DNA from: Balanoglossus misakiensis
Lineage: Eukaryota; Animalia; Hemichordata
NCBI GenBank assembly: GCA_040954595.2
Contig: CM082595.2
Coordinates: 1,986,635 to 2,050,634, forward strand
Length of the DNA stretch: 64,000 nt
Reading direction: 5' to 3'
Numbering within the stretch: the stretch's first letter is position 1; each line of letters starts with the position of its first letter. Of the stretch, positions 1 to 64,000 are shown one piece after another. The position numbers and the translations under genes were made by a program. A model generated the notes under the pieces. The model was not told the origin of the DNA. It did not search any database and saw nothing but the letters and a program-made list of their open reading frames with translations.

Positions 1-513
1 AGATTTGACCATTTGTTTGTGAAAGGGAAAGAGACATACAATGAGATTCTGAAATCCTTTTAAAGCATGCTTTGTTACACACTTTGACGTCATAAGACTT
101 TGAAAGAAGTCTGTCCCTCTGTGTACCTTTCCTATCTTTGTCCGCATCTGCATAATGACAATATCGTCTTGCTCCCGAAATAGATCTTTGCTCTGCGTTC
201 CTATTGAGGAATTTGACGTCATCTATTGTGTCGTAGTTGTAAAATGAAACTTCTATTTCATGGCGCATTCTTTGATTGATCATCAGATGTATCACGCCAT
301 TTTGCTTGTAGTTATAACTGTCCATAGTTTCGCCAATGTACATTTCTGTTTTGCAACAAAATGTGAAATCCCAGACAATTTCAGATACTTGAAGATAGCC
401 TCGGTTATACAGCCAGATTGAAGGGGACATTCAGTCCATCTGATTGTGTTTATGACTCTCTGAGGTTAATTGTTATCACTAATGTTTCCTTTTACTGTTT
501 TTTTTATTGGTAG

Positions 514-3500
514 GGTTCTTACTGGGCCATAGATAATAATCCACCTGAAGATCCACTGCCACCAAGAAATAAACCAAAAAGACCGAGGAGACCAAGTGAA
601 AGGGTAAGTATGAAAAAAAAAGAATTCCTTTTGCCAATGTATGTGTAAGTAACCATTGGCGAATCCAGAAGAAACTGTTCTGGTCGTGGTCAAGATTCTC
701 CAAGACCCCAACAATTACCATGTGCTGCTAATGTAATAATGTTAACATGGGTAGTGTACTATGCATCTGCAATGTACAGTACAGTACAATGGATTGCTGT
801 TTAGACTGAGAAATGAATCTGAGAAATTTCAGCCGCAATCATAAACCGTTCCAGCTTAAAACCAGATAGGATGTTGTCTAATGCCGGGCTTTGCATAGTT
901 GCATCATAACACCCTTGATTAGAAAACGTCGTCCCAGTAGAATTAAACTGGAATGCCAGATAAAGAACTTTGTGTGCAAGTAATCTCAACAAATGATGAA
1001 AGCAAGACAGTAGCTTTGTATGAACTATTTGAGGTAATAAATATATAGCCATGATCTTTGTCAACGTATCAATCATGCAACTTGGAAATTAACGTGGATG
1101 TCTTATCTCGCCATCGGATTTCAATGATACACAGGAGATTAGTATGAACAAATGTGCTTTGTCCTTTTATTGGCTGGTATAAGTCAAGGAAATTTTTTAT
1201 TGTAATTCCTTTGGTTGGAAGATGGGTAATTATCAGACAGAATAGTGTATGTACTAAACGTGCACAAATTCTGGTGAGTCTCAGGAACTTTATAGATTGG
1301 GCTCGGTTGGTCGTAGGCATACTCAAACATACCTGCACTGATTTCATGCTAAATTTGTACTTACGAAACTGACTGCACTGTTCTGTACACACTTTTCTGT
1401 CCATCGCAATCATCAGATTTTCTCAACTTTTCATGAACATAAAGGTCCTTAGGTTAATGGGTACTGTGCTTCCGTAGGAAGATTATACAGTGATTGCCAT
1501 AACAATTAATTCCATAAAACTATTTTTATTTCTCCAGGATGCTTTGCCACCTCAAGCGTAAAACCTCTAGAGGTTTCTCCCACATTAAATTCATATCTGT
1601 GATATTTAGGTGCCTTTGGTGGGAATATTTTCAAAGTGCAAAATTCTGTCTATTAAAGGCCGACGATCATCTTATGTGCATGTGTAATTTCGTGTGTTTA
1701 AACATTACATCCAATCAAAATGTTCTGCAATGTTTCCATATTTTAAATTATTGATGAGCTTCTGAATCAAAAAAATTGTCTGTTCATATATATGTGTTAG
1801 CATTGAACGCAGATTGAATAAAAAGGGAAATCCAGAATCGATTGAATTATGAAAATCTTAGAAATAATCCTGAATTTGTCTGATGTAAACGTCTAGTTTC
1901 TTTTTTTCATCTCTGTCAGATTTCAGAGTTAATTTCAGACCAGGTAAAAAAAATCAAAGCTGAAAATGAAATTAATGGAATGGTGGGCAATGGTATGGCT
2001 GGGGAGATGGGCAATTATAGTTGAATCAATGCACCATATGGGGTCAGCTACCACAAAGACGAAATGTGGCAAGATAAAATTTAATTGGAAAATGAAAACC
2101 CTGGAAAATGATACAGTGCAATGGGGTCAGATTTTCTGTTGCAATCACACTTTCAGAGGAAAATGAGACGATGAACAGGGCAAGTCAGTGGTCAACAGAA
2201 AAATGAAATATGTCAGAATGAAGCCATCAAAAATCTGAAATGGGTTATTTTCTGTGTTCGTTATTACACTTTTGGTTTCAACTGTGGAAGAGGGGTCAGT
2301 TTTGAGATCAGCTGAGCCAAGAAATGATAGTTTTGTCTCAATTGACTTTTCCACAGTTTGGAATTCTGTATTGGTGGTGTGTTTCTATCAGATTGTCAAG
2401 AGAAATGTACGATCACGTTTTACTTTTCAGTTCTAAGACTTAAAGTACCTAAAAGTTTCATCCTCACTGCATATACTGCTGCAGGGGTCGAGCTAGGATT
2501 TCAAAGTTGTTCTCCATCTCTCAGTCTGAAAATATTTTATAGGATTTGATGAAAGCATTTGAAGAAGAAGTTTTCCGTCTGCCCTTTAAGAATTAAAAAA
2601 AAAAAAAGATAACTTTTCTGAACATGAAAACCATATGGACTCTCCATTAAACGAGGTTTCCAAATCTGAAATTTTGAAATTAAAATGAGAGTCTAGCGTA
2701 TGGCCAGCATTGTGGCAGTTGATGATCATCTAGATACAAGTTATTATTGCAGTGTCACTAGATTTTGAAAATGTGGGATGAAAAATGGACGAAGTAGAAT
2801 CATATGGTGGGGATGGAGATTTGATTTTATACAACAAGATGTGAGCACATTGCATAACACTATCTGCAATAGTGATGTGTTTCCAGATTTCATACTTGCT
2901 TGTGTAGACTTGGCTAGAAATGTAGGATCCTCGCAAATTTAAAAAAAAACTTCAGTCTTATGAACATGTGGCATGCTGTGATTGACAGTGCAATAACAAT
3001 TCTAATTTTCCAAGTGAAAATGGAAAATGCAATATGAAATAATTGGAAACTCAAGACCAGACTATTAAAGGTTTCCTTCCGTTTTGTTATAAAATTATGA
3101 ACCCAAAATTGCTCATTTCCTGCAAGAATTCCACTCTGCATGACAATCAAATTACCTTCATTTTGTAGAGATTTATTGGAATTTTGATAGCGCTTATAAG
3201 AAATTTCTGTAAGTGGGTGATAACCAGTGAAAATGATTATTGAAATTTGAGATGAGAGTTACAATTTGGTCGAAGGATTTATCTTGGGGTAGTATGTATT
3301 GGTAATTGTTAATTCGAAACCGTGGCGGATACACCAAACTTATGATTGAAACTTTATTGAGAATGATTAGTAGAAGTTTTTTCTTGAAATGATGAAAGCC
3401 AAATGAAATTTCACCAAATTGTCCTGACAAATTTGATTTCTTTTTACACTCTGTTACTTAATAGTCATCAGAGCTTATTCGCTGCGAATTATCTGCAACT

Positions 3501-6500
3501 TTTATGAACTTTAGAGTCGTTAAAATCCGTTCTAATGTTTAATATGAATTCAGTCATCCGTGACGGATTTCAGGTGATCATGAAGCTCATCATTTAACAA
3601 TGAAATTACCAGTGCTACTCCATTTTAAGAGCAAATCAAATAATTTGCTGGCATGCTGGTCAGAATGATGCGGTGTGCCGATGAGAGATCAATATTTTTC
3701 CCGCTGGGAGGCATGTTCACATAAGATTGAATATTGCCTGTATGGTGTACCTTTGTCACATTGGAGTCAAAAAGTTTTTCATGTTGTGTTTGCAAAAGCA
3801 GTGCGTGATATATTACTGTCAGAGTCTTCCCATCACCTTGCTAAAAAACTAGACATCATCTAAAATGAAAACTTTACAGCACCACCACTTGTAGGGGCAG
3901 CTATACAAACTCACATGAGCTTTAAAAACTTTGAGCTGGGAACGAGAAACTGATCTGTTGTAACTTATACAGAAAGTCAGGAAGTCTACTCTTTTTGCCC
4001 AAGGGTAGCTGATTAGCAGGGAAAGCTAGGAAGGTCATAGATCAACTATCTGGAAAACTGCAACCCAAAGGAATTTGGCGAACTCATTTCCATCGGAGAG
4101 TGCTGTAAAGTTATCTGGCTACATGCATTTCCCACCTTCAATATTAAGAAATGTGTAAACGTGTATCAAGACACCCAGGGAGAGAACCCCACTTTTCATT
4201 ACATTGTATTCCCTGCAGCACAAAATTGTCTGAAACTGTATCCGTTTGAAATTAAGACGCGAAATTGCGAAGGTCGCAGTTCATTGAACATTGGCTGATT
4301 GCGGCGAAATTGAGCACTATAATTTAATTAGGCTGCAAAGCGATTTCCGTTAAGTGTTACTTTTAACAGCGAGTCTTGGCTGGTTTTCGTAACGAGGTGC
4401 CTTGCGAGCTTGCCTAGCTTTTGCCGAAGTGAAATTAAATTTGTAAGATTAATGGCATTCCCATTACCGCGGAAAAAATCGCAATATGAGCCTTATTAAT
4501 TTTTGATGAGCCCATGACACAATATGAAATGACTTTTGGGTAGGATAATGAAAATGAATGGTAGGCATCTCTAAAGTAGAGTGTAAATCTCTCCTTCGCG
4601 TCCGGGATGATTTCAAAGTACGTGAGCTGGGATTTTTGTGTCCGCAGGCTACTTTCGTACATCAAACATTTCTCAAAATGTACGCTCTCTGAAAATAGCA
4701 AACTTTTTAGCTGACCGATGAGTAATAAATATTCATATGCCTAGCTCTGAGGGGAATATAGCTTTTATGCCGGGAACATTAACGGAACAGATTGATATTT
4801 TTTGTGAACTGCAGCACCTCCGAATATCTCTGTGCGTGTGTCTTTATTGTCGTCTTCTTTTCCAGTCTTAGTAGCCATGTTGCACTGTTCGTGCTTGCCT
4901 CGTTGCATCACATTGAAGTACTACTCTCGAACCCATACTTGGGAGCTAGACAAAGCCTTACATATCTTATGTAGGGTTTATCTCATTGAAAATGACTTGC
5001 TTTTAGTAATTTTACATAAAGAACTTTATTCAGTGATGGACGTCTGAAAAACTGGTTAGGGAATGTTTGAAATGTGTAGATTTTTCTACGTACAATAATT
5101 TTTGATGTACGATCGGATATTTGACTTGAAGAAATTTTTGTTAGCAAGCCGCAACGGAATACACTTGTTGTCACTGATATGGGGAATAGACATGAAGCAT
5201 GACTCATTCTGATAACGGGGACTAATGAAGCTAATCCAATCGGTTTCCGTTCTGGAAAGTTATCATGAATATGTGATGAATATCAAATTGCCGTAGTCTG
5301 AATTGCACTCCAGAGGGCGATATTTCCAATCAGGTCATCAGAGTTAGCCTCCATGAAAAATTGAAGTTACAACTATCTTTATAGTGTCATCTTCTTGACC
5401 GTAAATCAATAGCTTGTCAGTTATTATAAGAGTTTGGGGAAATGCTTCAGCCATTTCTCTTATCAATTTGGGAGAAGCCCGCTGTCTTTATGCAACTTTA
5501 TGTATTTGAAAGATTAGTTCCGCTGTCTTGCTTAGAGCCCATGTGGTCATATGTCACTGCCCACTACTTGTGTGTGCGGTTCAAGAGAGTAGATAATTTA
5601 GCTTTGCCTAAAATGTTATCACAAACAACGTGATTGTGCATTGTAATGCAATTGATCTTTCAAACATGTCTTTTTGTCAAATGGTACAAGTCTGAAAGGG
5701 GGAAGCCATCTTAGAGTACATTTCACAGTACGATAGGTAACATGCATTCACTTCTAAGACAGATTTTGTAAAGTAGCAGAGAAATGGTTTGGATGATAGG
5801 GACACCGTAGCTGACAAGGTTTCACTGAATGTTCAATTGTTTCACTGACTGAATGTCCAATATTGTCTGTCTACGAGCTTAGAAGAGCTTGAGTACAGTT
5901 CACCAGGCACAGCTTTTCATACCGATGTCACTGTTGAACCCTGGTCTCCCCTGAATAAAAGACAATCCTTGCCCAATAGGTTTCACTTTTCCTTCAGTAA
6001 GAACAGTGATGTCCAAGTATTGGTTAAGATTTGCTGGACTTAAAAATATTTCAGAACATTGTTACAAAAAAGCAAACGGTGTAATCAAAACTGAAATGAG
6101 GCTTGGTACATACAAATGTAATATCAGTTGAGTATTCCCAGTATAGGATATCCCAAGGCATTACTTTTTATTCCGTGGCTCCGATAACCACAGCAGAAAA
6201 CGATCAATTTAATGTAATTGCACACTCGAGTGAAATAGTATTTTCTCGTTGATAACGTTCGTATCATTAATCATGGTACATGGGGATTGACGCTTGGTAG
6301 ATGTACCTCATAGTTGTCTTGTAAATTTCGATGGTCTTTAAAAATTCAATTCTTAAGAGAGGAGACATAACAATCATTTTAATTCATATACACCTACATT
6401 GAGCAATAAGTTTATCCTGTGAATTCCCTGAGTTGCTTTACTTGCACACACAGAGGCTGTAATGGCTAATCTGGTTTTACATGAGTTTGTTACAAAGACT

Positions 6501-8704
6501 CTAGAGACCTTACTTGAACCTTTGAAATCCATCCAAGAAAAATGTTTTAATGTTGTTCTTTTTCTTTTCTTTCTAGTCACCGTACAGCCCGGAGAGTAAT
6601 CTTCATGAGAGTACGAACAGTGTGGCCAGTATCACATTTGCCCAATTAAATGCAGTAAGTCCTTTATTGATTGGTTCTGATTAATCACAATTTCTTCTAT
6701 GCCCTCATCTTGTACTGATGCCTGAGTCTGCGTCATTCAGTGACACCTGAAAAGCTGATGCAAAATTGGACCAAATTCAGTAGACTGGTTTTGTTTTCAA
6801 GCCGCAAGAACTGTTTAGATAATGGTCCCGCAAAGTTGTGATGGTACCATGTCAATTAATCGATACACATTGCATATTGAATGATCATTGACAAACACCA
6901 TTATACATGTATTTCCAATGTGACCGTGCCAAATACTAAGTATGACTATTAGTTTGGTTGAATTATCACCAAGCGTTGAATTTTCATAATCCTCACTTTT
7001 TTTTATTTGCAAATAGTCTGGAGTAGGCATCCACGCTGATGTTGCTTCAAAGTTATTTGAATCCAACCCGAATTTCGATGACTTGAGTGCCTCGTTCCGA
7101 AGTCTCTACAAACAAGTATTTGAATCATCACATGGTAAGTTGTCAATGTTGTTATCTGGGAAACAGTCGTAATGAAAAATCATGGTTATTTTGCTGAACA
7201 TTTCAAGTCATGGACATTATCGCTAACCTGATCGTCTCTTTTGAAATCCAGGTGGCAATCTCCAGCAACACACACAGCAACAACAACAACAGCACAGACA
7301 ACAGATGCAACAAGTTCGACACATGCAGAGCGATTCTGCCTACAGTTCAGCCACCACAAGTAATCTGGGAGGGTCAACTAATAGTCTTCAGACAAGTAAC
7401 AACAACCACATGTCATTAAATTCAGGTAAAATATTCATGTCACATATCACACCCTTTTACTCTTCACATACTGATGTAGTCAATTAATCCACTTTTGCCA
7501 TTTTTTGAAGACTGCAGACAGACTCTAAGCCTGAGTTGCAAAATGAGTTGGGTGATATATAGAACAAAATCAAATGATAATCAAAATATGTTCTGTTTCT
7601 ACAGCAGGCAATACCATCAACCTGGGGATGTCAACAGACTGGTTGCAGAACCTTGATCAATTGAAAGAGAGTGTTAGGATAGCCGGCAGTTGTAATTTTT
7701 CAGATATTGATATGTCACAATTTCAAGGTAAGTTATTTTGTACTTTTCTTGGAATTAAGGCATTTTGCAACTTATATCAACATGAGTTAATTGATTAATA
7801 AGAGAGAGAGAGAGACAGAGAGAGAGAGAGAGACTAATGTGTTTTTGTCTCTTCTTTTGGAAGGTCTAATGGAAAGCATGAAGCAAGCAGATCTGAAAAA
7901 CTGGTCACTGGATCCTGAACAGTTTGCAGATCTGGCCAATTCTCTGAGTCAGTTCTTCACACAAGCAGGCATTCTTGGGAATACAGCCGATGCTTTGAAG
8001 ACAAGTCAGTCTTCTGTGGCAGGTACTTCTGAAGGTAGTATCTGACTTTATACAAGACAATGTAATCGTATACATGTCAGTGGAAGGCTGGCTCCTTGCT
8101 GTAACGGTTGTACATGCTTTTGGGGAAATATTGGAAGAGATTTCTGATATTGCATGTTTGCAGCATGTGTACGACACTTATAACTTGGAGCCTTTATCTG
8201 CTGAATTCTACATGTTAATCACACTTGTGTTTTGTCTTGTGTAGTGTCAATACCTGTCCTCTTGTTGACTTCTTTGAAAGACTTTTGGCTATTTTCTCTG
8301 TACTTTTGTTTGGGTATCAACTTTGTTGTTTTGTTGTTGTTTGTAACGTTGTGACCTTCAGGTTTTGCGAGAGGTGGAATTGATCTTTACTTTCTGTGAG
8401 TTATGTTTTTTAGAGGGCACAGTGATGGTGACATTACCAGTGTTTCTGTTGTTACAATTTGAAAGTAACCATGGTTATTTATGTCTTTTCTGTAGGTGGT
8501 ACAAGCAGTGTGTATAATAGCAGTGAACACAGCAGTGCATCGGTCATGGGCAATTCTAGTCACCTTGGCTACAGTGCAGGTTCCACAGTACAAATTAGTC
8601 CACAACAAACCATGCAGATGCCGTTACAGAGTACTCAAGCATCAACCTCACAGCTTGGAAATAGTGACGACTACGAAGATTTTGACTGGGATAAACTTCT
8701 TTAA
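514..8704 (+). CDS. FOXJ2/3: Forkhead box J2/3 transcription factor, 3' part (5' exons lie left of the window)
   Basis: GT-AG exons in consistent phase: 514-603 ([30 protein letters not shown], end of forkhead domain), 6577-6654, 7017-7134 ([18 protein letters not shown]), 7252-7425, 7605/7608-7727 ([24 protein letters not shown]), 7864-8022/8034 ([24 protein letters not shown]), 8496-8704 (DFDWDKLL*). These blocks match vertebrate FOXJ3/FOXJ2 as recalled. Confidence 0.95.
7799..7833. repeat. (AG)n microsatellite in a FoxJ2/3 intron
   Basis: Run agagagagag...gacagagagag seen directly. Confidence 0.9.
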
Positions 8705-10598
8705 ATATTTCTAAACGTAAATTTTAAGATTGAATTTATTTGTCTTGGGAGATGTTCTGAGTTGCGAATTCTTTGAGCTTGACGTGTTTGACATTTGACA
8801 AAAACAATTCTTTCACTCTCCATTAGTGGAGACAATCCAGTTTCCATGATAACTGGGTTATCTCATTATCTTTATGGGGAGTGAAGGGGAAACATAACAG
8901 GGTGAAACATGTCAAGTACAAAGCAAGAGGAATTTCTCCAAGCCACATTCCATATTTTAATCACACTCTACGACTATGTCTTTGTTACGTCAATCTCTTC
9001 CTGCCTCAGAGTATTTAAAAAGATAAAAATTCAATAAAATTGAATGTTTTTTTGTAGTCATATGGATTACAGCATGGATGGTTGTTACAAAATATTACAA
9101 AAGCTTGTCTCTAAGTTGTTTGAAAGATCACATTTGTAAGTTTTCCTTACAGATTACATTTTATTTTGTATCAACCATCCATCCTAGATTGTGCATGATG
9201 AGCTCTCAAAGCACAATCTGTATTTTTAAATAGATTCAAAGCTGTTACAAATCATGTAATGTAAGTGATATTCACCTTAAAATTAATTGTGCTTTATCTT
9301 GTGTACTGAATTTTTATCTAGAAGTTTTGTATTGTAAGTATATCAGAAATGTGTGAGTTAAAGAAAACTATTTTACAAATAGATTTACGGTATAATGTTT
9401 GCTGTCTTTGAACCAGATATTTGATGGTTTCAGGTTGTGGGTCCGTCATGAACTTGCATGATGTCAGTGGCACAAGTCGAATTTACAAGTCAAATTTAGA
9501 TCTAAGCTCTGCCATTCCAGATACATTATCAATATCTTTGAAGATTGGTGTGAGTTTCAACTTGTGATTGGTGATATAAACAATACACAACTGCAGTCTT
9601 TTTACTGTGTGTGGTATGATCTGCAATAGACATTTATTATAGTGTGGAATATGTATGGGTTTCTTGCAATTAGACTTTGTCAGTCAGAGAAGCATTCTCA
9701 TAATGCATGTAGTCAGTCATGCCAATTATACCAAGATAATTACTTGTGGCCCTGCAAGATGTATAATACCAAGATTATTACTTGTGGCCCTGTAAGATGT
9801 ATATTTTCTTTTTATCATCATGTGCCATGGCAAACTGTGAAAATTCTTCTTAACATAGTTCACTGCCCAGGCTTGGTTTTAATAGGGTTATTGTAAATAG
9901 AATAAAGTTTTGGGATTGTTTAGAGAGATGATCTATTATTTTTGTGCTGTATTAGTTTCTGCTACATTGGAAATTTTGATGCAGGTTTTGTTTCCTGCTT
10001 TATTGCTGCAAAAGAGTTTGCCTGGAATGGATACATTAACTTGAAAAGAGTATTTGCATGTTCATGCAGCTGATGAGCCGTGTTCTGTGATTGGTTGGCT
10101 GTTTGAGATAACAATTGTCAATGAAAGAGTCGGCCAATCAGGGACAGTTTTATTTCAAGCTCAAGTTCATGCGTGTGTTTTGCTAATCTTATATCCCTCT
10201 TTGAATATCATGGTAAAATTTTGCCAGTCTGTAAGACACGCAAAGACAGTATTCAGGAAATATATAGTTTATACTGTTTGGAAAAAAATATAACGGAAGT
10301 TTCTGCAATGTCACAATAAGTACCCCTTTTTTGAAATATAAAAAAATAAGTTGTTTATAGTCATTTATTTTGTTGTGTGTATTAAATTTACAGAGTTATG
10401 TACTTAGAAGTATTTATTTTCATCAGTTGTGTAAGTGTTGTACAATTTAGGCTGCCGTCAAGATAGTACCATCAAAAAATAATCCTTCTCATGATACATG
10501 AAATTATAGTTATCAAATTGGCAAAGTACAAACTGAGTCTACATCACCATACAGCCTACACTGTTTTAGTGTAGTTACACTGAGCAAAGTTGATGAAT

Positions 10599-10692
10599 TT
10601 AACCCTTTCACCCCCAGTTGCCTGTTTAGAGGCCCAGTCTTACCATAGAAAACAATGGGATTGGACTGAACCATTGGTGGTGAAAGGGTTAA
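10599..10692. mobile_element. ~90-bp MITE with TTAA ends (piggyBac-like), best-preserved copy
   Basis: TTAA-CCCTTTCACC ... GGTGAAAGGG-TTAA terminal inverted repeat; several related copies elsewhere in the window. Confidence 0.8.
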
Positions 10693-11397
10693 CATGCATC
10701 ATGAGAAGGATCCCATAGATGTAGCTGACTCAAGGCAACATGTGGCTTGTCTTCCAGTTGACAGTTTTGTAAATTTGTCTGTTGTGATAGCTTCTTTCAA
10801 TCCTTGTACAGAATAAGACGCATGGAATACATCCGTCCATGTCATTTGGTGTAAATGAAAAAGATGACATCTTTGTCTCTTCTTAACTTGTGTTCTTGAG
10901 ATTTGGAACATATTCAGAGGTATAAACATAACAAAAAGGGCAATAGTTCAAATGAAATGGACATTTACAGTGTTGACAACATATACTATTATATTTGATT
11001 CTTTCACACATGCGTTGATTATGTTACTGATAACTGTACTGAAATGAAAAAAAAGCTATTGCAACAGACTAAATTGAGGATGGTACTATCGCTTGATGTT
11101 GGGAAAAGCTTGCACACATTGTTTGCTATAGCTTAGAATCCTTGTATCCGTTAGGAAAATGTTTATGTTATACATATTCATTGGTTTTGGAAATAGTCTC
11201 TAACTGTGCTGTCATACAGATTTGTTAGCCTGGTATTGCAGTCAACATTTGGGAAACTGTTTGTCAGCATTAACTTGTAACATCCATTGTTAAGTGTACA
11301 GTCATCTTGTGCTTCATTGCCCAGTTAACATACATTTGTTTATTTGTTTGTTTGGTTGTTTACAAAACATTTCACTGCAAGGATGGCAGTAGCCTCA

Positions 11398-11572
11398 GAT
11401 TAAAATCAGCTGTAGATGTGTAGGCTCCGTGTTTACCTTTGCTAGGTCTTTGCTGTTCAAGTCTGCACAGAATGTTGCAGCAGTTTGTCACATGACCTGA
11501 GTATGTAGAAAGGACAACAGCAAAAAAAACATGAAAGTAAAGACGCAACCATCTTGACAGCTGATTTTAATC
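11398..11572. mobile_element. MITE-like segment with a 16-bp perfect inverted repeat
   Basis: gattaaaatcagctgt (11398-11413) and acagctgattttaatc (11557-11572). Confidence 0.5.
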
Positions 11573-12325
11573 AAATTAAGAAGTTCCCAACTTATAAAGA
11601 AAGAAATGACACACAGTACAAATAAAACAAGGCACTTGGTGACTTACCAATAAATATAGTGGAATTTAATTTAGGCAAAATTAATATATTCGCATATTAT
11701 CGTTTATGGCAAGATCGACTTCCATATTAAGAAATTGTGACTTCCTTAATTGCCTGACATGTCAAAATTGCTCTGGCTTTTCTGGTTGATACAGACTGCT
11801 GAGGGATCATGACGTACCTTTTTGCATGAATATTTATTTTGTGCTGTTATTGTGAAACTGACTGTTCCCAGCGGTGTCATGATTTTTTACAGGATTATTT
11901 TCCCCAAGTAGCTTTTCCTTCAAGTTGGAATTTTTGGCTAGTGACCCACGAAGTCAGTTAAAAATATGTACCCCTTTTGCCAAATGTATATGTTTACGTT
12001 TGTAATATTATTAATGGCAAAACCATTGATATTTTAAAATTTGTCTGAAACAGTCAAGGCTTTCAGATAATAACCACGGCCGAATGCTTACACCTAATTT
12101 TGCATTGATCATTTACATGACATGTACAATCAATAATTCATTCACAAGATAATTATCTAAGAGGCTACTACCATAATTTATTTCATGTTTCATGTATATC
12201 TTCCTTATGTATTTTTAAATGGTGTCAACTTTTTTGAACATGTTGGATGATGTCATTCTGGAATTTGGGGGTGATACAGAGGGTAATTTCTGTATAGAGA
12301 TCCTTTGTAGTAAAAACATTATGTC

Positions 12326-12732
12326 TCTATCTGTACTTTACACTGTAAATAAATGCACAAAAAATGTTTTCTATACTTAAAAAAAGTGTCCAGAATTTTG
12401 TGTTGGAAGGTCCCATGTAGGACGTTCATTACCCCTCCCCATTATTTCACCATGTTTTCACTTTAACTACCGTCCAAATCACATGCTTGCAAGCATTCAT
12501 GCTGATAGAACTGCTGAAGATTGCCCTCACACCTTTCGGATCAGCTTTTGAAAGTAGACTCCTTCCTTGCTTAATGACACTACACTCTTCTGTGTGGCTG
12601 GATATTTGCCCCTATCTCTACTTTACACTGGAAATAAATACACAAAATGTTTTCTATATTTAAAAGTGCCAAGAATTTTCTGTTGAAAGGTCCCGTAGAC
12701 ATCTATTAACCCCCCCCCCCCCCCCCCCCCCC
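12326..12732 (+). repeat. Two diverged direct copies (~110 bp), each with AATAAA and a downstream U/GU-rich stretch
   Basis: ctatctgtactttacactgtaaataaatgcacaaaaaatgttttctata... (~12326-12440) versus ctatctctactttacactggaaataaatacacaaaatgttttctata... (~12611-12732). Confidence 0.75.
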
Positions 12733-12997
12733 GTGTGGAGGGACTGTTCCCTAGTTTCGTTTCTTGCCTTATGGGGGCGCTGCCTTACTCGTCTTTTGTA
12801 GTCCCACTTTCGATAATATAAAAGTTTTCCTTTCTTTTCTCTTCAGTGTTTATAATTATTATATCTGTTAAAAATTACTCATATTTCACGTTTATATGAT
12901 TTTATAATAACCCTCCGTGTTTGAATTTCCATTTCTAAGCGTCAGAAAAATTATTATTCTCTATTTGTAATGACGTTCTAGAAATGTTCAGTTCAAA

Positions 12998-15900
12998 ATG
13001 GCGGCTACCATGCGAAATAAACTATTTCTCTGTTTTACAGTAATTTTATCTAAATTCTTGTTCAGTAACGCTCTTTATGCTGACCAAGTGGGGAAATTTG
13101 ACTGGTAAGTAAGTGTTTACAAATCTCGAACTGCTTAAATTAGCTGTGTTAAGGTCACAGGACGGTGGCTGAGGTATATCGATCGTGGTAATTAACACCA
13201 TGCATGGCCCCCAAGCCTCAGTGGCTCACAGCAACCCACCTGTATCCAGACAAAGAAACATAATTCACACCTTTCGGTGTTTTGCATAATGCACCATTCC
13301 GAGGTTAGAGTTGACCAATAGGACACGGTGGCCTATTGGTCTAATTCCACGCCTACATATCTCCAAGAATTGTAGTGGTTGCTTTCGCTTCCTGACAGTG
13401 TCCGCGACCCTATTATTGACTCTACTACCACACATGGTGATTGGCTCAATGACAGGGTCAGAGGTCCAGGGTTTACATAAAAATGAAGGCGTAAATATGA
13501 TTGAAGCCCCTTTCACCACCATGGTTTGGTCCAAATCCATAATTTTCTGTGGTTACTTTGGACCTCTAATACATGGAGATGGGGTGAAAGCCTAGGGGTT
13601 TAAAGGCCCTAAGGGTTATACTAAATCTATCAGAAAATCTTAAATGTCAGAGGAATAAACTCATCTGATACATCCTTGTATGGCATTGTAAATTTACGTT
13701 ATTGTAATAAATTTATTTTTTATTATTAAATTGACACATTTTCCCAGAGTGTATCAAAATCTGAAACATTGTGTGATATGTCTTGGTAAATTAAAGCCTC
13801 ACGAGCTGCAACTTGATAAAAAATGTAAGCTTTATATAATCTCGGATATATGCTTTTATTCTGTCTATTAAAATTATATTGCCTGATAGTATGTCAAGAA
13901 AACTTATTTATGACAAAATGGGTAGAAAAATTAAAAAAAATATCAATACAGCAAAAATTCCTGCAATGAAAAATATCTTCAGTACGTACAGAGAAATTAG
14001 CTAAATATTTTATATGTAATATCTCTAGGAGACGTCAATTCATCGGTAAATCCACCTTTCTGAAATTCGACCAAACACCATCAGGGAGTGGACGCAGACT
14101 ACTAGTGGCCACAGAATCCAATGTATTAGCATCAGTGAATGCAAGGACTGGAGAAATTGTATGGCGACAGATTTTTCAAAGTGGAGATCTTGGCCACATT
14201 GATGCGATGGTCCATAAAGATAATGGTAAGTCAAAATACATACTATTAAACAGGACATTTTCGCAAACAAAAAATCATGATATTGCCCTCGCTAGCTACT
14301 GGAAGTCCCCTGAACTGTAACTATTTCCTTCACAGTATTTGTGACGGTTTCTGGATATGGAAAGTATCTTCGGTCATGGGATGCAGCAACTGGATACTTG
14401 ATGTGGGAAGAAGTTACAGACAATAGAATTGAGGAACAGGCAAGGTAGGGAATTTTCAAGAAGATATGAGCGTGATTTAAAAACAATTTAAAACTGTTTA
14501 CTAGAAAATTTTCATTTGTGGAACTGCTTGGCCAATAACTACCATTCTCTTCTCAATTTCCGGTCACCATCACTGCTTTTCAAGCAAACATATTCAAGTT
14601 TTCTTTTAGCAAAAGTGCTTGTCTGACCCAACCAGCATGGGGAGAACCCTGGTCAGGTCATGTTCTGTCGGGAAATGACAATGACTAATTGATGTTTTTG
14701 TTTACAGGAAATCAGTTGCTGTTTATTCTAACAAAGATCACATTGCTGTGTTGACATCAAACAATGTCTTTCTCCATTCCGTCAAAGATGGTTCTCAACT
14801 CTGGGCAAATCAACTGCCAAACAGGTAATTAAAGATAGAAAATAACCTGCACATTAAGTTCGTTGTAATTTACAATGGCAATTTCAAAATTAGCAAATAA
14901 ACAAGAAAACATTATTAGACATAACGATTACAAATGTTGGTTCTACCATGAATGAGATTATTGTCTTTCTTTTTTCAAGACATTATCTAATGTCATCTCC
15001 TTCATGATGTTGTTTTATATTACAGTGACTCTGTCAAGTATCAATGGGTTCATGGTTTGGATAAAACCCTGTTCGTGGTTGGTCTAGTGGAGAATTCACA
15101 CTTTTCTGTTGTTAGTTATCATCTTGATAAAGAGGGAGAACAGATCTCACAGGTTGGTTCAACTTCCATAAACACAAATCAATATTTTAATATTACGGCT
15201 GTTGCAATTTAAGGGCGATGATTGCTTTAAGGTCATTTAATCGAAGTACTTCCTTTGCCATCCTCACACCTTGCTACCTATATTGAAACATCACCATAAT
15301 GAAAGAACTGAGTGTGTGTTGAATTGCCAACAAGCTCTACACTGCTTTTACTGTCTTTCACAGAAACCATTACCAGCTGCCTGGGCTTCAGCCTCCAGTA
15401 TATCCTGTATTGTAGTCGGCATGACACATCTAGTGTGTATAGAGTCTCTTACAAATTCTCTCCACTCAGTGGCTTTGGAGGATGGTACTGCTTTCCACAA
15501 CACTCCAGTTATAGTAAGTAATATCCTCTCACCGCAATGGTTCAGTCCATACCCATTGTTTTCTATGGCAAGGTTGGACCTCTAAAGAGGGAACTGGGGG
15601 TGAAAGTGTTAAAATTACATGAGACATTTTCAAGCAATAAACCCTGTTGTATGTAGGACATTGCTGTCACTCGACCATGATGTACCGGTATATTGTGTGA
15701 CTGAATTTTGAGATCAAATGATGTTTTATTTTCAGGCTCTTGGTTTGCAAGGTTCCAGCATTAAACAACCCAGTCTCAAAGCTTTATTTCCTACAAGATC
15801 AGAGTTTATAATCCAGTTGAATAATGAGCATGCTGCCTTGGTGAAACTGGATGGTGGAAGTATAAAACTAATCCATGATTTGCCCAAGGTTAGTTCAGTT

Positions 15901-18900
15901 TGGTTTTTAATGAAATCGTGAAAGTCACATAGCTGTGAGGTATTCTTGTATGTTGTTGGCAAAAGTTTGTATTATTGAGAATATTTTTGACAAAAACACT
16001 GCCCAGAAACTCCATGGTTTTGTGTAATATTTAATCACTGTATGTATTTTTTTCACTTCTGTTCAAAGACTCTTGTCACCAGTTTTGAATCCACCCCACA
16101 CCAAGATATCATTGTCACTGTGGAACGGAAAACAAATATAGTGAGTATATTTCAAATAGTTTACATTTTACATTCAGTGAAACATGACTACATTATGTGG
16201 ATTTAAGGATGTATGCACAGAACATAAATGGACAATGTCATCATTTTTGTAAGTGTTTTCTTTGATCTTTGCAGGTTTACATTATCAGCTGTATCGATGC
16301 CAAGACAGGATCTAAGATTAAAGACACCAAACAGATAGTAACCATGCCACAACATACTGGCCAACCAACTCAGGTAAGAAAAATGGTCATACCCCATATC
16401 TCATCACATTTCTCGTCTTTGTGTCAGGAGTTCTATGCAAGCAGAGCTTCAGATATCAAATATTTTAAAGCTTAAAATATAAATTTTCACTAGAGATATT
16501 TATATGTAGGCTTCCCTGTTCATGTTCTACTCTATACACATAAAGCAATGTAGCAAAACTTCTTCCAATCTCATTATTTTCAACAGATGGGTGTACACTT
16601 CTTCTCCAAGAAAGAGTCCCAGCTGGGTTACCGAGTAATACTTCAGACAGAAGACTATGCAATGTCTTTTATACAACAACCAGGTAAGATACACACAACG
16701 GTCTTTTCACAAGTTAACAATATGTCACAAATATGTCTGTGGGAATACTATACTATTGAAAGTCTCACACACGAAAGAATAAACAGAAAAACATTTCAGA
16801 GCATATTCAGTTAACTGAGATGATTATTGTGCCAACCATTTCAGGGAAAGTACTATGGACAAGAGAAGAAGCATTATCAACAATCTTATCAGTTGAGATG
16901 GTGGATCTTCCTGTAACAGACACTGAAGCAAAGTTTGAGGATGAGTTTGGCACTCAACAAGGGGGTAAGTCAAAGACACCAATCAACCGATTTCACTTTT
17001 GTATATGTCAAACTATTATGTATTTAGAAGGAAAAATACATCTGGAAATTATGTATTTTGTGTCTTGTTACTAAAAATGAAGCATTATTCTTTTGCAGAA
17101 GATGTATTCAGCATGTTTTCCAGGAGATTGACTACTCAATTTGCACAGCTAAAAGTAAGTACATTTTATCATGAAAATTTTTTGTCCAGTGCTATTTCAT
17201 TAGCTCCGTCATCTGCTGTCTTCCATTCTGCGTGCGTAAACTCTTGTCTTTTTCTCTGAAACCAGTCTGGGTTTTTTTTGTGATTCCAGGGATATGTGAT
17301 GTCATTGAAGAGACGAATGAGACATGGACATCATCATGAACACCTGACTGTGGAAGATCTCAAACCTGACAAAAACAATAATGGCAATGATGAAGATGAT
17401 GACGATGATGATGACTACCTACGAAGAGATCAGTTCAGTTTGCATAAAATGATTGTAATCATCACAGAGGCTGGAAAGGTCAGTGTTCCTTTCATGAAAG
17501 ACTGTCTTTGGCTTGCATTTTCCATTTTAAAATGTGTTTTTAATATTCATTGTCTTTGTTACTACTTGCAGTTGTACGGTATGGACACTGAGGATGGTAG
17601 TCTCATCTGGCGACATTTCTTGCCACAGATGTCATTCTTTGAGAGGAATGGCAAACGCTCACTACCGATGTTTGTGCAGAGAACCACAGCTCATTTCCCA
17701 CACCCTCCACAAGTTGTCATTGTTGGCAAAGACAGGGTCAGTTTGTGTAAAGCCCCTTATGAGCTGCCTCATTTCACTTATTTATTTTCCACAATAAAAT
17801 ACCTCAAATCTTCTCCCTATCCTTTAAAATCCTCCCCATTAAACCATATTACTTTTATTTGCTTCAGTTTGTCATCTCTTGGCGACGCACACCACGATAG
17901 TTGTGTATTGTTTGTATGGAGGTATCTTTAATGCTTAGGCGGGATAGGTTTCTGCCCTCTTGCAAACCTGATATGCTGATACAGCAATACTATGTGCCAC
18001 TAATAATGCCTTGGTGTTTCATTGCAGGATTCTGATCACACCAGACTCCATACATTCAATCCTATTACGGGTAAACCCAGCAATCCCAGCTCCCCTCATG
18101 GAAGTCTCTTAGAATTCCAGCTGCAACAAGTTACGATGTTGCCAGTTGTGGATCATGAATTCCTCAAGATCATACTTCTCCTAGACAGTCAACAAAAGGT
18201 AGGTACCTTGTGATAGCGTTAATCCTTTCACCCCCGGTTCCCTCTAGAGAGGTCCAACCTTACCATAGAAAGCAATGGGTTTGGACTGAACCATGGTGTT
18301 GAAAGGGGTAATGTAGCAGATCATGAGCATGAGATGTGTTATACAGTAGGAATGTAAAACTATACTGCTAGGCTACTCATTACTGCCATACAAATATCAC
18401 CAATGCAGTATGCCCTCTCTGCCCATATGATGCGCCACTGACTCAACAAACTCACTGGTGACTCAAGAAAATTATCCACACTACATGCAAAGGTATAGGG
18501 CTGACTCAGAGAACTTTTTAAAAATCCTCAAATTGACTCAGAGCTGTTAAAAGTTATGTTTGTTAGAGGGCACACTGTACCCATGTCATTGAAATGAAAT
18601 AAAATCAAATATCACTTCTTTGTTCATAGGTACACGTCTTACCTGGAGAAAGCCAATCTGTACTTGGTGAGATACTGCCTTCAACATATATGTTCACTGT
18701 CAACAGTACAGACGGAAGGATTGCAGGACATGCCCTGATGGAAACAGCTAACAAGGAAATAGTCGCAGAGACTGTATGGAATGTACAACTCCCTGATGAT
18801 CAAGTCATCACCAACGTGGTTGCTAAGAGACCTACAGGTGACTATTCTCTTTTTCTCCATAAAACATCAAGATTTTTTTAGGCTCTTAATTCATTTCAGA

Positions 18901-21306
18901 ATGCAACATTTTCCATTTTTCTTTTGCCTTTACAGAGTCTATAAAGGATCATAACAGATTGTTGTTTTTAAATCACGTTGATATAGATTGCAAACATTTG
19001 ATGTTTGTGAGCAAAACACTGGTCCATGACCATTGGGAGAAATGTATTGCTTCGTTGTAACCCCCATACATTACCTGTATTTTTGTTTCTAATTCCAGAA
19101 CATGTCCACTCACAAGGGAGAGTACTTGGAGATCGTAGTGTCCTCTACAAATACTTGAATCCAAACTTAGTTGCTCTTGCAGCTGAAGGAGTGGACACAG
19201 CCGGCAAAGGTAAGTTATCAACGTGACACTTCTTGTAAACCCAACTTTGCTCAATTACGGAAAAATACTGGCAATATATATGATAACCTTTTGTCGGGAT
19301 TTTGTGTTAATTAGCCCTCAATCTGGCAAACTATTCAATCTAATCCTTTTATCCTTTTCTCTCAGCATTTCTGAACATGTATTTAGTTGATGTTGTGACC
19401 GGGAATATCATTTTTGCTGCAAATCACAAACGAGCTATTGGACCAGTTCACATTATACATTCAGAAAATTGGATTGTGGTAAGTAATGTATTCATCTCAT
19501 AAACTATAAAAGTTGCATATCAGCATGATCACAGAAGCTTGGTTTGGGGGGGGGTGAAGCAATGATAGACATCTGAGTATTAAAAGGAACTGGCAGGAAA
19601 ATTATTGCATGACAGAAATTAGTTTCACTTCTAACTTTTATATTCTGTATCTTTCCTGAATGCAGTACGAGTATTGGAACAATCGACACCGCAGACATGA
19701 AGTCACTGTACTTGAACTCTTCGAAGGAAGTAAACACAGAAACAGGTATGAGAGTGATTAATATCAAGAGTATTATTGTTAGTTTTCAAACCTCTTCTTA
19801 TATCCTCGGTAATACTCATGAGGTTAGTCTCCTGAGGTGGTTTTGTGTCTATTCCACAAGACTTGAAATGCTCTCAAAGTAGTGTTTTGCAGTAATTTAG
19901 TTCCCTGTGCATGTGACATGAACACTAAACAGATTAAAATATGTAACAGCTTCATTACTCACCAGGAGAAGTATTTAAATTTCTGATTGTGAATTAATTT
20001 AACAGCACAACGTTTTCATCGCTGGATCCCCCCAAAATGCCAGTTGTTGCCAGACAGTCATACATTCTACCAGTAGCACTACAAGCTCTTGCCACAACAT
20101 ATACAGAGAAGGGAATCACAAACAAAGCCATACTCAGTAAGTGTGACCATATCTTTACTCAATCAACTTTGAAACAAGTTTGATCTTAGTTTTGAATATT
20201 ATTATTAAATGTATTTTAATTATAATGTGATTATGACTTCATCATTTTCAGTGGCGTTACAGACTGGTGGAATATTGAATATGCCCAAACCATTCCTGGA
20301 TCCTCGACGACCGCAAATTCCAACAGCTGTCCATAAAGAGGAGGGACTGGTGCCATATCTGCCTGAGCTGCCGATATCAACAGAAGCGTTTATCAATTAC
20401 AACCAAACTGTAAGTGGCTTTGATGTACTACTGTAAAATGATAATCATTCCATTTTACACGTTGTTCTTTCGCGACTATGCGATATGCAATATTCCCTTA
20501 TACTCAGATATACACAATTTTATATTAGCATTTCCTGACTCTATGTTGAGTGACTGGAGTGATATCCAAAGCACTATGTCAACTTGTGAACTCAGTCTAT
20601 GTTTGCCCTTTTCAGGTATTTGGCGTCCGAGGTATACAGACAGCACCAGCTGGACTGGAATCAACATGCTTAGTTTTAACCTATGGACTGGGTAAGTCTT
20701 CCTCGTGTTATCTATCAGATTTTTTCAGAAAATTCTGATACATAACAAAATTCGGATATGATCAATTCTACTCGAAATGTTCTTTTCCCGGACGATCATT
20801 CTGTATTGTGATATTAATAGATGGAACCAGGAATTCAAATGCACCATGGTACAAACAAAAACATGAATGAAAATGGCCATACGTGTATTACAATGAACGC
20901 ACTCATCCACATGTATTTACGTGTACTGCTATCGCGACTAGTTCCGCGTTTAGTTTCCATAGAATACTACAGTCGTCTGCTTGCGACATTTCTTTCTGGA
21001 GTAGGTAATAGTTTTGGTGGCGGTATACGGGGCTCAGGCTTTATCATCATGACCGGTGTGTATGAGAGTGTCTGTGGTCAACTAAGTTTGTTCCATGGAT
21101 ATGTTGACTATTTCCTTTGTTCCTTTTCCTGTCTATCATTTTCAGATATGTTCTTCACGCGGATATTTCCATCAAAGATGTTTGATGTTCTCAAAGATGA
21201 TTTTGATTATTATTTTATTATCACCGTTGTGGGTGGTTTACTGGCAGCAACTGTCATCACACAAAAATTAGCCGCCATGAAAACATTAAAGAAAGCGTGG
21301 AGATAG
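12998..21306 (+). CDS. EMC1: ER membrane protein complex subunit 1 (~23 exons)
   Basis: Exon 1 (12998-13104) encodes a signal peptide plus [11 protein letters not shown]. Later exons give [70 protein letters not shown] and [10 protein letters not shown] followed by a C-terminal TM and KKAWR*. Splice sites checked are GT-AG. Confidence 0.97.
15523..15612. mobile_element. TTAA-MITE copy (reverse orientation) in an EMC1 intron
   Basis: atggttcagtcca...cattgttttctatggcaaggttggacctct...ggaactgggggtgaaagtgttaa matches the 10599 element. Confidence 0.7.
18219..18311. mobile_element. TTAA-MITE copy in an EMC1 intron
   Basis: ttaatcctttcacccccgg...accatagaaagcaatggg...tgaaaggggtaa. Confidence 0.75.
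18406..18577. mobile_element. hAT-like MITE with CAG...CTG termini in an EMC1 intron
   Basis: TIR cagtatgccctct / agagggcacactg (1 mismatch); flanks caccaatg / tacccatg resemble a decayed 8-bp TSD; four internal TGACTCA motifs. Confidence 0.6.
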
Positions 21307-22109
21307 GCCTTGTTATAACCTTAGCAACTTAAAAAGTAACTGGCAAGTTTGCTTTTCTGTCGATCTATAAATCTTTAGTCTGTGCTGCACCAACCTGTTC
21401 TCAGTAAAATGTACCCACAGGGCATACCCAATCTCTGACAAAGACTATGGTTGCCGCCATCTTGTCTGTCGTTAGGCAGGCCATACAACTGTTAGGAATA
21501 TGTGAAGGCGCTTTTTGTACTATTTTCAAGGTGTAATTTTGTGGTAATATACAATGTACGTTATTTAATATCGACGTCATAAAATGTCTGAAAGGTTTTG
21601 AATTTACATGAAGTAACAGAGTTAGGTGATTTCTAGTACGTTTATTCTGTGATGTCATTGAATATAATTTTCTGAAAAATCTAATCATGAAAGAGGTAAA
21701 AAATGTTTGTTTTTTTGTACTGAAAGAAATGAAAATTAAATGTTGACAGTGCTGTTTCAATCGGTTTCATGGTCTGGTAATATTTGAGATGAGACAGTAA
21801 GTATACCATAGATTTTTTTTCAACTTTATTACTACATATTAATCAGAAACAAAAATATAAACAATGCGTAAACAAAGGACAAGTATACAAGATAAGCTTA
21901 CAGTAAGTGAATAATGCAAAAATATAAAAAGTCCAGAAGTCAACAGGAACAAAACAAAAAATATAAATGGCACTTATGAAAAATATTGAATATACGGAAT
22001 TCAATGTTTTTAAAATTGCTGAAACGCAATATTTCCTTTTATTACTGATATTTTTGTTCGTTTTTTGAATAAGTCCTTCAGATCGATACAACTTTGACTT
22101 TGTTTCATT

Positions 22110-25100
22110 TCATGAAGGAAATCGGTCGCTGTGAGAAACAAATTCTTCATCATTCTCGTCATATATATCATAAAACGTATCATCATTATCAGAATCACTG
22201 TCGTAGATGCCTGAACCTTCAATAGCTTGCCGAACCTAATAAATAAAAAAAATAAACCATGTATTATCGTTCATGCACTTCAGATGATGTATTTTGCCAT
22301 AAGTTAATATCACTGATATTTCCTAAAATATTTTAGACTAGTCACTCTCTCGATCACCTTACAGTATTCATAAATAAACTTTGAACAACTCATGAAGCAC
22401 AATGCCTACCTGTTCTAGGCCTACAATGCCAACCAAACTACCCTTGTTGGTCACATATGCTTTGTTTATACCAAGCAGGCTAAACAAAGTATGAATCTGC
22501 AAAAAAATAAAAGATTAACATTAATCCGGGCTAACACAAGATCTTGTGAAAGCAGAAAAGCCTTTGTTATTAATTATGTATAAGATAGGTAGCCAGGTAA
22601 ATTCCCTAAAATCATGGCCATACAAAAAATACCTTATGTAATGATGTCTTCTCAACAATATACAACGGAGCAGGATCTATTATACAGGGGTCAAAGTTCA
22701 CCCTATTCTTCAGTTTGGCACTTTCCCATTGCAGTTGCTGTGAAACATAAATGTCTTAATTAAGCATCCAAAATTGCAAAAAAAAGGGGGGGGGGAGAAA
22801 AATGACTTCACTTTGTGTAGAGATTTTGGCAGCATTGTTCCAATCAAACTTAATATGCTAGATAGAAATATTCTCCAGGAGTGATGGTCAGTAATTCAGT
22901 TAAATAACTTTTTTGAAACAAAATCACAACTTGTTTGATCACATGAAAGTAGCAGCATTGAGTGCTTATACGTGAGATAATGTCTTAGATTATCTAATTT
23001 TGAATCTTGCAATAATTGTTTTATACAAACCTCTTCTGGATTCAAGTCAACAAATCCACGATCATCCTAGAAAGTGAAAAAAAGCAGTTTTTGTGATACT
23101 CCAATCCAAACAACCATAATGTATAAATTTCAATAGAGCTGATAAACAGCTCTCTTCTAATGTACACAGATTTCCTCGATTTGAGTGCATAAAACTCGTG
23201 ATCATAGAGGTAAGATTGAAATGTTACTTACTTTTGAGGAACCAAAACTGTACATACTTTCGTCTGTCGAGAATTCATTGGAAGGGAGGAAGAAAGAGCA
23301 ATCAAACAGTTGGATAAGATTGGTTTCAGTTATCGCTATGAAATTCAGGTATTGTTATATGTTTGTATAAAGGAAAATGAAGGAATAACATACCTTTAGG
23401 GAAAATCTGTTGGCTTTTCAACGAGGACCTTGGTGAACTGGCAACCCTGGGAGATGATTTCTCTTCTACTCGAGACTATTTGCAAGAATAAATGTTAAAG
23501 AAGTGATGAAAGGTATGAAAGCTTAAAGCACTACAGTGAGTGTGGTCGACCTTTTACCCAGAATGCAATTATTATATGTTTTGACCCCCTAGCATGAAGT
23601 GAAAATCTCCACGTAGGAACTTGGAGTACCAGAAGCTGGCCTTCCAACTTTGTTATCAAATTTATGGAGTCTCAGGTGTTCATGGTCCCAATGCTTGTCT
23701 ATATTTTTACAGCTACCTTGAAAGACCCTGTAGTTTCAATGGAAATTTGCAACATCTTTAGTTGGTGCTGCACCTAAGAACATATGGTGTAAAGCACATG
23801 CAATTATGACTGCAGCTTACTTCGCTCTTTCCTGACTTGTCATCAAAGTGCACAGCAACATCTTTGGTCTCACGAGATCCCTTGCGTACAGGAATGGTTC
23901 CTGCTGACGATTTCCTCAAAGCTTCTTTTGTCCTGGCACTTTTACCCATGTGTTGTTCCACCAGGAATTCTAACTCTGATCGAGACACTACTCCATATAA
24001 AGTTTTTTTGTCTGCACAATAAACAAAAATAAGGGGTAAGAATTTTTGCTTTTATTTTAGCGGAAAATAGTGAAAATAAAGTTCTAGTGAAAATTAAGTA
24101 TTCTACAGTAACCCATACAGAAACTCTCCTGTGAAGAATTTGAGGCGTGAAGATGCTTATAGCTAGCTTACCACTGTTGTCCAGTAGAGGATAATTCCTG
24201 TGATAAGTTTGTGATAATACGTACTTCAAGTCCATGTAGGTGAACTCATATGCAATGTAATTGATCTTAGTTGTCATAATATCTTCTGCTAAGATATTAT
24301 GTGTTCTGTAATAGAAGCAGCAGATGGTTTAGTTTTTGCAATTGCCAAAGTAACTTAGCTGTACAATGATAAAGTTGAAGTTCCACCAATGATTGAATCA
24401 TAAAACTGTTTAAGATATGATACTTAGGAAATCGGTGCTGAATCGTTTTGATATCTGTCCTGTATACATACCTTCCCTCGCCTACAGCGATGTCTGGTAG
24501 ATACGGCAGTTTCTTGAGCTGGATGATACTATTGAAAATAGACGGCTGCAGTAACTGGCTGATGGCATTAGCAATTAATACAGCAACCTGCAAATGTATA
24601 CAAACATGAAACGATTCCCACTGGCTGGCCAATATGTGACAGTCTGTTTTTTAACATATTGGGCAATTGAAATGCCTCTACAATGTTAACATTAGTGCTT
24701 AGGTTTGATTTTATTTGGGCCAATAATTTTAATATTTCTGTATCCTCCACCAAGGTGTATAATCTGCTAACCACATGCATGATTATTCAACCCTCATACA
24801 CTTACCATGACAGGCAGTATATGTGTTAACTGCCCGGTCATCTCAGCTACAATTACTGATGTGGATACAGTTTGAGTCACAGCCCCAGATAGAGCAGCAG
24901 CACCTGCAATGAAATCATACATTGTTTGTGTTTACCCTTTCTCCGCTATGGTCCAGTCCAAATGCATTGTTTTCTATGGTAAGCTTGGACCTCTATAGAG
25001 GGAACTGGGGGTGAAAGGGTTAAACTGTAAAACAACATGTTGTTAAATATAGTAAGATTCAACATAAGCACAAGATAGAGTACCATTCATGCAGGCTTAT

Positions 25101-28100
25101 AGTTAGGTCGGTTCCGGCACTACAAACTTGTAGATGCACAGCGAATGATCTTAAAGTTGTGGTGAGGGAAAAGATGTTTGTGATTCACAGATTTGACTCA
25201 CCTACCACTGCATACCCTCCAGGTATAATGGTGGCATGTACATCACCGTGCCAAAAACCTTGAGGAACCCAAGCTACCATACCTTCTCCAATGATTCGAC
25301 CAAAAGCTGCACCAACGATGAATACAGGCATAAAAACACCATGTGCCACAGGCATAGTGATTGAAACAGCTGTCATCCAAAACTAGGGAAAAGTATCGGA
25401 AAACTTGACAGTTATTGCTCCATGATTTGAAAGTAGCTTTGTTTGTTCTGCTATGGTTTGGCCCAAGTCCATTCTTCTCATTGGGAGTGCAGGAACTTAA
25501 TAATTTTATAGAGGAAAAATGGGGATGAAAGGGTTAATATCATGCTCTTTTGATAATGAGAACTTCAAGATATGAGTGACTATAAAAATGATGAGGCAGA
25601 ACGCAAAGTCACTCTATAGGGACTACATGCTTTCCTTTGGAAAAAGAATTCCACACTTACTGTCATCAACACGTACAGCCCAAGTGACAGAAATATTAGA
25701 CCATGGTTTCCCAACCAATATCGAGCATAGGTAGCCTCAGCTATATCTTCTTCAGAAGCGCCGACCCATGTCTCGTTGCTGAATAAGGAGGTCAGCACTT
25801 TCCCTGGGGTTAACTGTGATGAAGAACATTTTAATAGATTGGCATAAATGCATATAATTCATACTTTTATTGTTACTGTTGCACAGGGATAGTGAGTCAT
25901 TTTTGATATAAAAGTTACATAGAGCATGTCATGTTCTTACCTCTCCAGCCATGTATTGTCCAAATCCAAGAGGAAACGTAAATGTTGATATGACTATTGT
26001 GATCGTCACTGGATAAATATAGCGACTACAAACAGAAATACGTAACTGTTAGAATTAATATTGAAATACATGTGTATGACTAAATTAGCAATGAAGTTTC
26101 TTGACATTTGGTGCAGTAGTGACTAAAAAGGGCACCTTTTATATTTCTAGACCTGTCTAATATTAGATGGCTTTTTTCTGATCATCAGTATAATTGAGAA
26201 ATTAACCTTTTTTGCAGTATTCTCTTCAAAAGAGTCTTCTTTCTATTAAATTGGACTGTTCTCCTATGCATGTAGGTGAAGAGAGCCCCACCAAAACCAG
26301 TAACAACACTGCAAAGGAGAATATCATCATAAATGTGAACTGAATATGCCCCTGTTGTATGTTGTGTGCATGCTTTCTATGTTAAAATTCATCATGATTC
26401 TTGGTAGTCAAAAAAGAAACTTACCCAATCAATGCGAAAACAATAACTTCCAAAACATCATAAGGGAACTGTATCCGGAAGGTTGTCTGGTACAATGCAG
26501 TGATTGTTTCTGAAATCATTAGAATATTGAAATTCTGAGTACAGCAAATGAGCAAGAAATGAAATCCATTTTGCAATGAGCAATGAAAATGCAGAGCTAA
26601 TAGACCAGCCTTTACCTTCTTTTTCTCCCCAAACAGCCAATAATCTGAAAACCAAAGCTGCACATGTCGCAGCAAAGAATCCTCGCCAATAATTGCGCAC
26701 GGCAAAATATGCTGTGGTTACTTCTATGCTGAATAGAAGGCCTCCTATCGGTGCTGAAAAGGTGCAGGCAACACCGACAGCACAAGCGGCTGCTAACATA
26801 TCGTAGTTGTGATATTCATTCTGTCGATGAAAGCAGAGAAATTCTGTGACAATAGGCCGAGGATCGTCTTATGCAGATATGCGTAATTTCATGTGAAGAA
26901 ACATTATTACATGACATCCAATCCAAATTATCTGCAAATTTTGCATTGTATACTCCCTACCACAAAAATTCCAGTCAGCTTAGCCATCCATCGATTAAGT
27001 ATTGCAGCTACCATGCTAGCGATATGCACAAAAGGACCCTAGTTAAAGACAGAAATACAAAACCACATTAAAATGAATTGCTATCTTTGAAAATGTTCAT
27101 GTTCATGCTTGGTGTATGCACCCTGAATTTTAGCAGTGTTGGGTAAAGTATCAGCACAATGATTTTTAATTTCATAGTTATATCATGAACACGGACAACA
27201 TATGATTTATAGAAAAAGCAAACTTACAACTTTCCCAAGTGGTAAACTACTCCCAAGCGAACAAGCCAAACCAACAACTTTGGAGACTAAAGTCCGTAAT
27301 GATAAGTATTCCTTTAGGACCACACCTCTCAAAATTGTCTTCAATTCTGGAATTCCGGAACCTGCAGGTGTGAAATCCATAACAAGTCTTTGAACCAAGA
27401 ATATTTCATATTGAAACATAATTGTTATATTATATACAGTAAAACCTTTTCCTGTACTACCTTTGACAAGAACCACACGTAAAAGTTTCATCAAAGAATT
27501 GTTCTAGCATTCTTACCAACTCCATTAGGTTCAACGTAGTAGGTGAACACAGCAGAAAACAGTATAAGCCCAGTTGGGTACAAAACCCAAACAAGATATT
27601 GTGGAAATGGTTGACCGTCCAAGGCATGGAAGAAAAACACTTGGCCTGTACAGAAATCAAACTGTGTGTTATGAAATTGCACATTCCCTATCAAAGCAAG
27701 ACCTGGTGATATATATTATAAAGTGACAATATTGATCATTTTGATATTTTTGAGCGAGCTGGTAGTTGACCCACCAATTATATGTAAACAAATTCTTCCA
27801 TAGTAACATTGCGTGAGTAAACATAGCTTTTATATAGTTGCATGGTGTAATTCAGTGGTAATTAATTATAAGTCAAGTGCCTGGGTAATAAATGAAATAT
27901 GGCCGGTAACATATGTGACACATATATACCCAGTAAACTTTATAAATTTAGCGTTTGAACGTACCTGTCTGAAATCAGTGGTAATTAATTATAACGCAAA
28001 ATGCCTGGGTTATAAATTAATATAGTGGGCAACATATTTGATACACATAGTCCCAGTAAACTTAAATTTAGCATAAATTAAACTTACCTTTCTGAAATAA

Positions 28101-28617
28101 AGCAATACAATAATCAATACCAAATGACAACAGTGCCATCAATATACCAAGAAGAGTTAAGAACAGATAATCATTGCCAATACTCTTCTGCTTAAGAACT
28201 TCATTTCGAATAGACTGCAAAGTATCTGTAACAGTAATTCAAGATGTGATTTCACAGACAAAATGCAATAATTCCATAGACAAACAGATTATATCATTCA
28301 TACAGTGAAATGAGTGAGAGGTTTGCTTGTTTACAAACAAGAAAATAAGGTGTATCTCGTATGATACTAAGATATGGAGTTCTTAACAAATATAACACTG
28401 TAATTTCTGTTTTAATCAAGCTATGAAGTGAAAAGATCAGCCTACATTTGCATTTTTCGAGAAATGTTTCTGTCGTGGGTTCATTTTCTCTGACAATGTC
28501 ACTATCCTTTCGCCGTTGCCAGTCATGATGCCTTTGTCTTTCATCATGTTCTCTCTTCAGTCTGACTGCTTCCTCCTTCGCGAAGCGGGCCAGATCTTTG
28601 CGATACTCGCCATACAT
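22110..28617 (-). CDS. CLC chloride channel of the ClC-1/ClC-2/ClC-K branch (ClC-2-like backbone) with atypical pore residues
   Basis: About 20 exons encode [36 protein letters not shown]|[68 protein letters not shown]1 (AEDIM..) and CBS2 ([25 protein letters not shown]). Stop at 22110-22112. A candidate upstream exon 30960-30914 would add MLMHENT (ATG 30934). Confidence 0.95.
24931..25023. mobile_element. TTAA-MITE copy (reverse orientation) in a CLC intron
   Basis: tttaccctttctcc...cattgttttctatggtaag...ggaactgggggtgaaagggttaa. A more decayed copy lies at ~25445-25537. Confidence 0.75.
27851..28100. repeat. ~125-bp tandem duplication covering a CLC exon end and its splice donor
   Basis: tcagtggtaattaattataa...gcctgggt...cccagtaaactt occurs twice; the copies end aacgtacctgtctgaaat and aacttacctttctgaaat. 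Confidence 0.75.
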
Positions 28618-29134
28618 CTGAAATAATTGCATAATAATTTTTATCTGAGATTGATGGAAAGTGGAAATGTTTATATAAAATCCAGGTGAATTGATGTCAA
28701 CAATTTGTCTTGTACAACCTAAACCAAGCCAACATCTCAAAGCCATTTGTAAATAAAAAGGTGACGGTTATCATGGGCCTTTATTGACACTGAAAACAAT
28801 TCATATCAGGATCTTCATGTAGAACAAGTTTACACAATGCTGATCCACTTTAAAGTGATTTTAATGATTGTGTACGACCTGACATGACCTCAACTGTAGG
28901 TGGATTGACAAAACAATAATACACTAGTAATAATATACGGTACAGTAGTCATGTGATGACTTGTTCGCATATTTAGTTATTTATTGTCTTCTGTGTACTT
29001 TGAGAGGACAAGCAAAAATGGTATTAATAGTACATGCTGTAATATTTATTATTAATCCTGTATACTAGTGATCTTTACACTATATTGCTATGTTTTGTAC
29101 ATTTTGGCTGTAGGCCAGCATTTTGTGCGATAAA

Positions 29135-29275
29135 TGAAAATTCATGATGTATAGCTCATGAAAAATGTCAGAAAATGACAAAATGACAAAAATTCACAAA
29201 AAAACAGAATTTATCATTTTTTCACACATTTCATGATGTATAACTCATGAAAATTTTCGAAAACTGTCATAATTA
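29135..29275. repeat. Degenerate copies of the 87-bp satellite family
   Basis: ttcatgatgtatagctcatgaaaaatgtc...atgacaaaa and tttcatgatgtataactcatgaaaatt resemble the hairpin core of the 37-41 kb unit. Confidence 0.5.
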
Positions 29276-31384
29276 GATTCAGGCCAGAATTAGTTTCCCA
29301 ATAACTAAATTACAACATGGTGACCACCCTTTAGGGATCTTATGTCAACCACGGTTATCTTGACAACATTCTGTTCAGAATGTGTCTGTTTGTTTGGTGT
29401 CGTGTGTGGCAAGTAACCGTGGTGATGTTTAGCTTTCTCAACTGTATGTGGAGATGAGAGTTAAGCCTGGGTTCAATTTGATGCTTTCGACTGCATGTAC
29501 AGATGTGTTAATCGACACCTGTGTAACCATTAACTCTTCAATAGACGACCAATTTGTACAACCTGAAAAAGAATCAGTGTATGTACATGTACTACAGGTA
29601 ACAAAATAACTGAGAACTACTAACCAAGGTTGGTTGGTAACCAAACTCTGCTCCGAGAGATTGTTTGTCACACATTGTGTTCAGTGGATAGGATATTCTA
29701 CTTTGCTGAATACGGTGTGCGATCAGTGAATTATACGAACACGCGTGTAGTCAACTGATAAGGTGTCATCTATACAAACACTGATAACAAAAATTGACTG
29801 CTTAATGATTTCAATGAATTAGATAGCCAGTGTGTATACTGAGGCCTTATTTGAGGGCAGTGCAAACATTCCTTGCATGACCTCATATAGGACATGCCTA
29901 TTGCTAGATTATAAGGCTAATGTTCTTGTATTTTAACACAAATTATTGTTAGTTTGAATCGAACATGACACGTAAGTAGTAGACAAATGTGAGCTAAATA
30001 AATTGCCATAGTTCCTTTTTGGAAATACAAACAGATGTCTGTGAATAAAATGTGATTATAAAGAGTATGTTCCTTTTCGCAAAATGATGGAATTTTCAAA
30101 CGCATAGCTACAACAATGTTGATTAACTATTGCTACGTTCTGTTGGATTATCTATATGTTAAAGTTTAAACTCCGTATCAAAGGACACTCGTGTTATTGA
30201 TGTGTTTCGACAACAGTAGTCTGTTGAACTCTGAACGCGCTGGTCAAGTACTAATAATTGTCTAAACCAACATGTACGGAATTTGCTTAACAATTGTGGT
30301 ACCAGCCACATTACATTACCGTGACAATAGACCCCCATTTTCATATTCAAATATAGCATATTTTATTAAGAGACAAATAATTACCATATCTATGTAATTG
30401 TATTATATTAATAGCCGAGTAATTTATATACATTTGTAGATGTGAAACAAAAATGCCAAGCTTATGATATTTCATGACTTTTCTTAATGATATACAATGT
30501 ATATAAAATAGAGTTGGTCATAGTGAAACGTACTGGCAAACTCGATAAACAAAATAATATTTTACAACAGTAACATAGAAAATGATTATCTGATATGTAT
30601 ATTTTCTAATTTGTCAAGCAAGTTATATTTTGTTATCAAAAATTTCTAATCCCCCCCCCCCCTCCTGGGCAACATAGTTTTGTACAAGAGTTCCCAAAAT
30701 AGACAAAAAACTAAGATTTTTACAATGTCTGTAATTTCATGAAGTTTAAGGAACATTTTGATATCACCAATTAAGATTAGCATATTTATCGTGAGACTCT
30801 TAGAAAAAATGTTAAGGTTTTACCACAGAAGACCGGCAAAAAGAATTGGTACAAGTTGTTCATATGACGAGACTATCACGATAAAAACAAAAGTAGTACA
30901 TTTATGGACCTACCGTATTTTCATGCATTAACATTGTTGAAAACTTGAAACTTTCTTGATCTGCAGCAATAAAATGTAAAATTCATTTCCATCTACAGTA
31001 TACAACTATAGACAACTATCAACCAAGTATTGTGAAATAAGTCCTATTGTCGTTTACATATAGTGAACCAAGCGTACCCATTGGGGTTAAAACCTGCAGG
31101 TTTCAACTTTGTTACTAGATTTTATGGGTAAAGTAGTGTCACGTGGTTCCAGATGAAACAAGCAAAGGTTACTCATTAATGAAAAGACATTGGTCGCAGA
31201 CAAATAGTTTTTTTTTCTGTGTTTTACCATTTTGGTAATTAACTGTATTTTGTATGTATCTGTTGATCCTAATCTAATCTATATTTTACCATTTTGGCAT
31301 TTAAACTCATGCATACTTTACGCCAATGATCTGACATGCGAAGGGTAGTGTACATGTATAGCATCTTATACTCTACTCTTCTCT

Positions 31385-31416
<32 letters not shown>

Positions 31417-31446
31417 AATGATAATGACGATGATGATGATGATGAC
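31385..31446. repeat. (GAT)n microsatellite
   Basis: atgatgatgatgatgatgat...gataatgataatgacgatgatgatgat. Confidence 0.9.
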
Positions 31447-33102
31447 AGTATCAATATGATGTGTCCCAAACCACTATAGTCAGGTGGTGTTTTATTGAAA
31501 ACTGCATCAAATTTTGAGAAAAACAAATAAATGTAAAAAAGGCACTACTTGGTCGCTGAGGGCGCTATGAGCTTAACCCTGGCATAAAATGGAACAGAGA
31601 TATTGGATTTGTTTCCTGTTATTCTAATCACCGCTAAATTACTCATATTTTCTTGGCTACAGTAAAATTAATTTGTTTCATTGTAGCAGTTGCCGTAATT
31701 GTTGTTTTACTGATTGGTTTATTGTAATAATTGATTGCTTTTTCTTGATTGGTTTATTTGAATGATTGCAAGTCCCTGATTGGCTGTTTCCTGCACATGA
31801 ACACAGCTGCTGTGCTGGCTCCCAATTAGCATACAACTATGCAAATCCTATTTACAGTATTCCTATCAACAGTCTGTGAATGGTCAGTCTGTCAAAACAA
31901 AATTTGTTTATCAATAGAAGCCCAACAGATTATGAATAATTTCCAAGTCAGAGCATGCAGAAAGGCCGTGTGGTTGCTGGCCAATTTTTTCATGTCCATG
32001 TTTGCTCTAAATTTGCCAGTGAAAAACTAAATTTTACCTTCCCATTTTCAACACTTGTTTGCTGAAGTTGTTATCAGTTGAGGTAAGTCAGAGCTTTTTT
32101 TTACCTCTGTGAACATGTCTGCAAGTCCAGCAAAAGTATCCATGGAAGGGGGGGGGGGGGGGGGTTGCACAAGCATGGCATGGAAAAATACAGTGTTGTT
32201 CATTTCGTGCCTAATGGCCACACACGCTTTGTTCAACTTTGCTTCACTGGAAAGTATCAAGTTCAAAACTTGCCTGTTTTACATGTACATGTAGCTCTAA
32301 ATTCATAAATGCAACGTGAGAAATTTATTTCTGTCATTTTATTGGTGTATTTATCTTCATGAAATTTACTTTTCTTTTGTTTGCTGTCCTTTAGATGTGG
32401 TCTTCAATGGAGTGTCAGAAGCCATTGCAGCCATCAGTGGAGTAGTGAAGGTACGTCACTCATTTCATTTACTCAATAGGATTTAGTCAGTCAGATGCAT
32501 TGATGGCAGACAATCGTGTTCATGTAAATGATGTTGACTTGCTAGATAATATTTTATTGCAATGTATTTTCATTGGGGCAGTTGTCCATCAAATTAGTCA
32601 GTGCGCAACAGCAAAAAAGTTGCGCAGGACAAGCCCTTTCAAGCAAATGGCAGAATTTTCATGAAAGTGACCTATAGAGATGATCCTGACTCGTCAGTTG
32701 CAAGTGTGCAGAAGACTTCGCGAAATCTATAATTGTCTTGCCATAAGAGTAGCTAGTGCTGGTAGTCAAACATAGTTTTGTTCGTCCAAGAAGTTTGGAG
32801 GTTTCTTGGTTGATATGGACAACCAAACATATTGCCTCAAGAAAAGTAAACATTGCCACAGAATAGTATTTTGGCATATTTCAACAAGTCAAACGGCATA
32901 GAAATTTTCATATTAAAATAGGTCAATAGAGAGCAATTTTGTCACTTTAATAATGAACAATAATAAAGAGAAACTTTGTTGAATGTGTGTACTTTATTGG
33001 ATGTGTCAGGGCATTGCCAAGTTTAGTAGTGTTAGCAAAATACAGGTCCCCCCCCCCCTCCCCTGTCAAATAGTCTAAACAGTCTTTTATTTGAGTAAAT
33101 TA

Positions 33103-33290
33103 CTGATCTCTGGTAGCTGTTGCGAGGTCGTCTGGATAGCCATATGAAGTAACAGTCTTGGTGTATGGTCATCTTCTTTGACCATCCCCAGAGGTCAGGT
33201 GTTCTGATCTCTGTGGCTGTTGCGAGGTTGTCTGGATAGCCAAATGAAGTAACAGTGGTCATCTTATATTGGATGATCCCCAGAGATTCA
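33103..33290. repeat. ~100-bp tandem duplication
   Basis: ctgatctctg...gctgttgcgaggtYgtctggatagccaWatgaagtaacagt...ggtcatctt...atcccagag occurs twice. Confidence 0.75.
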
Positions 33291-33413
33291 TGTAGTATAA
33301 TCTGCTAAACATATAGCAATATTTCTGCATTTTCTGTCAGGAGAGTCGCACAAAACTGTTTAATTTAAGGTTCAATATCTGACTACTTTAATATTCCTTT
33401 GTAGCATTAACGC

Positions 33414-33878
33414 AAATTTTGGCGGCCATTTTGAAATTCAAATTTGAGAATGTTTCTCAGTAAATTTTGGCGGCCATTTTGAAATTCAAATTTGAGAATG
33501 TTTCTCAGTAAATTTTGGCGGCCATTTTGAAATTCAAATTTGAGAGTGTTTCTAGTTAAAAAATTTGCAGTATTCCTCACTTTATTCAAATCTGAAATTG
33601 CCTTTAGCATGTTTCTCAGTAAATTTTGACGGCCATTTTGAAATTCAAATTTGAGAATGTTTCTCAGTAAATTTTGGCAGCCATTTTGAAATTCAAATTT
33701 GAGTGTTTCTAGTTAAAAAATTTAGAGTATTCCTCACTTTATTCAAATCTGAAATTGCCTTTAGCATGTTTCTCAGTAAATTTTGGCAGCCATTTTGAAA
33801 TTCAAATTTGAGTGTTTCTAGTTAAAAAATTTAGAGTATTCCTCACTTTATTCAAATCTGAAATTGCCTTTAGCATGT
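33414..33878. repeat. 48-bp tandem repeat nested in ~110-bp larger units
   Basis: Unit aaattttggcggccattttgaaattcaaatttgagaatgtttctcagt, six cores, interleaved three times with gtgtttctagttaaaaaattt...ttattcaaatctgaaattgcctttagcatgtt. Confidence 0.9.
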
Positions 33879-34316
33879 TCCGAGTCAGGTACTTCCATAA
33901 GGGATGTTAATTTCCAGTCAATTCAGAAGACTTTGATCCAGTTCCTAAAATAGCATAATGCAATTTCATTGCATTTTAGATAAAAATCACAGCTAGTGTT
34001 CGTAATGAATGTCAGGGTCACCACAAAGACAGAACAGACAATTTCTTTCGAATAACGCAATTCTTTTATTTACTTTATAAAATAAGCGGACAAGTTTGAA
34101 ATGCTCTGACAATAATAGAAATAGGCAGTCTAGAATGTGTGCATGTATAACTGTCAATAGTTTTAAAACTTAGGAATATTGTACGATTGATAGATTCCAA
34201 AATTGCATTAAATCTTAATTGATGTGTACAACCGAGTCCATGGCAACTTCCCTGCACCTAAGGACGAAAATAAAATTAGATTAGGAGAATAATTTAGCAA
34301 TGTAATTGTGTGTGTG

Positions 34317-34494
34317 TCTTACTTCGATTGATCTAAGTTAAATTTTTTTTACAAGTGCATTACGGGCATCCTAATCTATGCAAGATCTTTTCTAATGCAA
34401 AAAATGTTTTGCATCTGAAAAGATCTTGCATAGATTAGGATGCCCATAATGCACTTGTAAAAAAAATTTTTAACTTAGCTCAACCGAAGTAAGA
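34317..34494. repeat. Near-perfect ~178-bp palindrome (long hairpin)
   Basis: Arm tcttacttcgattgatctaagttaaattttttttacaagtgcattacgggcatcctaatctatgcaagatcttttc... pairs with ...gaaaagatcttgcatagattaggatgcccataatgcacttgtaaaaaaaatttttaacttagctcaaccgaagtaaga. Confidence 0.92.
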
Positions 34495-34633
34495 GTTGTG
34501 CTAGGGATTTATTAGTCTCTGCAGTACACACATGGGGAGGTTAGGGTGGGGGCTAGGGATGGCATATTAAAAGCAAAAAAAAAAACTAAGTCAGAAACGC
34601 TAAAAATTTGAAATTTGTCTATACCTCCACGTT

Positions 34634-34707
34634 GGGGCATATACAAGTTTCAAAAATTTTCTAAGTTTTCTTTGACTTAGAAAATTTTTGAAACTTGTGT
34701 ATGCCCC
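34634..34707. repeat. 74-bp hairpin (33-bp arms, 8-nt loop)
   Basis: ggggcatatacaagtttcaaaaattttctaagt tttctttg acttagaaaatttttgaaacttgtgtatgcccc (1 mismatch). Confidence 0.92.
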
Positions 34708-34924
34708 CTACATAACTTGCATTTTCTAACACTTGCCTTGTCTTTTCAGATCCCGGCTGGACTCCACTTCTTTCGATTGGTCATCAACCATTCAACAGAT
34801 AGACCTGAAACGACAAGTGAATACGAGTTAAATTTCAATATGAAATATGAAATATGAAATATGAAAATGAAATAAAATACAATAAATTTCAATCCTTGTG
34901 TCTGCTTTTTTGTAAAAAAAAAAA

Positions 34925-36890
34925 AAAAACACTTAGAAATTTTTCAGGCTTTACTCTATGCTTATTAAAAACACTTAGAAATTTTTCAGGCTTCACTCTA
35001 TACTTATTAAAAACACTTAGAAATTTTTTAGGCTTCACTCTATACTTAGACATTAAAAACACTTAGAAATTTTTCAGGCTTTACTCTCTACTTTGACATT
35101 AAAAACACTTAGAAATTTTTCAGGCTTTACTCTATGCTTTCACATTAAGAAAAACACTTAGAAATTTTTCAGGCTTTACTCTATACTTTCACATTAAGTA
35201 AAACACTTAGAAATTTTTCAGGCTTTACTCTATACTTTGACATTAGGAAAAACACTTAGAAATTTTTCAGGCTTCACTCTATACTGAAACATTAAAAACA
35301 CTTAGAAATTTTTCAGGCTTTACTCTCTACTTTGACATTAAAAACACTTAGAAATTTTTCAGGCTTTACTCTCTACTTTGACATTAAAAACACTTAGAAA
35401 TTTTTCAGGCTTCACTCTATACTGAAACATTAAAAACACTTAGAAATTTTTCAGGCTTTACTCTCTACTTTGACATTAAAAACACTTAGAAATTTTTCAG
35501 GCTTTACTCTCTACTTTGACATTAAAAACACTTAGAAATTTTTCAGGCTTCACTCTATACTGAAACATTAAAAACACTTAGAAATTTTTCAGGCTTCACT
35601 CTATACTTAGACATTAAAAACACTTAGAAATTTTTCAGGCTTTACTCTCTACTTTGACATTAAAAACACTTAGAAATTTTTCAGGCTTCACTCTATACTG
35701 AAACATTAAAAACACTTAGAAATTTTTCAGGCTTCACTCTATACTGAAACATTAAAAACACTTAGAAATTTTTCAGGCTTTACTCTATACTTTGACATTA
35801 AAAACACTTAGAAATTTTTCAGGCTTTACTCTATACTTTCGAATTAGAAAAACTTAGAAATTGTTCAGGCTTTACTCTATACTTTGACTTTAGGAAAAAC
35901 ACTTAGAAATTTTTCAGGCTGTACTCTATACTTTGATATTAAAAACACTTAGAAATTTTTCAGGCTTTACTCTATGCTTTCACATTAAGAAAAACACTTA
36001 GAAATTTTTCAGGCTTTACTCTATACTTTCACATTAAGTAAAACACTTAGAAATTTTTCAGGCTTTACTCTATACTTTGACATTAGGAAAAACACTTAGA
36101 AATTTTTCAGGCTTCACTCTATACTGAAACATTAAAAACACTTAGAAATTTTTCAGGCTTTACTCTCTACTTTGACATTAAAAACACTTAGAAATTTTTC
36201 AGGCTTTACTCTCTACTTTGACATTAAAAACACTTAGAAATTTTTCAGGCTTCACTCTATACTGAAACATTAAAAACACTTAGAAATTTTTCAGGCTTTA
36301 CTCTCTACTTTGACATTAAAAACACTTAGAAATTTTTCAGGCTTTACTCTCTACTTTGACATTAAAAACACTTAGAAATTTTTCAGGCTTCACTCTATAC
36401 TGAAACATTAAAAACACTTAGAAATTTTTCAGGCTTCACTCTATACTTAGACATTAAAAACACTTAGAAATTTTTCAGGCTTTACTCTCTACTTTGACAT
36501 TAAAAACACTTAGAAATTTTTCAGGCTTCACTCTATACTGAAACATTAAAAACACTTAGAAATTTTTCAGGCTTCACTCTATACTGAAACATTAAAAACA
36601 CTTAGAAATTTTTCAGGCTTTACTCTATACTTTGACATTAAAAACACTTAGAAATTTTTCAGGCTTTACTCTATACTTTCGAATTAGAAAAACTTAGAAA
36701 TTGTTCAGGCTTTACTCTATACTTTGACTTTAGGAAAAACACTTAGAAATTTTTCAGGCTGTACTCTATACTTTGATATTAAAAACACTTAGAAATTTTT
36801 CAGGCTTTACTCTATGCTTTCACATTAAGAAAAACACTTAGAAAATTTTTCAGGCTTTACTCTTTACTTTGACATTAGGAAAAAACTTAG
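34925..36890. repeat. 46/49-bp satellite array (~42 units) with an 840-bp higher-order repeat
   Basis: Unit aaaaacacttagaaatttttcaggctttactctMtactttgacatt. 35101-35940 appears identical to 35941-36780 (18 monomers: 14x46 + 4x49). Confidence 0.97.
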
Positions 36891-37065
36891 AGTGTCCAAT
36901 TGAGATTGATTTGGTCTTACCTTAAGCTGTACTCTTGGATTTTTCAAACCATCATCTGAGAATTGAATTGATTTCACCTTGACTTTAATGCAACTCACTG
37001 CAATGCAAAGAACAAAATCAGGGTAAGTTTAACAACAATATTAATTACACAAAAAGAATGATAAC

Positions 37066-40000
37066 CGTCAAGAATTTGACAATTTTCATGAGCTATAACC
37101 CATGAAAAATGTCCCAAAATGACAAAATTACCAAAGTTGGCAAAGTCAAGTATTTGCCATTTGTGACAATTTTCATGAGCTATAACCCATGAAAAATGTC
37201 CCAAAATAACAAAATTACCATAGTTGGCAAAGTCAAGAATTTGCCAGTTTTGACGATTTTCATGAGCTATAACACATGAAAAATGTCGCAAAATGACAAA
37301 GTTGGCAAAGTCAAGAATTTGCCATTTTTGACGATTTTCATGAGCTATAACCCATGAAAAATGTCAAAATCACCAAAGTTGGCAAAGTCAAGAATTTGCC
37401 AGTTTTGATGATTTTCATGAGCTATAACCCATGAAAAATGTCCCAAAATGACAAAATTACCAAAGTTGGCAAAGTCAAGAATTTGCCATTTTTGACGATT
37501 TTCATGAACTATAACCCATGAAAATTGTCAAAATCAACAAAGTTTGCAAAGTCAAGAATATGCCATTTTTGATGATTTTCATGAGCTATAACCCATGAAA
37601 AATGTCCCAAAATGACAAAATTACCAAAGTTGGCAAAGTCAAGAATTTGCCATTTTTGACGATTTTCATGAACTATAACCCATGAAAATTGTCAAAATCA
37701 ACAAAGTTTGCAAAGTCAAGAATATGCCATTTTTGATTATTTTCATGAGCTATAACCCACGAAAAATGTCCCAGAATGACAAAATCACCAAAGTTGGCAA
37801 AGTCAAGAATTTGCCAGTTTTGACGATTTTCATGAGCTATAACCCATGAAAAATGTCAAAATCACCAAAGTTGGCAAAGTCAAGAATTTGCCATTTTTGA
37901 TGATTTTCATGAGCTATAACCCATGAAAAATGTCCCAAAATGACAAAATTACCAAAGTTGGCAAAGTCAAGAATTTGCCATTTTTGACGATTTTCATGAA
38001 CTATAACCCATGAAAATTGTCAAAATCAACAAAGTTTGCAAAGTCAAGAATATGCCATTTTTGATGATTTTCATGAGCTATAACCCATGAAAAATGTCCC
38101 AAAATGACAAAATTACCAAAGTTGGCAAAGTCAAGAATTTGCCATTTTTGACGATTTTCATGAACTATAACCCATGAAAATTGTCAAAATCAACAAAGTT
38201 TGCAAAGTCAAGAATATGCCATTTTTGATTATTTTCATGAGCTATAACCCACGAAAAATGTCCCAGAATGACAAAATCACCAAAGTTGGCAAAGTCAAGA
38301 ATTTGCCAGTTTTGACGATTTTCATGAGCTATAACCCATGAAAAATGTCCCAAAATGACGAAGTCACCAAAGTTGGCAAAGTCAAGAATTTGCCATTTTT
38401 GACGATTTTCATGAGCTATAACCCATGAAAAATGTCCCAAAATGACGAAGTCACCAAAGTTGGCAAAGTCAAGAATATGCCATTTTTGATGATTTTCATG
38501 AGCTATAACCCATGAAAAATGTCCCAGAATGACAAAATCACCAAAGTTGGCAAAGTCAAGAATTTGCCAGTTTTGACGATTTTCATGAGCTATAACCCAT
38601 GAAAAATGTCCCAAAATGACGAAGTCACCAAAGTTGGCAAAGTCAAGAATTTGCCAGTTTTGACGATTTTCATGAGCTATAACCCATGAAAAATGTCCCA
38701 AAATGACGAAGTCACCAAAGTTGGCAAAGTCAAGAATATGCCATTTTTGATGATTTTCATGAGCTATAACCCATGAAAAATGTCCCAAAATGACAAAATT
38801 ACCAAAGTTGGCAAAGTCAAGAATTTGCCATTTGTGACAATTTTCATGAGCTATAACCCATGAAAAATGTCCCAAAATGACAAAATTACCATAGTTGGCA
38901 AAGTCAAGAATTTGCCAGTTTTGACGATTTTCATGAACTATAACCCATGAAAATTGTCAAAATCAACAAAGTTTGCAAAGTCAAGAATATGCCATTTTTG
39001 ATTATTTTCATGAGCTATAACCCACGAAAAATGTCCCAGAATGACAAAATCACCAAAGTTGGCAAAGTCAAGAATTTGCCATTTGTGACAATTTTCATGA
39101 GCTATAACCCATGAAAAATGTCCCAAAATGACAAAATTACCATAGTTGGCAAAGTCAAGAATTTGCCAGTTTTGACGATTTTCATGAACTATAACCCATG
39201 AAAATTGTCAAAATCAACAAAGTTTGCAAAGTCAAGAATATGCCATTTTTGATTATTTTCATGAGCTATAACCCACGAAAAATGTCCCAGAATGACAAAA
39301 TCACCAAAGTTGGCAAAGTCAAGAATTTGCCAGTTTTGACGATTTTCATGAGCTATAACCCATGAAAAATGTCCCAAAATGACGAAGTCACCAAAGTTGG
39401 CAAAGTCAAGAATTTGCCATTTTTGACGATTTTCATGAGCTATAACCCATGAAAAATGTCCCAAAATGACGAAGTCACCAAAGTTGGCAAAGTCAAGAAT
39501 ATGCCATTTTTGATGATTTTCATGAGCTATAACCCATGAAAAATGTCCCAGAATGACAAAATCACCAAAGTTGGCAAAGTCAAGAATTTGCCAGTTTTGA
39601 CGATTTTCATGAGCTATAACCCATGAAAAATGTCCCAAAATGACGAAGTCACCAAAGTTGGCAAAGTCAAGAATTTGCCAGTTTTGACGATTTTCATGAG
39701 CTATAACCCATGAAAAATGTCCCAAAATGACGAAGTCACCAAAGTTGGCAAAGTCAAGAATATGCCATTTTTGATGATTTTCATGAGCTATAACCCATGA
39801 AAAATGTCCCAAAATGACAAAATTACCAAAGTTGGCAAAGTCAAGAATTTGCCATTTGTGACAATTTTCATGAGCTATAACCCATGAAAAATGTCCCAAA
39901 ATGACAAAATTACCATAGTTGGCAAAGTCAAGAATTTGCCAGTTTTGACGATTTTCATGAGCTATAACCAATGAAAAATCACCAAAGTTGGCAAAGTCAA

Positions 40001-40856
40001 GAATTTGCCAGTTTTGACGATTTTCATGAGCTATAACCCATGAAAAATGTCGCAAAATGACAAAGTTGGCAAAGTCAAGAATTTGCCATTTTTGACGATT
40101 TTCATGAGCTATAACCCATGAAAAATGTCAAAATCATCAAAGTTGGCAAAGTCAAGAATTTGCCAGTTTTGACGATTTTCATGAGCTATAACCCATGAAA
40201 AATGTCCCAGAATGACAAAATCACCAAAGTTGGCAAAGTCAAGAATTTGCCAGTTTTGACGATTTTCATGAGCTATAACCCATGAAAAATGTCCCAAAAT
40301 GACGAAGTCACCAAAGTTGGCAAAGTCAAGAATTTGCCATTTTTGACGATTTTCATGAGCTATAACCCATGAAAAAAGTCAAAATCACCAAAGTTTGCAA
40401 AGTCAAGAATATGCCATTTTTGATGATTTTCATGAGCTATAACCCACGAAAAATGTCCCAGAATGACAAAATCACCAAAGTTGGCAAAGTCAAGAATTTG
40501 CCAGTTTTGACGATTTTCATGAGCTATAACCCACGAAAAATGTCCCAGAATGACAAAATCACCAAAGTTGGCAAAGTCAAGAATTTGCCAGTTTTGACGA
40601 TTTTCATGAGCTATAACCCAAGAAAATTTTCATGAGCCATAACCCATGAAAAATGTCCCAAAATGACAAAGTCACCAAAGTTGGCAAAGTCAAGAATTTG
40701 CCAGTTTTGACGATTTTCATGAGCTATAACCCATGAAAAATGTCCCAAAATGACAAAATCACCAAAGTTGGCAAAGTCAAGAATTTGCCAGTTTTGAGGA
40801 TTTTCATGAGCTATAACCCATGAAAAAAGTCCCAAAATGACAACATCACCAAAATT
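37066..40856. repeat. 87/77-bp satellite array (~45 units), double-hairpin monomer; degenerate tail to ~41090
   Basis: Unit gttggcaaagtcaagaatttgccagttttgacgattttcatgagctataacccatgaaaaatgtcccaaaatgacaaaatcaccaaa; 77-bp variants lack 10 bp. Confidence 0.97.
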
Positions 40857-41286
40857 CATTAAGATTTGGGAATTTGTCAATTTTTCATCACAGCAGCAAA
40901 TCGTGCGTTGTTTTATGTTCAACCATGGAACTACCACTGATGGTTCAACCTGTCAAGAATTTATCATTTTTTGAGCCTGTGTGAGTTATAATCCATGTAC
41001 ATGACATGAAAATGCCAAACATGACCAAAATTCACAAAGTCAAGATTTTTTGAGCCTGTACGAGTTATAATTCATGCATATGCCATTAAAATGATGAAAA
41101 CTTTGTTGTTCTGTTGGGATGTGTGTTTAACAGCATCGCCGTAAGACACACAGCCATGCCACGCAGAGCTAGGCAAGATACTAAACTACACTGCACAACA
41201 ACTCCGAATTTGACAAGTACATTGTGTGTTGTTTCTAAGGGGGATCAATTATAATCTTGATCTCTTCATTATTATGTTGTTATTCA

Positions 41287-42115
41287 TCACAAATCCTACT
41301 TAGAAATGTACAACGACCACAAGACCATCAAAGACCGCAGAAAATTTAGCTGCAAAGTGAAGTTTAGTGGCGTTTCTGGACCAAACTTCGAGCAGCCCAA
41401 CACTGAGCCCGAAATGTCCCAATGGGCAGCGCCATTTTGAATCACGCCACCAACGACAACATTTGTTCTTTTGAGCCTAAACGTTTTAAACACAACTAGA
41501 CATTCTTCATGCACACTCAACAATGATCTTGTGAGAATGCAACCCACCAATAAATAGATAATCCACATATCTAAAGAAAAACGTTTGAATCATGGATACG
41601 GAACCTTTTTGGCAAGGTATTGAAAAGCCTACAGTTGACCAAGAGCAAGTTGACGAAGCATGCATGTGGACACACGTGTCGTGTGTACATCATTTACACT
41701 GAAACTAGTGACAGCAATGTGAAAATACAGGTATATACATGACATAAGCATGGTATAAGTGACTCTTGATGCACTCACACTCAGGTCAAACCTGTAATAT
41801 ATTAGCGAGCGCTAAATCTATATAGGAATGGAATCGCTTTACCATACCTTATCGGAAAAGTGCACGTGTTGCTGTTATGTTCATGGGCGCCGCCATCTTG
41901 TTTTGTCCTTTTGACGACATCATTACGCGAAACCATTCTCCATGGTGAAACCAATCCAGTAATTCCTCACAAATCCTACTAAGATGCATCTCGACAACAA
42001 GGCGAACAACGACATTCGGAAATTCCCCTGGAAAGTGAGCGTTTAAACGCGTTTCAGGCCAAATCAGTCTCCGTACCTGCCAGCACGCACCATCTTGAAA
42101 CACGCCACCTAGCGG
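41287..42115. repeat. Two diverged direct copies (~150-170 bp) ending in YY1-like and cacgccacc motifs
   Basis: tcacaaatcctact...gcgtttc.gg.cca...ccatYttgaa.cacgccacc at ~41287-41450 and ~41967-42110. Confidence 0.65.
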
Positions 42116-42701
42116 GAGATGTTATAAATCTCCCGGAAGTAACAGTTTACAGTGCGCCACCAACGTCAGCGCTCACACCCCTTTCGATCCTACATACAGG
42201 TACTAGAAATACTTATTCGTGATTTTATTGACACATTTGAAGATCTGGTCACAGATATTATATACATGATTATAATATTCACAATTTAAGTTATGCAAGT
42301 TTATGAAAATCATTAAAGTTGATAAGCTTCTTAGGCTTCCGCCTTCTTAACGCCTGTGAACAAGTTCACCTGTTATATTGCATGCGCACACTGCCAGAGA
42401 ATGATCCAACACGTGAATTTCCCTGGTGTGTCGTACATTCATACAGGAACACGTGTTTTCACTGACAAATAATTACTATGAATTAATATACATTTTACTC
42501 CTCCACTATTTCTCGTGGCTGTAAGGAATTTTTCTGTGACCGACTCGGCCAAATTTAAACGAAAAAAAATCGACTAAATGAGCTCGTTTTGGATACCAAT
42601 AGCAACGAACAGTGCAGGTTGAATTTGCTTTGCATGAGGCAAGACATGTGACCTGAGTTTAAAGTGACGTAACTTTGATAAGATAATGACAAACTCAGAC
42701 T

Positions 42702-42709
42702 TTATAAAA
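42702..42709 (+). promoter_or_regulatory. Candidate TATA box of the lipocalin gene
   Basis: TTATAAAA about 70 bp upstream of ATG 42774. Confidence 0.45.
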
Positions 42710-42773
42710 TCCAATGTCTCAAAGAATTCATAACAGTCCATTAAAGCATACCCGTGTTAGGAAACCCATCACA

Positions 42774-44379
42774 ATGACATTGATAGCGGTTAGTCCAACT
42801 CAGTTTGTTGTTGGTTTTTGTTTTGTGTTTGCAGTCAGAGTCCCTTAGTCCCATATGGTATTCTTCGGTTTGTGTGCTCTCTTTCTCCGATAAAAATAAC
42901 TGTACACCTTTTATTTCTTTCCCTTCTATCTACTCTTTGCGCAGGCCCTATTTCTCCTCTGTGGCCTGGTACTATGTCAGTGCAGCACGTGTAATTTCCC
43001 TACACCGGCGGAATTCGAGTACAACGACTACCAGGGAGAATGGTATGAAATTGGCAAGGTAGGAACAGTTATTTCTGGCGGGGGTTGACAAATTCCCGAC
43101 TTTGAGAATTTTGTCATCTTTAGACATTTTTCATGGGTTATAGCTCATGAAAATTGTCAAAAAATGACAAATTCCTGACTTTGAGAATTTTGGTGATTTT
43201 GCCATTTTCGGACATTTTTCATGGGTTATATCTCATGGAAATTGTCAAAAGTGACAAATTCCTGACTTTGAGAATGTTGGTGATTTTGCCATTTCCGGAC
43301 ATTTTCATGGGTTATAGCTCATGAAAATTGTCAAAAGTGACAAAGTCCTGACTTTGAGAATGTTGGTGATTTTGCCATTTTCGGACATTTTTCATGGGTT
43401 ATAGCTCACGAAAATTGTCTGTGTTAGGCCAATTCGAAAGTTCAATCGTGACACTCATTGTCTACCACTTGTTGCAGATCCAAACGTTTGGCGGTGCTGT
43501 CTGGCAGAAAAACTGTGTTTGCACAAGCATAGGTGTCCTTCCTTCGCCAACAATGGAACCCAATGATGCAGGGGTGATCAATTCGTGTAGGTACCAAACC
43601 CCGGACGGTCAATTCACTAACATAACAGGTAAAACCTTAAGAATGTAGTTTGTTAGTGATGTTTCAGTCGGTGAAGTATTTGACCAAAACATGAGCGATA
43701 TGCACGTAGCAATAGACCCATTTCTGAACGCCATGAGATCTGACGAGTTCTCGCTTGACCAGCAAGGTTATTCCGAGGGATAAGCTGTTCCTACTCTAGT
43801 ATTTTGTGCACTCTTTTAAAAAGTCGCTTGCTGTTGTTCTTTTTAGGATATTTAGAATATACCGGTACCATGGGACACTGGAAATTGAGTTATCCACAGC
43901 TCGATCCAAACAACAAGGTATTCAAAATAAGCATGTACTTTATGACGGTTGTCACAGCCCAACTCATACGCTGTAAAATATACCGTGAAAAATTTTCTGA
44001 GCAAATTTCAGGGAGAACCATTATAATGAATCAACAGAAACGAAAATTACGAAAAGGATGCCAAAATTAAGCGACTTTGTCTCCTGTTATTGGACCTGCT
44101 TCTGTTATTGAACACAGTGGGAAAAAAATATTTTGAAAACTTGTGTTTCGTTCACAGGTCGACTACAACGTCATATTAATCGGCGATGACTACGCAGTAG
44201 AGTACGATTGCGGAGAGGCATCGGTCAAGGGCGGTGAAAATTATTGCATTCACATCATGTCGAGGACGCCAACACAAGACCCTGCCCTCACCGCTGAATT
44301 AATTCAGAAGAGCCTAGACATGGGACTTAACCCGAGGAATCTACCCTTCGTGGCGACTGACCATGACAACTGCTGGTAA
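42774..44379 (+). CDS. Secreted lipocalin (apolipoprotein D-like), 5 exons
   Basis: Exons 42774-42788, 42945-43058, 43478-43628, 43847-43917 and 44158-44379 splice in frame. They give a signal peptide MTLIAALFLLCGLVLCQC, lipocalin motif YQGEWYEIGK, DDYAVEYDC, IHIMSRTP and a C-terminal Cys. Confidence 0.9.
43085..43420. repeat. ~4 units of a variant of the 87-bp satellite, inverted relative to the main array, filling lipocalin intron 2
   Basis: gacatttttcatgggttatagctcatgaaaattgtcaaaagtgacaaattcctgactttgagaatgttggtgattttgcc is the reverse complement of a diverged 37-41 kb unit. Confidence 0.9.
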
Positions 44380-45024
44380 TCAGCGGCGGACTTATGATTT
44401 GACGATCGTTTTGTACTTTTGTTTAGCAGTATTATTTGTTAACCTCTTCCAAAGATAATTTGATTTGTAAATGATATCTGATCCCTTCAAACTATGTAAT
44501 AAATTCAATATTATAGTAGAAGGTCATTTTTAACGAACTTCTTGAAACCTCTTCGAAAACCATTGACCGGTGCAAACGTTTTATGCCAATCGTAGGGGAT
44601 GGGCAGTCCTTGTATCCGAAAATCACAAGCAATAAATTCTTGAAAAAAAATTCATTGAACGTAACTTTCCCATGCACAAATTTGAAAGTGTTTGTGCTTT
44701 ATTACATTTTGAAGTTCACGCATGATTTGCATTTTTAAATCTCACCCGAAGATCTTGTTTCATATGCTTGATCTCACTGGAGAGAACGGCCAGTCTATAC
44801 GTCTGGATCAACAGCATCAGTAAATTCTTTGCTGTGGAAAAAAAATACAAAGAACGAGTTTACATACATGCTGTGATGGAGTAGCATATTTCCCTGCACA
44901 CGTGACACAATGCTGGGCCATACGATCAGTTTCAATGAATTAGACCTACCCAGCAATAGTGTATAGACGTGGGTGTCTGAGTCGATATTGTACATGTATA
45001 ACCTAGAAACAGCCATATGTTTTT

Positions 45025-47059
45025 TTAAGAACGCAAAAGAAAAACACCGCCTATATTAGGTTTTCCAGCAGGCCCTGGCATAATTTTTGTGTTAATAGTT
45101 TGTATAAGCTTTCTCTTACATTCGTCATACTCGACATAATCAGACATATTGCCATGGAAGAAAATGTCACGTCCGACATACGTGATTTTACCTTGTGGTG
45201 ATTGAGTATATTTAACACAGTGACATAAATAATCTAAAAAAAAAGACAAGAAAAAGGTTAACTTACACGTGAAGAAAAGATTCATTTGAGTGAGCAGCCG
45301 TTGACCGCTGATGATATACATTCGGAAGAGAAAGAACGGAGCGTCTTGGAACACGATGTCGGACAGCAGAGCCAGAAAACCGAACTCCATGCCACGAATC
45401 CTCTTCTTTGTCGCAGCGTAGCTTTCAGTTCGTGGTTGTGATGACGACTGTTGCGAGTTGCTCGGCTGTGAACTTGACGCGACACTCGGCAGATGTTTGC
45501 CATCCTTCGTGCCTGATCGTTTATCTTCAAACCTACGAGGTTCATTATTGTCACTGTCCAACTCTTCGATGTCCATGACCTCAATGTTGCTGGTCTTCAA
45601 AGTCTTGTTGGACTCTCTCCCATCGCAATCTTTCAGAGACCTGTGATCTTTCACTTCCTTTCTGTCGTCAACTTCAACTTTTGGCCCTTTCCTCTTTTTT
45701 CCGCCCTCTTCCGAACTTGCTCCACATCCCTTGTCGCCAGGCAACTCCGACAAATCCTTCGTTCTTGCTCGGGCTTCTCTCGGTCTCCTTATAGCACCCT
45801 TGTCAGCATTTGAGGAAGACTCGTCCATAGCAACCGGCATGAGTGTAAATTTGAGCATGGCCCACGACCAGAGACTCAACACGGTATACAGCAATGCTCT
45901 GTTGTATTTGATGAGGTCGTAATTCATGACATCCATGAATTCTAAAATATCAGCCGCTGTTCCTGGAGAGAGAAAAGTGAAAAGTCCCATCGATAAATAG
46001 CTAAACTAAACACTTAGTACCATGATTAAATCTGCTTCCTGGGGTGTGTGCGGGCACAGACTGGCTCTTGTGTGTTATAACAGAAAGACGGACAAACAGT
46101 TTTCAGAAGTACCGACATGGAGTAGTTCTTGGTGTGAACATGATTGGACAGACATACAGGCAGGCAGGCAGACACACACACACACAGACTGACAGACAGA
46201 CAGAAGACAGACAAACAGCCTTTACTTACCAAGCAATACCAGGAGAAGAGTCGAGAGTTCATCTCTAGACATGCGGCCTTTCGGTAGAAGCCATCTTGCC
46301 AAGAGCAGAACACACGGCGTGAGTTGTTCTAAAGCCAGTGCCCAGCCATCATTCATCGTGTATCGCTGAAAATACACATCACTGTTATAAATTGGCATGT
46401 ATATAACCAACGCATGACGTTTTCTTTGGCTAGAAACGTCAGGCGAATTCCAATTCCATCATGTTTCAATTACACACAGCCCATGGGACTTTGAATCTCG
46501 ATCTTACAATGGATTTGCATTGAAAAGTCATACCTTAAAAAGAAGAAGAGAGCTGTTTCGCCGTGACTGGATGCAGTTTTCTCTCAAACCATCTTCCCTT
46601 TCCGCCATTCTCCGTTCGAACAGACTGGTTTCTATGATCCATATAGATGGTAAGACAGCTGTGAGATGTATCACCACACAAGCACAGATCCTGAACATCA
46701 ATACACAAAATGGAGATATTTTTTCAGGAAAGACAGTCATTTTCATCATTAATGTGATACGAACCTCGGGGACATATTTTCAGAAAAAAATGATATACCT
46801 CCGAACATTTCTATTCGTTGCTATCTTAAGGTGCGGAAGACAGGCAAGGTGTTCACCGATTTTTTTACCTATTCCAGTCTTTGCCTTCTCTTTTCACAAC
46901 CACTATCAGCCCTTCCACGAAGAACAAACCCAGGGATATGCAGAGGTACCAGACACGTGTATCGCTGCTAGTGCCCACAGCTCGCCAAACCGCCAACATC
47001 ATGTGCAGCGCAAGCAACAGGCGAGATGAGAACGTCATCAACTGCATCCACTTCCCCAT
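45025..47059 (-). CDS. TMEM26: TMEM26-like multi-pass membrane protein, 4 exons
   Basis: Exons ~47059-46869, ~46690-46534, ~46366-46229 and ~45962-45025 give SRLLLALH..VWR, VLPSIWIIE, LEQL..LLLARWLLPKGRMSRDELSTLLLV, GTAADILEF, LWSWAMLKF, QDAPFFLFRM and FFTCK, all TMEM26-family motifs. It may be a lineage paralogue rather than the orthologue. Confidence 0.85.
46145..46220. repeat. (GACA)n/(CA)n compound microsatellite in a TMEM26 intron
   Basis: gacagacatacaggcaggcaggcagacacacacacacacagactgacagacagacagaagacagac. Confidence 0.85.
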
Positions 47060-48130
47060 TTTTAGGTCGCAATTTTCTCGGCTGCTGGACGTCTAATGAT
47101 GGAAAGCAAAATGGCGATAAACGTCGTCTTCTTGAAAACGATGATACATGAATTTCATCCTCAAGCTAGATCTACAACATGTGATTGGCCCCCTTCTAGA
47201 AAATGATGGCGAAAATTCTGGTCTGCGCGAAACTTGTCATCAACGTTACAAACATTAATTTGTCACGGTTTTCAACCAGTTGGTGAAAAACAATTTCTCC
47301 ATATGGTGACACAATTTTAATTCAAAACACTTTATGGTTTCGCTCACGTAACCAGCATCATTGCACAATTTGTCTCCCAGAACCACGTTTCCATAGTTTC
47401 TCCGGTTCATTATTAAACGCCTGTAACCTGGCAACATATTAACTCCTGCATATTTCATAATTTGAAAAGTATAAATAACGTTCTAAACTATGACGTCTGT
47501 GTTTGACACGTGCGCAACTTGTTTGTAAATGGTATTAGCACTTATCTTGATGATCGACATATAAAAAGAATTTTTATAAACAGGTAGGTTGGTCTTATCT
47601 AAATACTGACTAGAAGGATTACTTTATATAATTCGCATATTGATTTTCACTCATATACTGCTTAATTTTTCAGGTAGTCTTGCCAATCTCAATTGTCAGC
47701 TCAATCAAGACAATACCTTTCACCAAATTGCAGCAGGCCTTTGGTCCAACAGCGCCCTCTATCGACCAACCATACATACAAAGCACCCGCCAATACACAG
47801 TCATAGATCTGTATTTGTAATTAAGAAAAACCCTTTATTTTAATAAGTGAAAAATTAAACAATTATACTTATACAGCTGTAATTGTTAACACAAAGCTAG
47901 CCCTACTTTACAAAACCAAAATGCCATTGTTTCCTGTGGTAAAGTTGGACCTCAAGCTGAAGTATTAAATTTGTTGTAACAGTAGTCATGATTGTGGTTC
48001 TATAATCTCCCTCTCCACCTAAACTACCCCCTTCTAACAAATTAACATTGTACTTGCATAATAAAATTCAAACATCACTCAAACATAAATAATTTTAAAT
48101 CTCTCTATCTACTGATAATTTTTCGTGTAG

Positions 48131-50712
48131 TTATGACTTTTTGATGAAAGTGGAGAGTGTCTGAAGAGAAGCATCAGGCTTGGTCACATTTCTCCTCTTC
48201 GTTGTCTTGACAACCCTCTTTGGTGGCGGCCGAAAGACGACCGTTTGGGACTATAGACATCATTAAGGAAATAATAATCGACCAAACAGAGCAAACTGAT
48301 TACAAGATTGAGCGCCCTAGATGTGAAATATGAGCCTTTAAAGGATACAGTCTCAATAACAGTATGATGACCCCCTAAACCATTGTAACCTTTTCGTATA
48401 CTTCCTCGGATCTCGCAGTTTTCTCCTAGTTGTCGTTTCTTGAATATACTAGACGTGGCGTAGAGATTGGTCAACACGGCCTGTTCAGCTGCTTCATTCT
48501 GTTTTGCCTAGACACAGAAGAAATTCAAACATGTTGTAAAAATTCAATGTACAACGTCCAAGAAATAATGGCCAATTTTAATACGTCATCTGCACCGATC
48601 TATATATTATACTAGACATGTATTTTGATTTTCTATAACGGTGGCCAAATTTGCATTGGTGACTGTATACCTGTTAAAAAGATTACAGCTGTTTTCTTAC
48701 CTTTTGGTTGGCTTTGGCAAATGAGGTCGTTTTTACAAACGGAACATTAAACTCTTTACACTGCTCTCTGGCTTTTACGCTGGGACTTTGGCGGACGACC
48801 TCTGGAGTTGCTGGAAATCCAGGGCTCATGTCAAAATCTAATTCCCCTGGGGTTGATAACCGGGGTTTTTTGTTGTAAATTTGTGGTGCAGGACTGAAAC
48901 CAAACAGGCAAGTGATAAAGGTGAATGATGTAAGAGTACTGGAATAAATAAGGGGTGATGAAAATGGTGCTTTAATGCTTTTAAAGATATTCTTTTATGG
49001 TTATTCAAGGCATACCTCTCCATTATAAGTCTGGTGATGGCTCCCTGGGCACCACTGGGAGAGTCTACCGCTCTTTGGAGTGCATTCACTTTCTTCGTCA
49101 GACTTTCCTTTTCGTTCTCGGCATGCTGCAGGTCTTCTTCCACAAGTTTCAGTTGATTTTGCAGTGCATTGCATTCGTCTGTTTTTTCTTTCAGCTGTAT
49201 TAGTGTGGAGGAAAAAAAATCGCTTTGACAAAAATCGAGAGGAGAAAAGTGGTTTACTTTTACAGTTTCCAAATCAACAACATTTTGATATTAAAAATGA
49301 TGATAGTTAACCTTTCTATTTTTCACTTGCAAAGTTCGGTTGGCCAGTTCCAGTTCATCTCTGAGTTTCTGCTTGCTTTGTTTGCTGTTGTCAAACTCTC
49401 TGTAAAAAAGGAAAGGAAAACAAATGACTACTGAGTATTCACAAAAACTAGCATAGAGAGTCTAACAAACTTGTTCTGATTTGTAAATTCCATGCCTTGA
49501 TGGACTGCTTACTTTTTCAGTGAGACACAGTAAGTGGAGAGATCTCTCAAAGCATGAGTTCCATTTCCACAGTTCTGTAACATCTCTTCAACTTCACGAC
49601 TGCTGTCCTTCATTACAGACTCAAACCTAAGTGTACAAAAAAATACAAGCAATGATACACTGTATGGATTTTACATTGAATGTTGTCTGTACTATTGTTG
49701 TAGAAGATGGTGGCATCAATGACACAACCACACCCACCTTTCCAATCTTCTCAGTTTTTGCCTCAGTTCCTTGGCTTCTTTTGTGGCCCTCTCAGCTTCT
49801 CCTTGCTTCATACAGAAGATTTTCAGCTGCTTCTGTTGAGGTGAAACCACACAGACAAACAAATGACATTCTCAATACCTTAAATAGTTTGTACTACCTA
49901 GGTTAGTGGTAAAAATCTCACACAGTCAGCAGACTTCCAAGACGGTGTTAGACAATGTCAAAGGTTCAACTTACCTTTAGGGCACTGTTTGTACTTTCAG
50001 CCTCATTGGCCCGATCCATCAAACTTCCAATTTTCACCTCCAAGTCACTGATCTGGTTGCACAATTTCTCTTTCTCTTTCTTGAGGTCAGATTTTTCTTT
50101 CTTCTGCTGACTGAGCAATGCCTTGGTTTTGTCAAGTTCATTCTGGCAACAAAAACGGGATGGAAAGCGAATGAAGGCGATGGATATATGTGATGGCTAA
50201 ACATGTGACATAAAAGTGACAAGACACCATACCTGTAAAGATGATGGATCAACATCTTCAGGAGAATCATCGCTAGTCTCAAAGTACAAACGTCTCACGA
50301 TGTTGCGCTGAGTGCAACTGGCTCTACACTGAGGACAAGTCTTGGACTGGTTGGTCCATCTCTGCAGACTGATTAAGACAAATCATTCATGGATTAATTT
50401 GTAATTTCTATGTACATGTTCTCACTACACAAAGGTACTGCTACACTATCAACACAATTAAATAAAAATAACCAAAATATAGATTTCAAGAAGCTAAACT
50501 TTCAATTATTGACACTTGTGGTATTGATTACTACTTGACAATAACAGCAATACAAATCCAAGAAAATTCAAATGTCCATCACCACCAGTTGAGTCAGTGT
50601 AGGAATAGCAGACTTACCAGTGTTCATGAAATACGTGCCCACAAGTAGTGACCGATATATTACTGCTGGCCTCGTAGAGATCAGAGCAGATTGGGCAACA
50701 GGCCCGCAACAT
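48131..50712 (-). CDS. TRAIP: TRAF-interacting protein, RING E3 ubiquitin ligase
   Basis: N-terminal RING CPICSD..TTCGHVFHEHC..W..CPQCR, a long coiled coil, RKGYNGLGG near the C-terminus and a PIP-box-like end LQTLSTFIKKS*. A 5'-UTR exon donor lies near 50989. Confidence 0.9.
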
Positions 50713-51041
50713 GGTCACCTCTGTAGGATTCACCGGATCTTCCTGTTTGTACCATGTGCCATTGTATTTAAATGTAAAGTGTTTCTGTAACCAACAGCAG
50801 AGAGAGAAATAAACTATGATGTCAGATCGAAATGTACACACCGGCTACCCGGTCGCGAAAGTCACTGTAGTGCAGGAAGTAATCAAGTACCATAATCAAT
50901 ATCTTTACCCGTTATTTGCCTTTCACTACGTATCACAATTCCGTAACCAAGTCGACTTTTCGAGAGACATGCAGCGATATCAAAACACTCACGACAACAG
51001 CTGATGTTGACGGAAATTGAATATGGCGCTCTGTGCTCTCT

Positions 51042-51051
51042 TCTCGCGAGA
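51042..51051. promoter_or_regulatory. TCTCGCGAGA palindrome (BANP/Kaiso-type promoter motif) at the TRAIP 5' end
   Basis: Exact 10-mer in a CpG-rich patch just upstream of the presumed TRAIP first exon. Confidence 0.6.
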
Positions 51052-51705
51052 TCTCGACACCGCGAGTAGTCACTTGGCTGCAAGAGGGCGCTCGTTTCCA
51101 TCGATCTGGTGCACAGACTCGCATATTACACAAAATAAATTGCTTTAATTAGTTTAAAATACATGAAACTAGCCAAATCCAAATGAGAAATAGCAGGAGC
51201 AATTAACACATGTGGACTAGTGATTCTTTAGATATATACAATATACAATGACAGTGGACAGACATTGGGTAAAGGTGGCTTTATACCTTTAACTGGCTTT
51301 GGGGTAAAATAATACTTTATACTTTATAGTAGACCTAATAATCAATCAATAACTGATGAACTATTTAAAAAAAAACATCTCACCTCATTTGTGATTAGAC
51401 ATTCATTCGATAACTATCGACACGTTGATCGTGTATGGCATACAAGAACTTATGGACCAAATTATTCCCACGTGAACACTACCCAGAAAAATTTTAACTA
51501 CGCAATTTTAACACGTGACTGCGGTCGATATTGATATATTGCAACAGTTTGTCAACTTTGCAAGGCTTCTTTTGGTTGGTCAGCGAGTTTGCACAATTGT
51601 TCATTTCAGCGGGATGTTCATTTCACTAATATCCCAAGAGAAGGGCGCATCTTAATCCGTACCACGTACGTTGCAAAGTGTACTTTCTTTAAATTGAAGT
51701 TGAAC

Positions 51706-53073
51706 ATGATTTTGAAGGAAGTAACTTTGCTTTCACTCATACTAGTGGCAACAACCGCCCGTGCCGAAAATACCGATGGCACACAAGTACGTGACAGAGA
51801 GCATCATCATCAACAAGGTGGATGGAGCGAAATTGTGGACACGTTATCCGGTGTCTTGTATCGCCTAATCGAAGAAAGAATGACAGAATGCCTCCACTCC
51901 CCAAACGATGGTCGGTGTAGATCCGGAAGAACGAAATACCTGTCAAATTTAGGTAAGATCCATTTCATCATGCATGTGTGCGAGAATAGGGGGAGGAAGA
52001 TTATGCTAATTACCCCATGCAGGGTATTAGCATATCCCCCCCCCCCCCCGGCGGTGGAACAGCAACCAACAAGTTTATCAAACATGAACGTTATCACACT
52101 TATGCATATGGACATGACAATTTACAGCTTACCATTACAAATGATGTTGTAACAATATTTGAAATAAAATCTGAACTTTTAAATCAATTTCAGCTAACCA
52201 TGGCAGTGGTCATGTGTCGTTCCGACTGAAAGATTTGGCAGAAAACTACCACCTGGTGTCTGCCAATCTATTTCTCCTCATCACCGGGGGCAACGACTTG
52301 CTCCATGATGAAGCTATTACCATCAGATACAAGACACAACAGCTGTTGAAAGTCTCAGTGAAGGATTTTTCAGGTAACGTCGAAGTTGATCTGGACGTCA
52401 CTGATGAGACAAGGGTGTTTCTTGACGAAGCTGCCGACAGCCCTGATGTATTTAATTTTACTGTCTACGCTCCTGGCCATTACTCCAGATCATCTTTTCT
52501 GATCTTGGACTTGGAGAGAATCAACTCAGACCGACTTCTAGTGATCGACTTGCTGAACCAATCAGGCCGTAAGAGCGAAGATGCTGACGCCAAACGCGAC
52601 CACCAACATGAAAGAACACAGAGATCGGTGGTTTCCAAGATCACCAGGCAACGCGTGTGTCGCAAACACAGATTGAGAGTGGACTTCAGAGAACTGGGCT
52701 ATGATTGGATAATATCGCCACATGGTGAGTTCATATAAAACTTTTCTTCACATGAATTTGTTATGGAATGTGTTCTATGTGCAATTCTCTCACTCTTGGA
52801 ATATGTTTCATGTTTCTCGCAGGGTTTGAAACCAGCCTGTGTATGGGTGTATGCCTCTACCCCTTGGATGCTTACCTGAATGGAACTGTCCACTCCACCA
52901 TCCAGGCCTACTTGAATGCCCGAGACGCACAAGTAGAGGGGGCCAGAGTTCCTCGGCCATGTTGTGTGCCAGATGCCATGTCTCCCATCTCGCTGCTCAT
53001 CTGGGATGAGGAAGAGGATCTGACAGTTGCTGTGTATCCGGAGATGGTTGTTGATTCTTGTAGTTGCCGTTAA
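51706..53073 (+). CDS. TGF-beta superfamily ligand, divergent BMP/GDF (DVR) type, 342 aa, 3 exons
   Basis: Exons 51706-51952, 52194-52724 and 52823-53073 splice in frame. Signal peptide, furin site RTQR, and a 7-Cys knot CRKHRLRVDFRELGYDWIISP..CMGVC..HSTIQ..PCCVP..MVVDSCSCR*. Confidence 0.93.
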
Positions 53074-53420
53074 TGGTATCTGTGGCCATTTTTTCATAAT
53101 CATGTTCAATAAAGAAATGTTTTAAAGACATTCAGGCAGTCTCCTACATACAAATGTTTATGAATAAACAAAACACAAACAGTCTTTGAATCTTACATGT
53201 TAGTTTTTTATTCTGGATGGTTTGTATAAAAGTAGCAGATTATCATACAATCTGAATTCATGATTGCAATTTCAGAAATGTAAAACAGTCACAACATTAT
53301 GATCTGAACATATTTTATGGTGGTTCACTGAAATGATGTTCCAAAAGACAGGAAGTCCACATCCATGTCTAACGCAGTGGGGAGCTGAAAAACTGATGTA
53401 AATTTTTCTACACATTGAGA

Positions 53421-56400
53421 CTATTTTGTTTTGTGTTTCTTGTTCACATTTTGTTTGTTTGCCCTCTGTTTCGTTGCACCACCTTTCTGTTGTTTGTTTC
53501 CAAAAGTTTTCGGTTTGGGTACATTTGGTGAAGTCTGCTTTCTTTTGCCTTTTATTTGTTTCGGCTGTGTCTTCGTTTTCGTGGATTCTGTATTCTCTGT
53601 CTGAACTGGACTTGATATTTCATCTCCTGGACCTGAAGTTGATACTTCTTCTTCCTCTGATTGTTTCTTGTCTGCAGAGAGAAAAATGAAACATTTATAA
53701 AAAACTAGGGGGTGAAAGAGTTGACCTTATGCATCATGAATGATCCCTTGTAGGGTTTACCTCCACAGCTTATCTCAGAGAACATTCCATTACAAGAAAC
53801 TCACCCTTGTCTATTGGGATCTTGTTGTCTAATTTCTTCAATTTAGCAACAAAGAAGCCATCCATATTGTGTGTATGGGGATAAAACCGCCTAGTCAGTT
53901 CCAGACTGGGATGAAACCTTCTCTCACGATACCTGTACAAGAGAACAAAATCTAATTTCAGTACCGGTTGTGACGGTGAATGTGTGTAATCAGTAGGGTT
54001 ATTTGAATTATCCATTCTCAAAAAAGATTCATAATTCAGGACTTACCTCTTGTAACCAGGTCTGCCGAAATCCAAACCAGTTGGAACCACTTTCACGTTC
54101 CTTTTCTTCAGTGCAAAATCAACCACCCACTCATTTTCATCCACCTATAAAAATATTAAAATTGTGTTAGTCCTGTTTGAATGATGTTATAGGACAGACA
54201 ATATATGCATCACTGTCTTGAAGAGGAACCTGTACATCTACAGTTACTTTAGATGACACTACTTCTCACAAAACAATACTTACTAAAACCGAACATGTAG
54301 AATATACTATGTAGCCGCCCGACTTGGATTTTGCATCAACAGAGTCTATTGCTGCTAATATCAATTCTTTCTGTAGTGTTACAATTCTCTGAGTGTCTAC
54401 TGCATCCTGGGAGGGAAAATACAGAGAAGAGTGAAATTTTGCACAGCCCCACAGTGGCACATACACACATACATACAGTCTCATCATCACAGGCAAGTAG
54501 TGTGAAAAACTGACGAATGAATGCCTTACTTTACTAGTTTTCACCGCTGGATCTTTTGCAATTACCCCAGTACCACTGCATGGTGCATCCAGCAAAACAC
54601 GGTCAAAGTTACCAATGATCTGAAACCAAAAAGTTACAGGATATGAACAGTGTTGCTAAATATTCATTAAATTATATCTCATTTCTACATTCAAATGGGA
54701 AATATTTCCCAGGATGCACACTTACCTTGGGAAACGACCGCCCATCCTCATTGCACACCACAGTATTGGTGATTCCCATTCGGTGAATGTTACCCACGAT
54801 GCTTTTCACTCTCTCTTTATTCGCGTCGTTCGCAAACAGCATACCAGTGTTTTTCATGAGCGACGCTGCAAACACACAGCACAAAAAATACAACGAAGTC
54901 AGAAAGTGTCAGTGAAATGTGCAAATTGGAGGATTTTAAAGAGCTTTAGTAAACATACCTATGTATGTTGTCTTTCCGCCAGGAGCAGAACACATGTCCA
55001 GAATTCGTTCGTTCTCTTGTGGAGCCAGTGCCATTACTGGCAGAAAACTTGACGCCCCTTGAATCATGTAATGACCGGCTAAATATTCCGGGGTGGCTCC
55101 TGGAAAAACAAACAAAGACATCACAAAAATTGGCACAGTAATTTGAGACAACAGTCGATTCTTTGTTTGAAAATGAGATAAAGCCACTGGTTTATGAAGT
55201 TTCCAAACTGGCAAGTGATCGTTCTTCGACTTACCGACAGGAACTGAGGAATCATAAATGACCAAACCCACTTTGGACCATTTTCCGACGGGATCTAAGT
55301 TGACACCTCTGTTAATCAATGCCTGTCGAAAAAAAAAGAAAAAAATGTACAGTACAATTGAACATTTCATTATTCACACTACAAAATATATACATTTTCT
55401 GGAGTTTACCAGGCAACCCTCATATAAAATAAAAATAAACACACAAAAAATACATACCTGTGCTAAATCTCTCCGTCTTGTTTTCAGTGTATTTGTTCTG
55501 ATTGTAATTGGTCTGTGGACTTCATTTGCTTCAAGAAATTCTATCAACTGAAAGAGAATGACCTGGCTTCATTTTGGGACACACAATAATATTTTCGCGT
55601 CAAAACATGCACCTTCAAGTTTTCTCAGTCATCACAATGATCTGGAAAGACCTACCTCTGTAAGTGGAAATAACTGTATAATCTGTTCTATGAGGTATTC
55701 ATTGTAACTGTAGTAATTGCCTAAATCTTTCTTCAGCTGTGCGATGTATTCTGCCCTCGGTCTGCAAGGGAAAGAAGAAATGAAGAAACTGGGAGTGAAA
55801 GGGTTAAAGCCCCAATGTAACCGAGATGACTAACTGCACTTCAAGGTAAGTTTCACCCTTTTGCCACCATGGTTCAGTCCAAATGATTGTTTTCTATGGT
55901 AAAGTTAGACTGCTAAAGAGGGAATTGGGGGTGAAAGGGTTCTCTTACCTTCCTTCCTGTCGTCTGTTTTTGAAATCACCCAAGACCTGCATGACATCCT
56001 TGATTCTTTGGTGGAGCAGTGCCAGATCAGGTGGTTGGTTAGGTGATTAGTATTAAGGAGAACAGGCACAATCAAATGATTTCATTACATCAAAATGAAA
56101 ATATATTGCCAAATAGTGAGACTGAGAACACATTCACAATCCTATCACGACTTACACACACACTCACACACACAGTAATTCCCTTTTCAAAAGGATATCT
56201 TCCTTTTCAACTTCTTGACCACTTGGCAGTTCAAATGTCTCCATTTGTGAAATGTTGGTTTTCAGCTCTTCTTCACCCAAAATCCTGCAACGGAAATGTG
56301 AATTCCAATAAGAAATGCAAAGAACCACTGGCAAGATAGGTGCCACTAACATATGGTACAAATCAAAAATAGGAAATCTGTTCTTTGTAACTCACTCTCT

Positions 56401-58223
56401 ATTGGCACAATAAATTGAACAAAAACAAGTCACTGGATTTCACTGTGCGACTTACTTATCTCGTTTCATTTTCTTATCTAACTTCTTGGCTGCCTTCTCA
56501 ATCGGTAGAAGATCATCATCGCCATCACCACCACTGTCATCATCATCATCATCATCATCGTCGTCGTCGTCATCACTCTCATCATCAGAGTCTGAGAGAC
56601 TGCCAAATTCATCATCTGGCTGCAATGACAGGGTGAAAAAAAATCAGAACATGAATAACCACCAACAAAATTCACAACTTCTTAATACGATCACTGATAA
56701 ATAAAATCAGCCAACAAAACATGTCAACCATTTCACCCTAGTTTCTTGCAGAAGGGTCCAACACTGCGTTTGAGATCAATGGAGCTTAACCAAACTATGA
56801 TGTTGTAGGAGATGATTTTGTGATTGATGTCAGGCCTACCACTTCATCATCGCTCAATTCCTCCTCTTCATCACCACTTTCCTCCTCCCCGACTTCCATT
56901 CCTTTGTTCTCCATCTTCGTTTTGGGTTTCAGCCACATTTTGTTCTCATCTGTGTAACCTTTCACATTCTCAACATCTTCATCTTCATCTTCATCATCCT
57001 CTTCTATTTCTTCGTCATCATCCTCATCCTCATCTTCCGATTCTATATCATCATCATCACTTTCATCTTCATCAGTGGTACCTTCCTCCTCATCTTCTTG
57101 ATGTTCATACTTTCTCTTCTTCGCATCTTGTCTGTCAGCTCTAGTGACCATTGTCTCCTCCTCCTCATCATCTTCTTCATAGTCATCCTCATCCTCATCA
57201 TCACTGCTTTCTTCCTCGACATCATCTTCATCACTGCCAACTTAAAGATATGAAAAAAAATTTTTTCGAGATGTTCCCACTTATAATTATCTCAACCAAA
57301 TCTTATCCTAATTACAAAAGTCTGCATAAACAACCGTGCTTGTGACTAGTCAAGCAGTGCTAGCAAACCAAAAGACGGGTGGCTTACCATCCTCATCATT
57401 TTCCTCTTGCTCTTCAGAAACTTCTGACTCCCCATCACTTTCAAAGATGTCCTCTTCATCCTCCCCTTCGCTGTCCAAAACATCTTTTTTCTTCTTCATC
57501 TCCAACTCCATTTCCTCTTTCTTCTTCTGTTTTTCAAGTTTCAGTCCCGTGATCGCCTGACTGGTCATCTCCTTCTTCAACTGCCTCTTGGCATGCCTGT
57601 ACAATGCAACAAGTCGAAAATAAAAAGTGTAGGATTGACAATAAGATAGATCATCAAGTTAGTACTTTGCACAATTATCACACCAAAAGACAAGTCATGG
57701 TCATACATTGGATGGTGCAATATTTGTACCAGTGACTGTACTTTTCTACTATTACATGTAAAAGTTTTCCTCTTAGTTCTTACCTTTGTTTCTGTCTTCT
57801 ACTAAACTTCTTCTCAGGTGATTCTGGAAATTTGAAACACAAATCACACCATTACTATACTGTCCATACAACTGCACTCCAGAATTTGGTTTGGGCCCAA
57901 CTAGTGGTTTACTGTTGTTTACAGGTTACTAGTATGTAAACAATAGCTGGCTATCAAGTAAATAGGGGTGTAAATGTCCGTAATCGTGGGATATGTAGAT
58001 GTGTGGAGGGACTGCAGTCGATGTAAGAGTCAGTCATCAATACTCTTCGTGCATTACAAACTGCCATACGGGTGTGTGCGACCATCACGTTGCAACTCCA
58101 CGCTCAATATACATGTATACACTCACCTGTGCTTGCCGGAATTGAAGGAAGTCCCTGCTTTCTTGACTTTTTACCTGGCCCTCTGCGATTCCTCAGATCC
58201 CTGAGTTCCTTTACGCGACCCAT
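53421..58223 (-). CDS. NOP2: NOP2/NSUN1 nucleolar 28S rRNA m5C methyltransferase
   Basis: Start [23 protein letters not shown] and an acidic N-terminal tract, then [74 protein letters not shown] and [17 protein letters not shown]. Stop at 53421-53423. Confidence 0.97.
55853..55942. mobile_element. TTAA-MITE copy in a NOP2 intron (plus an end fragment at ~55788-55807)
   Basis: cccttttgccaccatggttcagtccaaatgattgttttctatggtaaag...ggaattgggggtgaaagggtt. Confidence 0.7.
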
Positions 58224-58559
58224 GATCGAAGAAATGTGCCGACAGTGCCGAATGGGTTTCTTTTTTAACAAACCAACGCCGATACAGTAAACACCAGTAA
58301 CTTACACGAGGCGTTGAACCATGTGTCGCCGCAAAAGGGTACGCTCACTTATAGTTATTTTACGACTTATTGAATGACTCCTTGTGCGGCCAATCAAACC
58401 AAAGAATCAAATTACATAAGAAAAAATGATATGCAAAGAGCAGAAAGATAGCGTGGAAAATGTTTGTAATGATAAAAATACATGAAATACAGTATGATTA
58501 AATAGTTTGAATTGCCGTAAGTGGGTAAGCTTGTTAAAGGTACTTGTGTATGTTGCAAT
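58224..58559. promoter_or_regulatory. Bidirectional promoter region between NOP2 and LRRC47
   Basis: The two start codons point outwards 336 bp apart; CCAAT box (ggccaatca) at ~58388-58396. Confidence 0.7.
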
Positions 58560-60737
<2,178 letters not shown>

Positions 60738-61169
60738 AGAGATTTTTACTGTCAGAGACTGCACTCCACATACATACAGGCAGACAGATCAAAACTCATG
60801 GGAAATTGTTTCCCTTTATTCCAGCCAATCTTCCAAATTCATTCAGAAATAGCCATAAAATGAAATCTGTACTACCCAGCCTTTTGTAGCAGTTATAAAC
60901 ATGATAAACTTGTTGACTTACTAGTAAATGTAATATACACGCATGTCAATGTTGCCAGGCAACAGTCAGTCTATGAGAATGTCCATTATACTGTGCATGT
61001 CATGTGACATTTGATAGGCCATTTTTTCAGTTGATAAATTGTGACTGTAAGACGTTTTCTGATCACAACGTACTGCAATGGTGAATAAACATAGTGCTCT
61101 GTCAACTTTTGTCTTGTGTCTTGAAGTGAAGAGGTTCAATCAACGCGTTCGCTAATCAGTCACATGGTT

Positions 61170-63938
61170 TTAACACTTCGTATTCTTCAAATCCTGGACG
61201 AGATTTTCATGTCTTTGAAATTCTCTGTCAACTTCCTGTTCAACGATAGCTGCTTCTACTTTAGACAGATCTCCTTCCAGGTATCTCTTGCGCACTTCTT
61301 TCCGTCTGGCGCTGTGAACAACCCTGTGTGGGAAATCTTTCACTTCTTCGGAAGATTTCTCCGAGTCAGTATCGGAGTCAGCACCGACGTCGTCTTCTTC
61401 CCCGAATAAAGACGCATCGTCTAGGTCAAATCCAGCAATGGAAAGTTTCCCAGAATTTTCACGAACAGATCCATCATCAAATGCTTTTCCAGATTTCGCT
61501 CTGACATTCATGCTGTCCAATTCCTTGTCCGATTTAATGGAATCTTTCCCAGATATCCCACGAGTAGATCCACTGTCTGACGCTTTCCCAGATTTGATGG
61601 AATCCTTTCCCGACTTTGCACGAACAGAATCGCTCCTTGATGCTTTTCCAGACTGAACCGATTCCTTCCCAGAATCTCCACGAACAGACGCATTAGCTGA
61701 TGCTTTCCCAGATCGGGCGGAGATTTTCCCAGATTGCGCACGAACGGATGAATTGTCCTGACCAGATTTTCCACGAAGAGATGTACTACTCAGAGCCTTT
61801 CCAGACACGGCGGAGTTTCTCCCAGAAATTCCACGAACAGATGCTTTGTCAGGCGATGCTTTCCCAGACTGAATAGAGTTTCTCCCAGAATTTTGACGAG
61901 CAGATAAACTACCAGATTCTTTCTCAGACTTGATGGAATCCTTTCCCGAATTCGCACGGTCGGATTTACTCACTGATACTTTTCCAGACAAAATAGATTC
62001 CTTCCCAGAATTTCCCCGACCAGATGCTTTGTCGGGCGATGCTTTCCCAGACTGAATAGAGTCTCTCCCAGATTTTAAACGAACAGAATCACTACCCGGT
62101 GTTTTTCCAGACATGGTGGAGTCCCTTCCGGATTTTCCACGAGCCGGTTCATTCTCGGACGCTTTTCCAGATTGGACGGAGTCTCTCCCAGAATTTTGAC
62201 GAGCAGATAAATTGCCAGAAACTTTCTCAGACTTGATGGAATCCGTACCAGAATTCGCACGATCGGATTTACTCACTGATGCTTTCCCAGACAAAATAGA
62301 TTCCTTCCCAGAATTGCCACGAACGGGTGTTTTGTCAGGCGATGCTTTCCCAGACTGGGTGGAGTCTCTCCCAGATTTTAAACTGACGGATGAACTACCC
62401 GGTGCTTTTCCAGACATGGTGGAGTCCCTTCCGGATTTTCCACGATCAGATGCTTTCCCAGACTGGATAGAATCTCTCCCAGATTTTAAACTAACGGATG
62501 CACTTTCCGATGTTTTTCCAGACATGGTGGAGTCTCTCCCAGAATTTCCACGAGCTGATACACTTCCAGATGACCTTCCAGACTTGATGGACCCTTTCCC
62601 AGAGTTTCCACGAACGGATTTTCTCTCCGAAGCAGAAGCGTTTCCAGAATGAACTGAATCCTTCCCGGAATTTCCACGAACAGATTCTGTTCCCGATGCT
62701 TTCCCAGATCGGATGGACTCAGTCCCAGATTTCACGCGAACGGAAATGTTGTCCTTCGCAGATTCTCCACGAACGGACACATTGTCCAACGATTTCCCAG
62801 ACAGAGCAGAGTCTCGGCCCGCTTTCTCGTGAATAGATGCATCGTGTGATATTTTCCCCGACTGAACAGAGGTTTTCCCAGATATCCCACCAATAGATGC
62901 GTCATCCTTGTCAGAGATGGGACTCGCTGATTCTTTTCCATGCCCTGATCCAGTCTCAGATTCATTTCCAGATTCAGGGGGAACTTCGCCGGATTTTTGG
63001 CCAGATTCTTTATCCTTGGTCGTTTCCTTCTTTCCCGGGTCTTCCCCCGGTTCATATACAGACACCGACTCGCTCTCCAGTTCTCCCTCACTTCTACTTC
63101 CAGGATCGAGTCCAGAAGCAGACCTCTCCTTGGATTTCTTGTCAACAGGTGTGTACAGATCGTGGGGATCGACCAACTCTAAGAGATCCTTCACGTGATC
63201 GTTCATCTTTTTCTTTCTCAACACATCGGACAGTGCGTTCTCTTCGTCAACTTTGAGTTTTCCTCGCCGTTTCATCAAGACATCCCGTTCACAAGCCTCT
63301 TCCAGGGCCATTTTCCCATCCAGGAACCGCCTGATTGTTCGGTCGTGGTTTTGTTTTCTAGCGAGCGAGGCAAGACCTCTGGCTTTCAGCAACTCGTCAG
63401 ATTCCGCCGGCCAATCGAACTCGCCACTGTCGTCCGAATCTTCCCCTTGCAGCGGCTCATCTCGAAGACGTTTGTGTTCTTGCTTCAGTTTTGCGACCAG
63501 TTCTTCCAAGGACTCGGTTTTATCCGGGTCCCAATCACGGACAACCCTATCCTCTTCGGTCAGAGCTCTGACCCATCGCTTTTTCGTCGACTCGGCGGTC
63601 GATTTCGAGTCCTGCTTGTCGAGCCAGTGCAACTTGAAAAAGAAGTCCTTCAATTCCTGTCGCCGCAGTTTCTTCAAGAGAAATTCCTGTTCTGCCTTCA
63701 GCATATCCGTCATTTCATCGACATTGTCTTTAGAATATTGGATTTCCTCTTTGTATTTCCCAACCTCGCGTATTTTCATATCCAACATTTCGTCCGCTAG
63801 GATCTGGTCTTTCACGACCATCCAATCCGCTTTGAGGTGTGGGCTCCACCCTGGTTGTAAAATCTTCTCACTGCCGGCGCCCGGTTCGCTGACGTCAACT
63901 TTGGGGACTGACGGCGCAACAAGGAGAGTGTTTCCCAT
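61170..63938 (-). CDS. Unknown protein, >=922 aa: helical/charged N-region, ~20-aa SGK/SGR repeats and an acidic tail; frame stays open to the window edge
   Basis: Uninterrupted 2.77-kb ORF with a non-repetitive ~270-aa N-part. A possible acceptor tttctcag lies at ~63984, so this may be the last exon of a longer gene. Confidence 0.8.
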   Translation of the reverse strand: MGNTLLVAPSVPKVDVSEPGAGSEKILQPGWSPHLKADWMVVKDQILADEMLDMKIREVGKYKEEIQYSKDNVDEMTDMLKAEQEFLLKKLRRQELKDFFFKLHWLDKQDSKSTAESTKKRWVRALTEEDRVVRDWDPDKTESLEELVAKLKQEHKRLRDEPLQGEDSDDSGEFDWPAESDELLKARGLASLARKQNHDRTIRRFLDGKMALEEACERDVLMKRRGKLKVDEENALSDVLRKKKMNDHVKDLLELVDPHDLYTPVDKKSKERSASGLDPGSRSEGELESESVSVYEPGEDPGKKETTKDKESGQKSGEVPPESGNESETGSGHGKESASPISDKDDASIGGISGKTSVQSGKISHDASIHEKAGRDSALSGKSLDNVSVRGESAKDNISVRVKSGTESIRSGKASGTESVRGNSGKDSVHSGNASASERKSVRGNSGKGSIKSGRSSGSVSARGNSGRDSTMSGKTSESASVSLKSGRDSIQSGKASDRGKSGRDSTMSGKAPGSSSVSLKSGRDSTQSGKASPDKTPVRGNSGKESILSGKASVSKSDRANSGTDSIKSEKVSGNLSARQNSGRDSVQSGKASENEPARGKSGRDSTMSGKTPGSDSVRLKSGRDSIQSGKASPDKASGRGNSGKESILSGKVSVSKSDRANSGKDSIKSEKESGSLSARQNSGRNSIQSGKASPDKASVRGISGRNSAVSGKALSSTSLRGKSGQDNSSVRAQSGKISARSGKASANASVRGDSGKESVQSGKASRSDSVRAKSGKDSIKSGKASDSGSTRGISGKDSIKSDKELDSMNVRAKSGKAFDDGSVRENSGKLSIAGFDLDDASLFGEEDDVGADSDTDSEKSSEEVKDFPHRVVHSARRKEVRKRYLEGDLSKVEAAIVEQEVDREFQRHENLVQDLKNTKC

Positions 63939-64000
63939 CGTGGATAACGTATATACCTCTTGGATTCCAGAACCAGAAATACTCTGAGAAATGGTGACCT

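What the first reader, a model, noticed from the sequence alone, without database searches (positions are those of the whole stretch)
27222..27240. CLC channel with Val in place of the gating glutamate (GKVGP, the ClC-K signature)
Seen: the exon ends CTT GGG AAA GTT|gtaagt (GTT = 27230-27228) and the next exon begins ag|GGT CCT TTT GTG CAT, giving [14 protein letters not shown]. Established: ClC-0/1/2 and CLC exchangers carry GKEGP, whose Glu (E166 in ClC-0, E148 in EcClC) forms the fast gate; mammalian ClC-K channels have Val here and need barttin. The remaining exons I translated are intact and ClC-2-like, with GSGIP Ser and channel-type Val in FSIEVT. Inference: a largely ungated Cl- channel in an invertebrate, either convergent with ClC-K or evidence that the ClC-K state is older than thought.
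Basis: partly seen in the sequence, partly recalled or inferred. Interest (0 to 1): 0.88.

Follow-up and report, generated by a model that had tools for sequence, protein, structure and literature searches.

The report
Acorn-worm chloride channel lacking gating glutamate
This is an intact acorn-worm gene of the CLC chloride-channel family with valine in place of the glutamate that normally gates the pore, a change shared by three acorn-worm families that likely arose independently of the same change in the vertebrate kidney channel ClC-K, and the protein is predicted, not shown, to conduct chloride passively while keeping other gates.

Summary
GTT (27230-27228) ends an exon at a GT-AG junction, giving GKV|GP in an intact 822-residue ClC-2-like frame. 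A second haplotype also has it, and 37 of 39 listed exonic variants are silent. The Val is not private: Ptychodera (82% identical), Glandiceps (two copies) and Saccoglossus carry it, and two of these also keep a Glu-type copy. Trees pair the Val group with the acorn-worm Glu copy (93/74; 97/93) and ClC-K with vertebrate ClC-1/2 (99/97; 100/98). An exclusive Val+ClC-K clade is disfavoured but not rejected (AU p 0.11). ClC-K's Tyr425 and two-residue insertion are absent. So this is likely convergence, not an older ClC-K. Glu loss recurs: six changes on the tree, including amphipod, myriapod-like, annelid-like and nematode lineages. 'Largely ungated' goes too far: the N-terminal ball core and the common-gate Cys remain. 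No RNA or functional data were available. The scan earlier noted a Val-gate CLC on other DNA (Naegleria).

The parts
22110..28617 (-). Main coding span of the CLC gene: 21 exons (28617-28446, 28225-28088, 27645-27517, 27361-27228, 27038-26961, 26820-26616, 26509-26425, 26308-26207, 26025-25941, 25813-25661, 25382-25202, 24903-24806, 24587-24472, 24305-24172, 24011-23821, 23475-23394, 23263-23232, 23066-23031, 22737-22633, 22496-22410, 22235-22110), 822 aa, membrane domain plus two CBS domains
   Evidence: all 20 introns GT-AG, one terminal stop; 79% identical over 831 columns to Ptychodera flava XP_070561650 (P0227); only one CLC locus in the window.
27228..27230 (-). GTT, Val191, at the gating-glutamate position (E205 of ClC-2, V166 of ClC-K); last codon of the exon
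   Evidence: unchanged in a second haplotype
27039..27227 (-). 189-nt phase-0 intron between GKV and GP, consensus donor gtaagt
27357..27359 (-). Central serine of GSGIPE (Ser148), retained
26719..26721 (-). Val251 at the inner 'proton glutamate' position (SIEVT), the channel-type state
24531..24536 (-). TTC AAT: Phe538 in place of the central tyrosine (Y553 of ClC-2), followed by Asn in place of Asp
   Evidence: Same Phe in Ptychodera and both Glandiceps copies; Saccoglossus keeps Tyr. All 12 differences of the covering X1 contig lie elsewhere.
25332..25361 (-). Helix M-N segment: Ile435 and Val443 at the T475/G483 positions of ClC-1, Ala440 for a conserved Pro, GVFMP motif without ClC-K's Tyr425
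   Evidence: positions from PMC6019066
24845..24847 (-). Ala507 in place of the conserved Phe just before the helix-P Glu; Ala in all 5 acorn-worm Val-type proteins
28603..28617 (-). Core of a ClC-2-like N-terminal 'ball' hairpin (equivalents of M22, G24, Y26 kept)
   Evidence: role of these residues from PMC10942593 and PMC6794291
29625..29675 (-). Predicted first coding exon A (17 codons, ends in a GT donor); supplies the first half of the hairpin, with Pro at the Q19 position; matches P. flava isoform X1
30914..30934 (-). Predicted alternative first coding exon B (7 codons, donor gtaggt); lacks the first half of the hairpin; matches the start of P. flava isoform X2

Best explanation
[quoted passage not shown] Shown: the Val, the intact frame, purifying selection, the same Val in three acorn-worm families, a Glu-type sister copy in two of them, and Phe for the central Tyr in 4 of 5 Val-type proteins. 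Inferred history: one ClC-2-like gene duplicated in the hemichordate line; one copy kept Glu and evolved slowly (stem 0.11-0.13), the other took Val, Pro to Ala and Phe to Ala on a long stem (0.49-0.53); Tyr to Phe came later (Saccoglossus keeps Tyr), likely because the tyrosine's hydroxyl had lost its Glu partner. Inferred mechanism: no carboxylate competes with chloride at the outer and central sites, so each pore would be open with little voltage or proton dependence and no H+ coupling. Current would be set by the N-terminal ball (weakened by Pro at Q19, and halved in the isoform from first exon B) and by the common gate and CBS domains. Conductance may be modest, because Ile435 and Val443 are bulky at the inner constriction. 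A likely job is a background or epithelial chloride conductance beside the gated Glu copy; that step is a guess.
For: Sequence. Selection: 16 of 16 and 21 of 23 listed exonic differences are silent, against 23% expected for random changes. Spread: of 226 proteins have Val, 192 Glu and 27 no readable motif; five of the seven are acorn-worm records, from Ptychoderidae, Spengelidae and Harrimaniidae. Trees with the gate and Tyr columns removed: Val group 100/100; sister to the acorn-worm Glu copies at 93/74 (55 rows) and 97/93 (30 rows); ClC-K with ClC-1/2 at 99/97 and 100/98. A clade of Glu-type deuterostome proteins without the Val group and ClC-K is rejected (p 0.008). One clade of all 14 Val rows is rejected (p 1e-29). 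The two-residue insertion before LGKVGP is in 6 of 6 ClC-K rows and absent here; Tyr425 is in 6 of 6 ClC-K rows and 0 of 5 acorn-worm Val rows. Fold: best matches are human ClC-2 (model of the Ptychodera orthologue). Function by analogy: E166A/Q in ClC-0 removes voltage sensitivity and gives a very high open probability (PMC2234480); Glu and Tyr are energetically coupled in ClC-2 (PMC8222222); M22K, G24D and Y26N open ClC-2 (PMC6794291).
Against: The AU test does not reject an exclusive acorn-worm-Val + ClC-K clade (lnL lower by 18.8 and 17.9; p 0.112 and 0.109). The p 0.008 test was named after seeing the tree. The sister link to the Glu copy is starred only in the 30-row tree, from which I dropped 25 long or unnamed rows. 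Diagnostic columns are few (Val group with ClC-K only: 2, one being the gate itself; with the Glu copy only: 6; one column counts in both). There are no RNA or electrophysiology data. Tyr to Phe is mild in known channels: Y512F in ClC-0 keeps wild-type conductance and Y561F in ClC-2 still rectifies inward. In the E. coli exchanger, removing the Glu alone lowers chloride throughput about fourfold (PMC6019066), so loss of the Glu need not give large currents. The link between Glu loss and Tyr to Phe is seen in raw counts (6 of 19 against 4 Phe and 2 Ile of 87, Fisher p 0.007) but the tree-aware pair test had no power and gave median p 1.
Confidence: 0.7

Rival explanations
1. The gene is a true ClC-K orthologue: the Val paralogue split off before hemichordates and chordates parted and was lost elsewhere.
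For: Same GKVGP motif. An exclusive clade is not rejected (p 0.11). Both are long-stemmed groups. A gecko and a toad ClC-K-like protein also pair Val with Phe at the central Tyr.
Against: Best trees put ClC-K with ClC-1/2 at 99/97 and 100/98. The deuterostome-stem version is rejected (p 0.008). No Tyr425, no two-residue insertion, and a ClC-2-type N-terminal hairpin that the three ClC-K rows tested lack. It needs losses in echinoderms and amphioxus, where the records found are all Glu-type. Val arose separately in other phyla.
Confidence: 0.08
2. The protein is real and selected but does not form an open homodimeric pore; it conducts little on its own and acts as a partner that modifies the Glu-type copy in a heterodimer, or needs an unknown accessory subunit as human ClC-K does.
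For: Twenty sites conserved in Glu-type proteins are changed in all five Val-type proteins. Bulky Ile435/Val443 sit at the inner barrier (PMC6019066). ClC-1/ClC-2 heterodimers exist and human ClC-K needs barttin (PMC4188032). Two species have both copies.
Against: Pore residues (central Ser, both pore Phe, E202 equivalent, helix-P Glu) are kept. The Glu-type invertebrate proteins have the same bulky pair, so it is not a mark of this group. Rat ClC-K1 works without barttin. No Glu-type copy turned up for Saccoglossus among the best 120 hits.
Confidence: 0.15
3. The Val is an error, a wrong splice call, or a decaying copy.
For: No RNA evidence was obtained; all acorn-worm proteins used are database gene models.
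Against: Two base changes from Glu; the same codon in a second haplotype; Val in three other species; 37 of 39 listed exonic differences silent; intact 822-residue frame.
Confidence: 0.02

Closest known systems
Vertebrate ClC-2 (human, PDB 7XF5, 8TA3/8TA4)
   Same: Best solved-structure match by sequence (E 8e-233) and fold; 57-58% identity over the membrane domain to ray and gar ClC-2; central Ser, inner Val, common-gate Cys, R172 and R363 equivalents, N-terminal M22/G24/Y26, two CBS domains.
   Different: Val for E205, Phe for Y553, Pro for Q19, Tyr for Q153, Ala for a conserved Pro and for a helix-P Phe, bulky Ile/Val at the inner constriction. It is a co-orthologue of the whole ClC-1/2/K group, not of ClC-2 alone.
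Vertebrate ClC-K (ClC-Ka/Kb; PDB 5TQQ, 11AH)
   Same: Val at the gate (V166; PMC6019066); E261, D278 and H497 equivalents present, but these are also in ClC-2.
   Different: Only 41-47% identical; lacks Tyr425 and the two-residue insertion; keeps the ClC-2-type N-terminus; separate branch of the tree; barttin need untested.
Acorn-worm Val-type 'chloride channel protein 2-like' records (XP_070561650/1, XP_077980789, XP_077992850, XP_077868660)
   Same: Direct orthologues, 76-89% identical over the membrane domain, all GKVGP.
   Different: Named only as ClC-2-like in the databases; Saccoglossus keeps the Tyr. No paper on them was found.
Other animal CLCs without the gate Glu (Hyalella P0226; unnamed P0027 and P0243; nematode GKMGP proteins P0246, P0265, P0269)
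   Same: Same loss of the Glu in the ClC-1/2/K branch.
   Different: Each nests in its own phylum-level group, so each is a separate event; 48-53% identical for the three Val proteins; no functional data found.

Membership tests
CLC family | Voltage_CLC domain, three filter motifs, CBS pair, CLC fold | tested here: met
   Pfam PF00654 E 2e-71 for P0002 and 9e-16 for one window exon; motifs; Foldseek to ClC-2, TM up to 0.95 by target length
CLC channels (ClC-0/1/2/K branch) | Neutral residue at the inner proton-glutamate position; place in the ClC-1/2/K branch | tested here: met
   Val251; PDB bit scores 501-778 for ClC-1/2/K against at most 208 for exchangers
CLC channels (ClC-0/1/2/K branch) | Small polar residues at the T475 and G483 positions (PMC6019066) | tested here: not met
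   Ile435 and Val443. Glu-type acorn-worm, crinoid and amphioxus proteins are also Val/Ile here, so the rule may be a vertebrate one.
CLC channels (ClC-0/1/2/K branch) | Passive, uncoupled chloride conduction | not testable with these tools
   Needs expression and recording
ClC-2 | Gating glutamate (E205) | tested here: not met
   Val191
ClC-2 | Central tyrosine (Y553) | tested here: not met
   Phe538
ClC-2 | N-terminal ball hairpin (residues 14-28) | tested here: inconclusive
   T20, M22, G24, Y26 and the R363 partner are kept; Q19 is Pro and Q153 is Tyr. The Glu-type acorn-worm copies keep Q19.
ClC-K | Val at the gate (V166) | tested here: met
ClC-K | Tyr425 in GYFMP, proposed to flip the central Ser | tested here: not met
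   Val443; Tyr in 6 of 6 ClC-K rows, 0 of 5 acorn-worm Val rows; numbering checked on 5TQQ
ClC-K | Two-residue insertion before LGKVGP (seen here in the alignment, not taken from print) | tested here: not met
   Present in 6 of 6 ClC-K rows, absent in the window protein and P0002
ClC-K | Common descent with vertebrate ClC-K | tested here: inconclusive
   Not one clade in either best tree; AU p 0.112 and 0.109 for the exclusive clade; p 0.008 for the deuterostome-stem version
ClC-K | Ca2+-site residues E261 and D278, and H497 | tested here: inconclusive
   Present, but also in ClC-2 rows, so not diagnostic; E259 is Lys (PMC3514729)
ClC-K | Barttin dependence, or a barttin gene in the genome | not testable with these tools
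   No whole genome is held; no barttin search was run

The most novel reading that the evidence does not exclude
Acorn worms carry an old, selected CLC channel in which both leaves of the pore gate (Glu and central Tyr) were dismantled in steps, so that it is gated only by an N-terminal ball whose strength is switched by alternative first exons, and it works without barttin. With the other Val and Met lineages it would give a natural series for asking what gates a CLC pore that has no glutamate, a point left open for ClC-K.
Probability: 0.25. Interest if true: 0.7.

Novelty: new variant of a known kind. Interest (0 to 1): 0.42.

Why it matters
Reviews and structure papers present ClC-K as the one CLC channel without the gating glutamate (PMC10256776) and the central tyrosine as invariant (PMC6019066). 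This gene family breaks both statements and shows that the ClC-K solution arose more than once in animals. How ClC-K gates without the Glu was stated as unresolved (PMC4188032). An acorn-worm Val/Glu pair about 63% identical, with a Tyr-keeping Saccoglossus intermediate, is a ready comparison set that may not need barttin. The limits: Glu loss is recurrent rather than unique, Tyr to Phe is mild in known channels, and nothing is known of the gene's role in the animal.

Tried and rejected
No whole genome is held, so this animal's own Glu-type copy and barttin could not be sought; tblastn shows no second CLC in the window. No RNA holder was listed; this says nothing on expression. Run X3 laid nothing. 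Alternative splicing to Glu was sought and not found. RNA editing of GTT to a Glu codon is not possible by A-to-I or C-to-U (general knowledge). The region search meant as a census of Val-type proteins scored only 18 candidates, so it is no census. My first exon call stopped early at an inner GT and was corrected. The tree-aware test of Glu loss with Tyr to Phe had no power. The 'gating glutamate' in the C. elegans CLH-1 preprint legend appears to be the inner Glu/Val position, so it gives no precedent; I could not find in print which C. elegans CLH has Met. Jayaram 2008 is not held; I cite it only through PMC6019066. The structure model (mean pLDDT 73.9, about 40-47 at residues 155-172, which include GSGIP) is too weak to judge the Ser loop. 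The Atlas gave only generic CLC clusters. Inter-species dN/dS was not computed, as no orthologous DNA was at hand. Synteny with ClC-K was considered and dropped: both P. flava copies lie on a contig of the same length, 47,284,028, so chromosome-level linkage cannot tell them apart.

Full report
1. The observation. On the minus strand the exon 27361-27228 ends GGG AAA GTT before the donor gtaagt, and the next exon begins at 27038 with GGT CCT. This gives GKV|GP, with GTT at 27230-27228. The full model has 21 exons from 28617 to 22110, 20 GT-AG introns, 822 residues and one terminal stop. Two short upstream exons (29675-29625 and 30934-30914) match the two N-termini of the Ptychodera flava isoforms X1 and X2; these are predictions. 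The 189-nt intron holds no micro-exon or alternative site that gives Glu.

2. Is it real and selected? Three public runs were listed, all DNA contigs of one sample; none is RNA. In X1 and X2 a contig across the codon differs from the window at 27246 and 27258 but keeps GTT, so two haplotypes have it. This sample may be the one the window came from, so it is not fully independent. One search listed 40 differences (6 more not shown); 16 fell in exons and all 16 are silent. One search listed 40 (25 more not shown); 23 fell in exons, 21 silent and 2 not (T581S, V466F). Random changes would be silent 23% of the time.

3. What it is. The closest protein is P. flava XP_070561651, 82% identical over 673 columns, so the window most likely comes from a related ptychoderid acorn worm (inference). 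Of the 226 proteins returned, seven have Val at the gate, 192 Glu and 27 no readable motif. Five of the seven are acorn-worm records: P. flava, two of Glandiceps talaboti, and two models of what looks like one Saccoglossus kowalevskii gene. These species belong to three families. P. flava and Glandiceps also have a Glu-type copy, 63% identical to the window protein over the membrane domain. The other two Val proteins are from Hyalella (P0226) and an unnamed record (P0027).

4. How common is loss of the Glu? Among the best 150 of 9,734 hits in the 50%-identity library, 129 had a readable gate motif: 106 Glu, 12 Val, 8 Met, and one each of Ala, Leu and Gln. Ten of the 12 Val rows look like vertebrate ClC-K by motif, six of them named or placed by tree; one is an amoeba protein (Soliformovum) and one is unnamed (P0243). 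The three Met rows looked up are from nematodes.

5. Trees. I aligned 55 proteins and removed the gate, the central Tyr, its neighbour and the helix-P site (625 columns). In the careful tree the five acorn-worm Val proteins form a clade (100/100) whose sister is the acorn-worm Glu pair (93/74). ClC-K groups with vertebrate ClC-1 and ClC-2 (99/97). P0243 sits with Capitella (100/97), P0027 with a millipede (100/100), and Hyalella among arthropods (99/94). The gate needs six changes on this tree. A second tree without 25 long or unnamed rows gave 97/93 and 100/98 for the same two links. One clade of all 14 Val rows is rejected (p 1e-29). A Glu-type deuterostome clade that excludes both the Val group and ClC-K, as a deuterostome-stem duplication requires, is rejected (p 0.008; named after seeing the tree). 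Against my reading: the exclusive clade of acorn-worm Val plus ClC-K is 18-19 log units worse but not rejected (p 0.112; 0.109). No lamprey, hagfish, tunicate, pterobranch or identified cnidarian row was available.

6. ClC-K marks. ClC-K's Tyr425 is in 6 of 6 ClC-K rows and is Val or Ile in the five acorn-worm proteins (numbering checked on 5TQQ). A two-residue insertion before LGKVGP is in 6 of 6 ClC-K rows and absent here. The ClC-2-type N-terminal motif is present here and was not found in the three ClC-K rows tested. E261, D278 and H497 are present but shared with ClC-2.

7. The central tyrosine is Phe (24536-24534) in the window, P. flava and both Glandiceps copies; Saccoglossus keeps Tyr. 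[quoted passage not shown] It is not: Phe also occurs in a gecko and a toad ClC-K-like protein, in nematode Met types, and in some Glu types such as a Dreissena copy. Among representatives with both sites readable (106 of 150), Phe is in 6 of 19 non-Glu and 4 of 87 Glu proteins (2 more have Ile; Fisher p 0.007), but the tree-aware test had no power. Twenty sites conserved in Glu-type proteins are changed in all five Val proteins, among them Pro440 to Ala and Phe507 to Ala.

8. How it most likely works. Shown in other CLCs: neutralising the Glu of ClC-0 removes voltage sensitivity and gives a very high open probability (PMC2234480, passages); Glu and Tyr are coupled in ClC-2, and Tyr to Phe shifts activation by more than 50 mV but keeps inward rectification (PMC8222222, passages); an N-terminal hairpin blocks the ClC-2 pore through Q19-Q153 and T20-R363, and ClC-2 keeps some gating with its Glu neutralised (PMC10942593, passages); M22K, G24D and Y26N open ClC-2 (PMC6794291, passages); ClC-K still gates without the Glu, by a route not identified, and rat ClC-K1 works without barttin (PMC4188032, passages). 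Inferred for this protein: a passive chloride pore with no Glu gate and no H+ coupling (the inner position is Val), regulated by the ball, the common gate (its Cys is kept) and the CBS domains. The ball looks altered: M22, G24, Y26, T20 and R363 are kept, Q19 is Pro and Q153 is Tyr, while the Glu-type sister keeps Q19. First exon B would remove the first half of the hairpin. Conductance may be modest: Ile435 and Val443 match the bulky pattern that PMC6019066 assigns to transporters (section read), though invertebrate Glu-type proteins share it, and Glu removal alone slows the E. coli exchanger. None of this was measured.

9. Novelty. Ten paper searches found no paper on acorn-worm CLCs or on Val-gate CLCs in invertebrates; of these, addressed that directly, at the level of search listings. 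The library lacks most subscription journals, and I opened no supplements, where alignments could show these proteins. I read passages (not whole texts) of PMC6019066 (plus section 12), PMC4188032, PMC8222222, PMC3514729, PMC2234480, PMC7834019 and its preprint, PMC10942593, PMC10256776, PMC5196487, PMC7274781 and PMC6794291. The orthologues are in RefSeq under a plain ClC-2-like name. The scan earlier noted a Val-gate CLC in Naegleria (e1-676317); nothing earlier was found for this sequence or genome.

10. Verdict. A real, selected, family-wide variant of the ClC-1/2/K channel branch that works, by prediction, like ClC-K at the pore gate but is not shown to be a ClC-K and fails two ClC-K marks. 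New variant of a known kind; interest 0.42.

Noticed in passing
P0254 (gecko, XP_077169677) and P0271 (toad, A0A8C5LXH3): A second, deeply split ClC-K-like lineage in tetrapods, sister to the fish and mammal type ClC-K (100/100), with Val at the gate and Phe at the central Tyr, the same pair as here. It may be a little-noticed extra vertebrate paralogue.
   Followed up: partly
P0226 (Hyalella), P0027 and P0243 (unnamed Logan records): Three further, separate Glu-to-Val CLCs in an amphipod, a myriapod-like and an annelid-like animal. The two unnamed ones lie as full frames on 3.4 and 5.5 kb contigs, which suggests spliced transcripts (inference). Hyalella also has Thr for the Phe of GxFxP.
   Followed up: partly
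P0246, P0265, P0269 and five more representatives: Nematode CLC clade with Met at the gate (GKMGP), four of the eight with Phe at the central Tyr. No paper noting it was found.
   Followed up: partly
P0121 (Saccoglossus Val-type): GSGIPQ instead of GSGIPE and Asn at the K519 position; keeps the central Tyr.
   Followed up: no
P0022, P0026, P0033, P0060, P0064: Dreissena and Lineus ClC-2-like records; two Dreissena ones have Phe at the central Tyr with a normal Glu gate.
   Followed up: no
window 13970-17900 (+), 45025-46005 (-), 51535-52738 (+), 54266-55373 (-), 58521-60737 (+): Neighbouring genes by Pfam: EMC1, TMEM26, a TGF-beta family gene (weak hit), a RsmB/NOP2-type RNA methyltransferase and a leucine-rich-repeat protein that resembles LRRC47 (name recalled). 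From memory, human EMC1, LRRC47 and CLCNK all lie on 1p36; not checked and not diagnostic.
   Followed up: partly
window 34925-36891 and 37075-40853: Tandem arrays of a 46-bp unit (42 copies) and an 87-bp unit (over 34 copies) upstream of the gene; part of the 46-bp array appears twice almost letter for letter, which may be an assembly duplication.
   Followed up: no
window about 24950-25025, 25470-25520 and 26860-26950: Short intronic stretches with very high contig depth: dispersed repeats, probably small mobile elements.
   Followed up: no
window 61798-62708: Degenerate 60-bp repeat array with long open frames on both strands; probably a repetitive coding exon.
   Followed up: no
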